Shown here: positions 1 to 64,000 of the stretch, in pieces
Position numbering within the stretch: position 1 is the first letter of the stretch
Layout: each line of letters opens with the position of its first letter
From: a virus
Reading direction: 5' to 3' (one strand)
IMG/VR virus record: IMGVR_UViG_3300048564_000035
Coordinates: 1 to 64,000 of that record
DNA: 64,000 bases
The notes under the pieces: model-generated
Databases searched by the model: none
What the model saw: the letters and a program-made list of their open reading frames with translations, nothing else
What the model was told of the DNA's origin: nothing
Program-made: the position numbers and the translations under genes

Positions 1-212
1 ATTGAAAGCAAAGCGATTGATTAGCCTTTGATTGTGAATGGCTGGTATCGTAGGGGATTAGCCTTATCTGCCTGTATTGGGGAGATATTGAGGTCTGAAT
101 GCGGTTTGTTGGCTGGTAGGTGGGTATGATAAAGCATTTATTCTGATAACCTGTATATGGGGGAGGTATTAGCTTGATAAATGTCAATATTTTAAAGAAA
201 AGCAAAGATATA

Positions 213-244
213 TTTGGATACGTATATTTTATACCTTATGTTTG
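213..244 (+). promoter_or_regulatory. Bacteroidota-type promoter (-33 TTTG / -7 TAtgTTTG), early promoter copy 1
   Basis: TTTG at 213-216, a 20-nt spacer, then TAtgTTTG at 237-244, 40 nt upstream of ATG 285. The spacer contains the palindrome ATACGTAT (218-225). Positions 210-230 are an exact 21-nt repeat of 1613-1633. Confidence 0.55.
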
Positions 245-284
245 TGGTGTTATTAGTTCAATCACTCATTTTAAACTGTCAATT

Positions 285-551
285 ATGTCAACAATTAATT
301 TAACCGACTTAGAAAAATTAGTATTAGAAGGTATTAACAATTCAGACTATGGTGACGATCTTGGCGATCCAATTTGGTCATGGAGTATCAATTGTACTGT
401 AAAAGGCAAAGCCCGTAGTGGTGTAGTAAGTTCATTATCTCAAAAAGGACTGGTTGGTAGCAACGGCAGCGGTAAAGATGATACTGTATGGCTAACACCT
501 ATTGGTGTTGAAATATGCAAAGAGCATGGATTACAAGGTAAATATAAATAG
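285..551 (+). CDS. hypothetical early protein (88 aa), possibly winged-helix-like
   Basis: The ORF track gives 174-551, but its first codon is TTG and it overlaps the promoter. The in-frame ATG at 285 lies downstream of that promoter. The ORF is followed by a hairpin terminator. Confidence 0.6.
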   Translation: MSTINLTDLEKLVLEGINNSDYGDDLGDPIWSWSINCTVKGKARSGVVSSLSQKGLVGSNGSGKDDTVWLTPIGVEICKEHGLQGKYK

Positions 552-586
552 CTATCCTGTTCCTGACAGTTTCAGGCAGTACGTCG

Positions 587-610
587 CCCCGCTCCATCAA
601 AGCGGGGTTT
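587..610 (+). terminator. rho-independent terminator
   Basis: CCCCGCT (587-593) pairs with AGCGGGG (601-607) and is followed by TTT. Confidence 0.55.
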
Positions 611-629
611 GACGGCAAAACACATCATC

Positions 630-821
630 ATGAAATCAACACACCCAATTGAGAAGGCTGTGAGAATTGTTATCATAGGCATATTTGTTATTACTACTAT
701 TCTGAGCCTTGTATCTTGTGGCTCTCACAGCCCATTGGATAGCTATTGTAATGGCGTTGTAAATAATATCGCTGATAGCACACGCCATGCTCAGGAAGTG
801 GCTGCATTTTTAAACAAATAA
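630..821 (+). CDS. small lipoprotein (63 aa)
   Basis: ATG at 630; the track start at 609 is TTG inside the terminator. A hydrophobic N-terminus ends in the lipobox LVSC. The N-terminal part is paralogous to the 28-aa ORF at 3355-3441. Confidence 0.55.
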   Translation: MKSTHPIEKAVRIVIIGIFVITTILSLVSCGSHSPLDSYCNGVVNNIADSTRHAQEVAAFLNK

Positions 822-831
822 ATACTAAAAT

Positions 832-1092
832 ATGTGTAAGCATACTGGCACAAAGCATAATGATAGCTGCACTATGGCATTCGGCAAGCCTTCGCAGCAC
901 GATGATTGCCCACGTTGTAATGAGTTGAAGGAGGGAGCCGAACCGCGCAAGGGATGGCACAATAGTAACAGCAAGCAATCAGTAGCCAAACAACTATCGC
1001 ATTATTGCTTTAGCGTTCCAATATATCATGCGAGATGTACGGCTGAAACTAATCCGTCCTGTGCTTGTGGTAAAATGTCATACACCGATTAA
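832..1092 (+). CDS. Cys-rich hypothetical protein (86 aa)
   Basis: ORF track. Contains CPRC and CACG cysteine pairs, suggestive of a zinc-binding protein. Confidence 0.5.
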   Translation: MCKHTGTKHNDSCTMAFGKPSQHDDCPRCNELKEGAEPRKGWHNSNSKQSVAKQLSHYCFSVPIYHARCTAETNPSCACGKMSYTD

Positions 1093-1101
1093 TTATTAAC
1101 C

Positions 1102-1314
1102 ATGAAACTATCTTATTCCATATCAACTATCCCCGGCAAATTACGCACTGTGCATACTATTGTAATTGAACATGAGACACTAACGACAACCAAAGCTAAA
1201 GAGGTATTGGTCTTTGCCAAGCCTCGAATATTCGATAAGATAGTATGGAAGGCACTTAAAGAAGCTGTTAGATTAGGCGAACCATTGACGGTTGATGGTG
1301 GTGGATTATTCTAA
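1102..1314 (+). CDS. hypothetical protein, paralogue A of a duplicated 70-aa family
   Basis: 62 of 70 residues are identical to the product of 3438-3650 (hand count). Confidence 0.7.
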   Translation: MKLSYSISTIPGKLRTVHTIVIEHETLTTTKAKEVLVFAKPRIFDKIVWKALKEAVRLGEPLTVDGGGLF

Positions 1315-1334
1315 AAGATACGTATATTTGACAC

Positions 1335-1553
1335 ATGAAAGATTTTATTCGTAAACAGCCAGCAGCAAGCGACGATTATTTAACCGCTCGTAAATTGGTC
1401 TTGTCAATGAAACAAGGACAACATCAAATAATATCAGTGGATAATCTCAAAGCCTTCCGTAAGTATGTGCATGATCTTGGAGGCAAGACACAGAAATCAT
1501 TTACCACCCGAAAACTAACAGATACCAGTATCAAAGTAATCTGTATCTCTTAA
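1335..1553 (+). CDS. hypothetical protein (72 aa)
   Basis: ORF track. TAtaTTTG (1323-1330) lies 4 nt upstream of the ATG, and ATACGTAT is at 1318-1325. Confidence 0.55.
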   Translation: MKDFIRKQPAASDDYLTARKLVLSMKQGQHQIISVDNLKAFRKYVHDLGGKTQKSFTTRKLTDTSIKVICIS

Positions 1554-1615
1554 CAACGGCTAATAATTGACATTTATCAAATAAAACTAATTAACTAAAA
1601 ATAATCACTGAAATA

Positions 1616-1647
1616 TTTGGATACGTATATTTTTCACCTTACCTTTA
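1616..1647 (+). promoter_or_regulatory. Bacteroidota-type promoter, early promoter copy 2
   Basis: TTTG at 1616-1619, a 20-nt spacer, then TAccTTTA at 1640-1647. It shares the 21-nt exact repeat atatttggatacgtatatttt with 210-230. Confidence 0.5.
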
Positions 1648-1727
1648 CATTATCGAAGCAATCAGGGGGGAAAAGGGTAGAAAATCCCCCGGACTATTTA
1701 ATCACTCTCATTTAAATCACTTTTGTT

Positions 1728-2417
1728 ATGACTACTACAACACAAACAACAGCTACTACTATTTTTGTAAACCTTTTTGCCGCTCTTAGAGCCGAAAAGA
1801 TAACCCGCTTTAATGAATTTGTAGGGGAACTAAATAGTAAAAAAGACACTCAAAGCATATTATCTGCATGGCAATATAATGACCTCTTCCCAAAAGGTAA
1901 AAAAGCAAAATCATGGGAATTACGGGAGCTTATAAATTACCTTATTGACCGCAAACAAAAAGAAACAGGCAAATACTTATCGGCTCAAATGTCTCGTTTA
2001 AGAGCCGTAGAAAATGCCCCTGAACTGGAAAGTATTACCATATCAATAGAATGGAAAAAGAGCCGGATGTGGGGTAATAATCCAAACGCTGAAGCAAGAG
2101 TATGCACCTCTGAAGGCTGCGAACATTATAACTCAGGAAGTATTGGCGGATGTGGATATGACAAACAAAGTACAGCCGTAGCACAGTCAGTTAATCAAAG
2201 CAATTCATTCCTGAAAGCCCTCTACCTAATCAAAGAAAAGAACGTGACTAAAAGCAATCATGATTTATTTGGCTATGGAGCCGGATATGGTATTTTACCA
2301 TCCCTTGAAGGTGGCGTAGGGGTGTCATGCTACCCTAGAATATTTGAAGCAATAGGATTTAAATTTAAAACAACTGCAAGCGGCAAAGCCTTTGACGTTT
2401 ACACAGTTACCAAATAG
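1728..2417 (+). CDS. hypothetical protein (229 aa)
   Basis: ORF track. The motif GGCGYDK and a Gly-rich C-terminal half are visible. I do not recognise the family. Confidence 0.65.
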   Translation: MTTTTQTTATTIFVNLFAALRAEKITRFNEFVGELNSKKDTQSILSAWQYNDLFPKGKKAKSWELRELINYLIDRKQKETGKYLSAQMSRLRAVENAPELESITISIEWKKSRMWGNNPNAEARVCTSEGCEHYNSGSIGGCGYDKQSTAVAQSVNQSNSFLKALYLIKEKNVTKSNHDLFGYGAGYGILPSLEGGVGVSCYPRIFEAIGFKFKTTASGKAFDVYTVTK

Positions 2418-2495
2418 TTGTAGTATAGTGGTTTACCGGGAACCATTCAAAAACGGTATTTTATACCCCTCTAAACAATCAAAAAATGCTCAATT

Positions 2496-3101
2496 ATGAA
2501 ACTAAAAATTGAAATAAAAAACAGATTTACCGGCAAAGTATTATTTGAACTGGAAACAGAAGATAATAGCATCAAGAAAACCCTTATTGAAGCGGTTAGG
2601 CAGGGCGCAGACTTGCAGGGCGCAGACTTGCGGGGCGCATACTTGCAGGGCGCATACTTGCGGGGCGCATACTTGCAGGGCGCAGACTTGCGGGGCGCAT
2701 ACTTGCAGGGCGCATACTTGCAGGGCGCAGACTTGCAGGGCGCAGACTTGCGGGGCGCATACTTGCAGGGCGCAGACTTGCGGGGCGCATACTTGCAGGG
2801 CGCATACTTGCAGGGCGCAGACTTGCAGGGCTATAAAATAAAAGCAGCAGCAGCATTCACCGGACTATATACATACGTAGTCATTCCTTATATTACTGAA
2901 GAAAATGGTAAGAGAGTTAAAATGGGATGCTATGACCGGACATTGGAAGAATGGGAGGGTGATTTCTGGAACAATACAAGCGAATTTCCAAATGACGGAT
3001 CGTTGAAAAGTAATTGTAGGTTAATGGCTTTTGAAGCTGCAAAAAAGTGGTTGGAGCTTGCCGAGAACAACATTAATAAAAATGAAACTAAAGAATCATG
3101 A
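2496..3101 (+). CDS. pentapeptide-repeat protein with a unique C-terminal domain of about 90 aa
   Basis: 15 consecutive GA(D/Y)L(Q/R) pentapeptides match the A(D/N)LXX pentapeptide-repeat signature. Unique N- and C-terminal segments flank the repeats. Confidence 0.85.
   Translation: MKLKIEIKNRFTGKVLFELETEDNSIKKTLIEAVRQGADLQGADLRGAYLQGAYLRGAYLQGADLRGAYLQGAYLQGADLQGADLRGAYLQGADLRGAYLQGAYLQGADLQGYKIKAAAAFTGLYTYVVIPYITEENGKRVKMGCYDRTLEEWEGDFWNNTSEFPNDGSLKSNCRLMAFEAAKKWLELAENNINKNETKES
2604..2831 (+). repeat. 15 tandem copies of a 15-bp unit ggcgca(g/t)acttgc(a/g)g
   Basis: Read directly from the sequence. Units differ only at position 7 (g/t) and position 14 (a/g). Confidence 0.95.
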
Positions 3102-3331
3102 AACTAGCACTAACCCTTATCGTAGCTGTTATTATTGCCGGACTTCTTTTTGTGGGCTATATGGCCGGTAAAAGAGCCGGATCAGTAACCATTACGCACC
3201 CAACCGAATACCATTTCAATGTTGACTCAGCCGGTTACGACATATACACAGAAGACATGAAGTTAGTAGGACGGCTGCAATATGGCCGGAATAATCAACT
3301 AGACAGTCTTATTGACGCAGATAATCAGTAA
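3098..3331 (+). CDS. small membrane protein (77 aa)
   Basis: N-terminal TM helix. The start overlaps the stop of the previous gene in ATGA. Confidence 0.6.
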   Translation: MKLALTLIVAVIIAGLLFVGYMAGKRAGSVTITHPTEYHFNVDSAGYDIYTEDMKLVGRLQYGRNNQLDSLIDADNQ

Positions 3332-3354
3332 TTAACCACTTAAAACTTATCATC

Positions 3355-3441
3355 ATGAGCCAAAAGAACCCACTTGAAACAGCAGTTAGAACTCTTATGA
3401 TTGGCATACTTGTAATAACTGTTATACTTAGCCTATTATGA
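3355..3441 (+). CDS. 28-aa hydrophobic peptide, a truncated paralogue of the 630-821 lipoprotein N-terminus
   Basis: ATG at 3355. The stop TGA overlaps ATG 3438 in ATGA. The sequence PLETAVRTLMIGILVITVILSL is similar to PIEKAVRIVIIGIFVITTILSL in 630-821. Confidence 0.35.
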   Translation: MSQKNPLETAVRTLMIGILVITVILSLL

Positions 3442-3650
3442 AAATAGCCTATTCAATATCAACCATTCCGGGAAAGCTGCGAACGGTGCACACTATTGTA
3501 ATTGAACATGAAAGGCTTGAAACCACCAGAGCCAAAGAGGTATTGCTATTCGCTAAACCTCGCATATTTGACAAGTTTGTTTGGAAGCAACTCAAAGAAG
3601 CTGTTAGATTAGGCGAACCGTTGACGGTTGACGGAGGCGGATTATTTTAG
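3438..3650 (+). CDS. hypothetical protein, paralogue B of the duplicated 70-aa family
   Basis: 62/70 identity to the product of 1102-1314. Confidence 0.7.
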   Translation: MKIAYSISTIPGKLRTVHTIVIEHERLETTRAKEVLLFAKPRIFDKFVWKQLKEAVRLGEPLTVDGGGLF

Positions 3651-3672
3651 TAACCAATTAATTTTTTATACT

Positions 3673-3936
3673 ATGTTAACAACAATTAACCCCGTTTACG
3701 ACAGTAAATACCCTTCTGAGGTAGCCTATCTGTCTGATAAAAATTTCGAAGTAAGACTGAAAGCTATGATTGAAAGAACATTAAAACAGGTTGGCATAGA
3801 AACAACCTCAGATAAGCTATCGGAGTTCATGGATATTATTGGGGATGAGGCTGAATATTGTTTATTTGAAAAGAAAGAAAATATAAATCAGCCAGAGGGA
3901 GACATAGTTAGCAAACTGAAAGAAATATGGAAGTAA
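3673..3936 (+). CDS. hypothetical protein (87 aa)
   Basis: The ORF track gives 3628-3936. The first ATG, at 3673, avoids overlap with the previous gene. Confidence 0.5.
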   Translation: MLTTINPVYDSKYPSEVAYLSDKNFEVRLKAMIERTLKQVGIETTSDKLSEFMDIIGDEAEYCLFEKKENINQPEGDIVSKLKEIWK

Positions 3937-4128
3937 ATGAGGATAAGGGCTATATATAAATGTGTTGTTCATGGATTACTGCCGTATTGGATGTATGAAA
4001 AGCAAAAGCATTACACTTGCTCCTATTTAGAACACCTTGCAATTAACATCAAATACGCTTGGAGATGGGCCACATTTTCAGAAACCGAATCAGATATTAA
4101 CTTTGAAAAAACCACAAACATTAAATAA
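3937..4128 (+). CDS. hypothetical protein (63 aa)
   Basis: ORF track. It abuts the previous stop. Confidence 0.45.
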   Translation: MRIRAIYKCVVHGLLPYWMYEKQKHYTCSYLEHLAINIKYAWRWATFSETESDINFEKTTNIK

Positions 4129-4150
4129 TCACTTATAAAAAAACACAATC

Positions 4151-4453
4151 ATGAAAACAACATCGTTAAAAGAAATCGCAAGAGTAGCCTTCTTTATCCT
4201 TAGTGTAATGGCTATATTGGTTATTACGGGATATAATTTAGCAGCTCAAACCGTTCGCCAAACACCTGACGGTAACTATGTCAGCGTATCAGTAAAGGAC
4301 ACGGCTGTTAGCTATTCCAATACGGGAAAACACTATACCGATAGCCGGGGCAACCAATACCCTGTTTATGTATCAGCTAGGGGTAAATTGTTCGTTATCT
4401 ATACAAGTAAGACAAGCGGAAAACAATATCGGGTTTATCTTAAAACTAATTAA
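4151..4453 (+). CDS. exported or membrane-anchored protein (100 aa)
   Basis: An N-terminal hydrophobic segment ends in AAQT. Confidence 0.55.
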   Translation: MKTTSLKEIARVAFFILSVMAILVITGYNLAAQTVRQTPDGNYVSVSVKDTAVSYSNTGKHYTDSRGNQYPVYVSARGKLFVIYTSKTSGKQYRVYLKTN

Positions 4454-4455
4454 TC

Positions 4456-4836
4456 ATGCAGCTAGAAATAATATACACATTTTACGGATACAGGCAACAA
4501 ATAATAAGGAGATACCCATTTATTCCCATTATTGCCAGAAGTAAAAAAACTTATCTCGATTATCTTTTCGCAGATTTAAAAAGAGAAGAACGGGCAAGCC
4601 TAATAAAAGTATCCTCGTGTATTATAACTTGTCTTCAGACCCCTCTATCAAAGAACAAAAAACATTGGTTCAATAAGGGTAATGGCAAAATATGGGTTGA
4701 TGAATTGGAGCGATATAGAAAGGCTTGCCAAATACAATCTTCTATATCTCCCGAATATGTAAAAAATTGGGTATCCGAAAATAGACAATTCAACGGCGCA
4801 ACACGTAAAGAGTATATAACATCTAAAATAAAGTAA
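4456..4836 (+). CDS. hypothetical protein (126 aa)
   Basis: ORF track. Tightly packed in the same-strand block. Confidence 0.55.
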   Translation: MQLEIIYTFYGYRQQIIRRYPFIPIIARSKKTYLDYLFADLKREERASLIKVSSCIITCLQTPLSKNKKHWFNKGNGKIWVDELERYRKACQIQSSISPEYVKNWVSENRQFNGATRKEYITSKIK

Positions 4837-4837
4837 C

Positions 4838-5296
4838 ATGGCAAACCTATTTAATTATATGGACGATGGCGCTAAGGCGCAAGCAAAGGGGGTGTTGGCA
4901 TACTTACAGCAACCAGATGGAATTGAAAAAAGCTACTGTGATGAAGAAAAAAGGTATCTGGCAGAACCTAAAATTTCAAGGTGGGAAAATTGCAGGGAGC
5001 AGGGTTATGTAATTTATATGCGTTCTCGTAATATGGATAAGCAAATAAATATTGCCTTCTTCGAACACCGAAACAGTGATGAAATATGTGCTATTAAATG
5101 GGAACAGTTATCAACTAATGCCATTACCATAGACACGATGAAAACGAAGGATGTTTATAACACCAAATGGGATATTTCTCATTCTGTTCCTTATGGTCAG
5201 GTAAGTGAAATGGCTGATTGGATTTATAAAGAACTGGAAACATTCTGGATGTCAACCCTTGAAAGTAAAAAGAAGGAAAAACTAAAAACTAATTGA
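4838..5296 (+). CDS. hypothetical protein (152 aa)
   Basis: ORF track. Confidence 0.6.
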   Translation: MANLFNYMDDGAKAQAKGVLAYLQQPDGIEKSYCDEEKRYLAEPKISRWENCREQGYVIYMRSRNMDKQINIAFFEHRNSDEICAIKWEQLSTNAITIDTMKTKDVYNTKWDISHSVPYGQVSEMADWIYKELETFWMSTLESKKKEKLKTN

Positions 5297-5315
5297 ACAG
5301 GGACGGTTTGAATCC

Positions 5316-5366
5316 GGGAAGGGGGAAAACTAATCCACGGTTTGAGAGCATCCTTCCCATTTTTTA
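5316..5366 (+). terminator. possible terminator with a long loop
   Basis: GGGAAGG (5316-5322) pairs with CCTTCCC (5352-5358), followed by a T-run at 5360-5365. The 29-nt loop is unusually long. Confidence 0.35.
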
Positions 5367-5389
5367 AAAACTTAAAATGATTACTATTT

Positions 5390-5869
5390 ATGAAACAAAA
5401 TAAAAACATTCCTTTAAGTCAGGAAGAAATGGAATTATCATTTGGCGACAGGAGTTTACCCACCCCACAACCAACAGACAATGCAGAAGGCTTGCCGAAA
5501 TTGGCTGTTGATAATAGTAAAGGAGTTATAGTATTGGACGAATTAAGAGGAATAGTATTTGGGACTATTAATTCACAGTACACACACTTTGCTCCTGTTG
5601 TTGCCCATTATTGCAATGAATATAAATCTTTGAAAGCAGAAAACACTTCCCTGAAAGAAGATGTAAAGCTACTGAGGGATGCGCTCACTTTGGATAAAAA
5701 ATTCCACTTTGCCCATGTTAATGATCTTCCTTTATATATTGAAAAGGCAGCAAATATTTTAGAAATTAAAGCTAATAATGAAGGACATCACAGCACGTTG
5801 GTTGAGCCGCTTCTTAAAATAGCTAAAAAAATTCGTACCACCCTTGAAAAGACAAAGAACTCTATTTGA
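5390..5869 (+). CDS. hypothetical protein (159 aa), coiled-coil segment
   Basis: ORF track. Confidence 0.6.
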   Translation: MKQNKNIPLSQEEMELSFGDRSLPTPQPTDNAEGLPKLAVDNSKGVIVLDELRGIVFGTINSQYTHFAPVVAHYCNEYKSLKAENTSLKEDVKLLRDALTLDKKFHFAHVNDLPLYIEKAANILEIKANNEGHHSTLVEPLLKIAKKIRTTLEKTKNSI

Positions 5870-5893
5870 TAACTCTTTTAAATACTTAAAATC

Positions 5894-6169
5894 ATGGATG
5901 ACTTATTAAACAATATAGCAAACATTACAAAGGCTGCCAATTACGATATAGTAGCAAAACAGCGTAATGAACTGTTAGAGGAAAATGAACGGCTTAAAGA
6001 CCTTGAAAAAGGGTTTTACATGAACATTTGTAGGGCTTATAATGCGGGAAAACAAAATATGATAAATGTATACGCTTCAAAAGGAAGTCCAGATGAAGGC
6101 AAAATGTTTCTTAGTTCACACGAGTATTTCATAACCGAATTTCCAGAATTTAAAACTAATGTACCATGA
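5894..6169 (+). CDS. hypothetical protein (91 aa)
   Basis: ORF track. Confidence 0.55.
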   Translation: MDDLLNNIANITKAANYDIVAKQRNELLEENERLKDLEKGFYMNICRAYNAGKQNMINVYASKGSPDEGKMFLSSHEYFITEFPEFKTNVP

Positions 6170-6456
6170 AACTACATAAAGACGTTGACTTAGGCAAGTC
6201 ATTTGAAAAGCTAAAATCAGCCCTTTTAAAGACGGTTGGAAGCACAAAAGGGAATAATCCTGCAAGATACGCAGCATCATTTGGAGAGCTATCAATGGCC
6301 GTTAAAATCCATCTGGTACAATGCAGCGATTTAACCTTAAAAGATATTCAGGACGAAATAGAGGGGCCGGATGATATCCCCTCCGGTCTATTCAGCAGAG
6401 CGCAAGCCATTGAGGAAGATATTGAAGGAGATAAAAATATATCAGGTAATCATTAA
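6166..6456 (+). CDS. hypothetical protein (96 aa)
   Basis: ORF track. 4-nt start/stop overlap with the previous gene. Confidence 0.55.
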   Translation: MKLHKDVDLGKSFEKLKSALLKTVGSTKGNNPARYAASFGELSMAVKIHLVQCSDLTLKDIQDEIEGPDDIPSGLFSRAQAIEEDIEGDKNISGNH

Positions 6457-6467
6457 AAAATACTGAA

Positions 6468-6719
6468 ATGACAAAAGAAGCAATGGAATTACTCAGCCAA
6501 TACGGTGGCGAAGAAAGGGAAAAATATTCTGGCCGTAATATGTATGGTAATAAAACCTGCGGAATAATATTTGATACTCATGCTGAATTTTTTAATGCAC
6601 TTGCAGATTGTATTTCGGATTGCATTGAAGAAGAAAACCGGGCAAATGGAGAAATATTATGTAATGTCCTTCGCAAACTACGGACTGACAACATGGGTAC
6701 ATCTATTATTTACTACTAA
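6468..6719 (+). CDS. hypothetical protein (83 aa)
   Basis: ORF track. Confidence 0.55.
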   Translation: MTKEAMELLSQYGGEEREKYSGRNMYGNKTCGIIFDTHAEFFNALADCISDCIEEENRANGEILCNVLRKLRTDNMGTSIIYY

Positions 6720-6731
6720 AACTAAACCACT

Positions 6732-6857
6732 ATGTTACACAAACTAATTAACTTTCTATCCGTTGCTTGGCCGTACTGGTTGGTAATTTGTATTATCTTG
6801 GCCCGCATCCCTTATGTCTTTCAAAAGAGATTTGAAAATAAAAATGATTCTATATGA
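6732..6857 (+). CDS. 41-aa membrane peptide
   Basis: Below the ORF-track size cut-off. ATG at 6732, a hydrophobic core, and a stop that overlaps ATG 6854 in ATGA. Confidence 0.4.
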   Translation: MLHKLINFLSVAWPYWLVICIILARIPYVFQKRFENKNDSI

Positions 6858-7036
6858 ACAAAGATTTTACTTGGGTACGGCAATGTATTCAGTCATCCAC
6901 CAACGCATTTCACTTAGATAGCTGCCATACTATCCTTTACCTGTACAAACAGAAATACCCTGATCTTAAAGACGACTACGAAACCCTATTATTAGAAATA
7001 GAACAAAAGGAAGTTTCTATTTCGGTGGATGCGTAA
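6854..7036 (+). CDS. hypothetical protein (60 aa)
   Basis: ORF track. Confidence 0.5.
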   Translation: MNKDFTWVRQCIQSSTNAFHLDSCHTILYLYKQKYPDLKDDYETLLLEIEQKEVSISVDA

Positions 7037-7048
7037 AAATAAACAACA

Positions 7049-7282
7049 ATGAAAATAACAAAAACTTACAATTGGAACAGAAGGGATTTCTGTTATGATG
7101 CCACTTGCGAACATTGCGGCCACGAAGAAAATAATAATTATGGATATGATGATTCAAACTATTATAACAATGTAGTGCCTGACATGAAATGTGAGAAATG
7201 CGGGGAAAGCACTAATTCAAAAGAGTCGGATGCTCCGAAAACAGTAGTAATCCCAAAATATAATCCGAACCAAGTTATTTAA
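7049..7282 (+). CDS. zinc-ribbon-like small protein (77 aa)
   Basis: Two CxxC pairs: CEHC and CEKC. Confidence 0.6.
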   Translation: MKITKTYNWNRRDFCYDATCEHCGHEENNNYGYDDSNYYNNVVPDMKCEKCGESTNSKESDAPKTVVIPKYNPNQVI

Positions 7283-7299
7283 TATTAGTTTTCATAACA

Positions 7300-7321
7300 G
7301 GTACAATCCGTACCATTTTTT
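7300..7321 (+). terminator. rho-independent terminator
   Basis: GGTAC (7300-7304) pairs with GTACC (7310-7314), followed by aTTTTTT. Confidence 0.5.
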
Positions 7322-7330
7322 AGAGTGGTT

Positions 7331-7358
7331 ACTCCCGGCTGATTACCGGGAGTTTTTT
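7331..7358 (+). terminator. rho-independent terminator, second of a tandem pair closing the early block
   Basis: ACTCCCGG (7331-7338) pairs with CCGGGAGT (7346-7353), followed by a T-run to 7358. Confidence 0.7.
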
Positions 7359-7539
7359 AAAAAAAATATCATCGTTTACGGGAAACCGTAAAAAAATGTC
7401 AAAACAGGTTACTATCTTAGCAACATTAAAAATAAAGGCAATTATACCCATTTACACGCAGAGGGGAAAATCTGTAATAATATAATCTTTTGACCTACTC
7501 CAAAGGTCTTAAATTCTATCACTTTTAGGCAAAATGAGC

Positions 7540-8355
7540 CTACCCTTCTTTTACCATTGTATTAACTGTATCAAAAGCAGTTTGAATTTTTTTAGCAAAA
7601 TCCTCACATTCTAATTTTAGTTCGGAGCTTTTTTGCTTTAAACCCTTAGATTGTTTTTTTGTCTTCGTTGAAGACTTCAATGAATAATAAATGAAATGAC
7701 CTGTAGGTAACAAAACACTCAAACCTAAATTAAACCAAGAAAAATCATACTGGCAATTAATAGCGGGAAACCATTTTTGTAAATAAAAAAAGACCGGATA
7801 AACAAGAAAAATACAAATTGGAAATACGATTAAAACTTTATTATATGAGGGGGCAATTTTTTTAAAGAAGTTAGATTTCTTATCCTTAAATATCCATATT
7901 AATATCAAAATGGATAGAATATTAAAAAGCCCAAATAATTCTCTATTTATTGGTTCTGAGAAATCAAGCTCAAAACCATTCAAAAGAAGGATTAAGATAC
8001 AATATAAAGCACCGAATAAACAGAGATAATTAAAGTTTTCGGAAATAGAGTTTTGCTGAATGGAGTGCTCTAATTCTGTATGTAAAGAAGATATATTTTT
8101 CTGAATTGCTTCGTTTTCATCGTTCAATTTCCTAACAACTGCTTCAGCATTCCCAATACCATTACACTTGTCGCCTTCAGCAATTAATCTTTCTATATTA
8201 TTGCTTTGAATACTACTTATTAGTTTTAGCTCTTTCTCTATATAGACAAAATGGTTATTAACCTTTCGTATCAAAGATTCGATAAAGTGATTCGATACAA
8301 TATATGCCGAATTGAGAGCTGCAAAGAACTCAAAGAAGTGGCCGAAGTGCTCCAA
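7540..8355 (-). CDS. membrane protein (271 aa): N-terminal coiled-coil region, about 4 TM helices, basic/coiled C-terminal tail
   Basis: ORF track. The first codon is TTG, 5 nt after the stop of 8361-8927, and the ORF has no internal ATG until near its end. Hydrophobic stretches include YLCLFGALYCILILLL, LFGLFNILSILILIWIF, VLIVFPICIFLVYPVFFYL and FNLGLSVLLPTGHFIYY. Confidence 0.7.
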   Translation of the reverse strand: MEHFGHFFEFFAALNSAYIVSNHFIESLIRKVNNHFVYIEKELKLISSIQSNNIERLIAEGDKCNGIGNAEAVVRKLNDENEAIQKNISSLHTELEHSIQQNSISENFNYLCLFGALYCILILLLNGFELDFSEPINRELFGLFNILSILILIWIFKDKKSNFFKKIAPSYNKVLIVFPICIFLVYPVFFYLQKWFPAINCQYDFSWFNLGLSVLLPTGHFIYYSLKSSTKTKKQSKGLKQKSSELKLECEDFAKKIQTAFDTVNTMVKEG

Positions 8356-8360
8356 AATGT

Positions 8361-8927
8361 CTATTTTTTTAAGATAAGGTGGACAGGTTCTGACTTAGTT
8401 ATATCATTAAATATGTCGTCGAAAATTAAAGACAGATTTTTAGATGCCTCTGCATCATTAAAATTACCAAATGCGGTAAAAGATTTCGTATCATCCTCTA
8501 CTCTGTACATTTTGCCATCGGCGACAGTAAAATGTATTTCATGCAATTGGTTTTTTTCTTTTTCCTCTCCCGCTCTAAACAGCTTATTTGAATGCTTTTT
8601 GACTTCCACATTCTTTGGATTTATAATAGAATAAAATCTAAGAATATCAAATATTTTTGGCTCTTCTGTTCTGCTTTCAAATTTTTCTTTTTCGAGCAAT
8701 ACTTTTATTTTACCCCCTCTGCTAAGAAAGTTTTCAAGCCCATTTCTATATTCTTCTTTTGAAGATATTTCTCCAGAGAAGTTTCCTGCAAAAACTCTTA
8801 TAGTATCTTTTGCGGTTGCGAAAATAGTAGCCATTACCAGTGCTGCATGATCTGGCCCTGAATTATAAAACACGACACTCTTCCCTTGCTTTGCAAGATC
8901 TTTTATATATTCTCTGTATTGGTTCAT
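8361..8927 (-). CDS. Nuc/phospholipase-D-superfamily-like protein with a non-canonical HxT motif (188 aa)
   Basis: ATG at 8927; the track start at 8951 is TTG. Two stretches align by eye with the single-domain PLD nuclease Nuc. The first is HAALVMATIFATAKDTIRVFAGNF...LSRGGKIKVLLEKE. The second is HEIHFTVADGKMYRVE...TAFGNFNDAEASKN, corresponding to the ...SIR...RGV.VK.V.D and HxK..D...GSxN..A regions. Thr replaces the catalytic Lys. Confidence 0.6.
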   Translation of the reverse strand: MNQYREYIKDLAKQGKSVVFYNSGPDHAALVMATIFATAKDTIRVFAGNFSGEISSKEEYRNGLENFLSRGGKIKVLLEKEKFESRTEEPKIFDILRFYSIINPKNVEVKKHSNKLFRAGEEKEKNQLHEIHFTVADGKMYRVEDDTKSFTAFGNFNDAEASKNLSLIFDDIFNDITKSEPVHLILKK

Positions 8928-9223
8928 AGTAATTATGTTGGATAAGGTCAAAGGTTTTTAAACATCATGGCTCTCATAAGATAATCAGTATTTGGAAGTG
9001 TTTGAAAGGGGAATGGAGGCATTTACAAGCATTTGACAAAATTATAAACTTTTTATCCACACCTGCTAATGAATATAAAGGTATGAAGGAAGCCTCCGTA
9101 AAAAAAGTTATAGTTTTCAACGATTTGTGCATAAGTCATACTTGATTATTAATTAGTTATAAAAAAAACTACGTCTAAATACGTATAGTAAAATTACTAT
9201 TTCATGGGAGCTTTTCAGGAATG

Positions 9224-9238
9224 AATTTGTATTACAAT
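9224..9238 (+). repeat. 15-bp box AATTTGTATTACAAT, copy 1, upstream of the RHH gene
   Basis: Exact repeat of 9436-9450. It ends 26 nt before ATG 9265. Confidence 0.8.
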
Positions 9239-9264
9239 GAAATACTTTGTATATTACATAAGCA

Positions 9265-9423
9265 ATGAAACAAGATAATAAATCTGAAACGATTATTCTA
9301 AGGGTAGAGCCTGAATTAAAGGCTGATCTTCAAAAAATGGCAGACGTAGATAGCCGTAAACTGGCTGATTATATTAGAGTTCAGCTTAGAAAGATGGTTG
9401 ACCTTTCTAAAAAGAAAAAGTAA
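9265..9423 (+). CDS. ribbon-helix-helix (CopG/Arc-like) DNA-binding protein (52 aa)
   Basis: Below the ORF-track cut-off. The sequence IILRVEPELKADLQKMADVDSRKLADYIRVQLRKMV fits a beta-strand/helix/helix RHH pattern. Confidence 0.55.
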   Translation: MKQDNKSETIILRVEPELKADLQKMADVDSRKLADYIRVQLRKMVDLSKKKK

Positions 9424-9435
9424 TTTTTTTTGACC

Positions 9436-9462
9436 AATTTGTATTACAATTGAATACAAATT
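9436..9462 (+). repeat. 15-bp box copy 2, embedded in an inverted repeat AATTTGTATT-7nt-AATACAAATT
   Basis: The box is at 9436-9450 and ends 27 nt before the transposase ATG at 9478. The 10-bp arms at 9436-9445 and 9453-9462 are perfectly complementary. Confidence 0.8.
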
Positions 9463-9477
9463 AATAAACTGAATAAA

Positions 9478-10452
9478 ATGGATTTCAATTTCAAAACAGA
9501 AGATGAATTTAATGAGTTTTTTCATAGCGAAAGGGCTTGTTACGAGTTTTATGAAAAAGAAAGATGGGAAAATGGTACGCCTGTTTGCCCTCATTGTGGT
9601 TCTGTGAAATATTATAATGTAACACCCAGGGGAAAGTTTAAAGATATTCCGTCATACAGGTGCGGTATCAGGGAATGTGGTTTGCCATTTACCGTAAGAA
9701 CAAAGACAATTTTTGAAGGTAGCAAGGTTACGTTTAAAAAATGGCTAAAGGCAATCTATGAAATAAGCATCCGCAAAAAAAGCATTTCTTCAATTGAACT
9801 TTCAAAGAGAATTGGAGTTAGTCAAAAAACCGGATGGTACATTAACCACAGGCTCCGTGAAATGCTGACAGATACCAGTCCTGAGTTATTAAGGGACTAC
9901 GCAGCGATTGACGAAACGCTTGTGGGTGCTAAATCCCGGAATAAACACAGGTATAAAAGAATACCCAATTCGCAAGGACGTGCAGCAAATTCAGGGAAAG
10001 CAATTGTAATGGGGGCAATAGGATTGCGTGGGCAAGTGAAAACAAAAGTCATCGGTGTAGTGGATAAAGATAATATCCAAAAGTTTGCTAACGATTCAAT
10101 AGAGAAAAAGGCAATTATGGTAACGGACGAGTTAAGAGCCTACAACATTTTAGATAAAGATTACTTTCGTATAACGGTAAATCACTCAGAAGAAAATTAC
10201 GTGAATGGAGCTTTTTCGACCAATGGTATTGAGAATTATTGGAGCCACTTTAAAAGGACAATTATCGGTACGCATCATGTTGTCAGTCCTCAGCATTTGC
10301 AAAAGTATTCGGACGAGTGCAGCTTTAGGTACAACCGGAAGGATATAACCCCCGCTCAGGTGTTTAATGCTATGGTAAAAAATGCTGAGCGGGAAAGAAC
10401 GACCTACTCAGTATTGACAACTGAGTGGAAAAAGCTATTTCCCGAAGATTAG
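9478..10452 (+). CDS. IS1595-family (ISXO2-like DDE) transposase with N-terminal zinc ribbon
   Basis: CPHCGS...YRCGIRECG forms a zinc ribbon. An HTH segment is SISSIELSKRIGVSQKTGW. The DDE-type motifs are AIDETLVGAK, MVTDELRAY and NGIENYWSHFKR. Confidence 0.85.
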   Translation: MDFNFKTEDEFNEFFHSERACYEFYEKERWENGTPVCPHCGSVKYYNVTPRGKFKDIPSYRCGIRECGLPFTVRTKTIFEGSKVTFKKWLKAIYEISIRKKSISSIELSKRIGVSQKTGWYINHRLREMLTDTSPELLRDYAAIDETLVGAKSRNKHRYKRIPNSQGRAANSGKAIVMGAIGLRGQVKTKVIGVVDKDNIQKFANDSIEKKAIMVTDELRAYNILDKDYFRITVNHSEENYVNGAFSTNGIENYWSHFKRTIIGTHHVVSPQHLQKYSDECSFRYNRKDITPAQVFNAMVKNAERERTTYSVLTTEWKKLFPED

Positions 10453-10471
10453 CTATATTTGAAAACAGGGA

Positions 10472-10496
10472 AGGCATACCGAAAAATGGTATGCCT
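10472..10496 (+). other. strong hairpin immediately after the transposase stop
   Basis: AGGCATACC (10472-10480) pairs with GGTATGCCT (10488-10496). No T-run follows. Confidence 0.5.
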
Positions 10497-10648
10497 CCTG
10501 AATTGCCCGCGAAGCTCTTCATTTTACCTGTAAAGAGGCCGTCTGCTTGGGGGTGGGGGACTGGTCACAGACACTAGTCCCGACTCTAATGTGGCCTCGT
10601 CTGTGCGAACACCCTTACACGCTGCCTCAGCATTTTTAGCACCTAAAA

Positions 10649-10679
10649 TTTGCTATTTAATATTTTTCACCTACTTTTG
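10649..10679 (+). promoter_or_regulatory. near-consensus Bacteroidota promoter with no downstream CDS
   Basis: TTTG at 10649-10652, a 19-nt spacer, then TActTTTG at 10672-10679. Confidence 0.6.
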
Positions 10680-10685
10680 TTATAG

Positions 10686-10828
10686 ACAAAAAGGGAACGG
10701 TGCGGATTGTCCGCTACTTTGAGGTCAAATCTCAATGTGTTGATTACACCAGCCGTTGTCCCTTATATGTTGAAGTTTATTATTAAATCCATCTTACAGG
10801 TTTGAAGGCGTGTTAGATGGATTTTTTT
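10686..10828 (+). ncRNA. candidate small RNA of about 140 nt with a 70-nt cloverleaf-like core and an intrinsic terminator
   Basis: The closing helix pairs GGGA/ACGG (10693-10700) with CCGT-tg-TCCC (10753-10762). It encloses three hairpins: GCGGA-ttg-TCCGC, TTGAG-gtcaaat-CTCAA and GTGT-tgatt-ACAC. A terminator follows, with AATCCATCT (10786-10794) pairing with AGATGGATT (10815-10823) and a T-run to 10828. The only ORFs present are 12 aa or shorter. Confidence 0.5.
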
Positions 10829-10829
10829 A

Positions 10830-11402
10830 TTACCATATCTTTTCCATTTTTTTTATTGGATAAAATTCCTTTTTTAATTCCCCGTTATCATCCCACCAAA
10901 GGGGACTGCCGTAATAATAACCTTTTCCCCCGTCTTTATGTATTTTCAATATATTATTTTTTACCAGCTTGATAGTTATCGTGTTAGAAACCAATCCTGT
11001 TAATTGTTTTTCAGTATAATTTGGTTCAAATTTTTGAATGATATCGACAATCTCCTTTACTGAAAGCACTCTATTTTCATGTTTTACAACGGCAATAATC
11101 TTATGTTTCCACATTTTTCCATGAGGGTACTCAAACTTAGGTTTCTCGCTGTCTGCCATTTGTGTCCTTATTTGAGTAGGTAGCCCCTCGAATAGACTAG
11201 TAGGCATCTCAGCGCTATTTAGTAAATCTTCAATGGGCTTACCGTCTGAATAGAGTTCTATAATAAGGCGTGCCCTTTGAATAGATTTGTCCCTTTTCTC
11301 TTTTTCAATAGCTGCCACCCTATCTTCCTCCATCAACTTCTTTAGCTTAGAGATAGAGTCTTTAAGTATTATTTCATCAGTAATATGACCTGTATTTGCC
11401 AT
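10830..11402 (-). CDS. hypothetical protein (191 aa), C-terminal winged-helix-like segment
   Basis: ATG at 11402 (MANTGH...). The track start at 11450 lies inside a promoter-like stretch. TAtaTTTG sits 17 nt upstream of the ATG on the minus strand. Confidence 0.6.
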   Translation of the reverse strand: MANTGHITDEIILKDSISKLKKLMEEDRVAAIEKEKRDKSIQRARLIIELYSDGKPIEDLLNSAEMPTSLFEGLPTQIRTQMADSEKPKFEYPHGKMWKHKIIAVVKHENRVLSVKEIVDIIQKFEPNYTEKQLTGLVSNTITIKLVKNNILKIHKDGGKGYYYGSPLWWDDNGELKKEFYPIKKMEKIW

Positions 11403-11542
11403 TAGTATAATTATAGGAGCAAATATATGAGATGTGACAAATGTACGCAAATATATTTTTGCAGGGCGTTGTTGACCAATGGTAGCGGGATAGGAATCTA
11501 AACTAAAAGAAGAAAGGAATCGGGATAAAAAGAAGTGATTTT

Positions 11543-11779
11543 CTACTCTGATAAGCCTTTTAATAGGTCTGTTATATCAATTTGCAGTCCTTTGCATATA
11601 TCTAGTAGATATAAATAACTTGGGTTAACAGCCCCTTTTTCCAATCGGTTAATAGACTGTCTTTCCTTATCAATTAATTCACCCAGTTTTTCCAATGTAA
11701 ACCCCTTTTGCTCCCTTATGGCTTTTACCCTTTGACCTAAAGCTGTCAGCTTCTTTTGTTGGCTTTTACTTATTGGCAT
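11543..11779 (-). CDS. XRE-family (Cro/CI-type) helix-turn-helix transcriptional regulator (78 aa)
   Basis: LGQRVKAIREQKGFTLEKLGELIDKERQSINRLEKGAVNPSYLYLLDICKGLQIDITDLL is a classic HTH_3 pattern. Confidence 0.85.
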   Translation of the reverse strand: MPISKSQQKKLTALGQRVKAIREQKGFTLEKLGELIDKERQSINRLEKGAVNPSYLYLLDICKGLQIDITDLLKGLSE

Positions 11780-11902
11780 AGGTCAATAATACCCATACCT
11801 GATAAAATATTTGTCAACGGATTCGTTCCGAATTGGAAACTTACTTACATTTAACTTGCGAAACGCTATTAATGGGCTTTCGCTTTTATCCCTGTTCTGA
11901 AA

Positions 11903-11991
11903 CGTAGGAATTTCAAGTCCACAGGGAGAGAGGCAAAAGAACCTATACTTTATAGGTATGGGTTCTCTCTTTCGTGGACAGGTCTCCTACG
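11903..11991. promoter_or_regulatory. 89-nt imperfect palindrome (7 + 15 + 7 bp helices) in the divergent region next to the XRE gene
   Basis: CGTAGGA (11903-09) pairs with TCCTACG (11985-91). Positions 11917-11932 pair with 11965-11979 with one bulge. The apical palindrome is ACCTATA-ctt-TATAGGT (11941-11957). ATG 11958 lies inside the structure. Confidence 0.7.
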
Positions 11992-12305
11992 ACCTCAGAA
12001 CGATTGTAGAGACTCATGCCTTTTTTATGAATATATTCGAACAACACAAACAGTTCTTCAATAAGCCTATCTTATTGGACACAGAATTGCAGGAATCGCC
12101 TGCAAATGTTATAGATGAATTTGCAAGTGATTACCATTTGTGGGAAGCAAAGGAATATCTCTCAAAACTTCGGGATTGTGCTTTACTTACCGAAAACAGC
12201 CACTTTTCTACTGGGATTGAACGAAAGCACATATCAACCTTTATAGAAGATTTGGAAATTCTGGCAGAAGCTATCTCCCTGCTAAAGCTGAAAAGGAAGA
12301 AATAA
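11958..12305 (+). CDS. hypothetical protein (115 aa; alternative start at 12027)
   Basis: ORF track. The annotated ATG is embedded in the palindrome, so the true start is uncertain. Confidence 0.45.
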   Translation: MGSLFRGQVSYDLRTIVETHAFFMNIFEQHKQFFNKPILLDTELQESPANVIDEFASDYHLWEAKEYLSKLRDCALLTENSHFSTGIERKHISTFIEDLEILAEAISLLKLKRKK

Positions 12306-12319
12306 TCTACCTTTGGTAC

Positions 12320-12481
12320 ATGGCAAAAGCCTCAAAGAAAAAACAACCCGCTAAAAAGGCTCCCAAAGAGGTAAAGAGGGGTAGCTACGATAATAAGCTA
12401 TCGGTAACAGGTAGCTTCATGGATATAATAAAAGCATCCGTTAAGGATGCTACCAACCACAGCGCAAAAAAGAAAGATTAA
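12320..12481 (+). CDS. small basic protein (53 aa)
   Basis: Below the ORF-track cut-off. MAKASKKKQPAKKAPKEVKR... fills an otherwise empty gap. Confidence 0.35.
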   Translation: MAKASKKKQPAKKAPKEVKRGSYDNKLSVTGSFMDIIKASVKDATNHSAKKKD

Positions 12482-12492
12482 CAGAATAAGCC

Positions 12493-12720
12493 ATGACTGA
12501 AATTATAACGATAAATGGCATTGATTTTACCGTAGATTATAACGGAGATAATATATCCTTTTCAGGAGGCGATATTATTGGGAATGCTACTTTTACCTCA
12601 TCACCTGACGGGGGAATACATAAGGCAACTTATGACTTGGGCACTCACGCTAACGATAATTCAAGAGATGCCGTTCACAAATTGATTTCGCAGCTAAAGA
12701 GAAAAGTTATAGGCCACTAA
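12493..12720 (+). CDS. hypothetical protein (75 aa)
   Basis: ORF track. Confidence 0.5.
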   Translation: MTEIITINGIDFTVDYNGDNISFSGGDIIGNATFTSSPDGGIHKATYDLGTHANDNSRDAVHKLISQLKRKVIGH

Positions 12721-12807
12721 TTGTTTAGTCCAATTACCTACAATTAAATGGTTTTTAATAATTTTCAACCTGCGTGTAAATCGGTATACTTGCCAAAATA
12801 AAACATT

Positions 12808-12897
12808 ATGACACTCTTAATTACCATCGTAGCAGTATTTACTTTCTTAATTGCAGCCTTTTGGCCTAACACAAGCTATGAGAAAACAATTCTGTAA
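12808..12897 (+). CDS. 29-aa hydrophobic peptide
   Basis: The ATG-to-TAA ORF encodes MTLLITIVAVFTFLIAAFWPNTSYEKTIL. This is weak evidence on its own. Confidence 0.25.
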   Translation: MTLLITIVAVFTFLIAAFWPNTSYEKTIL

Positions 12898-12916
12898 ATA
12901 ATTAAAACAAATAAAA

Positions 12917-13129
12917 ATGAAAAATGTACACCCGGTTATGCAAGAAGCGTTAGCGCCATTTGTAGCGCAACCAGAACCAGACGCATTTAAAGAAGCGGCA
13001 CTCCCGCTAATAAAATACTTAGCCGAAAACCATCACCCGCACGTTACGGCTATTATCACTTCAACAAGTGCGCAGTTGTTGGAGGGAATAAAAACAATCG
13101 GAGAAATTACTGATTACTTAAAGGACTAA
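12917..13129 (+). CDS. hypothetical protein (70 aa)
   Basis: ORF track. Confidence 0.5.
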   Translation: MKNVHPVMQEALAPFVAQPEPDAFKEAALPLIKYLAENHHPHVTAIITSTSAQLLEGIKTIGEITDYLKD

Positions 13130-13139
13130 AAACAAAAAT

Positions 13140-13358
13140 ATGGAAGAAAATATTTTTAACCTAAAAAAACTCAATGCCGCATATATAGCTGCCTTAGAGT
13201 TTGACAGATGCCCTGATTCTACTAAATCTGAAAAACTAGAAAGTTTGTTTGATTTAGGTGTTGCTGGCAAAGACTTGAAAAAAGCATTACAAGAAAATCA
13301 AGGCCGCCGACCCGATGAAATTGCAGGGGAAATCTCTGACTTAATTAAAACACTTTAA
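13140..13358 (+). CDS. hypothetical protein (72 aa)
   Basis: ORF track. Confidence 0.5.
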   Translation: MEENIFNLKKLNAAYIAALEFDRCPDSTKSEKLESLFDLGVAGKDLKKALQENQGRRPDEIAGEISDLIKTL

Positions 13359-13360
13359 TC

Positions 13361-13645
13361 GTGATACTACAAACAACATCAAACCACGGAGAACTATTCA
13401 CCTATCTTGGCTACGAATACCACTACATTGGAAAGAATAGCTCCCCAGATCGTTTCAATGAACTTGTGATAAAAAAGTTTGGGGAAGATGTAAAAGATCG
13501 TCCAAATAATATTGGAAATAAAATATACGCTTTTATCCTTTACAATCATGGGAAGGATTGTAAACACTTATACAATGATTGCTCCTACTATGTTTTTACC
13601 GATTCGGGAGTACACTTTCAGGAATTATCTCTACGGCCAGAATAA
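13361..13645 (+). CDS. hypothetical protein (94 aa), GTG start
   Basis: ORF track. It begins 2 nt after the previous stop. Confidence 0.5.
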   Translation: MILQTTSNHGELFTYLGYEYHYIGKNSSPDRFNELVIKKFGEDVKDRPNNIGNKIYAFILYNHGKDCKHLYNDCSYYVFTDSGVHFQELSLRPE

Positions 13646-13683
13646 ATTTTTAAAAAACTATACACTTTCAATAAACAAAAAGT

Positions 13684-14082
13684 ATGAAAAAAATAATCAT
13701 TCTATCAATTATCATTACAGCGGTGATTACTGCTGCCTTTGTATCAAAACCCAAACCACCATCATTCGTTGTAGCTACCGCTCAGGCGCATGACTATTTA
13801 ATCTCTAAGGGAGATTTGCTTTCGCAGTCATCAGGGAAGCAAGATTCTATTGATATATTCAATGGGATAGCTGACTATATCAATGATTTTAACGCTCATT
13901 GGAATATTAATGAAGAATTACAGCGAGGCCCTGTATTCCCCTATGGATTTGCCTGCCAATATCAATGTTCACTTAACTATATTAATCAGCCATTCGTTCC
14001 CCATTTTCCAGAAGGAGAACTTGGAAACTTTCCTCCATCTTCATGGATGATATTCCAAAATTGCATTCACAACTGTCACTAA
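13684..14082 (+). CDS. exported Cys-containing protein (132 aa)
   Basis: N-terminal hydrophobic segment MKKIIILSIIITAVITAAFV. Followed by a terminator. Confidence 0.6.
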   Translation: MKKIIILSIIITAVITAAFVSKPKPPSFVVATAQAHDYLISKGDLLSQSSGKQDSIDIFNGIADYINDFNAHWNINEELQRGPVFPYGFACQYQCSLNYINQPFVPHFPEGELGNFPPSSWMIFQNCIHNCH

Positions 14083-14133
14083 ATCATTAATTAACCAGTA
14101 AGTGTATAGTCTTTATTCTAACATTTAATACCG

Positions 14134-14161
14134 AGCCTGCTATTCTTAGCGGGCTTTTTTT
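14134..14161 (+). terminator. rho-independent terminator at the convergence of the + and - blocks
   Basis: AGCCTGCT (14134-41) pairs with AGCGGGCT (14148-55) with one G-U pair, followed by a T-run to 14161. Confidence 0.7.
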
Positions 14162-14603
14162 ATAGCGAATCTTCTTTCTTATCCACTATTTTAAGCCATA
14201 CTTTTTCTTTCTTTTGAGCTACTGCAACCAGATCGCATAACTCATTCATGGCTGTTTTATCGTTTATTAAACGCTTCCCTTTTGGGTCTTGCTTTTTGCT
14301 TACAATTATGCAGCCTGCACTTGATGTTTCGTTTACGCCATTATGTAAACGTATTCCTTCGAAGTCTTGGACATTAAATACTCCCGTTAGTTGTCTTTTA
14401 AATCTATTTGACCATGTTACCAGTACAGGATATTTACCGTAGGGGATAGCAGTCTTACCATATACTTTAACTTCCGTTTTCCACTCTCCCGGCTTTGCTC
14501 TTACTTTGTCTTCAATTGTATAACAAAAGAAAGTGCCATCAATGAATAGCTTTCCCTCTGTACATTCTTCATTTAAATGTATTCTTTCAAGTAGGATTTC
14601 CAT
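14160..14603 (-). CDS. DUF5675-like protein, candidate cell-wall-acting enzyme or endolysin
   Basis: The pattern GKLFIDG.FFCYT.ED...YGKTAIPYGKYPV......NRFKR...V..F.GIRLH.G.....S.GCIIV matches my recollection of the DUF5675 family. Its position is terminal in the late operon, next to holin-like genes. Confidence 0.5.
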   Translation of the reverse strand: MEILLERIHLNEECTEGKLFIDGTFFCYTIEDKVRAKPGEWKTEVKVYGKTAIPYGKYPVLVTWSNRFKRQLTGVFNVQDFEGIRLHNGVNETSSAGCIIVSKKQDPKGKRLINDKTAMNELCDLVAVAQKKEKVWLKIVDKKEDSL

Positions 14604-14605
14604 TA

Positions 14606-14935
14606 TTAAAGCGTTTTTGTCATCTCAATCATGGTTATAGTTGACTCAGCCCATGTTAAAGAGTATTCAATGAATGATTCCAACTTATCATTGGGGATAG
14701 AAAATTCTTCCTTAATGTACTCCAATAATTCTGTGCGTTCAACCGGGGAAAGGTCTTTTAACTCTGCCAGTACGTCCTTACGGTTTTTAACCATATCAAG
14801 CAATTCCTTTAACTCCCCTAATAATCCTAATGCAGTAAGGATATTAATTTTTTTGATATGGGAAAGCTCTGCTGACATACTTATCGAAAGGCTTACAGCT
14901 TTCTTTAGTTTTTCTATTCCTAATAATTCTGCCAT
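14606..14935 (-). CDS. hypothetical helical protein (109 aa)
   Basis: ORF track. Confidence 0.55.
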   Translation of the reverse strand: MAELLGIEKLKKAVSLSISMSAELSHIKKINILTALGLLGELKELLDMVKNRKDVLAELKDLSPVERTELLEYIKEEFSIPNDKLESFIEYSLTWAESTITMIEMTKTL

Positions 14936-14942
14936 GATGTTT

Positions 14943-15026
14943 TTATTTTTGGGTTAATAAAATATATAATACAATTGCCAGTATAATTAAAGCTATTATT
15001 AGTATGAAGTTGAAACGGCTGATCAT
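14943..15026 (-). CDS. 27-aa hydrophobic peptide
   Basis: The ATG overlaps the upstream stop in ATGA. The product is MISRFNFILIIALIILAIVLYILLTQK. Confidence 0.3.
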   Translation of the reverse strand: MISRFNFILIIALIILAIVLYILLTQK

Positions 15027-15256
15027 CTGCTTTGGTGTTTACCATTTAGCCCTTCCCGTTGATCTTGTATTCTGGCTCTCCGCCTTGCTCTGGATGAGGT
15101 AACGATGTAGTCATATACTTTAGCGCAATACATAATAGACCTTGCTAAAAGCCATATAAAGCACACAATGAACACAAGTATTTTTGGCAGCGTGTCTAGG
15201 GGGCCAAAGGCTGTAACTGAAACTCCTGCTATTCCGAGAATGTCCGCATAAAACAT
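15023..15256 (-). CDS. holin-like protein (77 aa): 2 TM helices and an Arg-rich C-terminal tail
   Basis: The internal ATG at 15256 starts 2 nt after the stop of 15259-15693. The long track version (15427) would overlap that gene by 169 nt. Confidence 0.5.
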   Translation of the reverse strand: MFYADILGIAGVSVTAFGPLDTLPKILVFIVCFIWLLARSIMYCAKVYDYIVTSSRARRRARIQDQREGLNGKHQSR

Positions 15257-15258
15257 TA

Positions 15259-15693
15259 TTATCGTTTTGGCTTGTTGATAAGGTCTTTCCGTAAAAGAAT
15301 AATCACGCCAGTTAGAAGGGCTGAAAATATTATTATTACTGCTATTGGGTTGCCCATGTCCCATTTTGTTATTGTAGCGATTATTTGCCATATAAAAACG
15401 ATTGTAATATACACTAAGTATGGCCATATCAGAAACCTGTACTTCTTATCAATTATCAAAAAAATTGTCAATAATAATAACAAGTCCCTTCCGAAAGAGA
15501 AAATGAAATAGATATAATCTACTATCGTTATCGTATCATCCTTAAACCATGAATAAAGTAATGGTATTGCTGATGTTATTATGCACCAAACAATGGTTAT
15601 CTGAATAATATTTACAACGTTTTTCTCTAGCCACCCAATGAACTTATTCAATAAGTGGGCCACTCTTAAAAATATTGCTCCAATCTTGTTCAT
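15259..15693 (-). CDS. polytopic membrane protein (144 aa, about 4 TM helices)
   Basis: ORF track. Hydrophobic throughout. Confidence 0.6.
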   Translation of the reverse strand: MNKIGAIFLRVAHLLNKFIGWLEKNVVNIIQITIVWCIITSAIPLLYSWFKDDTITIVDYIYFIFSFGRDLLLLLTIFLIIDKKYRFLIWPYLVYITIVFIWQIIATITKWDMGNPIAVIIIFSALLTGVIILLRKDLINKPKR

Positions 15694-15875
15694 CCAACAA
15701 GCGGTGAATGCCCCGGTCGAATGCCGCCACGATGCTGCGTACTGTCATCTGCATCATTTTCCTTTATTTCTCTTGCCTTTAGTTCATCATAGGCGTTTTG
15801 TCTGTTTGAAAACTCGCAATCATAAACGTAGTCGAGCAACGTCATTGTTGGTACATCTTCTAATCCTGTTGGCAT
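15690..15875 (-). CDS. hypothetical acidic protein (61 aa)
   Basis: ORF track. 4-nt overlap with the downstream gene. Confidence 0.45.
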   Translation of the reverse strand: MPTGLEDVPTMTLLDYVYDCEFSNRQNAYDELKAREIKENDADDSTQHRGGIRPGHSPLVG

Positions 15876-15887
15876 ATAAAATAGTTT

Positions 15888-16175
15888 TTATTCAGTTTGG
15901 GTAATAACGGCTTCTTTGTCACCGTCTTTGATTGATTTAATTTCTTCTTTAGTAACAGGTATAACTACTGTTGCGGGTGTAAGAAAATTTTTAACTATAT
16001 AACTCAACCCTGCAAACAAAGCAACACCTCCAATAAGTTTCCAGTTAAAGGTCAATGTACCTGCATCAATAGAGCTACCAATGATCGTAAAGACCGGGGT
16101 AATAACTGCTACGAGCAGCCCACGTAACAAGTCTCTTAAATTGAGTGTCCCGATAGGTGAAGTTGTTGTTTGCAT
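15888..16175 (-). CDS. holin-like membrane protein (95 aa, 2 TM helices)
   Basis: Two hydrophobic helices and a charged C-terminus. Confidence 0.5.
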   Translation of the reverse strand: MQTTTSPIGTLNLRDLLRGLLVAVITPVFTIIGSSIDAGTLTFNWKLIGGVALFAGLSYIVKNFLTPATVVIPVTKEEIKSIKDGDKEAVITQTE

Positions 16176-16384
16176 TATAACGATGTTTTATTTGCCTGAT
16201 CATTTTTCTCTTTCAATACCCCTTTTGCTTCACTTGATTCCCTTGTCAATCTTAGTAGTTCATCCATCCGGCTGTTAATCTGTTTATGAATATTATCCAA
16301 TCTTACTTTTATAATACCTCCAATGATAAGCCCCACCGTTGATACGATGCCGCCAATAATTGCTATCACGACGGCATCACTCAT
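16175..16384 (-). CDS. single-pass membrane protein with a coiled-coil tail (69 aa), spanin- or antiholin-like
   Basis: N-terminal TM helix AVVIAIIGGIVSTVGLIIGGII followed by a charged helix. Confidence 0.5.
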   Translation of the reverse strand: MSDAVVIAIIGGIVSTVGLIIGGIIKVRLDNIHKQINSRMDELLRLTRESSEAKGVLKEKNDQANKTSL

Positions 16385-16542
16385 ACTTTATAGTTAAGAT
16401 ACCCTATTCCATTAAAGCAAAGCAGAACTATCATTATAAGGAACAGTATATTTAAAACCTTCTGGCTTACCGGCACACCGGCAACAATAAGTACAAGCAG
16501 TACAACCGCAAATACTAATAAGATTAATGGTATAATACTCAT
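16381..16542 (-). CDS. 53-aa double-TM peptide
   Basis: The ATG at 16542 follows the stop of 16547-17296. The longer track version overlaps that gene. Confidence 0.45.
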   Translation of the reverse strand: MSIIPLILLVFAVVLLVLIVAGVPVSQKVLNILFLIMIVLLCFNGIGYLNYKV

Positions 16543-16546
16543 AAGT

Positions 16547-17296
16547 TTATTTTTTAAAGATAGTGAAGCTATCATATAATATACTGCTACTTCCTTTATT
16601 GTCGAATTGATTAATCCCAATTTTTCCATAGGCTCCCTTTGAATCATTCATTTTACCATTTACGGAAACAACCAATTTTTTATCAATAAATAACCGATGA
16701 TATCCGCTTGCGGAAAGGAAAACTTCATGCCTGAAATGATACCACTTATTAAGCGAAAATGTCCAATCAATAGGGAAGTATTTATTATTGTGATTTTCAT
16801 CTGAAGTAATAAGCTGTATTTTATTATTACCAGCCATCCAAATAGAAGTCACTCCCGATGTTCCTGAAGTGTTACCATGTATCTGCCAGATAAGGGAACT
16901 ATCGTATGTCTTAATAAAATAAATGTCAAATTCACAGCCCCCTTCGGTTGGTGTCTGATCCCAATTCTGTTCTGACCTATAACCAGATGAAATAGGGGGA
17001 TCGCCAGCGTCTACAATAGCGTTAAATACATTCTGATTTGGATTAGTAGGGCTTTTAACAACTTTCCCTTTCCCTAATTGAGCAGGATCAAGCGTATTAA
17101 ATTCCTTGAATGAAACAATGGTTCCATATCCTGTAAGTCCCGGCGTAGTGGTTGGTGGCGGGTCAACAGGCGGCGGAGTAGTAGTTGTCGGGGGCGTAGT
17201 CCCTGTAATCGTACTTCCGATAAGCATAGGGTCTGAAACCTCTACTGTTACTGTTTGTTCTGTTAGTGATGGGGGAGTCTTTACTTGGAGTTTCAT
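16547..17296 (-). CDS. PL7-like (ConA-like jelly-roll) polysaccharide lyase/depolymerase with an N-terminal Pro/Thr linker
   Basis: GYRSEQ, WQIHGN and YGKIGINQ resemble the alginate-lyase PL7 triad R(S/T)E.R, Q(I/V)H and YFKAG.Y.Q. The linker is TTPPTTTTPPPVDPPPTTTP. Confidence 0.55.
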   Translation of the reverse strand: MKLQVKTPPSLTEQTVTVEVSDPMLIGSTITGTTPPTTTTPPPVDPPPTTTPGLTGYGTIVSFKEFNTLDPAQLGKGKVVKSPTNPNQNVFNAIVDAGDPPISSGYRSEQNWDQTPTEGGCEFDIYFIKTYDSSLIWQIHGNTSGTSGVTSIWMAGNNKIQLITSDENHNNKYFPIDWTFSLNKWYHFRHEVFLSASGYHRLFIDKKLVVSVNGKMNDSKGAYGKIGINQFDNKGSSSILYDSFTIFKK

Positions 17297-17343
17297 ATAT
17301 TTTATTTCAGGTTAATGATAAGTATATACTTCATATATTGGTT

Positions 17344-17796
17344 TTATTGTCTTCGATTCTTAAATTTACCGTATGCTTTACGTGATTGATATGCAGATAA
17401 ATCGGTTGCGTTCATTTCTGTTATCTTTCTTTGCAAATATGTTTGGGTAGTTAGTAGCAGCAATGCGTCATCAACCTTTCTCCATACGCTACTATTCCCA
17501 TTTGCTGTACTGGTAGCAACATAATCATCCCTTAATCTTCTTTCAACGGCTAACCATGTTCCTATGGAAGATATAATTGTAACTGAAGTTGCTTCTGACG
17601 GGTCTGATTGTCCTCTTATCTTTACTTTGACCGTATCAGCCAAATCGCCAAATATTTCATCATTATCATAAATGAATGAACCCATGTAATGAACTTCCTT
17701 CCACGTAAGAACTACTGATATCTTTATTAGGCTGCTATCCTGTGAAAAGCAGTTAAGTGATAATAAAATAATAATTGATGATAATATTATTTTCAT
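17344..17796 (-). CDS. exported protein (150 aa)
   Basis: ATG at 17796. The product begins MKIILSSIIILLSLNCFSQDSS, which is signal-peptide-like. Confidence 0.55.
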   Translation of the reverse strand: MKIILSSIIILLSLNCFSQDSSLIKISVVLTWKEVHYMGSFIYDNDEIFGDLADTVKVKIRGQSDPSEATSVTIISSIGTWLAVERRLRDDYVATSTANGNSSVWRKVDDALLLLTTQTYLQRKITEMNATDLSAYQSRKAYGKFKNRRQ

Positions 17797-17806
17797 TTTA
17801 TAAAGT

Positions 17807-18379
17807 TTAAGTCTGTACTGCTGTACGGCTGATCTCCTGCCAGATAATACCATTTATACAAACAAAAGTAACGCTAAAAAATCTTGCCGATACTGTTCCT
17901 GTTGCTAATGTTCCTACTTTCCTGAAATTAGTTCCAAATGTAATCGTAAACGATGTTGTACCGCTTGTTGTTACTGCAAAGGTGACTCTTTGCCCTGCTA
18001 CACCTCCACTCGCATTAAACGTAACAGCCCCCGTAGGTGTTATCGTTATTACGGATGCAGTCATGTTTATAGTCATCGTTCCGGTTGTTGCCGGTGCTGC
18101 CTGCGCTCCTGATATACCTCCGTTAGCAAATGGTAAAACAGTTATTGTATTCTGCTTTGCGTTTAATTCGTTCTGTAAATCCGTTTGATTGTTTAATGTA
18201 CCCGTAATAGAACCCCATGTTGATGCCCCTCCACCCTGTATATTGCATTTATTGATCCGCAACGTATCTCCTACACCCCTTACAAATACAAGCGTATCGC
18301 CTTGTTTAATCATTAACCCTTTCTGCCCACAAACTGGAAAGTAAAATGAAAGCAGTAATATGATTATTTTTATTCTCAT
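17807..18379 (-). CDS. fibre-associated protein (190 aa) with a signal-peptide-like N-terminus
   Basis: The N-terminus is MRIKIIILLLSFYFPVCGQ. The motif WGSITGTLNNQTDLQNELNAKQ is typical of phage fibre proteins. The C-terminus is rich in Thr, Gly and Ala. Confidence 0.55.
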   Translation of the reverse strand: MRIKIIILLLSFYFPVCGQKGLMIKQGDTLVFVRGVGDTLRINKCNIQGGGASTWGSITGTLNNQTDLQNELNAKQNTITVLPFANGGISGAQAAPATTGTMTINMTASVITITPTGAVTFNASGGVAGQRVTFAVTTSGTTSFTITFGTNFRKVGTLATGTVSARFFSVTFVCINGIIWQEISRTAVQT

Positions 18380-21327
18380 AACATTTCCGTTAATACGAAT
18401 GTTGATCCTACAAGTACACTTGATGCTGCTCCATTACTTACGTTTTGGGCGAACTGACACGTTAAAGTTCCGGCTGCGTTAACACTTATAGTCCCTGATA
18501 TTTTACATATCGCTGCTGTAACCGCCGTAACCGCTCCTACTGATGTAGCAAGTGCTGCTCCTCTTCCTTGTGTTGTTAATCCTGCATCCGTTGTCAATCC
18601 TTCATATATTATGTTTGTTGCAGTAGCTGTACCGGCAATAGCAAACTGAACACCACCACCTACATTTGAAGTGGTATATAATGTAGCTTCAAATCTATAT
18701 GTCTTTCCGGCCACAACGGTAGCGGTTAGTCCAGTTATGTTCGCAAGGGCTGTGCTACTTGTTTTATCGAATTGGGTTGATACCCTTGATTGCTGTATCT
18801 GTGGAATTTCCTGTCTTTGTCCACCTCCATTTGTAAAGAATAACTGAGGTGTAGTATATTCAATTGCTCCCGCTTCTGCTGCTGTCAGGTTTACTCCTGT
18901 AACCAATTTAATAGGTGCTGTATTTGCTGTTGCCGTTCCTGCTGGCAATGATAACCAACCAGTAGCGGTAGTTCCACTTCCGACTATAACTGACCCTGCA
19001 TTTGTTAATCTCATTTTCTGTACTGCACTGATATTGTTAAATACCATATCATTGGTTAATGCTCCAATGTAATATCCAGTTCCTAAGTTAGAAGCATTTG
19101 ACAGTAACACTGCGCTTCCAGCTGAATTGCTTGTTAAAAATGCAGCTCTTGTGTCGGCATTAGATGCTCCAAAAACACTTGTAAAAACAGAGTTTATTGA
19201 AGTTACATTACTCCTTACTCTTAACCCACCACCTGTAATATCTAAAGCGAAGTTATCAGTAGTCGCGCCTGTTGCAGATAATGATAACCCAACATTGGTT
19301 CCTGACGTGGCATTTGTATTGGTCACCGCTATTCTTGCACCTGTTGCCGTAATAGCATTTGTTCCATTGGCTCCTGATACAGATATGTTTAGCATTTCAT
19401 TTCCTGCTGCCAAAGCCGTTGAAGTTGAAACAAGACTTAATTGATTTGCCGTTGTTAAAGTTGAAGTATTAACAGTAAACAAATCTTCCGTAGTGTTACT
19501 ATTTGTCCATGTAGATGATTCTCCTGCATCAAATGTTAATGCTTGATCTCCTGTTGGGTTTGTTATCCCGTTCCATGTTGAAGAACCTCCGGTGGTAGTG
19601 TCAGCATAAGTAAGGTTTCCTGCTGCATCAAGTCGTACTGCATATAAACCGGGCGCTCGTTGCAGACCACTAAATCTAACTCCACGCTGACCATATATCC
19701 CCTGTGTAACGGTGAGCATACTATCTGGTGTTTGAGTGCCTATTCCTAAATACCCGGTAGTTGCGGCGAATCTTCCGTATTCAGTAAACCCATCGTTAAC
19801 ATTTCCGGTAAATTTAATATAACCAGAATTAGATGCCGCAAGTCTTATACCAGCCCCTCCTTGTACTATAATAGAAAGACAGCTATCGGCAAATGTATTA
19901 TTTTTTGCGCCTAAGAAGAATTGACCTATTTGACCACCGAAAGTATTTCTACTTGAAAATCCACTGGCTGTTGCTGCATAATTAATACCTACTGCTGCTG
20001 ATTGTGTAGGGGTAACAGTATTTTCTACCTGATTACGTACATAACCCGGATCGGCTCCTACATACTTAAATCCAATCGACCCGAAATTTTCAGCTTGTAA
20101 TGTTACTATTCCGTCTCCATTACCTGCACCTGTTTTAGTAAAATCAACAGTAAGCCTGTCGTCTACTATGTAAGTGGGATTTAAAATGTTGCTTGAATCC
20201 CTGAATGAAAAACTGTTATTTCTTAGCCATGTATATCTGGCTTCTGTAAACGACACACTTTTTGCCTCATCAACAGTAGGGCCACCAAATCGGAAGTCAT
20301 TACCTGATTTATATATTCCATTTGATGCAGTACCAATATCACTCTGCGCCCTTGTCTTTAGTAATCCCGTTCCTGTTTCTCTTACCACAATGCTGTCTGT
20401 TGGTGAAGCCGACCGGAGCAGTGTATCAACCGATAATAGCCCAAGATAAGGCTGTATTGCTATCCCTGCATCGGCTACGGAAATCTCTGAGCTATTGCCG
20501 TATATTTCAGCAACTCCGGGATTGAGTAAAAAGGCTGCTGACCTATCCGACATTCGCCATATTAAACTGTCTCTTGCCCATTGATCGGCATGACCTTCAT
20601 ATAAGTTAAGTTGAGATGATCTATTCCCTCTCCAAATAGCCGCCGAATCCGGATATACATCTATGAACATTTCGTTAGTAGCACCGGTAGTGTTTGAAGC
20701 GTATAGCTGTATTTTTGCGGAGTCACTTAAAAGCCAGTTAATCTTATTACTCTTTGATGTTTGTACCCTTATATTTGTACCGTCATTAGCAGTTGATGAT
20801 GAGGCAAGCACTTCCGATTTTAATCCCGTTGTTGATCCAAAAACACCAAGAGCCGCATTATTCGTGAATAACTGCTTATCCATATAAATATATCCGCTGT
20901 CAGTACCGTTTGTACCTGATATACCCAGTTTAGCCGTACTGGTTGTATATATCCTACGGGCTGTTGTAAATACGCCACCTAATTCAACATTTGCACCGTT
21001 TAAATTAACTCCCTGTTGTGCCCCTGTAACCGTTCCCCCTCCACCTCCTGATAAAAGAACCCATGCGGATGCAGTAGCATTTCTTACCCATAATTGATTT
21101 GCTGCTGTAAGAATTACCATTCCGGGAGTGAAGCGGATATATGATGGAACATTAGCGGCTGCGGTATCATCGAAGCTATTATAAACAAATCCGGTTAAAG
21201 ATGAAAATGTTCCTGCTGTTTGAACTTTAGTTGGCTTACTTCCAATTGATTGCGTGATACTAAATGTTTGAGAATAACCACTTATTGAAAATAGTATAAC
21301 GATTAATATTAGTATTAATTTTTTCAT
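18376..21327 (-). CDS. large tail-fibre or receptor-binding-like protein (983 aa) with a signal-peptide-like N-terminus
   Basis: The N-terminus is MKKLILILIVILFSISGYSQ. The composition is Gly/Ser/Thr/Ala/Asn-rich and beta-type throughout. It lies in the distal late operon. Confidence 0.65.
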   Translation of the reverse strand: MKKLILILIVILFSISGYSQTFSITQSIGSKPTKVQTAGTFSSLTGFVYNSFDDTAAANVPSYIRFTPGMVILTAANQLWVRNATASAWVLLSGGGGGTVTGAQQGVNLNGANVELGGVFTTARRIYTTSTAKLGISGTNGTDSGYIYMDKQLFTNNAALGVFGSTTGLKSEVLASSSTANDGTNIRVQTSKSNKINWLLSDSAKIQLYASNTTGATNEMFIDVYPDSAAIWRGNRSSQLNLYEGHADQWARDSLIWRMSDRSAAFLLNPGVAEIYGNSSEISVADAGIAIQPYLGLLSVDTLLRSASPTDSIVVRETGTGLLKTRAQSDIGTASNGIYKSGNDFRFGGPTVDEAKSVSFTEARYTWLRNNSFSFRDSSNILNPTYIVDDRLTVDFTKTGAGNGDGIVTLQAENFGSIGFKYVGADPGYVRNQVENTVTPTQSAAVGINYAATASGFSSRNTFGGQIGQFFLGAKNNTFADSCLSIIVQGGAGIRLAASNSGYIKFTGNVNDGFTEYGRFAATTGYLGIGTQTPDSMLTVTQGIYGQRGVRFSGLQRAPGLYAVRLDAAGNLTYADTTTGGSSTWNGITNPTGDQALTFDAGESSTWTNSNTTEDLFTVNTSTLTTANQLSLVSTSTALAAGNEMLNISVSGANGTNAITATGARIAVTNTNATSGTNVGLSLSATGATTDNFALDITGGGLRVRSNVTSINSVFTSVFGASNADTRAAFLTSNSAGSAVLLSNASNLGTGYYIGALTNDMVFNNISAVQKMRLTNAGSVIVGSGTTATGWLSLPAGTATANTAPIKLVTGVNLTAAEAGAIEYTTPQLFFTNGGGQRQEIPQIQQSRVSTQFDKTSSTALANITGLTATVVAGKTYRFEATLYTTSNVGGGVQFAIAGTATATNIIYEGLTTDAGLTTQGRGAALATSVGAVTAVTAAICKISGTISVNAAGTLTCQFAQNVSNGAASSVLVGSTFVLTEML

Positions 21328-21572
21328 TTACAATTATTACATGGTTCAAAGTCAATTATCAATTTATCTGAAACAAACCAAACATTTGGAGAACGGTCTA
21401 TTGTGCCTTCAACGTAAGAGTGTTTAAAGTTTGGCGATGGGTTCAATTGATTTTCCGGGATATTATTTACTATTATAAAGTTCACGATACAGTTTTTTAA
21501 AAATTCTGCCTGAAATATACTTTGACCTGCTACTGGCCCATTACCTACCCCACACGTAAATTGTTTTACCAT
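21324..21572 (-). CDS. hypothetical protein (82 aa)
   Basis: ORF track. 4-nt overlap with the fibre gene. Confidence 0.5.
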   Translation of the reverse strand: MVKQFTCGVGNGPVAGQSIFQAEFLKNCIVNFIIVNNIPENQLNPSPNFKHSYVEGTIDRSPNVWFVSDKLIIDFEPCNNCK

Positions 21573-21582
21573 GCCCTATCGT

Positions 21583-22116
21583 TTAAATATGTTTCCAAGT
21601 ATGCCTAATAATAATATCCCTGATACTTGATTGGTTAAGCCCGTACTCTTTGGCTAATTCTGATTGTCTCCTACCGCCATTACTATACGCCTCTCTAATA
21701 GCAATTACTTGATCTTTAGTTAATTTAGTACTTTTATTTCTATCCCCTATTGCTAAGTTTCTTTTTATAGTACTTGGTAATGGAGGTGGCTTATATCTTC
21801 CTTTTTTTAAGCAGTCTTCATAATTATCCTTGTTGGTTCCCAAAAATAAATGATTTGGATTGCAACAACTCGGGTTATCGCATTTATGACATACTTGTAA
21901 TTCTAATGGGTCTTTTTTGTTTTGTATAAAAAAGGCTAGCCTATGAGCATTGTATATTAATTTTTTAATTCTAAAACACCCATAACCCTTACCCCACTTA
22001 GCCCCAGACCATTCCCAACACTTATCTACATTTGCTAACAAAATTACCCTAGACCAGAATCTATAATAGATGCTATCTGAAATGTCTGGCATCAAAAGGT
22101 GTGTTATTTTTCCCAT
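21583..22116 (-). CDS. HNH homing endonuclease (HNH_3 type) with a C-terminal HTH
   Basis: The motif is CWEW.G....GYG....AHRLAF.......L.VCHKCDNP.CCNPNHLFLGT..DN. The C-terminal HTH is QSELAKEYGLNQSSIRDII. Confidence 0.85.
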   Translation of the reverse strand: MGKITHLLMPDISDSIYYRFWSRVILLANVDKCWEWSGAKWGKGYGCFRIKKLIYNAHRLAFFIQNKKDPLELQVCHKCDNPSCCNPNHLFLGTNKDNYEDCLKKGRYKPPPLPSTIKRNLAIGDRNKSTKLTKDQVIAIREAYSNGGRRQSELAKEYGLNQSSIRDIIIRHTWKHI

Positions 22117-22121
22117 AAGTT

Positions 22122-22643
22122 CTAACTCGGTATTAAAGCTATAAGTTCTTCATCACTCAAAGCCGGTGAAATCGTTAATAGCCCTGTTGCCTTTATCCAC
22201 GTAAAATACGAAGCCTGTGACGACAAAGTAGATTGCGGTATTCCATTTCTATCCACCTCCAAATTAAATCCAATAAAGGCTGTAATAGTAACAGAGCTTT
22301 GTCCAGTAATCATGTAGGACGTTGAACTATCTACTTTGAAGTCTATTCTATCTGGTGTTCCTCCTGTTGTTGATACCCCCGCAATAGTTCCAGCAATACC
22401 GCTTTTATTTTGTGCTGCTAATCCGTATGGCTGACATAATGCTAGTAAGTAATTAGCCGTAGCCGTCAATGTAGTATCTGTTGGGTCTTGCCCATAACGT
22501 CTTTCTACATTTTTACGTATCATGTAAATTTTACGTGGCAATCTTAAATCAACCGTACCGCCTGCATTACCTTTCCTTGCTATATCGTTTGCAGCAAGTG
22601 GCTGAGAGCCTATTGCAATATCAATAATTTCGGCTACTGTCAT
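22122..22643 (-). CDS. virion-module hypothetical protein (173 aa)
   Basis: ORF track. Called by position between the capsid and fibre genes. Confidence 0.55.
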   Translation of the reverse strand: MTVAEIIDIAIGSQPLAANDIARKGNAGGTVDLRLPRKIYMIRKNVERRYGQDPTDTTLTATANYLLALCQPYGLAAQNKSGIAGTIAGVSTTGGTPDRIDFKVDSSTSYMITGQSSVTITAFIGFNLEVDRNGIPQSTLSSQASYFTWIKATGLLTISPALSDEELIALIPS

Positions 22644-23182
22644 TATACTGCTTCGTTATAGTAATACTGTGAATTAGTCCTTAACTGTGTTGCCCTATCG
22701 TAGCATTGTTGCGCTGCATAAATATCCGACCATCGCTCTATGGCCTTATTTCCTGAATCAATATCAGTCCTCAAATCACTCTTGCTTGTATAGAAGTTTT
22801 GGTCGTTTATTAAAAGAGGGTTCCCCGACAGCATTTCAGTCAGGGAATAATCAAATTCCTCATTATATTCTGGAAATCCGTAGTTTCTTACTTTATCGTA
22901 AACTACTGTTCCTCCCGCTGTCAACCATTGTACTGTAACTATTACTGCATAATCTTTATCTAAAATATCTTCCAGTGTAATGGTAGTGGTTCCGGGAAAT
23001 CCAGACCATACTTCATAATCGGTTGCAGTTCCTTCAATAACCAAAAAACTACCATCCCACTTTGCAATGTATATTCTACGCTGTGTAATTGTTCCATCAG
23101 TACCGGTAGATAAGTCGGTAAATAACAAATCACCCGGCGCACCCAATATGTTTTCTGCTGAAAAATCTACGGTTAAAGCCAT
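22643..23182 (-). CDS. virion-module hypothetical protein (179 aa)
   Basis: ORF track. Start and stop abut the next gene. Confidence 0.55.
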   Translation of the reverse strand: MALTVDFSAENILGAPGDLLFTDLSTGTDGTITQRRIYIAKWDGSFLVIEGTATDYEVWSGFPGTTTITLEDILDKDYAVIVTVQWLTAGGTVVYDKVRNYGFPEYNEEFDYSLTEMLSGNPLLINDQNFYTSKSDLRTDIDSGNKAIERWSDIYAAQQCYDRATQLRTNSQYYYNEAV

Positions 23183-23258
23183 TGTATTTAGTTTTTAAAA
23201 ATGGCCAACAATTGCTAAAGCAACCAGTCAGCGTCAGGGTTTCCCCGTCACAACCAAA

Positions 23259-24149
23259 TCAAACTTTTATTAATTCATTAATCTTTTTATACGCTTGTTC
23301 TCCCTTAGAGCCTCCAACCTGTAACCACTCCGCAAATTTTTCCACTTCGTTTTTATCCCCTGCCGGACTTAATGTTGTTATTATTTGTTTATTTCCACCA
23401 TAGCGAAACGAATACTCTGCCGGATCAAATATAATAGCTCCTTTATTCATAGCCTGTTTTACTGCCGCCTGATACTCTACTGTTTTTCCTGAAACTTTTT
23501 CATTGAAGTAAACAGGATTTGTTTCGGCAAGTTCTTCAGCCATATTTCTAAGTATTTGAGGGTCTTGCGCACTATCCCAAATCATCGCATCAGCAAAATC
23601 AATCAAATCTTTATCACTCATGCTTTCAACAGCATCTAATGCTTTTTTCCTTTCTGTTCTTGCTGCTCTGGCTTCCCTTGCGGCTGCCTGTTCATCTATA
23701 CGGGTAATCATTTGTCTTTTTGCCTTATCAGAAAAATCACCTCCAATAAGTTTAGGGTGCATTTCAATAATCATGGCATAATCAAAGTGGTCTGATATTT
23801 CTTCTATTTCAAGTTTTAAAATGCCTCTGTACTTCCCATCTACTTTTATTTTTTCAAACCTTATCGGGTCTCCTTTTTCATTTACCGAATGAATAAGTCC
23901 TACTCTTTTTGTCTGAGATACACCCTGTCTTTTTTCAAAGGGGTCTTTAATATAAAAAGTAGCGGGGTCTAATATATACATATTAGGCCATATAACTGAT
24001 ACACCACCGTACTTTTCAGGGTCAGGATTTTTATTGGAAATATCAAACTTATACCTAACCGATTTTCCAAATCCTTTTACTTTTTCTACTAACTTATTTC
24101 TTAAGTCGTCTGACAGGTTATTATACTGACCTTGTTGTCTAAGTAACAT
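23259..24149 (-). CDS. virion-module hypothetical protein (296 aa)
   Basis: ORF track. It is the first gene after the strong terminator that follows the capsid gene. Confidence 0.55.
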   Translation of the reverse strand: MLLRQQGQYNNLSDDLRNKLVEKVKGFGKSVRYKFDISNKNPDPEKYGGVSVIWPNMYILDPATFYIKDPFEKRQGVSQTKRVGLIHSVNEKGDPIRFEKIKVDGKYRGILKLEIEEISDHFDYAMIIEMHPKLIGGDFSDKAKRQMITRIDEQAAAREARAARTERKKALDAVESMSDKDLIDFADAMIWDSAQDPQILRNMAEELAETNPVYFNEKVSGKTVEYQAAVKQAMNKGAIIFDPAEYSFRYGGNKQIITTLSPAGDKNEVEKFAEWLQVGGSKGEQAYKKINELIKV

Positions 24150-24172
24150 TTTTTATTGATTTAGTTGTTATG

Positions 24173-24203
24173 AAAAAAGTTCTCCCGAACCAGCCGGGAG
24201 AAC
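24173..24203 (-). terminator. strong rho-independent terminator downstream of the putative major capsid gene
   Basis: On the minus strand, GTTCTCCCG-gctggtt-CGGGAGAAC is followed by TTTTTT. Confidence 0.75.
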
Positions 24204-24214
24204 CTGTAAAATAC

Positions 24215-25567
24215 TCATACGATACGATACTTCTGGAAATGCTTAACTGCAATACATTCCAATCCCTGCGCTGTTTCCCAATCTGTATGCAATACCATTT
24301 CACTTGATGTTGGGACTTCGGCCAAAGCACCTGTTCTCCACTCTCTCCACATTCCGTTTGCAGATGTGTTTGCAGATGAACCAATAAAAGGAGTAGGTGT
24401 AAACCTTGTTTGCATACGTGGCTGACGACCGTTGCCTTCTGTATCTACCTGATCTTTCGGAACGAAATACAGCGAACCACTGATCTCAGGTAATATATCT
24501 CCTACTAACTGAGGATGGTCAAAAATTGGCAGATGAACGAAATCCCACTCTGCACCACCATAGCTAAGGTGTTCAACGTTCCAGTCAAATGATTTACCGT
24601 CAACCATCAAACGTCTTGAATCAACACTAGAAGAACCAAGCTGTTTCAAAAATTTGCTGATAATACGATAAGCGGAACTTCCCATGAATACCATCTGATC
24701 CATCGGGGCTTTATTGGCAATAAAATTATCAATGATTTCATCTATTTCAGTAAACCCGAACGTTCCAAGTACTGCTGCCTGATCTACTATACCGTAAGTT
24801 CTGATATACCAGTCAAGACCGCCTGTTGTCTGAATAGGTAACCCGCTTGTTGGATCGGCAAGGAATGGATTTGTATCGCTGAAAGAAGTAGATGACTGAG
24901 TACCCATTAACATTTGAACGGATATATCTCCTTTCATTTTTACAGCCTTCATCAAAATCTGATAAGGAAGGATATGGTAATCACCTCCTACGTTTACTTC
25001 GATTTTAGCTACCTTCTGAACATCCGTGATATCATCCACCTCACGGAAAATTTGAATAAGGTTGTAGTATTTCGTAAGGCCATATCTCCTGTTGGTAGGG
25101 GCAGTTGATTTTTCCGGCTGCGCATTTGAACCAAACTGAACAGTGTCATTTACGTCTGCAAACAATGGTTCTGAATTACCACCAACCGAACGAACCGTAA
25201 GTGTAGCTGTACCGGAGCCAAATGTTACGGCCTGTACACGACCTTGCCTCCCGGCGTTATTAGTATTTGATGTTTTAATCAAATCTCCAACACGGGGGTA
25301 AGTAGCTGCCGTATTTATTGTGAAAATGATTTGGGCAAGACCTGTTGAAGTTACTGCGCTGATTGTACCAACTTCCCATACATCATTATTAACGAAATTG
25401 TGGTAGTTGAACATCGTTGCCGGTTTCGTCCGGTTTAGCAACTTCATTATATCGGTGAAAGCCCTGTCTCTTGACTGATCATAGATATTCGGGTCAATAT
25501 CTCTTTGGTCAAGAAAATCTATTGCGGATACGAACGATTTATTTACCGCTCCCTGCGTTACTGCCAT
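24215..25567 (-). CDS. putative major capsid protein (450 aa)
   Basis: Called from its position after the portal and scaffold-like genes, its size, and the strong terminator directly downstream. I recognised no sequence motif. Confidence 0.55.
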   Translation of the reverse strand: MAVTQGAVNKSFVSAIDFLDQRDIDPNIYDQSRDRAFTDIMKLLNRTKPATMFNYHNFVNNDVWEVGTISAVTSTGLAQIIFTINTAATYPRVGDLIKTSNTNNAGRQGRVQAVTFGSGTATLTVRSVGGNSEPLFADVNDTVQFGSNAQPEKSTAPTNRRYGLTKYYNLIQIFREVDDITDVQKVAKIEVNVGGDYHILPYQILMKAVKMKGDISVQMLMGTQSSTSFSDTNPFLADPTSGLPIQTTGGLDWYIRTYGIVDQAAVLGTFGFTEIDEIIDNFIANKAPMDQMVFMGSSAYRIISKFLKQLGSSSVDSRRLMVDGKSFDWNVEHLSYGGAEWDFVHLPIFDHPQLVGDILPEISGSLYFVPKDQVDTEGNGRQPRMQTRFTPTPFIGSSANTSANGMWREWRTGALAEVPTSSEMVLHTDWETAQGLECIAVKHFQKYRIV

Positions 25568-25620
25568 TGTATTAGAATTGTAGAGTTAAATAATTTTATT
25601 TTCTACAACCCTTACGCTAT

Positions 25621-26832
25621 TTATCTATTGTAGCCGCCTGAATTATAAGTGCCTCCTTTTGCCATTGCCTCTGCTGCTGTCTTAGGAGCAGTTTCAGTGG
25701 TAGAAGGCCCATTTTGTCCGGGCTGACTAGGATTTTCTAATTGGTTAGTTACAGACTCGCCGCCTTTTGATTTGAAGTGTTTTGACATTTGCTTTATAAA
25801 TTCCTTCGGGTCATGCGAAAAGATAGCGGTTAATATTTGTTTTTCTATAAACTCGTCGGTATAGTCCGCTATATTCTGCTTTGTCAGTTGCCCATTTTGT
25901 GCAAAAGATTCTACTGTTCCTAATATCTCATTGATAACATTTTGAGATTCGGGGATCGGCATATTAAATATGTCGTCTCCCTCTCCTATTGGAATAGCTT
26001 TTATTTTTACAATATTCTGAGCTAACTGATTATTATTTAACTTCCCTTTCAAACCTTCAAATACTTCTTTTGCCTCAATCGCCCTTGTATCGGGTTCCTG
26101 TGGCTTAGGCTCTGGCTTAGGAGGAAATAAATAGTTCTGCTGGTTCTTTATCAACCCTTCACGGTGTCTTTCGGCTTCCGCTTCTAATAGCATACGGCCT
26201 TCCAATTTTTCATCTTCGTCGGTTGATTCAAGATTATACGCACGAACTACTTTTGCTCTGTAAAGTGCTTCAAATTGTTGTGGTGAAGATTTTGGGTACT
26301 CGTTCTGAAGCTGATGTCTCATCACATCCTCAGCCGACATACTTGCATAATCTGTTGACAACTCTCTTAAATACGGCTTTACATCTCCGTTAGTCTCCCA
26401 ATGATTAAAGAAGGCAACCATTTTGGGGTTATCCTTAATTTTTTTTGCGAGACTTACCATGTCTGCATCTACCCCTAGTTCCTTGTAAATTGCGTCGGGT
26501 TGATGCTGTTTAAGAACTTCCTGCAACGTGGGAGGCTTTACTTCTGCTACCGCTGTTTGCGGCTCTGGCATTGGTTTTACTTCCGGTTGTTGCGAAGGAG
26601 ATTCAGGATTTGCCTTTTCAGCATTTGAAGGTTCGGTCGCAGTCGCTGCGGGTGTAACCTCCGGGGCTGGCTTTGGTTCTTCCTTGTTCTCCGGCGTTAT
26701 TGAAATCGGTGTTGCCACCGGGTTTTCTGTGTCATTGTTAACGCCATGCTTTGCCATTAATGCCGCAATGTTTGGGCGTTCGGTTTGCGTTGCTGGCTCC
26801 ACTATGGCTACGTCAAAAAATCGTCTTATCAT
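25621..26832 (-). CDS. scaffolding-like protein (403 aa)
   Basis: Pro/Glu/Thr-rich N-terminal third followed by a long helical, charged region. It lies between the portal and capsid genes. Confidence 0.45.
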   Translation of the reverse strand: MIRRFFDVAIVEPATQTERPNIAALMAKHGVNNDTENPVATPISITPENKEEPKPAPEVTPAATATEPSNAEKANPESPSQQPEVKPMPEPQTAVAEVKPPTLQEVLKQHQPDAIYKELGVDADMVSLAKKIKDNPKMVAFFNHWETNGDVKPYLRELSTDYASMSAEDVMRHQLQNEYPKSSPQQFEALYRAKVVRAYNLESTDEDEKLEGRMLLEAEAERHREGLIKNQQNYLFPPKPEPKPQEPDTRAIEAKEVFEGLKGKLNNNQLAQNIVKIKAIPIGEGDDIFNMPIPESQNVINEILGTVESFAQNGQLTKQNIADYTDEFIEKQILTAIFSHDPKEFIKQMSKHFKSKGGESVTNQLENPSQPGQNGPSTTETAPKTAAEAMAKGGTYNSGGYNR

Positions 26833-26917
26833 ACTGATTTGGTTTTGTAAAACTAAGTAATAGTTTCAAATTACAAAATATTTTCTTGAATGTTAGTCAT
26901 TTGAGCATAATACCCAG

Positions 26918-27535
26918 TCACAATCTGGCCTCAATAGTCACCGTATTCAGGTTATGGAAACGGGCGTACTGCTGCTCCCCTTCATAATAATGTTGCCCTA
27001 ATTTGGAGTGCTGATTGTTAACGAAATCAATCGCCCGGTGAGATTTCATGTTGTCAAGTATTACTCTCAGCCGCTTCATTTCTCCCTGATCGTTCCATTT
27101 TGGTGGCTCGTTTAATTTTGGGAGCGGGTAAAGGCTTTTCAAAAAGTCGTTTAATTTAATCGTCCCCGATTTGCCCCGGCTTTCCAAAAAGGCAACTATT
27201 CTTTCATCAAAGGGAAGATTGTTGTCTAATTCCTTTCGGTATATTGGCTTTGGCGGCTCAGGAATGACTATTTTACTTTCGGACACTACAACCTCAGGAG
27301 TTCCCACAATTGGCTCTTTTTCAAATGCTTCTTTAGCCGGTTCTATTTCTTCGGGAGGTATCACCGGATATGGTTCGGGGCTCTCAAAAAATACAGGTTC
27401 CGCTGATTCACTTGATACTTTATCGAGTTCGGCGTCCCTTTCAACTGATTCTTTAAATATTTCTCTTTTGTCTATTACTTTCTCTGACTCAGTTACCGTT
27501 ACAGGTATTTCTTTTGACTTGGTTGCTTTTGCCAT
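26918..27535 (-). CDS. acidic Glu/Pro-rich head-module protein (205 aa)
   Basis: ORF track. Called by position directly after the portal gene. Confidence 0.5.
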   Translation of the reverse strand: MAKATKSKEIPVTVTESEKVIDKREIFKESVERDAELDKVSSESAEPVFFESPEPYPVIPPEEIEPAKEAFEKEPIVGTPEVVVSESKIVIPEPPKPIYRKELDNNLPFDERIVAFLESRGKSGTIKLNDFLKSLYPLPKLNEPPKWNDQGEMKRLRVILDNMKSHRAIDFVNNQHSKLGQHYYEGEQQYARFHNLNTVTIEARL

Positions 27536-27547
27536 AAAATATAATTT

Positions 27548-29938
27548 TTATTTTGATGATTTAGTTACTGGTTTGGCGTTGGCAATTTCTTGCTTTTCCT
27601 TAGTTTTTTCACCCGCTAAATGAGTGGCATGAATTTTACCGATAGCCGTTGTCGTTGCTACGTTTTCTTTTGCATCCCCGCTATCTTCTGCTACCTGAAT
27701 AGCTGTCAGGTTTTTACTCATGGCTATTCTTTCGTTTGACTCTACTTCCATTTTCTTTTTTAATATCTCTCCCTGAATAGTATCCTGATTCATTTTTACT
27801 TTGGTCGATAATTCCATTTGCAACGCCTGCGCCTTCCCTTGTTCGGCAATCATTGCCGCCTGTTGATTGCCCTGATTCGTCGCCTGAATTTCAGCCATCT
27901 TCTGCTGATTCATTGCTTGTTTTGCTTTCTTAACCCGATAAGAAAGTATTGACATTGCTTGTTTAGCGTTATGAGTATTAATTATCAGGATGGCATCGCT
28001 CGTATCCAAAAATCCATTCATAATATCCTGCTGTACCTGTTGGAGTATCCACATCTTTTGATCGTCGGTAGTACGCTCTTCCAATTTTATTCCATATTCA
28101 CGTAATGCTATTGCCGGACTAATTTCTATAAACCTGAGTATGTTTGTATTGAGTGCCGGAGCATATCCGCTGATGCCCCCTTTCTTTATTCCTTGTTGCA
28201 TCCTGCACAATACATCTTCCGCTAATCTTTCCGATAACCATTTTTCAGCAAAAGCCATTGGATAGAGAGCATCATTTGTACTCATATTAGCAACTTCGTA
28301 ACCGGGAACAAGTGTTTTTGGGTTTGGATTGCCGCTTGTTATTTCATTCCATCCAACCATTTTTTCTATTGAACTAACCGTATTTAATATGTCCTGATAA
28401 AAACCTACGAGTTCACTCATCGATGTATTTTCCATAGGTATTACCGGCTGTACATTCCCCTGTACCGGATTTCCGGCTGCATCCAAAGAACGTCCTACCA
28501 TTATCCCTGTTTCAAAAAACATTTGCAGTAATTCTTTGGGCTGCATAGCTGCGCCTCCCTTGCTCAATGCAACGTTTTCAAGCATATCAAGATTTATCCA
28601 CCAACCAGACGGTACGGCTCTATTTTTCCAGTTCTGTATTTTAAGCATGGTCAATTGATAATCGTCAAGATAAGGGATAAGCATTTCCATGAAACCCTGC
28701 GCTTTCATTTCGTAGAAATTATAGGCAAAGAATTTATAAGAAAGATATGTCTTAGCCTTCTTTTTCCCGTTTTGCGAACGCTTTTGATCGTAACACATTC
28801 CCCAATCATACGCCTTATCAGTTCCGATTATCCATTTACATTTATATACATACTGAATAGTCTTTCTTTTATATTTGTCAGAATTTTTACCCCTTCCATT
28901 TTGCGCTTTCCTGAAATCGCTATTGCCATACTCATCTACTGCATCATTATAAGAATAAGTATTATAAGTAAAGAACTCTATATCCAATACCTTGCACTTG
29001 AATTTATCATAAGGCTTGAACCATCCTGTTGATTTACCTATATAAGAAGGGTTTCCCCATTTACCGGCTACACTACTGGCAAATTCCTGCAATTCATCTT
29101 CCGTAAACATTGGATTTCCTTCTTCATCTTTTATAAGAGAAAGGTCAATAAGAGATACATCAATCACTTCCCCCGCATGAACCATATCCTCAAAGTTTGC
29201 TTTATAGCAAAAATTTGTTATAACCCTTTCAGGATTTACTACCCTGAATTTTGCTTTATTGTCATCTCCTAACCATTCTTTATATCCTGTTACCCCAATA
29301 TCAAATAAATCCTCATACATTTTTCTGCGGCAGTAAGTCCAGTCGTTTTCATAAAATCCTAACTCAATAGCCATTTCAGCATCCCGGCTTCTATTGAATT
29401 GTTCCCCCAATTCAATTCTCATTTCAAGTTCTTCAGCATCCATTGGCTCCCCTGACTGCAATGTTATCAGTGGATGTGATGCCAATTCCTGATTAACGCC
29501 CTGAATAAGTTCTCTTACAGCCAACTTAGCTTTCATGTTTGAGTAATACTCATCCAATTCAGCCTTAGCGGTCATGTCTATTGGAGTAGCTACTATTCCG
29601 TTTGTATTAGCCATCAATCTTGAAATAGTTTTTCCCCGATAGGTTGTAATTATAGAACGTATGCTCCAATCATTCACAAGCCATGTATTGTTTGTTTCCT
29701 GATCTACACCAAGCATTTTTTTATACTGTGAGTTTGGCTGCTTTCCCAGAGAATACATTCTCCACTTTTCATAGTCTCCGTTATTATTAGCGAATATTCC
29801 CTTTGGATATGAAAAACTCCAGTCAAAATAAGCCGCCTTAGCATAACTCATACACCAATCCCGACCTTTTTTATCAGGATTGATATTATTTTCCGGGTAT
29901 GGATAAGAGCTACCACCTCCTATTTGCTGATATTTCAT
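27548..29938 (-). CDS. putative portal protein (796 aa)
   Basis: Immediately downstream of the large terminase. The size and a long helical Gln/Lys-rich C-terminal tail fit a portal protein. Confidence 0.6.
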   Translation of the reverse strand: MKYQQIGGGSSYPYPENNINPDKKGRDWCMSYAKAAYFDWSFSYPKGIFANNNGDYEKWRMYSLGKQPNSQYKKMLGVDQETNNTWLVNDWSIRSIITTYRGKTISRLMANTNGIVATPIDMTAKAELDEYYSNMKAKLAVRELIQGVNQELASHPLITLQSGEPMDAEELEMRIELGEQFNRSRDAEMAIELGFYENDWTYCRRKMYEDLFDIGVTGYKEWLGDDNKAKFRVVNPERVITNFCYKANFEDMVHAGEVIDVSLIDLSLIKDEEGNPMFTEDELQEFASSVAGKWGNPSYIGKSTGWFKPYDKFKCKVLDIEFFTYNTYSYNDAVDEYGNSDFRKAQNGRGKNSDKYKRKTIQYVYKCKWIIGTDKAYDWGMCYDQKRSQNGKKKAKTYLSYKFFAYNFYEMKAQGFMEMLIPYLDDYQLTMLKIQNWKNRAVPSGWWINLDMLENVALSKGGAAMQPKELLQMFFETGIMVGRSLDAAGNPVQGNVQPVIPMENTSMSELVGFYQDILNTVSSIEKMVGWNEITSGNPNPKTLVPGYEVANMSTNDALYPMAFAEKWLSERLAEDVLCRMQQGIKKGGISGYAPALNTNILRFIEISPAIALREYGIKLEERTTDDQKMWILQQVQQDIMNGFLDTSDAILIINTHNAKQAMSILSYRVKKAKQAMNQQKMAEIQATNQGNQQAAMIAEQGKAQALQMELSTKVKMNQDTIQGEILKKKMEVESNERIAMSKNLTAIQVAEDSGDAKENVATTTAIGKIHATHLAGEKTKEKQEIANAKPVTKSSK

Positions 29939-29949
29939 AAATAAAAATT

Positions 29950-32064
29950 TTATATTGCTTGACGCATTGGCATAACCGAATTTATATCTTGTTTAACTGT
30001 TGCTGGTCTTACGTAACGCTTCCCTTTTACAGCAATAAGAGTTATCCCTGCACTCATGGGTTCATCAAATTTTTCAGTATCTTCTACTTTAAATCCAAGC
30101 CATCCAGTTTCTTTTCTTATTAATGTCTTAAAGAAAAGTTTTTTAATATGCTCGTTTATATATTGTTCCGTGTAATTACAAATTGTTTGCGTCGTTTTCC
30201 CTTTACCATCGGTAGTTATTCCCGGTTCTGTCTCCCCCGGCAACCACATTAGAAATCCAAGACAATTCCAGTCTTTATAATGTTCTCTATAATGATCCCC
30301 TGCATTTCTTTCTACCAACATCTGACAACCGCAAAGCCATGCCATCATTAATACGTCCATGTTAGCAATTCGTCTGCTTTCTGGCCTGAACGAGTATCTT
30401 AAGCAAAACATATCATCGTAATCAGAAGGGAATAGATCATCTTTTATCTGGTAAGCAAAGGCCGCCGCATTAGACCTTCTTTTATCTTTAGTCTTATCAT
30501 ACTTGAAAGTATCATACCCTATTCTGAATGAAAAATTATTGTTTGGTAAAAAATTACCATTACTTTCGTACACCTTATTGGGTTCTTTAGGCCACCACTC
30601 CTTTACCTTTTCAAACCTTCCGTTGGGGTTTGACTCCCAAATTATTTTATTTAATACTCTTTTTTTAATACCGTTTTCTTCCACTTCAATAGTAAAAGGA
30701 GAATCGTTATACCATTTAAGGTTTCCCCTTTCCGTTAAATCAGTCCTCCAAATAATAAAATCCAATTGCTCATTTAACAACTCAGGATCATAAAGCGTAT
30801 ACGTTCCATCTGCACTAAACGCCTCTTTAAAATTCATAGGGTTCTTTCTCTTAAAAGATGAAAGCCCCCTAGTATCCCCATCTTCTTCAAGTTTTTTTCT
30901 TTCATTCAAAAGATAAGTTATAGCTCTTTGCTCATCCGGATATCCATAAACGTCAAAAAACATTCCTTTTTGCGCTGGCAAGAAATAAGTATATAACCCT
31001 GTTTTTGTTCTGTTATTATCATTTCTATCTAATGGGTTGCTCCCTGCTGTCATTTCCTGAAACTCATAGTTATCTTCTTCCCCATCTTCGATTTCTACCG
31101 TTGTGGTATATTTCTGTTTACGGTGTTTAAATTCACCGTCAATCTCAGAACAATACCTGACAGTTCTTTGTCGTTCCGCTATGCTAGTAGGTTTTTTCGT
31201 TTTTCCAGCCTCATCGCTTCCATAGCTGTCTAACTCTGGCCCGTCGAAAACACCAACACCAGAAGCACCATATTCAATCCAACTTTCCAACGCCTCTTCT
31301 TCTTCTCTTTCCTGCTCAGTTGTACTACCTCTTCTTGAAGTATGAAAAAACCTTAATTCATTTGGATCGTCACCCTTCATCGTGTCATAAATAGGGCGAA
31401 AGAAATCTGGAAGTTTTTGCCACGGCTGCACTATCGCTTTTTTCATTACCTCTTGCGCATCATCATCAGCCTTACTTTGAAAAGCGGCGTGTTGATTCAT
31501 CGGGGGTCTGCTTGTTCTCTCATATAACCAACATCCTAATTTAGCTGTCTTTCCTAGTTTCCTTTTGGTTATTTCGTTTTCTCCCAAACAATCAGGATCA
31601 GTTTCACAATATTTCATTACATACCACTCTTCCATATCATTGATACGGAAGTCCATTAATTTTCCTTGAAACTTCCAATATGTAATATATAAGTAGTGTG
31701 TTCCCGTGATATATCTTAACTCATTTTTACCAGTTTTCGGATTGTAATTCCAAAACCAAACTCCACATAATCTGCGTTTCCACTCTCTAGCCCTGATAGC
31801 TTCAAGATATGGATCGAAGTAATGTTTATCGAATTTCTGCCTCTCTTTTTCTGCCTCTCTTTTTACTTTCCAGTCTTTTGGCAATTCATATCTAATCCAT
31901 CGTTGCGGTGATTCTGTATTACTCCCTATAATATCCGTTTCCTGCAATTCTCCTGTTATAGAATTTATACCCCATCCTTCCGGGGGTAATTGGCATAGGT
32001 ATATAAACCCAAACGCATTGTCTGGAACTTCATAGACACTTCCTCCTTTTACCGGGTAGAACAT
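29950..32064 (-). CDS. terL: terminase large subunit
   Basis: Walker A-like TKRKLGKTAK and Walker B-like LDSYGSDEAGK. The size is 704 aa and a portal-sized gene follows. Confidence 0.8.
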   Translation of the reverse strand: MFYPVKGGSVYEVPDNAFGFIYLCQLPPEGWGINSITGELQETDIIGSNTESPQRWIRYELPKDWKVKREAEKERQKFDKHYFDPYLEAIRAREWKRRLCGVWFWNYNPKTGKNELRYITGTHYLYITYWKFQGKLMDFRINDMEEWYVMKYCETDPDCLGENEITKRKLGKTAKLGCWLYERTSRPPMNQHAAFQSKADDDAQEVMKKAIVQPWQKLPDFFRPIYDTMKGDDPNELRFFHTSRRGSTTEQEREEEEALESWIEYGASGVGVFDGPELDSYGSDEAGKTKKPTSIAERQRTVRYCSEIDGEFKHRKQKYTTTVEIEDGEEDNYEFQEMTAGSNPLDRNDNNRTKTGLYTYFLPAQKGMFFDVYGYPDEQRAITYLLNERKKLEEDGDTRGLSSFKRKNPMNFKEAFSADGTYTLYDPELLNEQLDFIIWRTDLTERGNLKWYNDSPFTIEVEENGIKKRVLNKIIWESNPNGRFEKVKEWWPKEPNKVYESNGNFLPNNNFSFRIGYDTFKYDKTKDKRRSNAAAFAYQIKDDLFPSDYDDMFCLRYSFRPESRRIANMDVLMMAWLCGCQMLVERNAGDHYREHYKDWNCLGFLMWLPGETEPGITTDGKGKTTQTICNYTEQYINEHIKKLFFKTLIRKETGWLGFKVEDTEKFDEPMSAGITLIAVKGKRYVRPATVKQDINSVMPMRQAI

Positions 32065-32065
32065 A

Positions 32066-32404
32066 TTAATCCTTTTTGCCTATTGACTGAGGGCTTGTTG
32101 CTCCTACTTTTGGTTTACCGTTATTTTCATCATACGGAATATTCAATTCGATTTTCAGGGCATTCATTGACGAAATCATACTAGGAAGATTTTTCCATAT
32201 CGCTTCTGTCCTATCATACATTGCGCTTTCACTTTTCTTCCCATCTATATTTTCCTTTATCTTAAAATCTTTGATATAGTCAACTTGCTGTCTTACAATG
32301 TTCACATAAGCTAAATACCCGTCAATAGCCACATCATTCTCGGCCAATGAAAACTTTTTCTTATAATGCTCCAATTCTTTTTTTAGCTTTTCAATTTCTT
32401 CCAT
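32066..32404 (-). CDS. coiled-coil protein (112 aa), possible small terminase subunit
   Basis: Called only from its position directly upstream of terL. Confidence 0.3.
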   Translation of the reverse strand: MEEIEKLKKELEHYKKKFSLAENDVAIDGYLAYVNIVRQQVDYIKDFKIKENIDGKKSESAMYDRTEAIWKNLPSMISSMNALKIELNIPYDENNGKPKVGATSPQSIGKKD

Positions 32405-32406
32405 AT

Positions 32407-33201
32407 TTAATTTGTTTTTTCATCAAATAATGATTGAGCAAATTTTATTCGTTTGAGTCTTGGAGATACGTTTTTGTGTACTCTTTGCCAGTTTACATCT
32501 CCTTTTTCTAACCACGCTTTTTTATCTTTTGATTGTGCAAACTTTTCCATCATTTTTGAAATATTACCTTCCCCTGAATTATATCCAACAAGGGTGAAGT
32601 AATCAATTTGATCCTGATCGAGCATCAACCCTTTTTTCTTTGCTTCTTGTGAAACCCTATCGGCTACGCTTCTAAGCATTGCGCCTTTTGCTATTAAGGC
32701 ATCTTCGTTGGTAATAAAAGCGGCAGTCTTTATAGACTCATTTTTTTCATTCTTTGCGTCATAAGTTTTAAACCTTTTGTCAAACCCTTCCGGTAAGTAC
32801 TTTTTCAATTGCTCATACCGGCCTCCGAATGTATCAAGCCCGTAACTGTAAAACCCATCAACGGGATATGTCTTTGTGTCAAGCCCCGCTTTCTCTGCAT
32901 TAGTATAAGCTACTGAAACTTCATCAGGGTCGGCTATGGCCTTATTCATTCCTTCTTGGTAAGCGGATGAAAATAGTAATGCTGGATTAACGCCTGTTTT
33001 AAGTGCTGCACTTCTGGCTACTTCAATGGCTGGCTTATTATCAAAGGCTATTGGTCTTTTGTATAATAACTGCATCTCCTTGCTCATATCGTCTAATTCA
33101 GGAGTTGGTGTTGTTTGCGCAGGAGGTTGCGTTACCGGCTGAGTAGTTCCGGGTGGGGTTACCTTTTTGGGGTCATCAAGTATGCGAACTGATTTACTCA
33201 T
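32407..33201 (-). CDS. SLT-like lytic transglycosylase, probably virion-associated (264 aa)
   Basis: GVNPALLFSSAYQEG, GLDTFG and VGYNSGEGN parallel the SLT signatures ES, GLMQ and AYNAG. The N-terminus is Pro/Thr/Gln-rich. The start overlaps the 2120-aa gene. Confidence 0.5.
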   Translation of the reverse strand: MSKSVRILDDPKKVTPPGTTQPVTQPPAQTTPTPELDDMSKEMQLLYKRPIAFDNKPAIEVARSAALKTGVNPALLFSSAYQEGMNKAIADPDEVSVAYTNAEKAGLDTKTYPVDGFYSYGLDTFGGRYEQLKKYLPEGFDKRFKTYDAKNEKNESIKTAAFITNEDALIAKGAMLRSVADRVSQEAKKKGLMLDQDQIDYFTLVGYNSGEGNISKMMEKFAQSKDKKAWLEKGDVNWQRVHKNVSPRLKRIKFAQSLFDEKTN

Positions 33202-36200
33202 TGGTATTTTTGCAGTGTTTTAAATAAACCTCTTTCAATTTCTTGTAAATAATCTACCGTCTTTTCTTCCTCTTTAAAATCCTTGTTTTCCTCTACGAAT
33301 TTTTTTATCCCCTCGTCCCTTCCTAATCCATAAAGATATTGAAGTACATATTTTTTATCCTCATCTTTTAATTGACTATACTTTACAAAGAATCCCTGTA
33401 TTTCTGCCTGATCGTTTATGAACGGAGCTATTAACGCCTTCCTTGCATGGCCTACATATTCTTCTAATTTTAACGCTTGTTCTGAATTTAGCTTTTTGTC
33501 GTTAAGTACCGGCATTACTGCTGGCGGGAATAAACCAATATCATTTGTTTTTTTGTAGTCTTCATAAATCGGCTGTGCAAAATTATCATCGTTAGCCCTG
33601 CTTATTCCGAATAAACGCATAGGAACGTTATCTTTTTTATCAAGCCTATCTCCCCATATTCCTATTTTTGACGGTGGGTATTGATTAAGGACATTTCTTA
33701 AAATAGCAGAACGGGTAAGCATACTGTTTTTCACTTCCTGCATGAACGTATCTGCCTTTGCTTTTGTATAATACGGAAGCATTGCTTTTTCTACCTGTGC
33801 TGATGCTGCGGGGTGAACTATATTTGCAAACATATTTAACGTGTTTACTCCCCATCTTTGTAGTCCATATCCAATATCTCCCGTTTTTATTCCTTGCTGC
33901 ATAGCTTCAAGCAAAGATTGTGTATTACCAAATACTCCTTGTTCAAAATCCTGTAAAGCATATAGTTCCATGCCCCCAACTGCAACATCCCAAAAGTCAG
34001 ACTGTTCTTTCTTTTGCTCAGGAGTCATTTCTTCATTCTTTCTTGCTATTGTATTGCCTACGGTTCCCCAATGACCAAACCACCGATTTGCTATAACTAA
34101 CCCATTCTTTACTTTATTTGGGTCTTCGCCTCTTAGCCATGCAGAAAGTTTTGAAACATTTATCGTTCCCTGATTTTCATAAAACTGTTCTCCTTCTCTT
34201 TCTTTCTTTGTATCATCTCCGGTATTACCCGATCTGTATATACCTGCGCTTACCATTCCCATTATTACGGCTCTTGTTGCCATACCTATCGCTGCATGAG
34301 CAAGCCAGTACTTTGCTTCATGTATATCTTTTTCTGCACTGCTATTTGGTTTATCAAAACTGAATTTTGCTCCTTTTGTTTTAGCGAACGCCTTTCCTGC
34401 ATATATCATTGATTGGAGCATAGCAACTTCTGGATTGACTATGTTGTAATAACTCCAATAAGCGTTCGATGGAATTTTTATGTAAGGAGAAACTACGGTT
34501 GCTTTTAATAATCCTCCAACACCACTTTTTTGCCCACCAAATACACGGTTAAGCATATCATTGAGCATATTATCCTGCTGGAAAGTTGACCGTTCTCCTT
34601 CTTTTACAATGGTATCTTTTATGTAGTCAGCTTTCTTACCCGCTTCGGCATCACTTAAACCTTTTGCTTTATATACACGGTACGCTTCTTCTCTTGGAAA
34701 GTCAATGAATAAGTCGTAGTCAATATCTTTCAATCCTAATGACTTGGCAAATGCAGCCGCCTGCGCTCCTTCTGCTGCGAACCGCTGTGGCTTATCTCCT
34801 AAATTCAAAGTACGGGCAATTATCTCCGCTGTAATACCGGGAGGGGATGCCTGAATAATTTTATCAATTATCTGCGCTTTGGTAAGATTCTTTTTACCTT
34901 GTGAATATGCCCACAAATCTCTGTACGCTGAAGCTGGTCGTATTGCATCTCCCTGTATTTCTTTGTTCAGGTAGTCAGCCCTGTCAAGTCCTGTAATGAA
35001 TTTCTTTACAGCCTCCTTCGTTCCCAATCCTAACTTTTTGAAGAACTCTTTTTGTACTTTTACGGACAACACATCTGTTTCAGGCAAATATTCTTTACCC
35101 ATTAACTTTGCTCCCACCTGTATCGCTCTTTCAATTCCAGTTTTTATTATCCCAACCGGAAGTCTTACGCCTAAATGGTTAATGACATTGTATATCGGGT
35201 TGTTAACCAACGCAGGTATTCCCAATGTGTTTAACTGCATTAAGGAAGTAAGACGTTTTGTTATGTTTGGCTTATTATAAAGTAACTGATTAAGTTCCTT
35301 TGCCGCCTTCCCTGCTTTTTTCTCCGCTTCGGTAAATGCTTTTCGTGACTCTTGCGTCCTTTCGGTTCGAGCTTTTTTACCAGCTTCATCAACGGCGTTT
35401 GTTTCGTTGACTAACTCACGTAATCTTTTTGCTTCTGCATCCGTCATTTCGCCTCTGCCAGTTACGTCAGCAATTATCTTTCTGAAATCTGCATAATCCA
35501 ATCCACCGCTTTCTACTATTTTAGCGAAAGACTTTCTGACAACATCCTCTTTTTGACTATCTGAAAGACCTTTTAATTTGTTTCTGAATTTATCAAGTAT
35601 CTTAGCCTTTAATTCTTCGTCGGTCAATGGCTTCTTACTTTGCTTATCTTTTAGTTTTTGCTCCCATTCTGCCCTGAAGCCTTCTTTATCCCATTCGCTA
35701 TGACCTATTTTATCTGAAATATAATCAATAGCGTCCTGAACAATTTTACCAATTGCTTCCCCTGCATCATACGCTTTCTTCATTGTTGCGCCGACTGCCT
35801 TAAGCACTTCATCTATACCAATGCCTTGTTTTTCCGTTCCTCCCGGCAAGTCTGCACTTAACTTTTTAGCCCACTTTGAAAGGGTGTCGTCAATCGCTTT
35901 GTGAACCTTTTCTTTCCGTGACTCTCGTTCTCCTGCACGTTCCTTTTTTACTTCCTCTTTTACCAAATCCTTAAATTCAGGTTCTTTCATCATTTCATCA
36001 AAGGCTTCTTTCCATGACTTGTCTTTTGGTTTTGACCATTGTTCAAACTCCTGTTTCCTGTTTGCATTTTCTACCATTTGAATACCCAATGCAGATTTCT
36101 TGTAGAAGAAATTTAATGCGGATATTCCCCTACCTTGTTTCCTTAAATGTTCATCAAGGTTAATAGCTATTTCGGCGAACTTTTTTGCAAACTCTACTGC

Positions 36201-39200
36201 TTCTGCCTTTGTCTTTGCCCCATCTTCCATATCTTTTAACCGGCTCAATGCTTCTGTTTGAACAAGGGTATTTACATCACCTCCAAAATCTCCCGCTCTT
36301 GCCCTCAATACGGAGTCATCTATTCCGTTTTCATCAAGGATGGCTTTGGCTAAGTCCTGCGCCTCTTGTTGGCTCTTTGGCTCGTATTTAAGCCCTGCTG
36401 CCTTTATTCCTTCTTTGGCTGATTCAGATACGTTTGTGGCGTTTACAAGCCTATTGGCTAATGACTTATTCTTTAGGGGTTCTTCTTCGACTGTTGTACT
36501 TTCATCGGTTACAGGCGGGATCGGCGGAGTTTCTGCTGTTGCTTCTCCTTCTTCTGCTGTTCTGACATTTTCAGTAGCCGTTCCATTGTCTTCGCCCGTT
36601 GTCCCTGTTTGGTCGGGAACTTCGGGAGTAACTTCTGTTTCATTTTGAATAGGTTTTAGTGCTGCAATAACGGATTCTTTATTCGGAAACGCTTTGGTTA
36701 CGGCATCGTCAACGTCCAATGATGTTTTCATTGAAATATCCCTTCCCCCTTCTGGTGATTCTGTTCCGTCCTGCTGGATACCATATTTCTGCATTGCAAG
36801 GTCTAATAAAACTGCTTTGGCCGTAGTCGGGTCTTGCATTACCATTTCTCCGTATGTCCCTTCCAGATTACCTTTTCCTGCCGCCTCTACGATAACTTGC
36901 TCCGGGGTTAATTCAGTTTCTTTTTCTTCAATTGGAGTAGCAATTACTTCTGGCTTGCCTAATATCCTGTTCTTTTCATTTTCCGCTGCATCTATTTTTT
37001 TCTGTATGGCATTTTGTTCTTCCGTATCATTCGTAGCCGCCTTATTCTCTGTATATATTTTAGATAATGTATCCTGATAAGCATATTCCATTTTTTCTTC
37101 TGAAGTAATAACCTCGTCTTTTTCATTTCTTGCCGGTGCTGACAATATACTATTTCTATGCAGATTTAAAAGTGTTAATGATTTATCGTACTCATCCTGT
37201 GTGATAGCTTTTTGAAGTAGTGATTTATCCAATGCGTTTTTAGAGTCAGAAAAATTAAGAGCAGAAGTATTGAGTCCGTCTCTTGTAAAATCTTTGCTCA
37301 ATGCCGCTCCGCCCCCTCCTAAAATAGAAGGAACAAGCATTGATATAAATGTTCCTTTTGCAGTCTCTAAAACCTCACTCCCCAAATCTCTGTCTTTTAC
37401 AGATGCGGGTGAAAAAATAGCTTCGGTAACATAATCAACTACTTGTGTACCCACTTCTTCAGCTACTTCCTGCCCGGAAATATTTATAGTATTTGCTACA
37501 AACTTCTGTACAAATGGTCTGGCTTTAATTGCTAACGATGCAGGATCGCCCCCTTTTTTTATCAGGTCAACAAGGTCATTAGCTAACGTTCTTTTTAATC
37601 CTGCTAAAGCCTTATCAGCTATCTTAACATCAGGGAGTATTGTTTCAAATCCTGCTGAAGATATTGAGTCAATCGTTCCAATAAGTTTTGCAGTACCGGG
37701 ATCGCCTGTTTTCTGCAAAGCATCAGCATAGGCACTCCCGTATGTTTGGGCGTAGGTTGAAGCAACGGTTCCACCATAAACTTCAAGATTAGCTGCTTCC
37801 GCTGCTGATAATCCTCCAATCCTTGTTTCAAGTGAAGCTATTTTTCCCAATCCTTTGCCAATACCCTTTGTCAATAATACTTGTGGGATAAACTGCCCAA
37901 ACCCTCTTGCCATATCATACCATATATTGCTCCTGTCAGAAGGAAGTACTGCACTATATTGGCCTTTTTCATTAGCCACTAATTGACCGCCAATACCTGT
38001 ATCTAACTTTTTAGATCGCAAATATGTTTCAGCCGGACTTTCCCCGATAATATCAATAGTACTTTTTATTCCTGCAATTGGCTGTATTACTCCCTGAGCA
38101 ATCGCTTCACGCCACCCTGATTTCGGAATAGCATCATACCACCCTATCTGTTCTTCATCGGCCAGATCATTGACTATTTCCTGATTTGGAAGGTCTTTGC
38201 CTAATTTTTTTATTTCATCTTTTGTAAACTCAATCCTGTTTTTACCTCCCGCTTGCTTTGCACGTTCCCCTATTATTCTTGCATAATCAGCTTTTTTTGT
38301 GTCATAAGAGGTGTAATCAATCTTCGTTTCCGCATCTATCAAAGAAGGGTCAGACGCTGCTTTTGAAAATACTTGTTGATTGTATATTTGCTGACCTATA
38401 TTTGACAATGTTTCAAAATCAGCCCCCGAAACTTTTCCTTCCTCATTTATGCCACGAATAACATTTTTATAAATATTAGGTTTTACAGCTTTGATATAGT
38501 TAAGCCCTAATTCAAATTGATGTTGGCCAATTTCATCCTGCTGACCGTATCCTCCCTTTGGAACTGCTTCACCCTCTTCTCTCTGTACATTAGCACCCAT
38601 TAAGGCATACTTTGTGTTTTTACTTATAGATGTTATTTCAGGGTGAATTTCTTTTTGTGCAGACAGGTATATAAGTTTTTCATTAATTTTTTTTATTAGT
38701 TCCCCGCCATCCTTTCTTTCTCCACCAGTTGTTTCAATATAATCCGCCGATTCTATTTGACTAAGCAATTGTCCTAATTGTTCTGCGTTATTAGCGTCAT
38801 CCATTTTAAGGGGCAGAATACTAACACTTGCTGATCCACCGCCTGTACCTCCGCTAACAGAAACTTTTGCAACCTGAAGATTTCCGATTTCGTTATTAAG
38901 TTCATTATCCAGATTTGCAAAATACCTTCCTTGCGCCTCTACTCCCTTTGGCCTATTTTTAATATTTATATCCTTGGCTACCATATCCCATTTCTTTTCG
39001 CTACCAAACACATCTTTAGAAAATCCAAAATCACCGGCATCTGGAACGTATTGATTAACCGTTTCAGAAACTATTTTTTTACCATACGGTTTATCATAAA
39101 GTTCTGCAAGTTGTTCCGGCTTAACCGTACCAGTTTCAACACGGTTTTGAACTGCCGATATTTCTTTCTCCCGTTCACGGTTTATTTCATACTTTTTTTC

Positions 39201-39560
39201 TTCAAAAGATTTTTTCTTTTGGTCATAATCAATTTTACCTAATAATGTTTTTGGCTTAACTGGTTCAGAAAGTGAGAACTCTTTATGACCCGTCATTTCT
39301 TCAAACTTTCTATTATAATCTTCAATCTTTGCTCTTTCCTGATTGACGGGTGATTGGCGAACGGAGGGAGATTTTGAAGGGTAATCTGATCTCAAATCCA
39401 AAGATTGTTGGCCTTTTACACCACCGTATAAAAGAGGATATTCCGGTTCTTTTTTTTTTAATGGCACAGGTAATCCTTCATCATCGAACTTTACCAATGA
39501 TTTAGGTATCGGTAGTCCTTCGTCGTCAATTTCTATATCTTTTCTTTTCGATACTGACAT
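33198..39560 (-). CDS. giant virion/ejection-type protein (2120 aa)
   Basis: A single uninterrupted ORF. The motif DDEGLP(I/V)P occurs twice near the N-terminus. It has long Glu/Lys coiled-coil stretches. I recognised no enzymatic motif. Confidence 0.7.
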   Translation of the reverse strand: MSVSKRKDIEIDDEGLPIPKSLVKFDDEGLPVPLKKKEPEYPLLYGGVKGQQSLDLRSDYPSKSPSVRQSPVNQERAKIEDYNRKFEEMTGHKEFSLSEPVKPKTLLGKIDYDQKKKSFEEKKYEINREREKEISAVQNRVETGTVKPEQLAELYDKPYGKKIVSETVNQYVPDAGDFGFSKDVFGSEKKWDMVAKDINIKNRPKGVEAQGRYFANLDNELNNEIGNLQVAKVSVSGGTGGGSASVSILPLKMDDANNAEQLGQLLSQIESADYIETTGGERKDGGELIKKINEKLIYLSAQKEIHPEITSISKNTKYALMGANVQREEGEAVPKGGYGQQDEIGQHQFELGLNYIKAVKPNIYKNVIRGINEEGKVSGADFETLSNIGQQIYNQQVFSKAASDPSLIDAETKIDYTSYDTKKADYARIIGERAKQAGGKNRIEFTKDEIKKLGKDLPNQEIVNDLADEEQIGWYDAIPKSGWREAIAQGVIQPIAGIKSTIDIIGESPAETYLRSKKLDTGIGGQLVANEKGQYSAVLPSDRSNIWYDMARGFGQFIPQVLLTKGIGKGLGKIASLETRIGGLSAAEAANLEVYGGTVASTYAQTYGSAYADALQKTGDPGTAKLIGTIDSISSAGFETILPDVKIADKALAGLKRTLANDLVDLIKKGGDPASLAIKARPFVQKFVANTINISGQEVAEEVGTQVVDYVTEAIFSPASVKDRDLGSEVLETAKGTFISMLVPSILGGGGAALSKDFTRDGLNTSALNFSDSKNALDKSLLQKAITQDEYDKSLTLLNLHRNSILSAPARNEKDEVITSEEKMEYAYQDTLSKIYTENKAATNDTEEQNAIQKKIDAAENEKNRILGKPEVIATPIEEKETELTPEQVIVEAAGKGNLEGTYGEMVMQDPTTAKAVLLDLAMQKYGIQQDGTESPEGGRDISMKTSLDVDDAVTKAFPNKESVIAALKPIQNETEVTPEVPDQTGTTGEDNGTATENVRTAEEGEATAETPPIPPVTDESTTVEEEPLKNKSLANRLVNATNVSESAKEGIKAAGLKYEPKSQQEAQDLAKAILDENGIDDSVLRARAGDFGGDVNTLVQTEALSRLKDMEDGAKTKAEAVEFAKKFAEIAINLDEHLRKQGRGISALNFFYKKSALGIQMVENANRKQEFEQWSKPKDKSWKEAFDEMMKEPEFKDLVKEEVKKERAGERESRKEKVHKAIDDTLSKWAKKLSADLPGGTEKQGIGIDEVLKAVGATMKKAYDAGEAIGKIVQDAIDYISDKIGHSEWDKEGFRAEWEQKLKDKQSKKPLTDEELKAKILDKFRNKLKGLSDSQKEDVVRKSFAKIVESGGLDYADFRKIIADVTGRGEMTDAEAKRLRELVNETNAVDEAGKKARTERTQESRKAFTEAEKKAGKAAKELNQLLYNKPNITKRLTSLMQLNTLGIPALVNNPIYNVINHLGVRLPVGIIKTGIERAIQVGAKLMGKEYLPETDVLSVKVQKEFFKKLGLGTKEAVKKFITGLDRADYLNKEIQGDAIRPASAYRDLWAYSQGKKNLTKAQIIDKIIQASPPGITAEIIARTLNLGDKPQRFAAEGAQAAAFAKSLGLKDIDYDLFIDFPREEAYRVYKAKGLSDAEAGKKADYIKDTIVKEGERSTFQQDNMLNDMLNRVFGGQKSGVGGLLKATVVSPYIKIPSNAYWSYYNIVNPEVAMLQSMIYAGKAFAKTKGAKFSFDKPNSSAEKDIHEAKYWLAHAAIGMATRAVIMGMVSAGIYRSGNTGDDTKKEREGEQFYENQGTINVSKLSAWLRGEDPNKVKNGLVIANRWFGHWGTVGNTIARKNEEMTPEQKKEQSDFWDVAVGGMELYALQDFEQGVFGNTQSLLEAMQQGIKTGDIGYGLQRWGVNTLNMFANIVHPAASAQVEKAMLPYYTKAKADTFMQEVKNSMLTRSAILRNVLNQYPPSKIGIWGDRLDKKDNVPMRLFGISRANDDNFAQPIYEDYKKTNDIGLFPPAVMPVLNDKKLNSEQALKLEEYVGHARKALIAPFINDQAEIQGFFVKYSQLKDEDKKYVLQYLYGLGRDEGIKKFVEENKDFKEEEKTVDYLQEIERGLFKTLQKYQ

Positions 39561-39561
39561 A

Positions 39562-41094
39562 TTATAGCCCTATGCTTTTTTTGTACTCTTCAACTGTCAT
39601 TTTATACTTAGCAGCACCTTTTTTAAGTTGATCTTCCGTCAATGTAGTATTTCCCACTTTATACGATGCAGACTGTTCTGCTTTTTTACCCGTTATTGGA
39701 TCGTCCAACCCATCTAAAAACTTCATATCAATGCCCGGATTATTTGTCTTTACATTTTGCTTAAAAGTTTGCAGGCTAACTTCTCTAACTTGACCTTTTC
39801 CATACTTACCTTGTTCGTCCTGACTAACATACTCTTTATATTTTACTCTTTTGGTTTGCGGGTTATATTCTACATTTTCAGCAAGTAGTGTTTTACCATC
39901 AGGCAACCCTGTTACTTTAATTCCTTGCATTAATGGAGATATGTTTTTACCATAATCGGTATCCGTATATTCCCTAAGATCAATTCTTCCAATTGCGTCT
40001 TTATTACCACTTCCATAAGGGGCGTATCCTAAATTTATCCGTATCTGTTGGGGTGACGGCTTATTGTTTATATCCAAACTTTCAATCGTACCAGACTTCC
40101 TTGTTTCCTTATTTAGTTCATCATAGGCCAGCATCCTTGCTACGTTTTCTGCTTGCAAACTATTTAAGGGTATCTTTTCTCCTGTTTGTTTTTCGTGTTC
40201 CTGAATAAATAACTTTGTTTGTCCTTTTATATAATTCAATGCTTCTTCCGGAAGCGAAGTAAATACACCCCTATCTAATAGTCTTACTGGTGCATCAACT
40301 TGTTTCCCATCCTTTCCTTTGAATGTTCCCATTATTGGATTATTCTGATCGGTAGCTATTTCATATTTTGGCACAAATCCGGTTACCGCTCCCTTCTTAT
40401 CAATATCGGGAGTAAGGTAATTCTCATACTTAAGTTTTACCTTATCTCTTGATAATCCTCCCGTAGAGGTATATCGGTATATGTCCTCATTTCTTACTAC
40501 CGGATTCTTCGCCTGCTGTTTAAAAAATTCATCAAAGCCTCCTGATGTTGTCACTAATTCGGGTGAATCTTTTAATATCTTATCGCCATAACTTACATTT
40601 GGATCAATCTCAGTAATATCCTTTAATTTTTTTTGACCGTTTGCGTCCGTATCATAAAAAGCTGTATTATCAAATTCGTCATTGAATTTTTTAACATCTA
40701 TTCCGGGATTGTTTTTTAATAATTCAAGAGTTTGTTTTTTCTGCTGATTAATAAGTTTTGCTTTCTGAGAATATTCGTTTATACGATTTACTTTTGGCCC
40801 AATAGCCATCATTATAGTTGGCGTATCGGCTCCTTTTTGTGCAAGTGCTGCCCCTTCATTCATAGCTTCACCCAATTGACGCACAATTTCAGGATCATAG
40901 TTTGTTCCGGTCAGGTAATCTTTTTGATCTAACAGACTCCCAAGATGACTTAATGCACCGGCTCTTTTGCCCTCACGTTGCGAAGTCATTTGCTCATTAC
41001 GATAACGCCTGCGTTCAAGCGTATCGGCTATTTTATCGAAGCCGCTATAATCTCCCGGTGGTGTGACAAACCCATGTAAATCTAGTTGCCCCAT
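39562..41094 (-). CDS. virion-module protein (510 aa)
   Basis: ORF track. It abuts the giant gene. Confidence 0.6.
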   Translation of the reverse strand: MGQLDLHGFVTPPGDYSGFDKIADTLERRRYRNEQMTSQREGKRAGALSHLGSLLDQKDYLTGTNYDPEIVRQLGEAMNEGAALAQKGADTPTIMMAIGPKVNRINEYSQKAKLINQQKKQTLELLKNNPGIDVKKFNDEFDNTAFYDTDANGQKKLKDITEIDPNVSYGDKILKDSPELVTTSGGFDEFFKQQAKNPVVRNEDIYRYTSTGGLSRDKVKLKYENYLTPDIDKKGAVTGFVPKYEIATDQNNPIMGTFKGKDGKQVDAPVRLLDRGVFTSLPEEALNYIKGQTKLFIQEHEKQTGEKIPLNSLQAENVARMLAYDELNKETRKSGTIESLDINNKPSPQQIRINLGYAPYGSGNKDAIGRIDLREYTDTDYGKNISPLMQGIKVTGLPDGKTLLAENVEYNPQTKRVKYKEYVSQDEQGKYGKGQVREVSLQTFKQNVKTNNPGIDMKFLDGLDDPITGKKAEQSASYKVGNTTLTEDQLKKGAAKYKMTVEEYKKSIGL

Positions 41095-41098
41095 TTAT

Positions 41099-41803
41099 TT
41101 ATCCTCCAAATGGCCTGTTTGTTGAGTTAATTAATCTTGGATCAATATTTACGTTGCCTTGTAATTGGCTCCAATTTGTTATAGGTTGATTCCAAGTTTG
41201 TATTTGCCCTCCACCCGTTCTATTACCGCCACCTCCTTGTCCCATCATTCCACCACCACCGCCGCCTGCTCCAAACGCAGATAAGGCAAGGTTAGCTAAC
41301 CCAAATCCTACGTTAGTCACTTCCCCCCAATTGTTTTGCTTATTCTCATTGATAGCGCCTTTTGTTTGAACTTCATTATAGTAATGCCTTAGTTTATCCT
41401 GAAACATTTTATCACCCTCATTTACCATTGCATCCTGAGCATTAACTACATTTCCGTATCTTCTTTGGTAGTCTCCCGCCTCCGCTTGCCCTAATTGATT
41501 AAATGCTTCATTTTGATTTCCCTGAATGTCTCCTGCTTTTGCAAGTAACTGAGAAGAATCCGTGGCGGCTGCACTTGTGTTGGCAAAAGCATTTGCTCCG
41601 CTTGAATAAATATTTCTTTCGGCGGCAACCGCTCCGGGCATACGAGCATTAAGAAGTGTTCGGGCAAGTCCTAATCTTTCCTTTATCAAAGGATTTTCAG
41701 CATAAGCAGGGTCTTTGGCTAAAAGACTTCTCATTTCCTTATTAGCCTTCCCCCGTTGAATCATTTTCATTGCCGCCCCTCCAAGTATGAGATTAGCTAT
41801 CAT
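41099..41803 (-). CDS. Gly-rich virion-module protein (234 aa)
   Basis: C-terminal stretch GAGGGGGGMMGQGGGGNRTGGGQ. Confidence 0.55.
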   Translation of the reverse strand: MIANLILGGAAMKMIQRGKANKEMRSLLAKDPAYAENPLIKERLGLARTLLNARMPGAVAAERNIYSSGANAFANTSAAATDSSQLLAKAGDIQGNQNEAFNQLGQAEAGDYQRRYGNVVNAQDAMVNEGDKMFQDKLRHYYNEVQTKGAINENKQNNWGEVTNVGFGLANLALSAFGAGGGGGGMMGQGGGGNRTGGGQIQTWNQPITNWSQLQGNVNIDPRLINSTNRPFGG

Positions 41804-41814
41804 ATAAAAATACT

Positions 41815-42060
41815 TTAAGTGCCAAAAATAGAATTAAGTAACGTTTTTGCCTGACTAACAGATGTTGGTGTACTCGTTCCTACACGTAGATTTTGCCATG
41901 TATTCGTGTAAACATCAGTACCAATAAATATCTGAAAAGTGGTATCGTCAGAAGAAAATTGATACTTGCCAGTTCCGCCGAAATATGCCTTTGGATTAGT
42001 TGTATTACTATCCAAAATAAATAATATTCCGGAAACTTTCGTAATAGTTAATAAGCTCAT
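41815..42060 (-). CDS. hypothetical protein (81 aa)
   Basis: ORF track. Confidence 0.5.
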   Translation of the reverse strand: MSLLTITKVSGILFILDSNTTNPKAYFGGTGKYQFSSDDTTFQIFIGTDVYTNTWQNLRVGTSTPTSVSQAKTLLNSIFGT

Positions 42061-42071
42061 TTTAAATATAT

Positions 42072-45000
42072 TTAAATAGTTTGCCCTAACGAGTTTTCAA
42101 ATCCAACTGAAACAAACTCCAATTCTAAAGGAGTTATGGAAACTGTAAATTCTAACATGATAAACATCGATGCACTTCTCATTTTCTCATTTATCAACAA
42201 CCCACTTACCGAATATCCTGTCGCTGTTGGTGTTATTTTATTCCTATAAAAAACAGCATACAAATTTCCTTCAAGTGGCCTATAATCAAAATCTACCAAA
42301 TCGCTGCATTGCTGAACCGGGGCATCGGTATAAAGATACGTCAAAGTAGGCTTCATATTAACCTTTAAAGCTATATTGTTATAGACTTTAGGTATTGCCG
42401 GGTTCTGATTTGATACAAACATGATCTTTGACTTATACTGAATGTCAAAGAAGTTATTATAAGAAGTCGTCTGATTGCCTATCCATATATGTCCGTCTTT
42501 GAACATAAATAATTTATTCTGCAATGTTATAAACCCTTCCGGATTGAAAGCATAGCTTCCCATCCACTTAGGCATACCATTCCCTTTGTCCAATTGATAT
42601 ACAATTGTCTTACCCTGAAAATCCAATATATCAAATGGGTATATAGTAAGATTTCTTACTCCCGTAATCGTTACATCATAACCTGAATCAACAAGACTTT
42701 CCTCAAATCTGGATGCCCCTTCCGGCATTGTATTATTTAAAACATCTTCTAATGTAGAACCGACAAACACTAAGTCTGATTGGTTTACAGATGATGGCGG
42801 AATAACTGATACAGGCGGAGATACACCATATGACTGTGTAGCTGGAATCAGGTAATATCCATTAGGTTGTGTTTCGGTAAGAAACACGAATATCCCGTAA
42901 TAATAAGATGCCGGGGCTTCATCAGAAGAAAAATAACCCTGTCTTATTTCATAAGCGTCTTTTACATAAACGTTTTCTGTATAATCGGGCAAATATCCTT
43001 TTGGCGGAATATTAAGTAATTTAGGTATAGAAATAAGAAGTTCCATATGATATGGATCAACCGTTGTAAATATAAATGGTCTTCCGCCTAATGCCTCAAT
43101 TTCTTCTGAAGTCATTGATAAAAATTGCTTGAACCACTCCTGCCAGAATCTAGTCATTTTATAATTAGAAATCGGGAACAATCCGTTTGAGGCGTATTGA
43201 ATCCATTTCCCATTATTGGCATCCGGGAAAATGACTATGCCCCTAAACTCTACCCATGCTTCAGGATTAACGGTTCCATAATTTCCTTTTAATACATTGA
43301 CTGTTCCTAGTACTTGCTCAGTAGTTACAAGGCTTGCATTGCCGGCTGAGCCCAATAATTGAGTTTCTCCCACATAAACAGATACCGTTTCCTGCTGGCA
43401 GCCAACAAGCATTACAACTCCTATTTCGTCCTGAACCTTTGATGTAAGTATCATCTTTAATATTGCCCCGCACTCGTTAGGGATTGGCTTTTCGTCTCCT
43501 GCATCAAATGTACTCAATCCGTTTATGGCTGTATTTGGTATATAATTGTTACTGAATGATATTGAATTTTTCTTTACTACCTGACCAAGCCTAGTTATGA
43601 GATTTATCTTCCCTGCATCGGTATCCCACCTCTGAAAATAAAGATCATTAGGAGACATCGCCTCTGCAAAATAGGTAGTACTTGCAAAAGTTCTGGTTAG
43701 TACGTAGGCATCAGGAGGGAATATATCGCTCAATATTTCATACGACCTTAGTTCTGTTCCCGGATTTGCTATACGGTATAATTGACCGATTTCATAGTAT
43801 GACTCCTGATCGCTTGTTCTGTAAGGGCTATATATCTCAAATGCGAAAGACCTAGTAGTTAAATCACCCGCATCAGCCGCCTTTACTATTATGTAATTAC
43901 CATTCTGACCGATAACGGGTAATTGATATATGGTATCATCATCTCTTATTAAAATACAAACATCACCTTCCTGAAATTGATAACCCAATCCTGATTGAAC
44001 CAATGCGTTTGTATTAAGTCCAATACCCAATACTCCGGTAACGAATGTAGTGCTTGTAAATATCCAATTACCATCAGTATCTTTTGTAGCGTATCTGGCA
44101 GCATTAGTAAACGAGTCAATAAAATATCTTGTTCTTAAATTTAGGGTACGGACTACTGCATAGTAATATGCCCAATCTGGTATCTCATTTAAAGCGTTAG
44201 TATTACTCAGCGTCCATACAGCTCCGCTAACTCCACTAGTAAAATAAAAATCTCTTGGTGGAATTTCGAATATACAGCCATCGTTTGTTACAACTCCACA
44301 TTTTCTCATCGCAAAATCATAAAAAACAACACCCCCCTGATATTGAGACTGCGTTTTAAATATGTCGTATGCTTGAATAGATACTCCTGTGATGGATACT
44401 AAACTTGAGGTAGTAATTGTAATAGGGCCGTCCCATCTGGTTGTCCCAACCGGAGCGGTGGCTTTGGCAACTTGCGATAAAGACGATCCCCTGAATGTTA
44501 ATCCCCCAAAAGCAAATGTTCCCGGAGCAGGTGGGAGTGTTGGATATGGAGACGACGAGGGGGATGTTGTCTGTGCTGTTGATGTCAATTCGTAGTAACC
44601 GTTAGGCACAACTTCCGTAAGATAAACATACCATGCGGAATAAGCATAATTAATATCTCCTGATCTGCCATTTCTGTGATATAGTTGAATAAGATTTTTT
44701 TGGAAGGAGGCTATTGCAAGATTAATTTCAGTAAGAGAAAAAGATAGTGATGTGGTTCCGGGAGTATCATATCCTTCCGTGTTATTGCCAAATCCTATTC
44801 TATTTCTAAAAGCGGCCATTGCTCTGGCATAAATTGGCACACTATCAAAAGGCTTTAACACAAGATTTGGAAGGCCGTTTGGTGAACCATCAAAGTTTAA
44901 TCCGTTCGGAATAAATTGACCTGTTATTGTATTGTAGTAGTTAAAAGTCAATACCTGAGTTCCGCTATTCTGGTCTGCTATTTCCTGAGCTTCGGTAGTT

Positions 45001-45848
45001 ACTTCTTTATCCCATTTTTTTGCTACGAAAGCATTGTTACTGTTTGAATATCTTACAATCAACTGTACTATTCTTACTGTATCTGGTATTGATTCCAGAC
45101 TATCCATAGTAACAGCAATATAGTTTTCTGTGGCATTAGCTTTATTAAGCCTTGATGCAGGGCTATAAACTCCTAATACGGTTGTTTCGTTATCATACCA
45201 TACATATCTGAAAGCAAACATGAATGAATCGTTCGCTATGAAATTATTCTCAAATGTTACATCGGTTGTCTTTTGAATATTTGGAGCGAGTGGCGGAGGG
45301 TGTTTTATTACGGTTATTTCAGAAAAATTAATAGGAAAAGTATAAGGAACGACATCAGTAACGTATGCCGATTGATTAGCTTTAATAGCGGCATCAATAT
45401 TTATTTTTCTTGGTGAGTTATTCGTTCCATCAGGCCAATATAACATTCCGTCAACGATAGCCGCACTATGAATGATTGAGTTTTTACTAAAGTTTAACCC
45501 ACCTGTTACCTGCGAAGAAAGCAAAACAACATATTCTGTTTGTGCGTCTTCATCCCAACAAACTATCCGGTGATTGTTTCCCGTCTTATCAAACTTAAAT
45601 TCTACAAATCTATTTCTTGCGACTTCATCAACGCTGCCAATTCCCAAAAAGGTAACTGATGGCTGTGGCGTAGATAATAATCGTGTGCTTCCAATACTTT
45701 CTACTGTACCCGTAACGCCTTTATCTGTACTACCAATACGAACATTTTCTGAATTTACCCATTCATTAATCCTTATAAATGCAGCGGCATCGTCAGAATT
45801 TAATCTTCCGTCTGGTGAAGCAAAATATTTTCTCTCCTTATCCTGCAT
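42072..45848 (-). CDS. large virion protein (1258 aa), tail/nozzle or baseplate-like, with an internal duplication of about 100 aa
   Basis: ORF track. Residues around 399-500 and around 978-1080 share Y.Y...(V/F).(Y/F)LTE..PNGYY followed by a Pro/Ser-rich segment and (I/V)TITG(V)...(I/L).(A/I)Y. Confidence 0.65.
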   Translation of the reverse strand: MQDKERKYFASPDGRLNSDDAAAFIRINEWVNSENVRIGSTDKGVTGTVESIGSTRLLSTPQPSVTFLGIGSVDEVARNRFVEFKFDKTGNNHRIVCWDEDAQTEYVVLLSSQVTGGLNFSKNSIIHSAAIVDGMLYWPDGTNNSPRKINIDAAIKANQSAYVTDVVPYTFPINFSEITVIKHPPPLAPNIQKTTDVTFENNFIANDSFMFAFRYVWYDNETTVLGVYSPASRLNKANATENYIAVTMDSLESIPDTVRIVQLIVRYSNSNNAFVAKKWDKEVTTEAQEIADQNSGTQVLTFNYYNTITGQFIPNGLNFDGSPNGLPNLVLKPFDSVPIYARAMAAFRNRIGFGNNTEGYDTPGTTSLSFSLTEINLAIASFQKNLIQLYHRNGRSGDINYAYSAWYVYLTEVVPNGYYELTSTAQTTSPSSSPYPTLPPAPGTFAFGGLTFRGSSLSQVAKATAPVGTTRWDGPITITTSSLVSITGVSIQAYDIFKTQSQYQGGVVFYDFAMRKCGVVTNDGCIFEIPPRDFYFTSGVSGAVWTLSNTNALNEIPDWAYYYAVVRTLNLRTRYFIDSFTNAARYATKDTDGNWIFTSTTFVTGVLGIGLNTNALVQSGLGYQFQEGDVCILIRDDDTIYQLPVIGQNGNYIIVKAADAGDLTTRSFAFEIYSPYRTSDQESYYEIGQLYRIANPGTELRSYEILSDIFPPDAYVLTRTFASTTYFAEAMSPNDLYFQRWDTDAGKINLITRLGQVVKKNSISFSNNYIPNTAINGLSTFDAGDEKPIPNECGAILKMILTSKVQDEIGVVMLVGCQQETVSVYVGETQLLGSAGNASLVTTEQVLGTVNVLKGNYGTVNPEAWVEFRGIVIFPDANNGKWIQYASNGLFPISNYKMTRFWQEWFKQFLSMTSEEIEALGGRPFIFTTVDPYHMELLISIPKLLNIPPKGYLPDYTENVYVKDAYEIRQGYFSSDEAPASYYYGIFVFLTETQPNGYYLIPATQSYGVSPPVSVIPPSSVNQSDLVFVGSTLEDVLNNTMPEGASRFEESLVDSGYDVTITGVRNLTIYPFDILDFQGKTIVYQLDKGNGMPKWMGSYAFNPEGFITLQNKLFMFKDGHIWIGNQTTSYNNFFDIQYKSKIMFVSNQNPAIPKVYNNIALKVNMKPTLTYLYTDAPVQQCSDLVDFDYRPLEGNLYAVFYRNKITPTATGYSVSGLLINEKMRSASMFIMLEFTVSITPLELEFVSVGFENSLGQTI

Positions 45849-45849
45849 A

Positions 45850-46125
45850 TTATGGCGGCGTTACTCCTTCGTTTATTGAAATTCGATCTTCTTTTATTAT
45901 CCAACATTGAAGAACAGATATTTTAAATGATGATATTGCTTCTTCAGGGTTAAACAAAACAAATTGACCAACTACTACATTGTCGGATAACTGACATACG
46001 GATACAACTTCTCCAAATAAAAAACCAGATGGAGTATCGGTAATGCCTAACCGACTGTCAGCTTGTTTAACAAGCACCTGACCATTTGATAAAATCAATT
46101 CTGTTGTTTCAAGTGGTGCTGCCAT
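45850..46125 (-). CDS. hypothetical protein (91 aa), weak GroES-fold-like pattern
   Basis: The pattern is QVLVKQ...GEVVSV...VVVGQFVLF...IIKEDRI. Confidence 0.5.
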   Translation of the reverse strand: MAAPLETTELILSNGQVLVKQADSRLGITDTPSGFLFGEVVSVCQLSDNVVVGQFVLFNPEEAISSFKISVLQCWIIKEDRISINEGVTPP

Positions 46126-46400
46126 TATTCAATAGAAAAGTAGTAATCAATAGCTGCACTTGTTATAATGAGTATTGAAAACCCTGATTTTAATTTTATT
46201 TCAACATCCGTTTTATACGCCTGATTAGCAGTTAATGCCTGCCTGTCAATATATACCTGATCGCCGTTTTCTACTATTGCCACCACTACCGTTGCTCCTG
46301 CACCGCTTTTATCAACTAATGTAAATGACTTAATTGTAGCAGCGATGTTATATGCTGTACTGGTTATAGAGCCGCTGGTATGTCCTTTTAAAACGGGCAT
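46125..46400 (-). CDS. hypothetical virion-module protein (91 aa)
   Basis: ORF track. Abutting start and stop codons. Confidence 0.5.
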   Translation of the reverse strand: MPVLKGHTSGSITSTAYNIAATIKSFTLVDKSGAGATVVVAIVENGDQVYIDRQALTANQAYKTDVEIKLKSGFSILIITSAAIDYYFSIE

Positions 46401-47161
46401 CAGGTCTTCATTGCTGCTGTATAGTTGCTACGGTAAATATTAATAATATCGGTTTGTGTCATATCATTCTTATTTGCCCTTAGCAATCTTTTTTCATTAT
46501 AATACGTCCTTCCTTCTCTTGAATCCTTATCATTTGCGCCTTCGCTTCTTTGCCATTCGCTATAAGTTTGTATTGCCCTGAAAGCATCCCAATCTACCTG
46601 AGTAGCGTTATCAATATGCTGTCCATTTGAAACATATAATAGGACTACATTCTCGCTGCTGAACGTTCCTGTAAATTGTATCTGCCTTCTGTTCTTTATT
46701 ATTTTATATCCGTTAGTATATGCGCCGCCATTTGCCCCGAAATATCTCCCCGTAGCTTCCCCGTACTCATTGACATTCCAATACCAGAAGAAACTTGTGT
46801 TAATACCAAAGAACATAAACTCTCCCGTATCTATATTCTGCTGATTTACGCTTGACTGAAAGGCTCCCGTTGTTGTATTGTGTAATCTTAATGGGCTAAT
46901 AGAATCTTTTTTTGCAATAGGCTGTAATAATTCCCCGACTGGAATCCCAACCATTACGTCATCCTTAAAATCTCCCGGTAAATCTGCCGCCCCATAGCTG
47001 TTTATTACAAGATTAGCAGCATTAACGATCTGTAAGGTGTCTTTTGCCAATTCTCTTATAGCTGATGACTCATGGTACATGATTTCTGTGTACCAGTGTA
47101 TGGGAAGTCCTTTCTCCAAAAGAGTCCGGCGAATAATCATGTCTAGGGTGCAAAAGGTCAT
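46400..47161 (-). CDS. hypothetical virion-module protein (253 aa)
   Basis: ORF track. Confidence 0.6.
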   Translation of the reverse strand: MTFCTLDMIIRRTLLEKGLPIHWYTEIMYHESSAIRELAKDTLQIVNAANLVINSYGAADLPGDFKDDVMVGIPVGELLQPIAKKDSISPLRLHNTTTGAFQSSVNQQNIDTGEFMFFGINTSFFWYWNVNEYGEATGRYFGANGGAYTNGYKIIKNRRQIQFTGTFSSENVVLLYVSNGQHIDNATQVDWDAFRAIQTYSEWQRSEGANDKDSREGRTYYNEKRLLRANKNDMTQTDIINIYRSNYTAAMKT

Positions 47162-47838
47162 TACGGTTGCTGTTGTTGGTTAGTTGGAATATTTTTTTGC
47201 TCCTTTACAGTTGCATCAACTAATTTATCAGGTATCGGCTGAGTCGAATACATCTTATACACTTCTGTTATAACGTCCCATTCCATTTCGGGGACAACCG
47301 GCAATGTATCATAGTCGCTATATTGGTTAATATCCATTATAGCCAACCTCAGGCTTAGTGTTTCCCCCGGATACAATAGTGGTAAATCTTTAGTGAAAGA
47401 AATATCCAATGCCCCCATTGCTTCATATCCAATTTGCCCTAACAAATCATTAATCATCGGTTGCGACCTAAGCAAATTGGACTGCCCCATTTGTAAAGGG
47501 ATAAATTCATCTTGCGGAGCATTGGTTCTGTAAATAGACCATATGCCCATATTGCGGGGAAGTTTTAAGGGCTTAATTGGAAGGGTACACTTACTTCGCC
47601 CAGTTACCCATGAAACAGGAGTTATGTTTTCGTATAATCCCAATACAGAACCATTAGGTATTTTTTCTCCCATTTGCTCATTAACCTGAAAATGCTCTAC
47701 TTTTAGCATCTTGTTTATCACCTGAGCGCAAGCAATTTTTAGTTCGTTGAAACTTATACTTGATGCGACTGCCGGACTTCCCCCTTCAATAAGATTGAAC
47801 GCCTGCTCTGCTAATCGGTATATAGTTACAACGGCCAT
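47161..47838 (-). CDS. hypothetical virion-module protein (225 aa)
   Basis: ORF track. Confidence 0.6.
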   Translation of the reverse strand: MAVVTIYRLAEQAFNLIEGGSPAVASSISFNELKIACAQVINKMLKVEHFQVNEQMGEKIPNGSVLGLYENITPVSWVTGRSKCTLPIKPLKLPRNMGIWSIYRTNAPQDEFIPLQMGQSNLLRSQPMINDLLGQIGYEAMGALDISFTKDLPLLYPGETLSLRLAIMDINQYSDYDTLPVVPEMEWDVITEVYKMYSTQPIPDKLVDATVKEQKNIPTNQQQQP

Positions 47839-48512
47839 TATACTCTGTTTATGTTTTGAAAGTTGGACTGAGTTTTCATTTCTGCATAATTTGAAATTTC
47901 CTGTGAAGTGAGATTAATTCCTATACTCGATAATGCCTTTAACAGGACTGCATTATACCATTCTTCTGTCCATTCTAAGTTTGTAGAATTGGCTTCATCA
48001 AAAACAATAACTCTTTCTGAGATGGTTGTATAGGCAAATACCGGCTTTACCGGCCTTCTTAAAAATCTTACTGTTCCATTATAAGCATTTGCAGGATATA
48101 GCCTGAAACTTCCGGGTGCTGTTTGTTCCCCAACCGGGCTTGTAATTGTTACCGGGTCAATTTGAGAATTAAGCCTGTCCGATAATTCATCCTCATTTGT
48201 CATGGGTACGGAATAATATCTTGTTACATCGCTGATGTTAAAGTAAATCCGAAGGTCTAAAAGGTTAAGATAATTTTGATTTGCAGGAACGATGACAAAT
48301 CCAGAAACCAGAGTGGTAAAGTTGTAAAAATCTCTGAATGGAGCCAGAGCATCTTTTATGTGTTGGGAAGTGGCGTATTTGGGCTGAATATCTGAATATA
48401 AAGACATTTGCCCACGATCCACAACAGCTTCTAATTCAGAAATTGTGTACCACGCACCCGTGCTTTTATTTATCCAAAAATTAAGGAAGTCAAAGCCTTC
48501 TTGAAGGGTCAC
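47838..48512 (-). CDS. hypothetical virion-module protein (224 aa), GTG start
   Basis: ORF track. The first codon is GTG. Confidence 0.55.
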   Translation of the reverse strand: MTLQEGFDFLNFWINKSTGAWYTISELEAVVDRGQMSLYSDIQPKYATSQHIKDALAPFRDFYNFTTLVSGFVIVPANQNYLNLLDLRIYFNISDVTRYYSVPMTNEDELSDRLNSQIDPVTITSPVGEQTAPGSFRLYPANAYNGTVRFLRRPVKPVFAYTTISERVIVFDEANSTNLEWTEEWYNAVLLKALSSIGINLTSQEISNYAEMKTQSNFQNINRV

Positions 48513-48588
48513 TATTTATCTGTTTGCTCAAAATTATTACAAAATAATCAATTAACAGACAAATTTTTATGCAATATATCCAGTCCCA

Positions 48589-49254
48589 TCAGTTCAGGAT
48601 GGCAAGTTCTTCGTAGGATGCTACCCGTTTCCCCAACACATGAGACTGTTTTATGATCCCGAATGGCTTATCATTAATCTGATAAATCCTCAAGATATTG
48701 GGGTTGAAATAAACAATATCCCCCCTTTCGCAGTCTATTCGTTTTTGGTGGATTAGAGGCTTGCCGACATGGGCAATCGTAGCGTAGGCTGTATTTATTT
48801 TCTTTTTTGTGGATTGCGGAAGGTATATTACTGGCGGCTTTTCTAGATTTTCAAGCATTACATACCCGTTCTGCATCCTTATTTTTTCATCCCGGACAAC
48901 TGCGTATAGACGGATAATGTCGCACAACCAATATTCGGCATCTTTATACCAAAATGAGTTTTTAAATATTGGGTCTTCCTCAGGGGCTGTACTTTTGAAT
49001 GAAAAAACGACTTCATGCGAGAATATGGCCGTATCTCCCGGGTTAATATCGGCTGCCGAATATCCCATGTAATCCCGCTTCCATGTGCTTATTTCAAGGG
49101 GAACAGAAACAACCTCTCCCGTTATGGCAACAAGATCGGCAGGCTCAATAGAGGTGTTATTTTGGATGGCAGCGATCCGCATTATCTTTGAAAAGTTGCC
49201 GATGTACTTATGCTTAATCTTTACTATTACTTGGTTCAGGGGGCTTTGAAACAT
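48589..49254 (-). CDS. hypothetical protein (221 aa), possibly two tandem GroES-like beta-barrel units
   Basis: The first unit is NQVIVKI...GEVVSVP...INPGDTAIF. The second is GYVMLEN...ATIAHVG...ERGDIVYF...IIKQSHVLG. Confidence 0.5.
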   Translation of the reverse strand: MFQSPLNQVIVKIKHKYIGNFSKIMRIAAIQNNTSIEPADLVAITGEVVSVPLEISTWKRDYMGYSAADINPGDTAIFSHEVVFSFKSTAPEEDPIFKNSFWYKDAEYWLCDIIRLYAVVRDEKIRMQNGYVMLENLEKPPVIYLPQSTKKKINTAYATIAHVGKPLIHQKRIDCERGDIVYFNPNILRIYQINDKPFGIIKQSHVLGKRVASYEELAILN

Positions 49255-49567
49255 TGCTTTCTATTTTAAATTTCTTGTACTTTTTTTTATCGGATACTAT
49301 TCGTTCGGCCCAAAACCATGCAGCCATATTGTCTGCAATCACGGCCATATCTTTATCTACATTGTTGTATGCGGGGATGAAGTTTCCTCGTAGTGTGCTT
49401 TGAATAACCACCCAAAGATAATATCCGGAAACGGGCGATTGGGCAATGGCTCCCGCAACCGGGTGACTTGAAATACACCCTACATAGTGAGGATGTTCTC
49501 TTTGAAGGACGTAGTATTGAAGTTCCCCATTTTTATCTTTGTCACGAAAAGTTATGAATGGACTCAT
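49214..49567 (-). CDS. hypothetical protein (117 aa)
   Basis: ORF track. Confidence 0.5.
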   Translation of the reverse strand: MSPFITFRDKDKNGELQYYVLQREHPHYVGCISSHPVAGAIAQSPVSGYYLWVVIQSTLRGNFIPAYNNVDKDMAVIADNMAAWFWAERIVSDKKKYKKFKIESNVSKPPEPSNSKD

Positions 49568-50118
49568 TGATAAATATCTTCTGGCATTAAAACTACATTG
49601 TAATTGACCTCCGCTCGGTTATTTGCTGAGAAACCGGGACGTTGTAAAGCGGCAAATGGATAACAAACAAACATCAAATCGCTTTTCTGTGCAGAATCAA
49701 TATGGTCTGTATCTTTCGTGGCTAAAAATGTATCGTAGTATCTTTCATGAATCATGTAAAGATGAAAACCTACAATACAGTCAACTTTCAATGCTCCCTG
49801 TTTTTCCGGCCTTTTAAAACTCATGTAAGAACCGGCTGCATAAATATCATAAACTTCCGGCTTATTTTCTAAAAACCATTTCCAGCCATTTTCACTTGGA
49901 AATTGAAGGTCGTCCTCCCCGATCAAACATTCTTTCAATCCTTTTTCTTTTGCATCTCTCACAATCATTTTATGTGAGGCGTTTATGGAACGAACGACTT
50001 CCGGGTACATTACGCAGGGCCAAATTTCATAGTCAGTAATGCGCTGCCTCTTTAATTCCGATATTAAGGGATCATATTTTTCTTGTCGCCGAGAATCAGA
50101 AATCAAATTCAATTTCAT
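49564..50118 (-). CDS. glycosyltransferase family 25-like protein
   Basis: ATG at 50118 overlaps the upstream stop in ATGA. MKLNLISDSRR and CLIGEDDLQF resemble the GT25 N-terminal strand and EDD motif. Confidence 0.45.
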   Translation of the reverse strand: MKLNLISDSRRQEKYDPLISELKRQRITDYEIWPCVMYPEVVRSINASHKMIVRDAKEKGLKECLIGEDDLQFPSENGWKWFLENKPEVYDIYAAGSYMSFKRPEKQGALKVDCIVGFHLYMIHERYYDTFLATKDTDHIDSAQKSDLMFVCYPFAALQRPGFSANNRAEVNYNVVLMPEDIYQ

Positions 50119-50690
50119 TTTGGTATCTGCCAGTACACAGTTTGCCACGGCCTTCCTTCATGATTGATGTGATTTGGCTGGACAAATTTATGTATTTCGT
50201 AGTTTCTCATAAGTTCTTCTGCGGGTGGTGAAATCCAAACATAATCTTGCTGCCAGTTGTCCGCTATCAATAATCCACCCCTTCCTTTAAAGTGATCTAA
50301 TGCCCATTGCAACATTTCATATCTCCAAATACCGTCCACGGAAATTATGTCATATTGCTTGTCGCTTGGTATTAAATAAAAATATTCTTGTTTTCTTTCT
50401 TGAATCCCATCAGGCAATTGACCGGCAAACACTCTCCCATTATGCAATCCATACCCGTTACAATCTTTTTTTACTTGTTCAGCCCATTCCAAATCAGCCT
50501 CTATACTATCAACCCATTTGCATCTTTCTCTTAGCCACGCCGTACCTCGTCCGGCTCCTGTTTCAAGCATTGTCTTATCTTTCCAATCCCATGTTTCAAT
50601 AAGTTCAAGTAACGGATGCGTCCACCAACACATTACCATTTCATTTTTTGGGCTGCGGATTTGCCACTCAACCAAATCAGATGTATTCAT
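50115..50690 (-). CDS. class I SAM-dependent methyltransferase
   Basis: Motif I is MLETGAGRGT, the acidic beta-2 end is VDSIEAD, and the post-I motif is YDIISVDG. Confidence 0.6.
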   Translation of the reverse strand: MNTSDLVEWQIRSPKNEMVMCWWTHPLLELIETWDWKDKTMLETGAGRGTAWLRERCKWVDSIEADLEWAEQVKKDCNGYGLHNGRVFAGQLPDGIQERKQEYFYLIPSDKQYDIISVDGIWRYEMLQWALDHFKGRGGLLIADNWQQDYVWISPPAEELMRNYEIHKFVQPNHINHEGRPWQTVYWQIPK

Positions 50691-51493
50691 AGTAACTTTA
50701 TGTATTGTTCCCTATATGAAATAAGCCAATCAAAGTTTTCATCCGGATAGTGATATTTCAATACGGTCATTATTATTTCAAAGTTCTTTTCTTCGTAGCC
50801 GGGACGAGGTAAATGAAAATCAATTGTATCTGGCGATAATCTGTCAAGTAAATATGCGTCATCACGATCATATCTTTTACTCGAAAATTGCGTTCCGGGT
50901 CTGGCTCTGGGTATTAGGATGGGCATTGTTTGTTTAATAATATTATATGCCTCTTCCTGATCTTTCCCCCAATAATTTCCCCTGAAATGTTCTGCTTCAA
51001 TATGACTTAACAAGGTATCAAGCTTATGTTGATAAGTAGTATTGCATCCAAATGCAGATTTCCACGTTGCTTGTCTTGCCCATATATAACACATTGGGTA
51101 TTGATTTTCGGGAGTTAAGTCATAACCAAATACATAAAAGTATGGGTACTCTTTTGGTATCTCATTAGCAGGATTAACAAACAAACACATATCCACATCA
51201 GAGGTAATAAGTATTTCATCTTCTGGTAAATCTAATGCTGAAGCATAAAGACGAGAACATTGGGAGTATGTAGCTTCTTTGTGTTCAGGACAATTAAATT
51301 TATGAATTGAAATGCCAGCGTTTATTATTTTTAATGTATTGTCAATAAGTGCTGATTTGGCTGACAACAAGGGCTGATTTTCAATTGGTATAAAGCAAAT
51401 CACATCTACATTCAATTTATTCCAGCACCATACAACTATGGGTAAACTGAATAAATAAAGATCATCATACGTGGTAGAGATAACTGATTTCAT
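50687..51493 (-). CDS. putative GT-A-type glycosyltransferase (268 aa)
   Basis: A DxD-like motif, ITSDVDM. It lies inside the glycosyltransferase operon. Confidence 0.35.
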   Translation of the reverse strand: MKSVISTTYDDLYLFSLPIVVWCWNKLNVDVICFIPIENQPLLSAKSALIDNTLKIINAGISIHKFNCPEHKEATYSQCSRLYASALDLPEDEILITSDVDMCLFVNPANEIPKEYPYFYVFGYDLTPENQYPMCYIWARQATWKSAFGCNTTYQHKLDTLLSHIEAEHFRGNYWGKDQEEAYNIIKQTMPILIPRARPGTQFSSKRYDRDDAYLLDRLSPDTIDFHLPRPGYEEKNFEIIMTVLKYHYPDENFDWLISYREQYIKLL

Positions 51494-51494
51494 A

Positions 51495-52175
51495 CTACAT
51501 TCCCTCTATAAAAAATATTAACTCTTGTGGATTGTAATTAGTTCCTTTATATGCTACTGCATCATACATGAGTGTCGGCTTAATATTAAGCAGGTGCGCT
51601 GCTAGTGACAAACAACTTTGATCCTGTCTATGATGAAGGAATCGTGGATCACTGCTTTGTCCATCATGATTTCTGCTTCCTTTGCTTAGCCCTGCTTCCA
51701 TTAACTCTTTCCATTTTTCATAAAGATGTTTCCCGTCTGGATTGTCAAAATTTAATGCTACACATCCGGAAGCATACTCATGTATGTTTTCGGCTTCATC
51801 CCGGCTAATTCCTGTTGCCTCTAATGCAACATCATTTACTGACTGAGCCAAATTGTACCCACTTCTGAAAAGATAAACTCCCTTTTCGGCGATAAGGTCA
51901 AATATAGGAGTTGGATTTTTTACGCTCCAAAAACTTGCGTCACACCACATAATTTGAGTAAACCCATGTCTCAATGCTTCATCAAATGCAGCTATCTTGA
52001 AATAATAAGGAATGTCATTGTGGTTATGGGAATTTGGCGGATACTCATCTTTCCATGTAAGTATTGACCCGCCCCACCCTTCAAATATTAAACTTCTTTC
52101 AAGCCTGCGAACCCCATTTGCATACCATCCATTTATGCCACAAGAAATAATTACTGATTTTTCTAAATTTGCCAT
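51495..52175 (-). CDS. putative nucleotide-sugar-dependent glycosyltransferase (226 aa)
   Basis: MWCDAS and HHRQDQS motifs, which I recall from GT-A-like sugar transferases. Operon context supports the call. Confidence 0.35.
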   Translation of the reverse strand: MANLEKSVIISCGINGWYANGVRRLERSLIFEGWGGSILTWKDEYPPNSHNHNDIPYYFKIAAFDEALRHGFTQIMWCDASFWSVKNPTPIFDLIAEKGVYLFRSGYNLAQSVNDVALEATGISRDEAENIHEYASGCVALNFDNPDGKHLYEKWKELMEAGLSKGSRNHDGQSSDPRFLHHRQDQSCLSLAAHLLNIKPTLMYDAVAYKGTNYNPQELIFFIEGM

Positions 52176-52181
52176 TTGTTG

Positions 52182-52784
52182 TTATTTATTAAGCCCGTAA
52201 CGCTCGGTTGGATTTGAGGAAATGTGTTTGTAGAAATACATAAATTCATCAATGTGGTATTCGTTTTTAAGCAACGGGTGAAGTGCGTTAGCCCATTGTT
52301 CGTCCTCGTTCCATCTTATAGCGGGCACTTCTACTGATTTTGCTATTTCTGTCCTGATAACATCCTTGAAGTAGGGTGTTCTTGCGTATTTAAAACCTTC
52401 CGGCCATGTGGGATTATCGTGCCATCCAGAATATTTTATACTATGATTTGATTTAGATATATCTCCATCAATATCTACGTGTTCATAGTATGTTATGCAA
52501 TCGGGGTTTTCTTCAATGCCCTTTAATACTTTTTCAAAAAAATCAGGCGCTACTCCGTCATCATCGTCTGGCATAAATGAATAAAGTCCAATTGACTCCT
52601 GATATAGTAAGTTTCTTTTTTCCCCTACTGTCATTGATTTATCATCTTTCTTAATCTGAAATTGAACTATGTTTGGGAAAGGCAATGCAACTCGCTGCCT
52701 ATATAATTCGGCCAAAAGAAGTTCAAGATTATGCTCTCTCCCAACAACTGTTGGGATTAATACGCTCAATAAAATATTACTCAT
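52182..52784 (-). CDS. glycosyltransferase family 2
   Basis: The N-terminal strand LSVLIPTVVGREHNL and the acidic motif MPDDDDG. Confidence 0.65.
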   Translation of the reverse strand: MSNILLSVLIPTVVGREHNLELLLAELYRQRVALPFPNIVQFQIKKDDKSMTVGEKRNLLYQESIGLYSFMPDDDDGVAPDFFEKVLKGIEENPDCITYYEHVDIDGDISKSNHSIKYSGWHDNPTWPEGFKYARTPYFKDVIRTEIAKSVEVPAIRWNEDEQWANALHPLLKNEYHIDEFMYFYKHISSNPTERYGLNK

Positions 52785-52786
52785 GT

Positions 52787-52963
52787 CTATATTTTTTCTC
52801 CGTTACAAAATGTTGCTTCTAAAATTTCACCGTCATCCAAATCAGAACTATCTCTCACAAACCAAACGCTTAGGCATTTAATTACGTATCGGTATGCATT
52901 ATGCTTTCTGGAACTATTTTCGGCATATTTATATGCTCCGCCTAATGTCTCAAACTTTTTCAT
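52787..52963 (-). CDS. 58-aa hypothetical protein filling the gap in the glycosyltransferase operon
   Basis: Below the ORF-track cut-off. The ATG at 52963 overlaps the upstream stop in ATGA. The stop TAG lies 2 nt before the GT2 ATG. Confidence 0.45.
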   Translation of the reverse strand: MKKFETLGGAYKYAENSSRKHNAYRYVIKCLSVWFVRDSSDLDDGEILEATFCNGEKI

Positions 52964-53640
52964 GGTAAATCAAAGTTTATTGCTTGTCTTGCGTGGAAGT
53001 TAGCTTCATCTTCCGGCCAATGTCCTTGTTGAATGTTAAACATTTCGTCTCTGACTAAATGACCATAAGCCGGGTTTAGGTGTACATTTATTTGATAACC
53101 GCAATATTTGTACTTACCCATTTTTTGGGATGCTATCATTTCTTCATTATCACACCAAAGGCTTTTATATGATGGGTGGTATATGTTTTTCCCCCTTAAT
53201 TCCCACCACTTTCTTCCCGCAATATACATCGTGGCTAAGGCTTCTTTCGCATCCTGATCCGGATAGTGTAAAAGGCCGTCAAAGTTCGGAAAATGACTAA
53301 TCATATCGTTGCCCACGTTTACGTCAAATCCATATAGTGTAAAAATCATGTCGTCACTATGGCAAAAAAGTATATCCCAATCTATGTCAGGCATTGATCT
53401 ATTAATCGCATGAATTTTTGATTCAGACAACCCCCACCCAATTGAAATATTTGAGTACTTATTTATCCGATCAATTACTTCTGGATTGTTCATTGTAGGA
53501 TCATCGTTGTCCAGCGTACAGGATATGTGATAGTGATCTCTATCTGAAATGTTATCAACTAGGCTATCAAGGCTTTTAAAAAACCTTTCGGGCCTTCCCC
53601 TTGATGGGAATTTGAAAAGTTTAAACGGCGGGTTGTTCAT
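52960..53640 (-). CDS. putative glycosyltransferase (226 aa)
   Basis: FKFPSRGRPERF is an N-terminal strand-loop motif and CHSDDM is an acidic motif. It is the first gene of the cluster. Confidence 0.4.
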   Translation of the reverse strand: MNNPPFKLFKFPSRGRPERFFKSLDSLVDNISDRDHYHISCTLDNDDPTMNNPEVIDRINKYSNISIGWGLSESKIHAINRSMPDIDWDILFCHSDDMIFTLYGFDVNVGNDMISHFPNFDGLLHYPDQDAKEALATMYIAGRKWWELRGKNIYHPSYKSLWCDNEEMIASQKMGKYKYCGYQINVHLNPAYGHLVRDEMFNIQQGHWPEDEANFHARQAINFDLP

Positions 53641-53645
53641 ATATT

Positions 53646-53924
53646 TTAATCTTCTTTAACGATTGCCCAAATCTCACCAAGTTCTTCCCTGAGCCATAAA
53701 TGCCATTTGCCATTATAAAGCTGCCCTAATCCTGCATTAGATGGATAAGAGATAATGTCTCCCCTTTTGTACTTTTTTTCTAACTCAGGGGAAACCTCTA
53801 TGACTTCTGCATCAGATAAATTTGCCACCGCTACACTAGCAGGTATCACTATGCTTTCAACTTGTTCTTCCTTTGCTTCAATTGGGAGTACTAATATTTT
53901 TCTTCCTTCTGGAATTATTCTCAT
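53646..53924 (-). CDS. GroES/Cpn10-like co-chaperonin
   Basis: It aligns by eye with GroES. IIPEGRKILVLPIE matches IRPLHDRVIVKRKE. YKRGDIISY matches VKVGDIVIF. GEIWAIVKE matches SDILAIVE. Confidence 0.6.
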   Translation of the reverse strand: MRIIPEGRKILVLPIEAKEEQVESIVIPASVAVANLSDAEVIEVSPELEKKYKRGDIISYPSNAGLGQLYNGKWHLWLREELGEIWAIVKED

Positions 53925-54376
53925 TTTTTTGTGTAAATATTTGTGATTGTAATAATTGTAGCGTTTGGAGGCTGCGTTTCGGTTATCGTTTTTAATTGGG
54001 TCGAAGATATGGAAACAATCTTTTCCGTAATCGTTCCGGCGTTAGGAATTGTCCAGTTTAATGTGTTTCCATAATCAGAAAGACTCCACGTAATACTGCT
54101 TTCAATAGAACAAGTTTTGTTTACATTCCCTGTCATTGAGGGGTAATTGAAGTATACTTTATACCCGCTTGGGCATGAGAACATAACTGCTAAAACATCT
54201 GTTTCGGTACTTCCATTCCCGTCCCAATCATAAGGAACGCTACTTGTTTTGGATGACAACACCCACGTTCCATTTAGCAGGTATGAGTTTGTAATTGTAT
54301 TGTCTTTGGGCTGATTATCATGTCCTTTTGAACATGAACCAAAAATAATAGCGATTAATATAATTAATATTTTCAT
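53921..54376 (-). CDS. lipoprotein with a lipocalin-like body (151 aa)
   Basis: ATG at 54376. MKILIILIAIIFGSC provides a lipobox Cys. LNGTWVLSS is a lipocalin-like start. Confidence 0.6.
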   Translation of the reverse strand: MKILIILIAIIFGSCSKGHDNQPKDNTITNSYLLNGTWVLSSKTSSVPYDWDGNGSTETDVLAVMFSCPSGYKVYFNYPSMTGNVNKTCSIESSITWSLSDYGNTLNWTIPNAGTITEKIVSISSTQLKTITETQPPNATIITITNIYTKK

Positions 54377-54380
54377 GTCA

Positions 54381-54653
54381 TTATTTTTTATTCCCATTTA
54401 TGAGGCTTAATTCTTCGGATGCCTTTTTGCTTTTATTTTCCAGAATAGTTTCAATGGCTGCTTTTATTGATAACTGTTCTTGGGTTGTAAAAGATTCAAT
54501 AGCTGTTAGGGCTTCCTGCGGGGTTATTTCTTTGTTCTTGGCCATGATTGTTTGTTTATTTAATAATTGTAATATTTGCGGGTTAGATGTATATTTTGGT
54601 CTATGATTAGCCTTATTCAATGTCATAAAAATTGGCAGTTTTACATCTCCCAT
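54381..54653 (-). CDS. hypothetical protein (90 aa; alternative start at 54545)
   Basis: ORF track. Confidence 0.45.
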   Translation of the reverse strand: MGDVKLPIFMTLNKANHRPKYTSNPQILQLLNKQTIMAKNKEITPQEALTAIESFTTQEQLSIKAAIETILENKSKKASEELSLINGNKK

Positions 54654-54690
54654 AAAGAAACCCCCTTTCCCTTCCGTTGCCTTTTTATGT

Positions 54691-55572
54691 TTAGTTACTT
54701 GCTGGATTTTTTACTACGTCGTCGGTAGCTTCGTCACCCCATGCGGTTACTAATAAATAACCATTAATGCCGTCTTTTGATACGGACTGCAAAACAATTG
54801 GGTCATAAACTAAACGATAACCATCACGAATTTCATAGCCTCTTGTATTAAAATCTTCTTTTGGAGCGCAGATTTTGAAAGCAGGTTGTTCGTATTCTTT
54901 CTTTGGCTCAGGCTTATCCTCTTTCCTATATGGATCAACCCCTATAACTCCTTGTCTGGATTGGGATATGCCTAATTGCATAGCCATTTCATCTTTTGCC
55001 ATCATGTAATTAGCAAGAAGATCATCGTATAAACGAGTGCGACCCGATTGCCGTGGCTTTGTAAGGTAAGTTCCATATTCGTCTGCTGCCTGAGATGATG
55101 GCCTAAATAAGTTTATAAGCCCTGCTTGCGGCGATGGAGAGTCGGCCCAACTAAACCAAGGTGATGAACTTTTTTCTTTCCAATCTTCTTTTCTCAATTT
55201 GAATTGTTCAATGTCCTGCAAATTCTTTTCGGGCATATCTCCAATATAGCTTGAAGCATCTCCCAAAAGAAGGCCGTACTTTTCACAAAGTATTTTTACT
55301 TCCGCTTCTGTGATAAACTTATTTTGAGGATAGTAAGTCCTGAAATATTCAATGCAATGAATCATGTGACCCGAAACTGACCTTTTCTTTTCAAGTTCAA
55401 TGTCATCCTTGATTGGCTTTGCGTTTCCAAACCCTATTTTTTTAAGGCGGTCAGCTTTGCTTGAATTTTTAACTAATGTTCCTTTTGATAGTCCGATAGC
55501 CTCTACATACAATCTTTCTTCGGCTCCATAAAAGTCTGCGTGAATTTCTTTTGCAGTAATAGTTTTTTCCAT
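54691..55572 (-). CDS. hypothetical protein (293 aa)
   Basis: ORF track. Confidence 0.6.
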   Translation of the reverse strand: MEKTITAKEIHADFYGAEERLYVEAIGLSKGTLVKNSSKADRLKKIGFGNAKPIKDDIELEKKRSVSGHMIHCIEYFRTYYPQNKFITEAEVKILCEKYGLLLGDASSYIGDMPEKNLQDIEQFKLRKEDWKEKSSSPWFSWADSPSPQAGLINLFRPSSQAADEYGTYLTKPRQSGRTRLYDDLLANYMMAKDEMAMQLGISQSRQGVIGVDPYRKEDKPEPKKEYEQPAFKICAPKEDFNTRGYEIRDGYRLVYDPIVLQSVSKDGINGYLLVTAWGDEATDDVVKNPASN

Positions 55573-55584
55573 ATAATTAATTTT

Positions 55585-55755
55585 TTATTTAGTTTCTTTT
55601 GGAAGAAATTTTTCTTCAAGGGTTACATTAATTGCGTTGTTTTCTGATGGGAACTTTTTTTTACCCACCTGCTTTTTAATTTCAACAAGTACGTCCGGAT
55701 TGACTTTTATGTATTTACCTTCCAATACCTTTTTCTTGGTTCTTTTTGAAATCAT
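55585..55755 (-). CDS. small basic protein (56 aa), first gene of the minus-strand block
   Basis: The only ATG is at 55755; the track start at 55782 is TTG. The promoter-like motif ends 4 nt upstream. Confidence 0.45.
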   Translation of the reverse strand: MISKRTKKKVLEGKYIKVNPDVLVEIKKQVGKKKFPSENNAINVTLEEKFLPKETK

Positions 55756-55759
55756 GCCG

Positions 55760-55790
55760 CTAAAGTATGTCAGTATCACCAAATCTCAAA
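55760..55790 (-). promoter_or_regulatory. candidate promoter of the minus-strand block
   Basis: On the minus strand: TTTG (55790-55787), a 19-nt spacer, then TActTTAG (55767-55760). This implies a leaderless or near-leaderless mRNA. Confidence 0.35.
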
Positions 55791-55806
55791 ATAATTCAAG
55801 AAAATA

Positions 55807-55837
55807 TTTGCCGGTATCACCGAAACGCCTATATTTG
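55807..55837 (+). promoter_or_regulatory. consensus Bacteroidota promoter of the second + strand block
   Basis: TTTG at 55807-55810, a 19-nt spacer, then TAtaTTTG at 55830-55837. Confidence 0.6.
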
Positions 55838-55863
55838 TCATAGACAACAAAAAAAATAGAGGA

Positions 55864-56001
55864 ATGAAAAAATATTACAAAAGAAAGGCGTTTTGGGAAG
55901 CATTCGTAATTGTTGCCGCTGCAAAACTATTAAGTCACCCAAGGTGGACATACGCATGGTGGAACTCACGATTAACGCTAATCAAAAAAGGAGAAATATG
56001 A
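55864..56001 (+). CDS. 45-aa membrane peptide
   Basis: The ATG lies 27 nt after the -7 box. The stop overlaps the next ATG in ATGA. Confidence 0.35.
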   Translation: MKKYYKRKAFWEAFVIVAAAKLLSHPRWTYAWWNSRLTLIKKGEI

Positions 56002-56243
56002 AAAAGCTAAAGCATCCTCAGCAAGTTGCTGAAATGGTAGAAAAACATAACAAGGAAATTCGTGACACTGTTTTTGATGAGGCGATAGAAGTCTTTGGCA
56101 AAGACACGTTGTTTATTCATGACTGCATTAAGCAAGTAATGAGAGAGCATTTTCTTGATTATCAAGACGCAAATTTACAAGCAGCATTTGTAAGGGTAGC
56201 GATAGGGGTAAATAAAATGAACTACCCTAAAAAGGTAAAATGA
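55998..56243 (+). CDS. hypothetical protein (81 aa)
   Basis: The ORF track gives 55893-56243 with a TTG start. The first ATG is at 55998. Confidence 0.5.
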   Translation: MKKLKHPQQVAEMVEKHNKEIRDTVFDEAIEVFGKDTLFIHDCIKQVMREHFLDYQDANLQAAFVRVAIGVNKMNYPKKVK

Positions 56244-56473
56244 AAGCCGAAAAAATCAATATTGAAGACTTGAATGAGGGTGATGTTGTTTTCCTTGATA
56301 AAGTATATGGTTACTGCACTGTTTTAAAAACCCACATAGGCGTAAACTTGGGAACAATCGTGGTTTTTGAGGCTACTGGAATTGGGTGGAAGGGAGATGA
56401 AAATCCAGTTAATAAAGTAGTATCAAAATATTACACAAGACGGAGTAAGAGAAAGCTTGAGTTATATGAGTGA
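56240..56473 (+). CDS. hypothetical protein (77 aa)
   Basis: ORF track. Confidence 0.5.
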   Translation: MKAEKINIEDLNEGDVVFLDKVYGYCTVLKTHIGVNLGTIVVFEATGIGWKGDENPVNKVVSKYYTRRSKRKLELYE

Positions 56474-56569
56474 AAAAACAAAAACCGTGAGAGAAATAAT
56501 TTTAAATAGTTACCTTTTCTAATTTTTTTTACAAATGGGAGAGAGGGAGATTTAAAAAAAGTAAAAATT

Positions 56570-56797
56570 ATGGAAAAAATTATTCCCTATTCAGTTGGTC
56601 TATTAACGGCAAGTGTTTGTGCTGACAACAATCTTACTCCCGAAGAAGTGGAAAAAGAATTTAATAGAGTTTCACCATCTGGAACAACGGCAGGATGGAG
56701 AATTAGTGAAGATACCCATTTCAGGGAAGGCGCAACAAATCCGTGTCCATGTGACCAAAACCCAACGACCAGAAAACATTATCTTTTCAATTGCTAA
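56570..56797 (+). CDS. hypothetical protein (75 aa)
   Basis: ORF track. Preferred over the overlapping 56613-56825 frame. Confidence 0.45.
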   Translation: MEKIIPYSVGLLTASVCADNNLTPEEVEKEFNRVSPSGTTAGWRISEDTHFREGATNPCPCDQNPTTRKHYLFNC

Positions 56798-56808
56798 TCG
56801 AATAAATC

Positions 56809-57135
56809 ATGAAGCATCAGTCTAACACCAACGTACCAAATCATCCAATGAGTTTACCTTCCCTAAAAGAACAAGGATGGAACGTAGTTGATTGGGATGA
56901 AAAATGTCCGGAAGTAGGAGACTATATTCAAGTGTTTGAGCCGCACATGGGTAATAAATATTCTTTCAAAGTAACTGCAATAGGAGATAAAAGTTTCCTT
57001 GCTCAGCCAACAAGTAGTAACGAGTTCATGGAACAGCACTTTCAAAAACATGACAAAATTTACGTTTTTAAAAAAAGTGGGTCTGGACATTGTTTAATAA
57101 ACGGAATTGGTACAATATTACCCCATAAACACTAA
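56809..57135 (+). CDS. hypothetical protein (108 aa)
   Basis: ORF track. Confidence 0.55.
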   Translation: MKHQSNTNVPNHPMSLPSLKEQGWNVVDWDEKCPEVGDYIQVFEPHMGNKYSFKVTAIGDKSFLAQPTSSNEFMEQHFQKHDKIYVFKKSGSGHCLINGIGTILPHKH

Positions 57136-57164
57136 CCCCTCCCACACACACAAAAGTAAAAGTT

Positions 57165-57914
57165 ATGACAACAGATAACAGGCCACCAATAGGATTAATG
57201 CCGGAGTGGAGGCACAAAGAACTAAGGCTTAAAGAAATTAAAGAGGCAATAGAAAGGTATTTGAGAGAAAATCAACAGCCCATTCCTCTAAGTTGGATAG
57301 CGGAGCAATATGAAATAGAAGGATGGCTGGAAAATAGAAAAGAAGAAAAAGATTGGGAAATTCTGTCATTTGAATGTAAGCCATATTCCATAATATTACA
57401 CAGAAACCCCGATGTAACTTTTGGAATGTATAGTGCAGAAGAAAAAGATTTGCTTTTGAGTAATATGCACTCCATTCATTCCGTACGAAGAAAAAGCGAT
57501 AATTCTATTTGGACTATTGGTGATGATACTACCAAAGGAGAGATAACTAAGTTTGAAATTCATAAAGGAACTATGTATTGGAAGAATGACGGTGTATTAT
57601 TTAGCCTGTCTCATTTAAAAAAGCCTGAACCAGTAAAGGAGGTATTGTTCATAACGGAAGATTTAAAAACCATTCACGATGGAGATAAATATTGGAATGT
57701 AAGTACAGAATTTAATATAGAATGTTTTGATGCTGATAAGGATTGGACGAGTAGAAGTGGGAAAAGAACCTTTTCTACCCAAGAAGCTGCAAAGGAATGG
57801 GTACTAATGAATCGTCCAGTATTATCGGTAAATGAGGTAGTAGAACTTTGGGCGAAAAATAATTACTTTCCAGATTCTGCAAAAAAACTAGCAAAATCAA
57901 AACTAAACCAATGA
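57165..57914 (+). CDS. hypothetical protein (249 aa)
   Basis: ORF track. Confidence 0.6.
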   Translation: MTTDNRPPIGLMPEWRHKELRLKEIKEAIERYLRENQQPIPLSWIAEQYEIEGWLENRKEEKDWEILSFECKPYSIILHRNPDVTFGMYSAEEKDLLLSNMHSIHSVRRKSDNSIWTIGDDTTKGEITKFEIHKGTMYWKNDGVLFSLSHLKKPEPVKEVLFITEDLKTIHDGDKYWNVSTEFNIECFDADKDWTSRSGKRTFSTQEAAKEWVLMNRPVLSVNEVVELWAKNNYFPDSAKKLAKSKLNQ

Positions 57915-58129
57915 ATACAGACACAAATACATTGTCAATAACGGTTAATTTCTCTAATGGGCTTGAAATGGAGTTTAATTTAAACAAAGCCATTGATGAT
58001 CTTTCTACTGCAATAAAAAGAAAGGGTCTAATGAATATGTCGTTAGAGTGCAAACACTTTGAGTCTTTATCTGAAATGTATAAGGTAGAAATAAAAATAA
58101 ACCACACTAAGGAGGAAGATGGAGTATGA
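57911..58129 (+). CDS. hypothetical protein (72 aa)
   Basis: ORF track. 4-nt overlap. Confidence 0.5.
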   Translation: MNTDTNTLSITVNFSNGLEMEFNLNKAIDDLSTAIKRKGLMNMSLECKHFESLSEMYKVEIKINHTKEEDGV

Positions 58130-58323
58130 GTAAAGCAAAAATAAAAGATTGTAAGATAATAAAGGATATACTAAAAAAGTATGACACGGGGGTTGAAGAT
58201 GTTAATATAGATAAAGAAATTGGACTGAAATGGCTGAATAAATCAGAATTATTATACTTACTTAAGGAACTTAACTACCGTTACTATGAACTATTCCATT
58301 CAGATCAATGGGACGGAGGATAA
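58126..58323 (+). CDS. hypothetical protein (65 aa)
   Basis: ORF track. 4-nt overlap. Confidence 0.5.
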   Translation: MSKAKIKDCKIIKDILKKYDTGVEDVNIDKEIGLKWLNKSELLYLLKELNYRYYELFHSDQWDGG

Positions 58324-58335
58324 AAATAAATAACC

Positions 58336-58836
58336 ATGAGCTACCTTGACGATAGGCGTAATCACATCAATGCAGGCAGGCCATTAAAGCAAAAAAAAGT
58401 CTACAAGCTAAAGCCCATAAGTGACAAGAAGGCTGCTAAAATTAAGGCAGAGAAAGAACGGTTGGGGGGTGACGATACGGAATTGATCAAATGGTACAAG
58501 GCACGAATGAAGCAAATGTCAGGCAGGTGCAACGAAACAGGACTAAAAACTGAGACACGGATTTATGCCTATGCAATAATGTCTATTTGCCACCTTTTAG
58601 ATAAGCGGGATACTAAATGTCCATCAGTAAAAACCCATCCTTTTAATTGGATTGAATTAGCTCCCGACGTTCATACAATGTTTGATAAAGCTACATGGAA
58701 AGAAAGAGAAATGATGGGTTGTTGGGAAACTATTCGTGACCGGCTTATCTTAGTTTATCCATCCCTTGCAGAAAGTGAAAGAAGACATTTTCCAGAATCT
58801 GTTTTAAATTACATGAACAAATCAACCACCATGTAA
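58336..58836 (+). CDS. NinG/HNH-like protein candidate (166 aa)
   Basis: A Lys-rich N-terminal region, then C..TG......SICHLL.K......N...L....H..FD. This is a weak resemblance to lambda NinG-type proteins. Confidence 0.5.
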   Translation: MSYLDDRRNHINAGRPLKQKKVYKLKPISDKKAAKIKAEKERLGGDDTELIKWYKARMKQMSGRCNETGLKTETRIYAYAIMSICHLLDKRDTKCPSVKTHPFNWIELAPDVHTMFDKATWKEREMMGCWETIRDRLILVYPSLAESERRHFPESVLNYMNKSTTM

Positions 58837-58846
58837 AAGGAGAGGA

Positions 58847-59479
58847 ATGGCTATGGACGAACGCGAATACAACATATTATTTAATAAATACCATAAGCGT
58901 CTGGTATATTTTTCCCGTAAACTTATCGGTGAAATGTATTGTGAAGATGTGGTTGCTGATGTATTTGCTAAAGTATGGAAAGAGGGAATAAAAAACGGTG
59001 TTTTAGATGTGGGGGCATACCTATATAAACTTGTACAAAATAAATGCAATGACGTATTAAGGGGGGCGACAAGAATAAGGAGACAACGCATGATTAAGCG
59101 TGATTCAAATTATCCCTACCAAAACGTATCATCAATGCCCCCGGATATTAAACAACACTTATCTAATGGAGCAATTTCAGAAGAGTATGCCGACAGTAAG
59201 GTAATACACACTGAGCTATTAGCGTCCATCATAGACATAGTCGAATCAATGCCGGCAGAACGGAAGAAAATGTTCTACATGATATTCATTGAAGATTTAA
59301 GCACTAGTGAAATAATAGCCGAAACAGGACTATCAGAAAGCACTATCCGTGTACAAAAAATGAAGATTGTTAAAGACCTTACTATGTATGGAACAAAACT
59401 TATCAACCGTCCCTGTTGGGTTAACGATGGTAATAAAACTTTACTTAGTGCAAGATTTTCTAAAAATAAAACCAAATGA
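58847..59479 (+). CDS. ECF-type sigma-70 family RNA polymerase sigma factor
   Basis: The region 2-like segment is YHKRLVYFSRKLIGEMYCEDVVADVFAKVW. The region 4-like segment is MPAERKKMFYMIFIEDLSTSEIIAETGLSESTIRVQKMKIVKDL. Confidence 0.75.
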   Translation: MAMDEREYNILFNKYHKRLVYFSRKLIGEMYCEDVVADVFAKVWKEGIKNGVLDVGAYLYKLVQNKCNDVLRGATRIRRQRMIKRDSNYPYQNVSSMPPDIKQHLSNGAISEEYADSKVIHTELLASIIDIVESMPAERKKMFYMIFIEDLSTSEIIAETGLSESTIRVQKMKIVKDLTMYGTKLINRPCWVNDGNKTLLSARFSKNKTK

Positions 59480-59790
59480 CAATTCAACAAATATTCTCTG
59501 AAGGTTTCAGAACCGGAAGAACTCCCAATATTTCTGAAAATGAAGCATGGGAAGAGTTCAAAAAAACAATGCCGGAAGAAAGACTTTTTACTTTGGATGA
59601 AATGAAAAAATGTTGGGAAGATGCTTGCAACGCAATACTATCCGATATTTCCTATGGATTTCTACATCCGGCAAATCAGGCTAAAACAAATTCACTAAGA
59701 GATGCAGAAATATTTCAGGCATTGGGCGAGACAATTAAAAACTTTCCAAAACCTCCTTTCAAGTCATTAGGAGTAACACTTAAACAATAA
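59476..59790 (+). CDS. hypothetical protein (104 aa)
   Basis: ORF track. 4-nt overlap with the sigma factor gene. Confidence 0.55.
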   Translation: MTIQQIFSEGFRTGRTPNISENEAWEEFKKTMPEERLFTLDEMKKCWEDACNAILSDISYGFLHPANQAKTNSLRDAEIFQALGETIKNFPKPPFKSLGVTLKQ

Positions 59791-59793
59791 ATC

Positions 59794-60087
59794 ATGATAC
59801 ACATTACGAAAAGCAAAACCGGATTTCTGGTAGTCAATGTAGCTAAAAATGGAGAGCCATTAGCAACAAGCGAAGTTCTTTCTTCAAAGGCTAAGTGCTG
59901 GAAAAATATTCTGGCTCAAATGAAATTATTTGAAACTGGTATGAACGCAAACTTTTTAGACATACAGGATGATACCCTAAAAATGGTTCGGGTTATACGC
60001 CTTACCCTTCATGGGAGTAAAGAAGAAGTTTCTGATACCTTGTCTGAAAAAAAGTACATCCCCGGTAAAAATAAAACCCGTAAATAA
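59794..60087 (+). CDS. YegP/DUF1508-like small protein (97 aa)
   Basis: KTGFLVVNVAKNGEPLATSEVLSSKAKCWKNI resembles the DUF1508 repeat. Confidence 0.5.
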   Translation: MIHITKSKTGFLVVNVAKNGEPLATSEVLSSKAKCWKNILAQMKLFETGMNANFLDIQDDTLKMVRVIRLTLHGSKEEVSDTLSEKKYIPGKNKTRK

Positions 60088-60094
60088 ATAAATC

Positions 60095-60316
60095 ATGGCA
60101 ACAAGACAAGAACACCTTCAATGGTGCAAGCAAAGAGCAATGGAGTATTGCAATATGGATGATCTAAACCAAGCCTTCACTTCCTTTATTTCAGACTTGG
60201 GGAAGCACGAGGAAACAGCTAACCATATGGCAATAGAATTAGGAACGAGGCTTTTCTTTTCAGGGAACCTACGTACCCGGCAGCAAATGGAACATTTTAT
60301 CGAAGGAACGAATTGA
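60095..60316 (+). CDS. hypothetical protein (73 aa)
   Basis: ORF track. Confidence 0.5.
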   Translation: MATRQEHLQWCKQRAMEYCNMDDLNQAFTSFISDLGKHEETANHMAIELGTRLFFSGNLRTRQQMEHFIEGTN

Positions 60317-60548
60317 CCACCCCATTTTGATGCTTTATTTCACAACACATCCTTTGACAAATGGTAACTTTTTGGACTAGGTGAGGATGGTGTAGAAAAA
60401 AGTTCTTTGAAGTTTCGGAAAATTGTTTTTACATTCGTGGTGCAAATAACAATTAATATTTTTTAGTATGCTTCAAACTTATTATTTTTACATCGTTGGC
60501 GGCTCTCGTCAATTTTCCATATTAAGAAGTATTTAATGTTATTTGCGC

Positions 60549-60580
60549 CCCCGCTGGTTTACTCCGGTGGGGATTTTTTT
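60549..60580 (+). terminator. rho-independent terminator
   Basis: A 9-bp stem pairs CCCCGCTGG (60549-57) with CCGGTGGGG (60564-72), including two G-U pairs. It is followed by aTTTTTTT. Confidence 0.6.
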
Positions 60581-60603
60581 GTTACCGCAATTCAATATAA
60601 AGA

Positions 60604-60939
60604 ATGGAAAAAGACCCTTCTATAAGAAAATTAATACATGATTTCTTAAATCTAAAAGCCTGCTTATTTGGCCCTCCTAGAGCTTGTGGCGTTTACGGTG
60701 TTTTTGTATTTAAAAAATATCTTTCTACTCCTAAAGAAACTTTATTATACATAGGTTCTTCAAAGAATGTACGAGATAGGGTAATGAATTTAAGGCATCC
60801 ATATAGGAAATGCTTTACTCGATTATCAGGAGAAGATGTTTGGGTTTATACTAAAACTTTAGAAACTGAAGATTATATAGAAAAAGAAAAAATACTCATA
60901 CGGCATTTACGTCCTATTTTAAACAAAATGAACAAATAA
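60604..60939 (+). CDS. GIY-YIG nuclease domain protein (111 aa), free-standing homing-endonuclease-like
   Basis: GVYGVF...LYIGSSKNVRDRV...E..LI..L.PILN covers the GIY, YIG, Arg, Glu and Asn positions. Confidence 0.7.
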   Translation: MEKDPSIRKLIHDFLNLKACLFGPPRACGVYGVFVFKKYLSTPKETLLYIGSSKNVRDRVMNLRHPYRKCFTRLSGEDVWVYTKTLETEDYIEKEKILIRHLRPILNKMNK

Positions 60940-60943
60940 TATA

Positions 60944-61819
60944 ATGGCTAACAGATTTCTTGACACAAACTACTACAAAAGCCCTTTTGTGAGATCACTT
61001 CCCGGTAAATTAAAAAGCCTTTACAGTTTCATTATTTGTGATTGCGACGGGGCTGGAATTTGGAATATGGATATGCAGGCGGCGAGTATGTTTATTGGAT
61101 TTGATGTTACGCAAAAAGAATTTGAAGAAGCATTTACAAAAAACGGGAAAGCTGTGAATTTGGGCGGCATGAAATTTTTTTTTCCGGACTTTATAGAACA
61201 CCAATATCCGGGGGGATTGCAGATAAATAATAAGGCGCATAAAAATTTTATTAACACTTTGACTAAATACGGACTTATTGACAATTGTCAAAAAATTATT
61301 AAAAAAGAAGCCCCCTTAGAGGAACCCTTAAAGGGTTCCCATGTACAGTCTAGTAATGGTAATGGTCAAGGTAACGGTCTAGGAAATGGTAATGGTAACA
61401 GTCCTAAAGATGGGGGTTTGGGGGAAGAAAAATATATCATTCCGCAAATGTGCAAAATTTGGTACGAAACGTTTCCGACATACACGCAAGACCGAGAAAA
61501 GGATTGTGACGGAATGGGAAAAATACTTTGGTTTATCGCAAAGCAGCATCATCTGAAACGGGTTGAAGAAACCGAAACCCAAATAAAAATTTTAAACACT
61601 TTGCAGCTAATCGCAGATCAGGTAAACCGGGAACCATTTTGGACAAATAAACCGATAAAAAGCATCGCAAACAACATTCAGGAATTTTACAACAACATCA
61701 AAAACCCGATCAATGGAAAGCAATCAGGAACAGCCGGAAATCAACCAACAGACCTCCGTGCAGGTGTACAAGCCGAGCGTGATAGACGCCGTGCGCAAAG
61801 GCAACAAACAGGAAATTAA
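60944..61819 (+). CDS. replication-organiser-like protein (291 aa) with a Gly/Asn low-complexity linker
   Basis: ORF track. The linker is SSNGNGQGNGLGNGNGNS. The functional call rests only on context and a general resemblance to phage replisome organisers. Confidence 0.55.
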   Translation: MANRFLDTNYYKSPFVRSLPGKLKSLYSFIICDCDGAGIWNMDMQAASMFIGFDVTQKEFEEAFTKNGKAVNLGGMKFFFPDFIEHQYPGGLQINNKAHKNFINTLTKYGLIDNCQKIIKKEAPLEEPLKGSHVQSSNGNGQGNGLGNGNGNSPKDGGLGEEKYIIPQMCKIWYETFPTYTQDREKDCDGMGKILWFIAKQHHLKRVEETETQIKILNTLQLIADQVNREPFWTNKPIKSIANNIQEFYNNIKNPINGKQSGTAGNQPTDLRAGVQAERDRRRAQRQQTGN

Positions 61820-62366
61820 TACTCTTTTGAGAGCGTACAAAGCTCCAAACGGGTCACCAAACTTTCCGGCACTTTTCGATATACCGTCGTCTTGCAGATT
61901 ACCAGAACTGGCTAAAAATAACTATGACGATACGCTGGATGTTGTGACCGCTGGATTGACATTAGCTATTGAAAACATGAACCTTAAAAGAGGGTTAGCT
62001 CCTGCTCAGATAATGGATTTGGCCGAGGAAATTGTTGATACCGCAAATGACGATAACCTTTCGTTTGAGGATTTGATTTTATTTCTTCAGGGATTAACGA
62101 GAGGTCGTTATGGAGAACTTTACGAGAGCATGGATTTGCCAAAGTTTATGAACCTGTTTGGTAAGTACCGTGACGAAAGGTGGGAAGAAGGCGCAAGGCT
62201 CAGGGATGAAAAACATTTGGAGTATAAATCAATGGGCGACCCGCAACGAATTGGAAGCAGGATGACTGCATTTGATGAACACCTTGCAGCGTACACTACA
62301 AAACTTCAGGCCAAAAACGATGAAATAAGAGAGTTGAAAGAAGAAAGAAAAAGGCATTACCAATGA
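61713..62366 (+). CDS. hypothetical protein (217 aa)
   Basis: ORF track. The only plausible ATG overlaps the previous gene by 107 nt. Confidence 0.5.
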   Translation: MESNQEQPEINQQTSVQVYKPSVIDAVRKGNKQEINTLLRAYKAPNGSPNFPALFDIPSSCRLPELAKNNYDDTLDVVTAGLTLAIENMNLKRGLAPAQIMDLAEEIVDTANDDNLSFEDLILFLQGLTRGRYGELYESMDLPKFMNLFGKYRDERWEEGARLRDEKHLEYKSMGDPQRIGSRMTAFDEHLAAYTTKLQAKNDEIRELKEERKRHYQ

Positions 62367-62626
62367 ACCCATGCGAAGAAATGAGACAGTTTTACATAGC
62401 CATGTTCCATGAAAAAGGGGAATCCGTTTTACCCGTACTGTGTAGTTTAACAATCCCCCAAAACCTTTTTATGGAAAAGTATAAATCATTGCCGCCTATT
62501 GAAAAGCTAGAACCAGAAGAAAAAACAAAAATGAAAAAGTACGTTCACGAATTATTCCCGGACAAAGACGTTGCTTTTAAACTTCAGGCGGCAAAGATTA
62601 TTTACACAATAGGAACGTTGCTATGA
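62363..62626 (+). CDS. hypothetical protein (87 aa)
   Basis: ORF track. 4-nt overlap. Confidence 0.5.
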   Translation: MNPCEEMRQFYIAMFHEKGESVLPVLCSLTIPQNLFMEKYKSLPPIEKLEPEEKTKMKKYVHELFPDKDVAFKLQAAKIIYTIGTLL

Positions 62627-62853
62627 GCCGCCAATTATCAGACAGAGAGAAGGATAAAATACTCAGGCTTTATAAAACCAAAACCGTTGCAGAGTTGGCA
62701 GCTACCCTTCATGTACCGATTAAATATGTTTACGATTTTTTAGCAGAAAAGGGGTTGCCGACTTTTAATAAATACAATAACAGAAAAAAGAAAGAAGTTA
62801 ATAGTGAGTTCTTTGATTGGAGAGAATACGGGAATGAAATATTTATTGGATAA
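62623..62853 (+). CDS. HTH-containing small protein (76 aa)
   Basis: The HTH-like segment is KTVAELAATLHVPIKYVYDFLAEKGL. Confidence 0.5.
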   Translation: MSRQLSDREKDKILRLYKTKTVAELAATLHVPIKYVYDFLAEKGLPTFNKYNNRKKKEVNSEFFDWREYGNEIFIG

Positions 62854-63052
62854 CCTTACTTTGGAAAGCCACGATAGGGAATTGATCTAAATCTTGAAAA
62901 CGCCGTACCGGATGATGGGGATAGGCAAATCTGGAAGATCGAAGGGGTGGGACGTAGGGTAACCCCACTCTTTAATGTGACTTGAAATTTGGGTCTAAAA
63001 AGCGGGTCTAATTTGATTGTAGAGATATTTTGAAATTAATAAAATTAACAAT

Positions 63053-63385
63053 ATGACAGCGAAGGCGGCTCTATGCAAAGCACTATTAGACGGTCGGGTT
63101 CTGAACGTAAAGAACTGTTTTGAGACCATTGGGTTGACAAATTGTGCCAGAGAAATAAGCCGGATGGTAGAGCAGCCATTTGGGGTGGAAGTTTCCAGAA
63201 CACACAAAGAAGGCAAGTCTCGTTATGAACAGCCAGTAGTGTGGGTAGATTACAGATTAAACAGAACTGAATATAACCGGGAGGGAATAAAAAAGATGCA
63301 GGAATATGTGCAGAAGGAAATTGCAACTATCAATGTCCTTACCGATAACCAACATAGACACTTAAAACAACTTTCACTTTTATGA
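63053..63385 (+). CDS. putative DNA-binding protein (110 aa)
   Basis: ALLDGRVLNVKNCFETIGLTNCAREISRMVEQPFGVEVSR is HTH-like. Confidence 0.5.
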   Translation: MTAKAALCKALLDGRVLNVKNCFETIGLTNCAREISRMVEQPFGVEVSRTHKEGKSRYEQPVVWVDYRLNRTEYNREGIKKMQEYVQKEIATINVLTDNQHRHLKQLSLL

Positions 63386-63609
63386 CTTGCGGTAAATGCG
63401 GAGGCCCGGTAATGGGCGATAATCTATTCTGCGAAGATTGTAAAGAAAAATATCAACGGGATTTCCTTGATGATTATGATGAACCTGAATTTATCCCATG
63501 CGATAAATGTGACGGACATCCCGCGTGTGAAGATTACGGATGCGCTTATGAATTGGGATTGGGAAGAATGGTAAGAAAAAACATTGAACCCGGAAACGAT
63601 AACTGGTAA
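63382..63609 (+). CDS. Cys-rich zinc-finger-like protein (75 aa)
   Basis: Cysteine pairs CGKCGG, CEDC and CDKCDG. Confidence 0.55.
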   Translation: MTCGKCGGPVMGDNLFCEDCKEKYQRDFLDDYDEPEFIPCDKCDGHPACEDYGCAYELGLGRMVRKNIEPGNDNW

Positions 63610-63644
63610 CTAATTGAATTAACCAAACAAATAGGATTGTTCCC

Positions 63645-64000
63645 ATGATTGAAGTAAATAGGATATATAACGAAGATAATTTAGTTACAATGGGAAATAT
63701 GCCTGATGAATTTGTTGACTTAACGGTTGCTTCGCCTCCTTACGATGATATAAGGGATTACAAAGGTTATTTTTTTGATTTTCATAAAATGGCAGCAGAA
63801 CTATTCAGAGTAACAAAGGATGGAGGCGTAGTTGTTTGGATTGTTGGCGATCAGGTTGTGGAAGGGAGTGAGAGCGGAACATCATTTCGTCATGCGTTAT
63901 GGTTTATGCAGGAAGGGTTCAGGCTTCATGATACGATGATTTACATGAAGGACAGTATAGCGTTTCCAGAAACCAACCGCTACTCACAGGTGTTTGAATT
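63645..64000 (+). CDS. DNA N4/N6 methyltransferase (beta class), 5' part, truncated by the window end
   Basis: The ORF is open from ATG 63645 to the window end. FVDLTVASPPYDD carries the SPPY catalytic motif IV near the N-terminus. Confidence 0.7.
   Translation, partial: MIEVNRIYNEDNLVTMGNMPDEFVDLTVASPPYDDIRDYKGYFFDFHKMAAELFRVTKDGGVVVWIVGDQVVEGSESGTSFRHALWFMQEGFRLHDTMIYMKDSIAFPETNRYSQVFE

Follow-up and report, generated by a model that had tools for sequence, protein, structure and literature searches.

The two minus-strand genes described here form a two-gene operon that is widespread, horizontally mobile, and uncharacterized; the phage carries one copy of it as an accessory pair (moron). 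The first gene encodes a predicted phospholipase D (PLD)-fold protein and the second a membrane protein with four predicted transmembrane (TM) segments. It is reasonable to consider the pair as a possible new system of anti-phage defense or exclusion. Based on genomic context and protein architecture, we give a probability of about 0.4 to a role in phage exclusion or abortive infection with a logic like that of lambda RexAB. Throughout, the window is the whole analyzed stretch of 64,000 nt, positions 1 to 64,000 of virus record IMGVR_UViG_3300048564_000035.

Layout and composition of the cassette

The cassette is antisense to the early plus-strand block, which ends at position 7282. The features of the locus are as follows.

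7283-7539, no strand: downstream spacer of 257 nt, with two plus-strand hairpins and one weak hairpin
7300-7314 and 7331-7353, plus strand: terminator-like hairpins of the convergent early block (hairpin scan)
7526-7542: weak hairpin, overlapping the gene 2 stop codon
7540-8355, minus strand: gene 2, encoding a 271-aa membrane protein from a TTG start
8356-8360, minus strand: ACATT, the 5 nt that separate the stop codon of gene 1 from the TTG of gene 2
8361-8927, minus strand: gene 1, encoding a 188-aa, DUF7931-related cytoplasmic protein with a predicted PLD fold
8928-9264, minus strand: upstream non-coding region of 337 nt, with no ORF of at least 60 aa
9265-9423: RHH-like ORF (phrog_22139 match, 2e-8)
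9478-10452: IS1595 transposase (Pfam, 1.7e-32; NCBIfam, 1.2e-48)

This layout agrees with the initial annotation, which had placed two minus-strand genes directly after the tandem terminators of the early block, between long non-coding flanks and beside an RHH gene and an IS1595 transposase: both ORFs and both plus-strand hairpins are present, the flanks have the lengths given above, and both neighbors have profile matches. Terminator-like sites are overrepresented in the region (6 seen versus 1.2 expected in the hairpin scan). The operon promoter presumably lies within positions 8928-9264, and the part of this region at 8928-9153, upstream of gene 1, is 74% conserved in comparison with another locus (L074). 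No terminal inverted repeats were found around the cassette, and a crude tblastn search detected no integrase in the window. The RHH-like ORF and a 206-aa ORF were rejected as parts of the system because they have no homologues at the other loci. The IS1595 transposase was rejected as well; it does recur, but its side and orientation vary and its copies are only about 35% identical.

The G+C content of the cassette is 31.2%, the minimum of the window, in comparison with a window mean of 37.7% (standard deviation 2.3%, windows of equal size). The hand counts reported initially (12/60 and 30/60) were exact, but the accompanying description of the cassette as far more AT-rich than the phage backbone overstated a modest dip of 6.5 points. 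The GC3 values of the two genes (0.27-0.28) fall inside the range of the phage backbone (0.25-0.37).

As listed, the gene 1 ORF spans 8361-8951 and opens with a TTG. An in-frame ATG at position 8927 yields a protein that begins with MNQYREYIK, and because this beginning agrees with the N termini of homologues, the 188-aa protein is the better gene 1 model; a start at the upstream TTG (8951) is unlikely. Gene 2 must begin at a TTG because its sole internal methionine is residue 267. The same TTG is kept in 8 of 8 close orthologues, where the intergenic spacers range from 3 to 43 nt, in line with the tight coupling proposed earlier from the 5-nt spacing and the TTG start. Since the reading frame of gene 2 relative to gene 1 varies among spacers of 3, 5, 10, 18, and 43 nt, a fusion of the two genes by readthrough or frameshift is ruled out.

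Predicted structures and conserved motifs of the two proteins

The AF2 model of gene 1 (pLDDT 84.9, pTM 0.84) has the alpha/beta fold of PLD and Nuc. A Foldseek search of the PDB with this model returned 105 matches at E ≤ 1e−3, of which the best 50 all belong to the PLD superfamily; they include PLD (7e0m, 7.9e−8), Nuc (1byr, 7.8e−7), NucT, FAM83, TrmB, PLD3, and F13. The top matches in the BFVD library of viral structures are likewise PLD proteins. The picture from sequence is different: gene 1 scores at E = 0.062 against PLDc_2 (13.6 bits, with a cutoff of 27), and an hhalign comparison with a Nuc sequence aligned the N-terminal half alone, at 6% probability. A sequence-level link to solved PLD structures was rejected, because gene 1 has no match among PDB sequences. 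The earlier identification of gene 1 as Nuc/PLD-like holds for the predicted fold, and the sequence similarity to Nuc is below statistical significance. The N terminus is not hydrophobic, consistent with the claimed lack of a signal peptide, and the protein contains no HTH or RHH domain.

Judged from its structural model, gene 1 is a PLD-fold protein. It is no orphan and belongs to a large family. The family comprises at least 2,070 clusters at 50% identity and overlaps Pfam DUF7931 (PF25559), whose members are equal in length. Among 147 unbiased representatives of the gene 1 family, 46 match DUF7931 at E ≤ 0.01 (best, 3.8e−8), and 9 match PLDc_2 at the same threshold. Two relatives pass the DUF7931 gathering threshold of 27 bits (L015 with 32.3 bits and L016 with 28.2 bits), whereas gene 1 and its closest relatives do not match DUF7931 directly (gene 1 has no match at E ≤ 1) and are linked to it via the gene 1 profile.

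Residue conservation was scored on the 147 representatives, which belong to set A3 of the profile search. For the loci from metagenomes and viruses, retrieval relied on a DNA pattern in which H, F, D, Y/F, R, E, D/N, A, F, and N are fixed; these loci did not enter the conservation figures because the pattern presets those residues. Gene 1 carries the motifs NSGPDH (residues 22 to 27), HFT (132 to 134), D137, R142-x-E144, and G-N-F-N (154 to 157). R142 is invariant across the representatives, and conservation is 90% or more at each of N22, H132, D137, E144, and N157. H132 is the retained His of the HxK motif. The Lys of this motif is replaced by T134, and about 90% of 259 aligned family sequences have T, A, C, or S at this position. 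No Lys occurs there in about 130 listed motif instances, and it is absent from the commonest residues in the 259 aligned sequences. Residues G154-N155-F156-N157 form a GSxN-type motif, in which family members have N or S at position 155. The HFT and GNFND motifs pointed out previously are therefore present, and the loss of Lys extends to the family as a whole. Members of the PLD superfamily act as phosphodiesterases or transphosphatidylases via a His-phosphoryl intermediate, in an active site formed by a dimer, and truly inactive PLD folds, such as FAM83 and TrmB, usually lack the His. Going by the motif, conservation of the His speaks for gene 1 as a possible catalytic effector and not a sensor.

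Gene 2 begins with a helical hairpin (residues 2 to 102), whose N-terminal segment (2 to 28) is strongly conserved. The hairpin is followed by four predicted TM segments (approximately 110-128, 139-157, 171-193, and 207-228) and a basic C-terminal helix (230 to 270), which is the architecture that had been read from the sequence at first. Under the positive-inside rule, both termini would be cytoplasmic. No Pfam family and no solved fold matched the protein, and its JGI name, CorA Mg/Co transporter, was rejected for want of a CorA match in Pfam, NCBIfam, or Foldseek. We saw no channel-like fold and no conserved polar pore residues. The model is weak in the TM region (pLDDT 42 to 65). These points count against the exclusion role that we favor.

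The pair in other phages and bacteria

The pairing of gene 1 with gene 2 is obligate, and the two proteins have diverged together. We counted distinct clusters of gene 1 loci that have at least 900 nt downstream and defined a TM partner as an adjacent same-strand ORF that encodes 150 aa or more and two or more TM segments. By this definition, 53 of the 62 clusters have a TM partner downstream of gene 1, and 49 of those 53 partners belong to the gene 2 HMM family. The ORF and TM count is given beside the HMM count because TM and coiled-coil composition may have inflated the iterated HMM. On viral contigs, the partner is present at 10 of 11 loci with room downstream. Pairwise identities of gene 1 and gene 2 across loci are strongly correlated (Mantel test, r = 0.895, value reached by 0 of 999 permutations), and no conserved third gene was found at the compared loci. 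The expectation that the two genes would co-occur as a conserved unit is thus borne out, with adjacency in approximately 85 to 90% of diverse loci.

Similarity between the window and the other loci is confined to the cassette, and the flanks are unrelated. The host loci range from 24% to 64% GC, with the family concentrated in low-GC (24 to 45% GC) uncultured bacteria and their phages from many habitats, gut samples included. The pair was found in phages, prophages, and IS-rich regions, and on 21 IMG/VR contigs. It adjoins an integrase at one locus (L010), and its neighbors at some loci are IS1595 or other DDE transposases, KilA-N, type IIG restriction-modification, retron reverse transcriptase, PD-Lambda-5, and PDC-S22. 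The GTDB genome scan yielded a single locus, the INPHARED cultured-phage and PLSDB plasmid records contained no homologues, and a viral scan with the gene 2 profile gave no match. At one locus (L004), the orthologous pair occupies an ordinary chromosomal site, with a SET-domain gene on one side and leuS on the other, a setting that counts against a defense or exclusion role.

In one phage lineage, the TM partner has been exchanged for a different ORF, and one member of the gene 1 family is fused to an Mrr_cat nuclease. Taken together, the fusion and the partner exchange indicate a modularity typical of conflict systems. A 236-aa alternative partner was considered as a Panacea-type antitoxin and rejected, since it has no Pfam match and no similarity to a neighboring SocA-like ORF.

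Candidate functions and comparison with known systems

We hypothesize that gene 1 recognizes, and perhaps cuts, a nucleic-acid or phosphodiester cue that arises during infection. The cue would be bound in a phosphodiester pocket in which the His and the GSxN-type Asn are kept, the Lys is lost, and the invariant Arg-x-Glu is present. The cytoplasmic helical bundle of gene 2 and its conserved N-terminal segment would dock gene 1, after which the four TM helices would perturb the membrane, and the TTG start may hold the potentially toxic gene 2 product at a low level. From the architecture and context, we infer a physical interaction of the two proteins, a defense role, and signaling from the PLD-fold protein to the membrane protein. 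Counting against defense, any enrichment of defense genes among the neighbors is weak (about 5 of 37 loci within 3.5 kb), and since neither protein has a significant PADLOC match, homology does not tie the pair to defense.

More broadly, we tentatively propose that the pair represents a large and so far unnamed family of immune or exclusion systems, each made of two genes and coupled to the membrane, with at least 2,000 protein clusters that are mostly from uncultured low-GC bacteria and their phages. The PLD fold of such a system, with its invariant Arg-x-Glu and no Lys, would recognize nucleic acid or catalyze and would be wired to a new family of 4-TM effectors. If a defense or exclusion role is correct, the pair adds a widespread family that PADLOC-DB 2.0 (2023) misses. 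It would also offer a simple system of two proteins in which a cytoplasmic cue is passed on to the membrane, and the family is a natural experiment in how a PLD active site that lacks the lysine behaves. Even if the role is not in defense, work on the pair would define the function of DUF7931 and of a partner family for which no model exists.

The retained His and GSxN Asn would also suit the reverse polarity, as in Kiwa or Zorya, where the 4-TM protein would be a membrane sensor or anchor (responding to, e.g., phage DNA entry or envelope stress) and the PLD-fold protein a nuclease or phosphodiesterase effector released or activated at the membrane. Among the closest structural matches of gene 1 are two nucleases, Nuc and NucT, and an exonuclease, PLD3, and gene 1 is the slower-evolving partner (mean identity across loci of 33% versus 18% for gene 2). 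We nevertheless regard this polarity as unlikely, given that the HxK Lys is missing family-wide, that the Mrr_cat fusion places the gene 1 domain where a sensor or DNA-binding domain usually is, and that the pair has no homology to KwaA, KwaB, or Zor proteins.

At several loci (L008/L009, L044, and L093), gene 2 is truncated or frameshifted beside an intact gene 1. Such remnants would fit a toxin-antitoxin or addiction module that stabilizes mobile elements, in which the membrane protein is the toxin, the PLD-fold protein neutralizes it, and neither has a dedicated anti-phage role. The tight operon with the putative neutralizer first, the weak TTG start of the membrane protein, and the mobile, IS-rich contexts point in the same direction. 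We find this module rather doubtful, because gene 1 lacks the DNA-binding or autoregulatory domain typical of type II antitoxins and because an antitoxin would need no conserved His/Arg/Glu/Asn constellation, although the boundary between toxin-antitoxin modules and abortive infection is blurred anyway.

Use by the phage for its own ends, either in lysis timing (holin/antiholin-like) or in counter-defense that degrades host signaling nucleotides, is improbable. Phages do carry the pair, the membrane protein combines a small size with several TM helices and a charged C terminus, and a PLD-type phosphodiesterase could cut nucleotide signals; however, no lysis genes adjoin the pair in the window, the pair also occurs in non-phage chromosomal and IS contexts, and its transcription opposes the early block from its own upstream spacer. 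Least probable is a role in surface remodeling or phage-receptor masking, in which gene 1 would be a small PLD-type subunit with phospholipid transferase or hydrolase activity that its integral membrane partner brings to the bilayer: cardiolipin and phosphatidylserine synthases are PLD-superfamily proteins among the fold matches of gene 1 (3hsi, 8yr6), but the pair has a patchy, mobile distribution, the Lys is lost, single-domain nucleases are the best structural matches, and no lipid-metabolism genes were found nearby.

Exclusion or abortive infection, the role we favor, can be set beside systems already described. The initial annotation knew of no defense system with this pairing, and we found neither a match in PADLOC-DB 2.0 (2023), where the best model for gene 1 was PDC-S05 (E of about 0.01, not significant) and gene 2 had none, nor anything relevant in the literature on DUF7931, PF25559, and PLD-plus-TM defense systems. 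Across the 147 family members, the PADLOC matches are weak and limited to DrmC and MkoC. DrmC of DISARM and MkoB/C of Mokosh are PLD-fold defense proteins, and 8 of the 147 match DrmC models weakly (best, 1.2e−4, not significant), but DrmC and MkoB/C keep the full HKD motif and belong to multi-gene helicase/methylase systems.

Gene 1 matches Nuc of pKM101 and NucT of Helicobacter pylori in size and alpha/beta fold (target-normalized TM-score of 0.71 to 1byr). Its His and G-[NS]-x-N occupy equivalent places, and the N-terminal "SxGxxA...IR..." helix region of Nuc aligns with it at low probability, in agreement with the initial annotation. It differs from both in the residue that replaces the HxK Lys, in about nine extra residues that bear the invariant Arg-x-Glu, in having no signal peptide and no significant sequence-profile match, and in its obligate pairing with a membrane protein.

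Among two-gene systems, Kiwa also combines a 4-TM membrane protein (KwaA) with a cytosolic protein that acts on DNA (KwaB), but its gene order is reversed, and our pair is not homologous to KwaA or KwaB (DUF4868). Neither protein matches the PADLOC RexA or RexB models; RexA is not known to have a PLD fold, and gene 2 is roughly double RexB in size and adds a 110-aa helical cytoplasmic domain. What the pair has in common with lambda RexAB is a phage-borne two-gene operon in which the gene for a soluble protein comes first and that for a 4-TM protein second, and the expected logic of a cytosolic sensor that gates a membrane effector.

The gene pair and its conservation

Both minus-strand ORFs reported in the initial annotation are present in the window, next to a small plus-strand ORF:

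7540-8355, minus strand, gene 2 (271 aa, TTG start)
8361-8927, minus strand, gene 1 (188 aa, preferred start ATG at 8927)
9265-9423, plus strand, small RHH/Arc-like ORF bracketed by direct repeats

The start of gene 1 was set at ATG 8927 because the resulting N-terminus, MNQYREYIKDLAK, resembles those of its homologues. Gene 2 has no usable ATG, its sole internal methionine being residue 267, and its TTG lies 5 nt past the gene 1 stop. As had been claimed, gene 2 must start at this TTG, which is kept, with the motif EHFGHFFEF after it, in 8 of 8 close orthologues. The spacers between the two genes in close orthologues measure 3, 3, 3, 5, 10, 18, and 43 nt and are unrelated in sequence. Given the conserved TTG and these varied spacers, independent TTG initiation of gene 2 is conserved; readthrough and frameshifting between the genes are excluded. 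Gene callers handle the TTG-start gene badly: it is uncalled in L004 (2079-2891), one of the loci with gene 1 homologues, and is called 27 codons short in the window's JGI record (protein P0009). The gene 2 family is therefore under-counted in protein databases.

Gene 1 and gene 2 form a conserved unit. In loci L001, L002, L004, L010, and L011 their close homologues lie side by side; the L008 copy of gene 2 is truncated. Searching with a degenerate DNA pattern built on the gene 1 motif yielded at least 120 metagenomic and 21 viral loci. Among the matches listed, 62 distinct clusters (70% identity) extend 900 nt or more downstream of gene 1. In 53 of them the adjacent ORF lies on the same strand, is 150 aa or longer, and has two or more TM segments, which settles in the affirmative whether the pair co-occurs outside this phage. 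The partners, among the same matches, have a median length of 282 aa, a first TM segment near residue 116, and a median spacing of 0 nt; iteration brings 49 of the 53 into the gene 2 HMM family. Several "exceptions" lacking a counted partner have one that is frameshifted or was passed over by the filter. Identities of the gene 1 and gene 2 proteins correlate pairwise (52 pairs, r = 0.895; Mantel test, 0 of 999 permutations). No third gene recurs among the loci compared, DNA-level sharing between the window and other loci is limited to the cassette, and GC content of the host loci ranges from 24 to 64%.

Surroundings of the pair

The window is phage DNA, with terminase, portal, and major head protein identified; a crude tblastn found no integrase in it. 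The placement described in the initial annotation is all present: the cassette is antisense and convergent to the early plus-strand block ending at 7282, follows two terminator-like hairpins 3′ of that block, is flanked by spacers of 257 and 337 nt, and has the RHH-like ORF and an IS1595 transposase upstream. Its AT richness had been overstated. At 31.2% GC versus 37.7% for the window, the cassette is the lowest-GC place (about 2.9 sd below equal-size windows), but its GC3 is not unusual, and the dip is therefore real but modest.

Two 22-nt direct repeats (9224-9245 and 9436-9457), which have the divergent promoter region of gene 1 on one side and the IS1595 transposase gene on the other, contain the palindrome TTGTATTACAA and are probably operators of the RHH/Arc-like ORF they bracket. 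A 78-aa HTH_3 (Cro/CI-type) regulator also lies near the cassette (11543-11779, minus strand). The plus-strand ORF at 2496-3101, a high-GC outlier (46.5% GC, GC3 0.505) in this 38% GC phage, may be a recent acquisition.

Elsewhere, the pair is found in phages, prophages, and IS-rich regions. The L010 copy neighbors an integrase and an S24 repressor, the L004 copy occupies a plain chromosomal site, and the L011 locus carries a CHAP lysin. Of 149 neighboring ORFs scanned in 37 loci, IS1595 transposases make up the most frequent family, and the others include other DDE transposases, KilA-N, HTH regulators, ParA, and TraU; this is an accessory, mobile-element signature. Defense-type neighbors in the 37 loci (two type IIG restriction-modification enzymes, a retron-type reverse transcriptase, PD-Lambda-5 A and B, and PDC-S22) lend a defense-island flavor that is suggestive but weak. 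The IS1595-family transposases occur no more than a few kb from the pair in at least nine independent contexts, with only about 35% mutual identity and varying side and orientation.

IS1595 transposases near the pair
Window, 9478-10452
L001, 4356-5273
L002, 3178-4095
L011, 13199-14218 and 16882-17820
L017, 5692-6714
Also L127, L108, L095, and L041

In one IMG/VR phage group, an unrelated 236-aa soluble ORF replaces the 4-TM partner, with the upstream gene 1 about 95% identical:

L016, 2336-3046, substitute ORF
L018, 4665-5375, substitute ORF
L021, 3890-4600, substitute ORF
L017, 7034-7948, for comparison

P0129, a 344-aa protein found in the representative search, joins a gene 1-type domain (1-178) to an Mrr_cat PD-(D/E)xK restriction-endonuclease domain at its C-terminus. 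Such modularity, in fusion and partner swap, is typical of conflict systems. Beside the orthologous pair in L004, a leucyl-tRNA synthetase gene (2898-6143) has an endonuclease-like domain (DUF559 / MTES_1575) inserted in it. Four distinct clusters (e.g., L062, 484-783) have a GIY-YIG-like ORF of about 99 aa immediately upstream of gene 1 and in the same orientation; the window lacks this ORF.

Predicted properties of the two proteins

Profile libraries were nearly uninformative for the window gene 1 protein, with weak scores for PLDc_2 (E = 0.062) and PADLOC PDC-S05 (E ~0.01) and nothing in NCBIfam; sequence searches of the PDB gave no matches. Its AlphaFold2 model, built with 8 homologues, is confident (pLDDT 84.9, pTM 0.84), and the 105 Foldseek matches with E ≤ 1e−3 are accompanied by agreement from a viral structure library search. 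Foldseek matches include bacterial PLD, NucT, Nuc (1byr), FAM83, the TrmB C-domain, PLD3, vaccinia F13, and phosphatidylserine synthase. Foldseek thus places the model firmly in the PLD fold, in line with the Nuc/PLD likeness first proposed.

An exhaustive profile search over 1.84 billion representative proteins found at least 2,070 gene 1 family clusters at E ≤ 1e−3 and 983 at E ≤ 1e−10, nearly all members being 165 to 230 aa long. Among 147 representatives, 46 match Pfam DUF7931 and 9 match PLDc_2, with no meaningful match to PADLOC or NCBIfam models. The family signature is HF[TACS][VI][GA]D..x[YF]RxE.D.....A.[GC][NS]FN, in which G-[NS]-F-N is the counterpart of the PLD GSxN motif; R142 is invariant, and conservation is 90% or higher at each of N22, H132, D137, E144, A152, F156, and N157. 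Because a small residue occupies the HxK lysine position throughout the family, the HxT noted initially is a family trait, not a local mutation. Retention of the His and Asn, with an invariant Arg-x-Glu on an inserted strand, suggests a working phosphate-binding or -cleaving pocket rather than a dead scaffold.

For gene 2, hydropathy and charge bear out the four TM segments and basic tail described earlier. Since the TM1-2 loop is acidic and the TM2-3 loop and tail are basic, both ends are assigned to the cytoplasm, with the hairpin and C-terminal helix on the same side. The AF2 model is confident only at this helical hairpin (~30-102) and C-terminal helix (230-270) and poor in the TM region; Foldseek returned only generic helical bundles. 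The N-terminal 28 residues, the most conserved part, are a candidate docking element. No Pfam family covers gene 2 or 52 diverse relatives, and the JGI label "CorA" is unsupported.

Proposed role and relation to known systems

We propose, at a probability of roughly 0.4, that the pair serves in exclusion or abortive infection and works along the lines of RexAB. In this reading the gene 1 protein, with its PLD fold, would be the cytoplasmic sensor and the 4-TM gene 2 protein the membrane effector, with the TTG start keeping a toxic membrane partner limited. The reverse polarity, in which gene 1 would encode a PLD nuclease effector, is unlikely, and a toxin-antitoxin or addiction module is less probable still. 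A part in phage lysis or counter-defense is improbable, and a lipid enzyme is the least credible reading.

Pfam already lists the gene 1 family, as the domain of unknown function DUF7931; the gene 2 family is not catalogued. The pairing was not found in PADLOC-DB 2.0 (2023), and literature searches found no paper on it. As an exclusion or abortive-infection module, the pair would be the same kind of system as RexAB and Kiwa, a phage-carried soluble sensor with a membrane protein, built from new parts.

Follow-up and report, generated by a model that had tools for sequence, protein, structure and literature searches.

The window analysed here, a stretch of 64,000 nucleotides of viral DNA (IMG/VR record IMGVR_UViG_3300048564_000035, positions 1 to 64,000), contains an IS1595-family transposon of 5,358 bp (7437-12794), and inside this transposon, between the transposase gene and a convergent open reading frame termed ORF X, lies a short promoter-RNA-terminator unit (Table 1). 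Both Pfam domains of the transposase (Zn_ribbon_IS1595 and DDE_Tnp_IS1595) score above the Pfam cut-offs. The family consensus of the terminal repeat is GGYAAnTATACCCnTTTACACGCA, a motif found in 22 related loci; by chance, 0.11 terminal-repeat matches are expected in the window. The transposase domains, the inverted repeats and the 8-bp duplication all place the element in the IS1595 family. Since the duplication is perfect and the two repeats agree at 22 of 24 positions, the transposon has moved recently, and the "accessory island" of ~5 kb is therefore a single cargo transposon, recently inserted in the phage. The RNA unit had been described in the initial annotation as an orphan. It is instead built into a complete cargo transposon as a constant part of its interior, the transposon being bounded by terminal repeats and the 8-bp duplication, and is neither an orphan nor the end of the IS.

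Table 1. Features of the transposon and of the RNA unit that it carries (positions in the window).
Feature	Position	Strand	Basis or remark
Left 8-bp target-site duplication AAAATAAA	7429-7436	.	identical to 12795-12802
Left terminal inverted repeat GGCAATTATACCCATTTACACGCA, 24 bp	7437-7460	+	family repeat motif
IS1595-family transposase, 324 aa	9478-10452	+	Pfam DDE_Tnp_IS1595 E 1.7e-32, Zn ribbon E 1.2e-10
11-bp hairpin by transposase stop codon, minus-strand T-rich tail	10470-10498	-	resembles a terminator of minus-strand transcription
GC-rich conserved non-coding domain, CTnTAATGT motif	10500-10645	.	conservation in relatives
Half-site resembling terminal repeat, ACCCTTACACGC	10611-10622	.	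inside GC-rich domain
Predicted Bacteroidota-type promoter TTTG, 19 nt, TACTTTTG	10649-10679	+	sequence match; block conserved in relatives
TTTG (-33 box)	10649-10652	+	sequence inspection; followed by 19-nt spacer
-7 box TACTTTTG	10672-10679	+	sequence inspection
70-nt four-way-junction RNA body (cloverleaf core)	10693-10762	+	folding
Predicted intrinsic terminator, 10-bp stem and T7	10785-10828	+	abuts stop codon of convergent ORF X
Terminator stem, AAATCCATCT paired with AGATGGATTT	10785-10794 with 10815-10824	+	sequence and fold
T7 run of terminator	10822-10828	+	sequence
ORF X, hypothetical protein of 190 aa (206 aa if started at TTG 11450)	10830-11402	-	winged-helix-like C-terminal half
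Three TAnnTTTG boxes upstream of ORF X, likely promoter	11420-11455	-	sequence inspection
Right terminal inverted repeat, 24 bp	12771-12794	-	22/24 identical to left
Right 8-bp target-site duplication AAAATAAA	12795-12802	.	perfect match to left copy

The Bacteroidota promoter reported at the head of the unit is present, and the block that contains it is kept in eight related elements (L004, L006-8, L009, L010, L029 and L068). The terminator hairpin with its T7 run is likewise found, with a stem that we measure at 10 bp. With a -33 TTTG, a -7 TAnnTTTG, a spacer of ~19 nt between them and a terminator on the same strand, the sequence carries the predicted signals of a small-RNA transcription unit. 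Transcription from this promoter would start near 10686 and yield an RNA of ~140 nt, which would contain the four-way junction and end at the hairpin and T7 run. The longest ATG-initiated ORF in the unit has 12 codons, in agreement with the earlier claim that none is longer; two mechanical ORFs with GTG or TTG starts (43 and 32 aa) overlap the unit and are not conserved in relatives. It had also been considered that the region might be no more than the 3' UTR of the transposase or an IS end. The unit does lie within the IS, and no strong plus-strand terminator for the transposase mRNA was found ahead of 10785-10828, but the conserved, dedicated promoter argues for a separate transcript.

The minimum-energy structure of the 70-nt core (-24.0 kcal/mol, z -2.4) is the four-way junction described in the initial annotation. 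Its closing helix consists of 4+5 bp with a 2-nt bulge and encloses arms of 5 bp with a 3-nt loop, 5 bp with the 7-nt loop GUCAAAU and 4 bp with a 5-nt loop. The middle arm, with its 5-bp stem, is present in the computed fold as had been claimed, and it can be extended to 7 bp with a 3-nt loop. The whole unit of 143 nt folds at -45.4 kcal/mol (z -3.95), and none of 200 shuffles is equally stable.

When the core is read on the minus strand, the order and the lengths of its arms match those of a tRNA: a 4-bp D-like arm is followed by a 5-bp arm with the loop AUUUGAC, a 4-nt variable region and a 5-bp T-like arm. This strand folds at -21.6 kcal/mol, against -24.0 kcal/mol for the plus strand, with 0 G-U pairs versus 2. 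On the tRNA side the D- and T-loops are lost, the T-like loop being reduced to 3 nt and the D-like loop lacking GG, and the acceptor-equivalent helix has 8-9 bp and a bulge. ARAGORN detects no tRNA in the window, relaxed settings included, and the Rfam scan of the window returns nothing at gathering score; both searches had been proposed as checks on the unit. A permissive Rfam scan of 10400-10900 produces weak, chance-level matches only, and no tRNA (RF00005) at E up to 10. By the standards of RF00005 and ARAGORN, the window copy thus fails as a tRNA on every count. We also built a covariance model, R1, from the tRNA-like sequences of related elements. Its best match inside the transposon is the window core on the minus strand, at a weak 7.7 bits (E 0.27), and by nhmmer the homology between the window and L004 extends into the cloverleaf (E 1.9e-14). 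Judging from its position, the flanking homology and the weak R1 score, the minus strand of the window copy may be a decayed tRNA-like cloverleaf. The earlier description of the RNA as tRNA-like therefore captures a relationship to tRNA, but the likeness belongs to the opposite strand and the transcribed RNA would be its mirror image.

These data bear on the proposal that the plus-strand cloverleaf is a tRNA mimic or decoy, or its counterpart, that the minus strand is a working tRNA-Gln(UUG)-like molecule. Either would explain the cloverleaf shape and the 7-nt middle loop, which on both strands places U at the equivalent of position 33 and A at that of position 37. The plus-strand mimic is nevertheless contradicted by the arm order, the loops, ARAGORN and the covariance models, and a working tRNA by the same searches, the 3-nt T-like loop, the missing GG and the bulged acceptor helix; furthermore, the CAA/CAG codons of the transposase stand at ordinary Gln positions. 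Among the readings weighed here, we regard this one as the least credible.

Relatives of the transposon were drawn from metagenomes, viral contigs and genomes; 339 transposase homologues were found and 96 loci were searched. In the transposase tree the window is sister to L068 (support 97), within a 14-member clade (support 100) that contains all units of the window layout. The nearest transposases, P0002 and P0003, are 85-86% identical. Cultured carriers of family members include Nemorincola caseinilytica JCM 32105 (L088) and Chitinophagaceae bacterium LGM1 (L079); the tRNA-like sequence of L079 is well preserved, as is that of L041. By nhmmer and blastn, the space 3' of the transposase aligns with L004, L006-8, L009, L010, L029/L071 and L068. 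Included in the alignments are the GC-rich domain, the promoter block and, in the case of L004, a portion of the cloverleaf; in eight related elements homology extends from the stop codon of the transposase gene as far as the RNA's first bases. The hairpin beside that stop codon has its minus-strand T-run in 7 of 9 related elements, and RNAalifold gave no usable consensus for the GC-rich domain. Directly after the promoter, ARAGORN reports minus-strand tRNA-like genes in L004, L006-8, L009, L010 and L011. A second layout, which belongs to a second transposase clade, has plus-strand tRNA-like genes ~130-340 nt upstream of the transposase. With R1, 17 element-associated places score 48-86 bits across the 96 loci, and the Rfam tRNA model gives 45-51 bits for L041, L025 and L010, read on the strand opposite to that of the promoter. 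As far as its sequence layout goes, the window's unit occupies the slot used throughout the elements of one clade, after the promoter block and before the hairpin that abuts ORF X. Hence the link to the adjacent IS1595-type transposase drawn in the initial annotation is borne out, for the unit lies inside the same transposon and a single transposase clade holds its layout; the unit also recurs elsewhere with IS1595 transposases, in the same slot of related Bacteroidota transposons. Close DNA copies of the unit were found neither in the phage collection nor, with two exact patterns, in viral contigs, and scans of viral contigs by neighbouring proteins returned none.

In the cloverleaves of the relatives, 89.7% of cells are paired, as against 68% in shuffles and at most 47% in slid controls, and compensatory changes occur in 18 of 21 pairs. 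Pairing is poor in the anticodon helix, where 67% of cells are paired even among good relatives. Covariation, which had been suggested as a check on the helices, is thus strong for the tRNA-like cloverleaf of the relatives, but the window's own cloverleaf has no close relative among the loci compared. The best-preserved tRNA-like group carries the anticodon ACU or GCU and is Arg-like, and a second group has a Glu(UUC)-like appearance. The next-best R1 scorers among host tRNAs are tRNA-Arg, ~57-70% identical by global alignment, and at this identity of the nearest host tRNAs a perfect antisense to a host tRNA is ruled out. Every element-borne tRNA-like sequence sits between the terminal repeats of its own element. 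An IS inserted beside a host tRNA gene was also considered and is ruled out by this placement and by the lack of a tRNA in the window.

Sister elements (L009/L029, L008/L068 and window/L068) cease to be homologous at most a few bases from where the RNA body begins. As the aligned sequences read, the predicted promoter is part of the transposase backbone, while the RNA body, the terminator and ORF X are exchangeable cargo. The RNA in the slot of L068 is a three-way junction without tRNA features and not a cloverleaf, and that of L029 is degenerate although its sister L009 is tRNA-like; both L068 and L029 retain the closing helix despite the lost tRNA features. Four members of the family, L005 (a minimal IS), L064, L002 and L069, are without the unit. 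Since the RNA body is non-homologous in the sisters L068 and L029, the promoter may simply fire into whatever cargo follows.

The abrupt end of sister homology at the first bases of the RNA body is what one would expect if the window's unit were a functionless relic, or if a backbone promoter simply fired outward with a terminator that merely shields ORF X. The loss of D- and T-loop features on the tRNA side fits this reading, as does the state of the transposase, which has a branch of 0.76 against a median of 0.15 and departs at 10 positions from columns conserved at 90% or more. Against it stand the recent move recorded in the perfect duplication and nearly identical repeats, a promoter and terminator that match consensus, a significantly stable fold (the z of -3.95 given above) and the fact that even degenerate bodies keep a closed, multi-branch fold. 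On balance we consider this explanation unlikely.

A survey of transcription signals was carried out on 18 element-borne cloverleaves, with 9 host tRNAs in the same loci as controls. On the strand antisense to the tRNA-like sequence, a TAnnTTT(G/A) -7 box lies 12-22 nt upstream in 15 of 18 elements and an intrinsic terminator is present in 17 of 18. Both signals occur together on that strand in 14/18 elements, compared with 0/9 host tRNAs; two stand-alone host tRNAs have the opposite arrangement, with a sense box at -21/-22 and a sense terminator at +35/+38. Because promoter and terminator are on the antisense strand, the transcribed product would be the mirror image of the tRNA-like element. 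The recurrence of this arrangement also upholds the earlier view of the locus as a discrete small-RNA transcription unit.

Two observations point instead to the sense strand. In the well-preserved group the wobble pairs speak for the tRNA sense strand as the one that folds, and the D- and T-loop motifs are conserved. Thus, selection has acted on the sense RNA, at least in the past. In 8 of 9 members of this group a (T/G)AnnTTTG box lies on the sense strand just upstream of the hairpin, which suggests that the sense and antisense transcripts would be convergent and fully overlapping. In the window-like group the wobble pairs slightly favour the mirror strand instead.

In the window, and likewise in L008 (-26.3 vs -20.3 kcal/mol) and L029 (-15.1 vs -11.5 kcal/mol), the fold of the transcribed strand is more stable than that of the tRNA sense strand. 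This could mean that the structured plus-strand RNA works independently, for example by binding a protein such as the transposase or ORF X or by acting in trans on a target in the host or the phage, and that its tRNA ancestry is only history. The near-consensus promoter and terminator and the closing helix kept in L068 and L029, where tRNA features are gone, agree with such a role. The body is not conserved between sister elements, though, as would hardly be expected of an RNA bound by one particular protein; the search for base-pairing between the RNA and either start region, that of the transposase or that of ORF X, gave no consistent signal across 17 elements, and the RNA belongs to no Rfam family. 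We judge a function of this kind to be improbable.

ORF X runs convergent to the RNA unit and is co-oriented with the sense strand of the tRNA-like sequence. In nearly all elements, a gene with this orientation adjoins the terminator hairpin. Among relatives of the window layout, the stop codon of ORF X or the end of an ATG-ORF is at most ~100 nt from the RNA terminator; in those of the upstream layout, the gap between gene end and terminator is ~100-200 nt. The ORF X proteins of the window-like group share a coiled-coil and winged-helix-like pattern, and the window's ORF X resembles that of L010 (E 3e-6), while the equivalents in the second layout belong to other, mutually unrelated families. 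ORF X matches no Pfam family, and Pfam, PHROGs and PADLOC give only weak HARE-HTH/winged-helix leads for it, with no toxin or RNA-related domain recognised in these three collections. No minus-strand terminator was found between ORF X and 10498-10470. Since the first terminator-like hairpin on the minus strand is the one at 10498-10470, the ORF X mRNA probably extends across both the tRNA-like relic and the GC-rich domain. Given this predicted read-through, the plus-strand RNA would be antisense to the 3' tail of the ORF X mRNA.

Two further roles were considered. In the first, the RNA would direct the transposase to the element ends or to a target, in the manner of IS110 bridge RNAs or the omega RNAs of the IS200/IS605 type; a guide-like RNA had been among the initial suggestions. 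Compatible with this are the close genomic association of the unit with a single transposase clade, in both orientations, and the presence, 40-60 nt ahead of the RNA promoter, of a half-site similar to the terminal repeat. Yet no cloverleaf stretch of at least 11 nt matches elsewhere in the element, terminal repeats included, so that complementarity to the ends is missing. Moreover, the minimal member L005 and the other members without the unit transpose without the RNA, and the body varies with the cargo while the terminal repeats are nearly constant. IS1595 enzymes are also classical DDE transposases that generate 8-bp duplications. A guide function is therefore very unlikely.

The second role was private recoding of the transposase, for which we found no support. 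The anticodon of an element's tRNA-like sequence is unmatched to unusual codons of its transposase: the AGY codons of the ACU/GCU group fall on invariant Ser columns, and GAA/GAG, GGA and CAA codons are at ordinary positions. These elements were found to contain no further small RNA with complementarity to the anticodon arm.

These null tests argue against a guide RNA and against private recoding. Antisense action in cis is the simplest mechanism left, its main rivals being a relic and an independent structured RNA. We propose, with a probability of about 0.5, that the unit is a cis-encoded antisense "anti-tRNA" small-RNA gene in the conserved core of an IS1595-family cargo transposon. The RNA body would be the reverse complement of a tRNA-like element that is still recognisable in related transposons. 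It would pair with a sense transcript bearing the tRNA-like segment, here the 3' tail of the ORF X transcript, and would in this way control how that transcript folds, how it is processed or how stable it is, much as antisense RNAs do in insertion sequences and in type I toxin-antitoxin pairs that overlap at their 3' ends. We infer transcription of both strands from the sequence signals, and the pairing of the two RNAs with its consequences follows from the same reasoning. Several observations count against this proposal: the weak R1 score of the window copy, the non-homologous RNA bodies of the sisters L068 and L029, the wobble pairs of the better-preserved group, the lack of a recognised toxin or RNA-related domain in ORF X, and the family members that do without the unit. 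In the window copy, the antisense unit may act only on the ORF X mRNA, or may itself be a well-preserved relic. Of the functions guessed at in the initial annotation, a regulator of the neighbouring cassette and an antitoxin-type RNA are the best that remain.

A broader interpretation of the anti-tRNA gene can be offered tentatively, as one that is possible but doubtful. Here, Bacteroidota IS1595 transposons would carry a two-part module made of RNA only, in which an irregular and possibly harmful tRNA-like RNA is held in check by its antisense anti-tRNA, amounting to an RNA-RNA addiction or control system of the mobile element. The tRNA-like RNA would possibly mis-decode, and its segment would also indicate where cargo cassettes are swapped. 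The copy in the phage would then represent a late stage, with the tRNA dead and the antidote surviving.

If the module works as proposed, a widespread transposon family carries tRNA-shaped RNAs together with antisense RNAs of its own. Automatic annotation would then label well-preserved copies as "tRNA", and would overlook the antisense gene as well as degenerate copies such as the window's. Irregular tRNAs would become linked to antisense control on mobile DNA, and a module consisting of RNA alone would join the list of transposon and phage cargo.

Antisense RNAs are known from mobile elements and from 3'-overlapping type I toxin-antitoxin pairs, as in RNA-OUT/RNA-IN of IS10 and in txpA/RatA and bsrG/SR4 of Bacillus subtilis. 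The unit described here resembles IS10 RNA-OUT and these pairs in that a short, terminated RNA with a strong predicted promoter lies in a mobile element and shows full complementarity to a portion of a convergent or overlapping transcript. It differs in the segment overlapped, which is tRNA-like and situated in a 3' tail or an intergenic spacer, whereas the known RNAs overlap the start of translation or the ORF of a small toxin. No toxin domain was recognised in ORF X. Unlike in those systems, pairing and effect are deduced here from sequence.

IS1595-family insertion sequences with passenger genes are known, and ISfinder distinguishes subgroups such as ISPna2+ and ISNwi1+. The present transposons conform to the family in their Zn-ribbon and DDE_Tnp_IS1595 transposase, in repeats starting with GG, in the 8-bp duplication and in cargo carried between the ends. 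To our knowledge, a conserved small-RNA/tRNA-like module as core cargo is no part of the description of this family, and our literature search for links between IS1595 and tRNA-like or non-coding RNAs returned nothing relevant and no published description of the module. Compared with true tRNAs (RF00005), the relatives obtain their 45-51 bits on the strand opposite the promoter, and their transcription signals are antisense.

Finally, Mukai et al. 2017 (PMC5389517) note that irregular tRNAs are frequently neighbours of transposable elements and toxin-antitoxin loci and may have no part in translation. The elements studied here share with them tRNA-like genes of odd anticodon that travel with mobile DNA, perhaps outside normal translation. 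Their bodies, where preserved, are canonical 7/5 and not 8/4 or 9/3, and they are Arg-like with ACU/GCU or Glu-like, in Bacteroidota IS1595 transposons. A further difference is the dedicated, predicted antisense unit overlapping the tRNA-like body, which is undescribed in that work (PMC5389517) and is present in these transposons.

The entire accessory island is a single IS1595-family cargo transposon, carrying a PLD-like/4-TM gene pair, an RHH gene, the transposase, the RNA unit (promoter, 70-nt four-way-junction body and terminator, all on the plus strand), the convergent winged-helix-like gene ORF X, an XRE gene and small ORFs. Identity between sister transposons is 70-87% from the left end into the opening bases of the RNA body; beyond this point their sequences are unrelated, and similarity returns only near the right end. 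Since identity is lost at this position, the start of the RNA body behaves as a breakpoint for cargo exchange. It coincides with the 3′ terminus of the tRNA-like sequence, which lies on the strand opposite the RNA promoter and is decayed in the window.

Features of the transposon and of related loci (L-numbers, loci with related IS1595-family transposases; coordinates are within each locus)
Feature	Location	Details
Cargo transposon, including target duplication	window 7429-12802	24-bp terminal repeats; perfect 8-bp duplication AAAATAAA
GC-rich non-coding domain	window 10500-10645	downstream of transposase; conserved in 8 related elements
Internal half-site resembling the terminal repeat (…TTACACGC)	window 10611-10622	40-60 nt upstream of RNA promoter
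Internal half-sites, other loci	L041 about 2935-2960; L079 2946-2963; L085 2953-2970	
Homology breakpoints by pair	L009 4392 / L029 4122; L008 4178 / L068 4184; window 10694 / L068 4184	
Sense-strand (T/G)AnnTTTG box	L041, L047, L079, L080, L084, L085, L088, L094	about 50-60 nt upstream of tRNA-like sequence

The window transposase (9478-10452) has a terminal branch of 0.76 versus a median of 0.15, and it departs from the consensus at each of 10 alignment columns conserved to at least 90%; it may thus be undergoing decay, or its evolution in the phage may be rapid. In the second clade, whose transposases have a tRNA-like gene upstream, half-sites resembling the terminal repeat (in L041, L079 and L085) are placed immediately upstream of the transposase. 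The internal half-sites could be additional transposase-binding sites or remnants of an older, shorter IS.

The GC-rich domain contains the conserved motifs GGCTAATG and CTnTAATGT and is bounded by a hairpin with a minus-strand T-run. The domain may belong to an extended 3′ tail of a minus-strand transcript, or it may be a structured RNA in its own right; for the alignment analysed, RNAalifold gave no consensus structure. The 5′ arm of the RNA terminator, AAATCCATCTTA (10785-10796), is complementary to the transposase start region, TAAAATGGATTT (9474-9485), at 11 of 12 positions. A single match of this kind is no more than chance would give in this region, and the relatives show no counterpart of the pairing.

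In eight of the nine best-kept tRNA-like sequences (the well-preserved group, anticodon ACU/GCU), the (T/G)AnnTTTG box directly precedes an A-run and a hairpin on the tRNA sense strand. This arrangement suggests that sense and antisense promoters in this group would be convergent, about 120 nt apart. At L088, a partial second tRNA-like copy (2729-2798; 26.5 bits) lies in tandem directly upstream of the main copy, which is evidence for local duplication of the tRNA-like module. At L056 (4099-6811), a related transposase lies beside a cluster of six tRNA genes of ordinary appearance (Asn, Val, Met, Cys, His and Trp) and two weaker tRNA-like matches. These could simply be neighbours, or they could be cargo of the phage tRNA type.

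Follow-up and report, generated by a model that had tools for sequence, protein, structure and literature searches.

A phage operon of predicted glycosyltransferases and a methyltransferase that may act on virion proteins

Seven tightly packed genes in a phage of a probable Bacteroidota host raise the question of what glycan a phage would assemble next to its morphogenesis genes, and on which acceptor. They lie in IMG/VR virus record IMGVR_UViG_3300048564_000035, of which we analysed positions 1 to 64,000 (the window). An earlier note, made from the sequence alone, had described an operon joined by three ATGA overlaps. The open reading frames, all on the minus strand, are where it placed them (Table 1) and the overlaps are real (52960/52963, 50687/50690 and 50115/50118). 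Further ATGA overlaps are found at 49564/49567 (G/H) and 53921/53924 (lipoprotein/GroES-like), and the remaining intergenic gaps are of 1-6 nt. According to ORF calls and profile/structure searches, the operon comprises five sugar-adding enzymes, one methyltransferase and the small gene B. Between 45500 and 56500, terminator-like sites do not exceed the frequency seen in shuffled sequence, and the coding strand has none inside the cluster.

Table 1. Features of the operon and its flanks.
Feature	Position	Strand	Length	Assignment
GroES-like co-chaperonin	53646..53924	-		Conserved upstream flank of block; Pfam Cpn10 4.7e-6; PHROG co-chaperonin GroES family 3e-5
A-G operon	49564-53640	-		Gaps of -4 to +6 nt between genes
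A	52960..53640	-	226 aa	Probable metal-dependent GT-A glycosyltransferase, unnamed virus-borne family; first gene of A-C-D core
B	52787..52963	-	58 aa	Small conserved protein between A and C, ATGA overlap with A; no assigned role
C	52182..52784	-	200 aa	Predicted inverting GT2 glycosyltransferase
D	51495..52175	-	226 aa	Predicted retaining-type GT-A fold (GT6/GT8/GT24-like), unnamed family, apparently virus-restricted
E	50687..51493	-	268 aa	Predicted retaining-type GT-A fold (GT8/GT24-like); DxD (D99, D101) and H227
F	50115..50690	-	191 aa	Class I SAM-dependent methyltransferase
G	49564..50118	-	184 aa from ATG	GT25-like glycosyltransferase, E68-D69-D70 motif
H	49214..49567	-	117 aa	Basic conserved protein; ATGA overlap with G
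g221	48589..49254	-		Conserved downstream flank; weak Cpn10-like C-terminal domain, Pfam Cpn10 E 0.0017 (under curated cut-off)

With regard to enzyme identities, the assignments are solid: profile and fold searches support glycosyltransferase folds for C, D, E and G, F is a methyltransferase, and A is a probable glycosyltransferase. Each motif quoted in the earlier note falls on invariant or nearly invariant columns of its family (S95-D96-D97 in A, and those of C, D, E, F and G). The announced GT2 enzyme is C, of the inverting type; its homologue in mycobacteriophage Che8 is the N-terminal domain of gp108 (residues 6-188; hhalign 99.9%, E 7.6e-36). It matches two PHROG families annotated as glycosyltransferase (phrog_8858, 1e-25; phrog_14775, 1.2e-24) and, in PDB profiles, GalT1 (5hea, 1.1e-8), a glycosyl transferase (5tze/5tz8, 1.6e-7) and a beta-1,3-GlcNAc transferase (6h1j, 4e-4), while tblastn matches only records of Gordonia, Mycobacterium and Actinoplanes phages, nearly all annotated as glycosyltransferases. 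Its invariant residues are R16, K56, R57, D73, D75, E160 and D161, and the quoted DDDD motif includes D73, D75 and D76. The GT25-like enzyme is G, since 19 of the 61 family members match Pfam Glyco_transf_25 (best 4.4e-8); E68 and D70 are (nearly) invariant, and the PDB profile aligns best to the Mimivirus R655 glycosyltransferase (0.0037) and also to COLGALT1, a collagen galactosyltransferase. The family profile of F retrieves the methyltransferase-like protein 3cvo (1e-6), 3ntv (3e-3), CbiT (5e-3) and family-3 O-methyltransferases (0.09-0.11), and conserves motif I (G45/G47) and D119, with E/D at the expected beta-2 end position in all aligned sequences. F also shows a weak Erm/CbiT match in NCBIfam, aligns with a second methyltransferase-like family from related loci (hhalign 96.7%), and has 459 homologues, a few of which are named SAM-dependent methyltransferase by JGI. 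Most likely, F is an O-methyltransferase with a sugar as its substrate.

Three further GT-A-like proteins had been proposed, which holds for D and E and is probable for A. Confident AF2 models of D (pLDDT 94) and E (pLDDT 96) predict retaining-type GT-A folds. D has no Pfam match; its Foldseek matches in the PDB are LARGE1, BoGT6a, blood-group GTA/GTB, UGGT and glycogenin (E ~1e-5, TM 0.5-0.6), and its motif comprises R183, D185 and Q186. None of the 41 members of the E family matches Pfam; the model of E resembles the UGGT catalytic domain, Skp1 alpha-galactosyltransferase, glycogenin, LgtC, GlyE and LARGE1 (E ~2e-6, TM ~0.5), and metagenomic members are numerous. A, probably of the inverting type, has no match in Pfam, PHROG or NCBIfam. 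It aligns with a GT2/GT7C-like family (hhalign 94%) and a GT25-like family (84.5%), and its PDB profile gives weak alignments through the SDD motif to the GT2 enzymes DPMS (E 0.1) and TarP (E 0.36). R14, R16, D44, D47, D164 and H187 are, like the SDD residues, (nearly) invariant; in P0001 and P0002, a single protein joins A and a C-like GT2 domain, and the viral contigs of IMG/VR contain relatives of A at 129 sites. The 58-aa ORF of the earlier note, B, has homologues at the same position in L097 (phmmer 2.3e-9) and L006/L007 (profile 8.6e-6); it is kept in few relatives and absent from most core-carrying loci.

The entire block is syntenic in ~15 related phage contigs. The A-C-D genes were found at 112 deduplicated viral loci, in uncultured phage contigs with several unrelated backbones, usually accompanied by an FkbM-type O-methyltransferase. 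The A-C-D core is ancient and virus-borne; the genes E, F and G were added in particular lineages. D has 616 homologues in metagenomes, and its family occurs at 3 loci among 185,579 species genomes of cellular organisms, all 3 metagenome-assembled and one a 77-kb phage-like contig. Against BFVD, the best Foldseek match of D is from uncultured Caudovirales (7e-18, TM 0.82), with further matches to EhV-86, to cyanophage glycosyltransferases and to a Hyperionvirus protein that carries the annotation class I methyltransferase; D-like folds are also present in Tetraselmis virus and Klosneuvirus proteins, the giant-virus matches often being multidomain. In giant-virus-like contigs D is fused to a further domain, and a contig with an NCLDV capsid gene carries D-like domains. 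As judged from these homologues, the D family is virus-restricted and common to phages and giant viruses.

The flanks agree with the earlier description: the GroES-like gene, upstream of A in 15 of the fetched loci, adjoins a lipoprotein-like gene, and on the other side g221 (syntenic in 16-18 loci) is followed by virion structural genes, those at 47838-48512 and 46400-47161 matching PHROG virion structural protein families. H, which is conserved in 13-15 relatives and has no match in Pfam or the PDB, does not turn with the glycosyltransferase block: in L103 and L136, which have that block inverted, it remains beside g221 and the virion genes. It is probably a member of the structural block, not of the glycosylation block. 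That the operon lies inside the virion strand is correct for the source phage but not as a rule, since it is divergent from the structural block in L010, L103 and L136. Head/virion genes nearly always adjoin the core: of the 34 loci whose flanks extend to 6 kb or more on each side, 30 have a labelled one within 6 kb (a raw count, without null model). On unrelated backbones, the block either immediately precedes TerL-portal-MCP or has the portal on one side and a putative capsid gene on the other. In some relatives it follows DnaB, a primase-helicase or an N6/N4 DNA methylase; the location after DnaB places it at the boundary of the replication and morphogenesis modules.

Based on these observations, we propose, at about even chances, that A-G form a soluble cytoplasmic pathway building a methylated oligosaccharide on virion proteins. 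This is the best reading because no DNA-modification, transmembrane or Gtr gene is found, the enzymes are acidic and soluble, and Che8 uses the same families. The glycan on virion proteins suggested by the earlier note gains only indirect support, from the homology of C to gp108, the enzyme families of the Che8 cassette, head-gene adjacency on several backbones and the virus-restricted D family, which giant viruses share; its acceptor is one that we infer. In the source phage, the block shares a transcription unit with the morphogenesis genes or adjoins them, and Thr/Pro-rich linkers in late-strand proteins are plausible O-glycosylation sites. Of the two Pro/Thr/Ser-rich regions named previously, 16547-17296 holds a Thr/Pro tract, TTPPTTTTPPPVDPPPTTTP, whereas 25621-26832 has no clear Ser/Thr tract. 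The product of the latter is Pro/Glu/Ala-rich and, by eye, scaffold-like. Against virion proteins as targets, the major capsid protein has no Ser/Thr-rich C-terminal extension, and the location after DnaB or a DNA methylase, or the divergent orientation, in some relatives could indicate a middle-gene or DNA-related role.

The enzymes would draw on host nucleotide sugars, because no sugar-nucleotide synthesis gene is recognised in the cluster. Sugars would be joined one by one, with both beta and alpha linkages predicted from the presence of inverting and retaining enzymes, and a sugar hydroxyl would be methylated by F. The initiating enzyme would most likely be G, GT25-like as is the essential Che8 gp110, or C, and the sugars would most likely be attached to at least one virion protein, in the cytoplasm, while the particle is being assembled or earlier. 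If true, the particle would bear a glycan coat, like the mycobacteriophages Che8 and Corndog and giant algal viruses.

The same enzymes could serve to remodel a host envelope glycan (LPS/LOS core, O-antigen or capsule precursor) at the cytoplasmic membrane face, blocking superinfection or altering the infected-cell surface. GT2, GT8(-like) and GT25(-like) are classic LPS/LOS (outer) core families, LgtC is among the fold matches of E, and the Pfam description of the GT25 family names LPS biosynthesis. Moreover, the FkbM-type methyltransferases of related loci weakly resemble Pfam V_cholerae_RfbT, the lipoprotein-like gene is just upstream, and cyanophage glycosyltransferase clusters are usually so interpreted (PMC12801897). 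Nevertheless, we consider this role rather unlikely: as noted earlier, the cluster contains no flippase, polymerase (Wzx/Wzy) or Gtr-type gene, nor a polyprenol-phosphate transferase or any protein with transmembrane segments. The D family hardly occurs in cellular genomes, which sets it apart from genes that were borrowed from host glycan loci, and head genes adjoin the block on many backbones. No integrase or repressor is recognised among the scanned window proteins, which makes lasting seroconversion unlikely.

It is quite improbable that the cluster hypermodifies the DNA of the phage, where a hydroxylated pyrimidine bearing a methylated oligosaccharide would shield the genome from host nucleases. 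According to a preprint (bioRxiv 10.1101/2023.12.21.572611), phages place mono- to trisaccharides on 5hmC in DNA by means of GT-A enzymes that have a TarP-like fold and the motif R...DDD...ED, together with GT8-like second-step enzymes, and the clusters concerned may adjoin genes for helicases, methylases, terminases and structural proteins. C has this motif and matches PDB 6h1j, named TarP in that study, and the replication or methylase genes preceding the block in relatives would fit. However, as the earlier note had stated, nucleotide-modifying enzymes are missing: no ThyA-family, TET/JBP, 2OG-oxygenase or C5-methylase match was obtained among window proteins of at least 196 aa outside the structural block, the 64-kb window representing all but ~7.6 kb of the ~71.6-kb genome. 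A T4 gp42 search of six-frame ORFs from the window and ~137 related loci finds nothing at E up to 10. All six A-G enzymes are acidic, with pI values of 5.1-5.6 and a net charge of -4 to -11, in contrast to T4 beta-glucosyltransferase (pI 9.05), and five glycosyltransferases plus sugar O-methylation exceed the mono- to trisaccharides that the preprint reports on DNA. Some other target has a slim chance: the enzymes might glycosylate a non-structural protein of the phage, proteins of the host in the course of takeover, a small molecule or a storage glycan. Among the closest folds are glycogenin, UGGT and Skp1 glycosyltransferase, which act on soluble cytoplasmic or luminal proteins, and the conserved small B and H could serve as acceptors or adaptors; yet the sequence data yield no specific candidate, and the persistent linkage to head/virion modules across backbones would be left unexplained.

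Among known systems, the serotype-converting Gtr (GtrA/GtrB/GtrC) and O-antigen cassettes of temperate phages resemble A-G in being phage-encoded glycosyltransferase genes, but A-G has no membrane-bound bactoprenol glucosyltransferase, periplasmic transferase, flippase or transmembrane segments, and its phage has no recognised lysogeny genes. DNA sugar-hypermodification clusters (Pyle et al., bioRxiv 10.1101/2023.12.21.572611) also combine a TarP-like GT2 with GT8-like second-step GT-A enzymes in multi-step sugar addition, and may be near helicase, terminase or structural genes. In contrast to A-G, they depend on a C5-methyltransferase/5mYOX or ThyS, for which no homologue is detected in the window, nor a ThyA-family homologue in related loci; the A-G enzymes are acidic, and O-methyltransferases are consistently part of A-G-type modules.

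Giant viruses offer a further comparison, with methylated sugars in chlorovirus major-capsid-protein glycans and with Mimivirus fibril glycans. They likewise combine virus-encoded cytoplasmic GT-A enzymes with methyltransferases, and share with A-G the D-like domains and folds and the R655 match of G. Unlike these, A-G comes from a tailed phage and consists of single-domain enzymes in an operon, and homology to a functionally characterised giant-virus enzyme is not demonstrated.

The best experimentally studied analogue is Che8 gp108-gp110, described as a characterised virion-glycosylation cassette where PMC12363180, PMC11256854 and PMC12619734 cite Freeman et al. 2023; in these accounts, capsid glycosylation is reported to require gp110 (PMC12363180) and glycans are on the C-termini of capsid and tail tube (PMC12619734). 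The Che8 host is actinobacterial, whereas that of the A-G phage is probably Gram-negative. Che8 has three glycosyltransferases instead of five, lacks the A family and the two retaining GT6/GT8-like enzymes, and carries its methyltransferase as a domain of gp108, of a different subfamily from the separate F. Direct homology of G to gp110, or of F to the gp108 methyltransferase domain, is not demonstrated. The Che8 cassette is at the right end of the genome, not beside morphogenesis genes; the A-G phage capsid protein has no C-terminal extension, and the acceptor of A-G is a proposed one. Nevertheless, both are compact co-oriented cassettes of soluble enzymes, and both comprise GT2, O-methyltransferase and GT25 families: gp108 is GT2 plus Methyltransf_24/TylF O-methyltransferase, gp109 is GT2-like and gp110 is GT25 (Pfam 1.2e-7), with C as the homologue of the gp108 N-terminal domain.

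The earlier note had described seven co-oriented ORFs between positions 49564 and 53640, joined by three ATGA overlaps. The seven genes (A to G) are found there on the minus strand, and the three overlaps are real. Two further overlaps exist, at 49564/49567 between G and H, the next gene downstream, and at 53921/53924 between the lipoprotein-like gene and the GroES-like gene upstream of A. The remaining intergenic gaps, from 54653 down to 48589, range from -41 to +6 nt, and the first sizeable gap, of 76 nt, lies downstream of g221, a gene on the far side of H. No terminator-like site was found on the coding strand inside the cluster, and matches to promoter and terminator consensus sequences in 45500-56500 did not exceed those in shuffled sequences. 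The 58-residue ORF B is genuine, as homologues occupy the same position in three related viral loci (L097 and L006/L007).

Genes of the glycosylation cluster and other features of the window
Feature	Position	Strand	Length
A, probable GT-A glycosyltransferase	52960-53640	minus	226 aa
B, small ORF	52787-52963	minus	58 aa
C, predicted GT2 glycosyltransferase	52182-52784	minus	200 aa
D, predicted GT-A glycosyltransferase	51495-52175	minus	226 aa
E, predicted GT-A glycosyltransferase	50687-51493	minus	268 aa
F, predicted SAM-dependent methyltransferase	50115-50690	minus	191 aa
G, predicted GT25-like glycosyltransferase	49564-50118	minus	184 aa, counted from ATG
H	49214-49567		
g221, weak Cpn10-like domain	48589-49254	minus	
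GroES-like co-chaperonin	53646-53924	minus	
Lipoprotein-like protein	53921-54397	minus	
Portal	27548-29938		
Large terminase	29950-32064		
Major head protein	24215-25567		
Virion structural protein, Thr/Pro-rich linker	42072-45848	minus	
Virion structural protein	46400-47161		
Virion structural protein	47838-48512		
Protein with Thr/Pro-rich linker	16547-17296	minus	
Protein with Thr/Pro-rich linker	32407-33201	minus	
Large late protein	33198-39560	minus	2,120 aa
Pentapeptide-repeat protein	2496-3101	plus	
IS1595-family transposase	9478-10452	plus	
Sigma-factor-like protein	58847-59479	plus	
Weak GIY-YIG domain protein	60604-60939	plus	

With regard to the enzymes, the standard libraries (Pfam, PHROG, NCBIfam) annotate only C; A, D, E and G have no match in them, and F has a weak one to motif I. 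C matches two PHROG glycosyltransferase families at about 1e-25. Its family profile aligns with residues 6-188, the N-terminal domain, of gp108 from mycobacteriophage Che8 (hhalign probability 99.9%, E 7.6e-36), and tblastn detects the same relationship at 27.6% identity (3e-12). Among PDB structures, the profile matches the GT2 enzymes GalT1 (5hea, 1.1e-8), a glycosyl transferase (5tze/5tz8, 1.6e-7) and a beta-1,3-GlcNAc transferase (6h1j, 4e-4). D73 and D75 of the DxD motif and E160 and D161 of the downstream ED catalytic motif are invariant in the family. The C protein of the window, taken alone, scores 19.4 bits against Pfam, under the 23.3-bit cut-off. On its sequence, C is a predicted inverting GT-A enzyme of CAZy family GT2. 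G is predicted to be GT25-like, an assignment made through its family: Pfam Glyco_transf_25 matches 19 of the 61 members (best 4.4e-8), and the protein of the window itself has no Pfam match at E up to 1. E68 and D70 of its EDD motif are invariant, and the best PDB matches of the family are Mimivirus R655 and collagen galactosyltransferase.

The assignment of D and E comes from structural models. The AlphaFold model of E (pLDDT 96) exhibits a GT-A fold, with UGGT, glycogenin, LgtC, GlyE and LARGE1 as top matches. D99 and D101, forming a DxD motif, and the downstream H227 are invariant in the family. The model thus places E closest to retaining enzymes of the GT8/GT24 type. The model of D (pLDDT 94) also has a GT-A fold, predicted to be of the retaining clan (GT6/GT8/GT24), and matches LARGE1, BoGT6a, the blood-group enzymes GTA/GTB, and UGGT. 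A single invariant aspartate (D79) is present where a DxD motif is expected, which recalls the metal-independent BoGT6a. As the TM-scores of D and E are only 0.5-0.6, they indicate likeness at the level of the fold, not membership of a CAZy family. A WD40 match of the D profile is a repeat artefact, and PDB matches obtained with shallow alignments or single sequences (antibody Fab, Kremen, anti-sigma antagonist) were set aside as chance. A is the least certain of the enzymes and is probably a GT-A glycosyltransferase. Its profile is related to a GT2/GT7C-like family (hhalign 94%) and to the GT25-like family (84.5%), shows a weak alignment with GT2 enzymes that includes the SDD motif, and keeps the invariant aspartate and histidine residues expected of a metal-dependent GT-A enzyme. 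In other viruses, an A-like domain is fused to a C-like GT2 domain, which argues that A and C act together. Single proteins of 660-680 residues that combine a GT-A-like N-terminal domain with A-like and C-like domains are encoded at L003 947-2983, at L005 247-2238, and in L011-L015.

F is a predicted class I SAM-dependent methyltransferase. Its family profile matches the methyltransferase-like protein 3cvo (1e-6), 3ntv (3e-3) and CbiT (5e-3), followed by family-3 O-methyltransferases. G45 and G47 of motif I (GxGxG) and D119 of motif IV are invariant, and every aligned sequence has E or D where the end of beta-2 is expected. The enzyme list of the earlier note, up to five glycosyltransferases and one methyltransferase, therefore stands. 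All six enzymes are acidic (pI 5.1-5.6), and no hydrophobic segment was found in A to H (maximum 19-residue Kyte-Doolittle hydropathy of at most 1.51), so the six are soluble cytoplasmic proteins. H was rejected as a member of the glycosylation module. It stays with g221 and the virion genes in two loci where the blocks are inverted (L103 and L136), and is more likely an assembly or virion gene.

The portal, large terminase, major head protein and virion structural proteins identify the window as part of a phage. Its terminase resembles only those of phages of Flavobacteriia (Maribacter, Cellulophaga, Flavobacterium) and of one uncultured Caudoviricetes record, at 24-27% identity. A 77-kb relative was binned with a metagenome-assembled genome of Puia (Chitinophagaceae), and we infer that the host is likely a member of the Bacteroidota. 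The D protein of the window also appears in a record for a contig of 71.6 kb, which puts about 7.6 kb of the genome outside the window; searches past the window ends through identical proteins reached only short or non-extending contigs. Two GroES-fold genes, both conserved across the lineage, flank the glycosyltransferase block: a clear Cpn10-like co-chaperonin upstream, and g221 downstream, whose C-terminal domain is weakly Cpn10-like (E 0.0017, below cut-off). The lipoprotein-like gene overlapping the former encodes a protein whose hydrophobic N-terminus ends in Cys and whose match to a lipocalin-like domain is weak (Pfam 0.019); it could be a candidate for superinfection exclusion. The early region contains an IS1595-family transposase (Pfam DDE_Tnp_IS1595 1.7e-32, zinc-ribbon domain 1.2e-10); insertion sequences are uncommon in lytic-looking phage genomes. 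A pentapeptide-repeat protein (Pfam Pentapeptide 5.5e-29), also among the early genes, could be a DNA mimic or an anti-defence protein. The rightward early block includes a gene with a weak GIY-YIG domain and one for a sigma-factor-like protein, which matches PHROG RNA polymerase sigma factor at 1.4e-13 and whose identical counterpart in locus L134 has Sigma70_r4_2. The 2,120-residue protein and two late proteins of 983 and 510 residues, large virion or ejection proteins as yet uncharacterised, have no PHROG match.

Relatives of the cluster are numerous. An exhaustive profile-free search with E and G recovered 645 representatives, and profile searches recovered 616 D-like and 459 F-like proteins, nearly all unnamed and many of them on 60-80-kb contigs. 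IMG/VR locus searches gave 129 sites with relatives of A and 46 with relatives of D; a scan by C alone gave none. A word-indexed protein search with concatenated A, D, E and G returned 4 proteins only and missed the E and G families, where the exhaustive search found hundreds; the concatenated query probably lost sensitivity. In GenBank phage records, tblastn with concatenated A to G matched only C, homologues of A, D, E, F and G not being detected, and 49000-54500 had no match among GenBank phages at the DNA level. A pattern-based scan for D in one genome per species (185,579 species) found three loci only, all in metagenome-assembled genomes, one of them a 77-kb contig with full phage synteny.

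The loci were compared by local tblastn and clustering of 2,728 ORFs. About 15 contigs of the window's lineage have the whole gene order in common (GroES-like, A, sometimes B, C, D, E, F, G, H, g221, g224, g225, g253 and a large virion protein), sometimes interrupted by homing-endonuclease-like inserts and extra methyltransferases. In L006, homing-endonuclease-like genes of HNH/NUMOD4 type lie inside and just past the block (9656-10888 and 13451-13960), showing that the block tolerates mobile inserts while its gene order is kept. After deduplication, the A-C-D triad is present at 112 loci, and the unrelated backbones that carry it number at least four or five. Its frequent companions are an FkbM-type methyltransferase cluster (74 loci, representative Pfam 1.3e-15) and other methyltransferases and glycosyltransferases. 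Among the typical arrangements, one begins with a primase-helicase gene and continues with A, C, FkbM, D, a pair of methyltransferases, TerL, portal, MuF, protease and MCP; another has portal, a head protease-like protein, several small ORFs in a row, A, C, D, FkbM, two more glycosyltransferases and a putative MCP; and in a third, a fused X-A-C protein, D and FkbM are followed by baseplate genes. Flanks of at least 6 kb on either side are available for 34 loci, and at 30 of these a labelled head or virion gene lies within 6 kb, a count that comes without a null model and is to be read knowing that structural genes fill much of any phage genome. On giant-virus-like contigs, the D-like domain also occurs joined to a further domain of about 340 residues. 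One such contig, of 52.7 kb, has GT34/GT47-like genes and a gene for an NCLDV major capsid protein; another has a DVNP gene. In L002 (10001-11683) and L004 (2413-4056), this C-terminal domain has an 'HLRATD' motif, recognised by eye, and no Pfam match. The D fold recurs in proteins of EhV-86, Hyperionvirus, a Tetraselmis virus and cyanophages.

The cluster had been placed inside the late/virion strand. It is indeed co-oriented with, and beside, virion genes here, but the relatives do not keep it strictly inside a late operon. The block comes after DnaB in L006 and L091, in the former also after a DNA N6/N4 methylase, and is transcribed divergently from the structural genes in L010, L103 and L136. 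These placements point to a module at the boundary between replication and morphogenesis.

Based on these observations, the cluster is a set of soluble, nucleotide-sugar-dependent inverting and retaining transferases with a SAM methyltransferase, which selection has held together in many viruses. Such a set would build, stepwise and from host sugar nucleotides, a short heterosaccharide carrying some methyl groups. Among the possible acceptors, virion proteins have the best support, and we give this reading about an even chance: Che8 gp108-gp110 is the one experimentally studied phage cassette of such composition, C is truly homologous to gp108, head genes neighbour the module on several backbones that are unrelated, and the D family, restricted to viruses, is shared with giant viruses. 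Giant viruses glycosylate their own particles with their own enzymes. Thr/Pro-rich, mucin-like linkers (e.g. TTPPTTTTPPPVDPPPTTTP and TPPGTTQPVTQPPAQTTPTP) occur in three late-strand proteins; they are plausible, if speculative, O-glycosylation sites, with no tie to the cluster. Collagen-like Gly-X-Y repeats, considered as a GT25 target, are absent in all six frames. The C-terminus of the major capsid protein is not rich in Ser/Thr.

GT2, GT8 and GT25 are also classic families of LPS-core synthesis, and the cluster might instead remodel a glycan of the host envelope. We regard this as unlikely, since no membrane or flippase component was found, A to H have no transmembrane segment by hydropathy, the module is distributed among viruses almost exclusively, and the window proteins scanned included no recognisable lysogeny gene. 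The absence of a Gtr or Wzx/Wzy-type cassette, pointed out previously, is borne out by Pfam, PHROG and NCBIfam, which reveal no flippase, polyprenol-phosphate glycosyltransferase, polymerase or periplasmic transferase. Hypermodification of the phage DNA with sugars would have a precedent in TarP-like phage GT-A and GT8-like second-step enzymes, which build glycans on 5hmC and are sometimes encoded beside helicases, terminases and structural genes. Nevertheless, it appears improbable. In line with the earlier note, which saw no nucleotide-modifying enzyme, no precursor enzyme for a hydroxylated base was found: thymidylate-synthase (ThyA-family) homologues, C5-methyltransferases and 5mYOX/TET or other 2OG-oxygenases are absent by PHROG and Pfam from window proteins of at least 196 residues outside the structural block. 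These negatives cover the window, with about 7.6 kb of genome lying outside it; in the related IMG/VR loci, the seed search was for the ThyA family. The seed, T4 gp42, matches no six-frame ORF of the window or of about 137 related loci (E up to 10). The acidic enzymes differ from T4 beta-glucosyltransferase (pI 9.05). Modification of another protein or of a small-molecule acceptor is the least probable of these readings. In L105, a glucosyltransferase beside the A-C-D core (4159-4827) has a further match (2.6e-9), to the N-terminal part of a PHROG family that spans 689 positions and bears the annotation 2OG-Fe(II) oxygenase. It may thus be that glycosyltransferase and oxygenase are fused in related phage proteins, which is of relevance both to protein hydroxylation-glycosylation and to DNA modification.

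If virion proteins are the acceptor, soil and water phages may commonly carry methylated glycans, which would matter for adsorption, the stability of the particles, grazing, recognition by the immune system and the design of phage therapy. More tentatively, the A-C-D triad with its O-methyltransferases may represent an unrecognised, virus-restricted glycan-coat system, widespread in uncultured soil and water tailed phages on unrelated backbones, present in hundreds of metagenomic clusters and shared with giant viruses; virion glycosylation would then be common among phages and not peculiar to actinophages, with A, D and E, for which no Pfam model exists, as its core. Were DNA or the host envelope the acceptor, the module would be a new route needing none of the known precursor enzymes. 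Whichever the acceptor, A, D and E gain a testable enzymatic role.

Virus-encoded glycosylation cassettes are a known kind of system. In the cited literature, covalent virion glycosylation in bacteriophages is shown experimentally in mycobacteriophages only (Che8, Corndog, Myrna). The Che8 cassette is reported to glycosylate capsid and tail-tube subunits covalently (PMC12363180, PMC12619734, PMC11256854), and gp110 is described as essential for capsid glycosylation (PMC12363180). Che8 gp108 comprises a GT2 domain and a Methyltransf_24/TylF O-methyltransferase domain, gp109 is GT2-like, and gp110 is a GT25 enzyme (Pfam 1.2e-7). The cluster here has a GT2 homologue in C, together with the GT25-like G and a methyltransferase. 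G and gp110 both fall in GT25 at family level; their profile-to-sequence alignment is limited to the H...EDD region (E 0.033, probability 1.5%). F is a separate protein of the operon, not fused to a GT2 domain, and its homology to the C-terminal domain of gp108 was not detected, only a related family, c8, reaching 38%. The cluster differs from the known cassettes in its probable host phylum, in the number of enzymes, in three core families without a Pfam model (A, D and E), in being consistently paired with O-methyltransferases, and in how widely it occurs among uncultured phages and giant-virus contigs. Through the true homology of C and gp108, it ties the Che8-type cassettes to a much larger, unannotated module of environmental phages that adjoins head genes and shares a domain with giant viruses.
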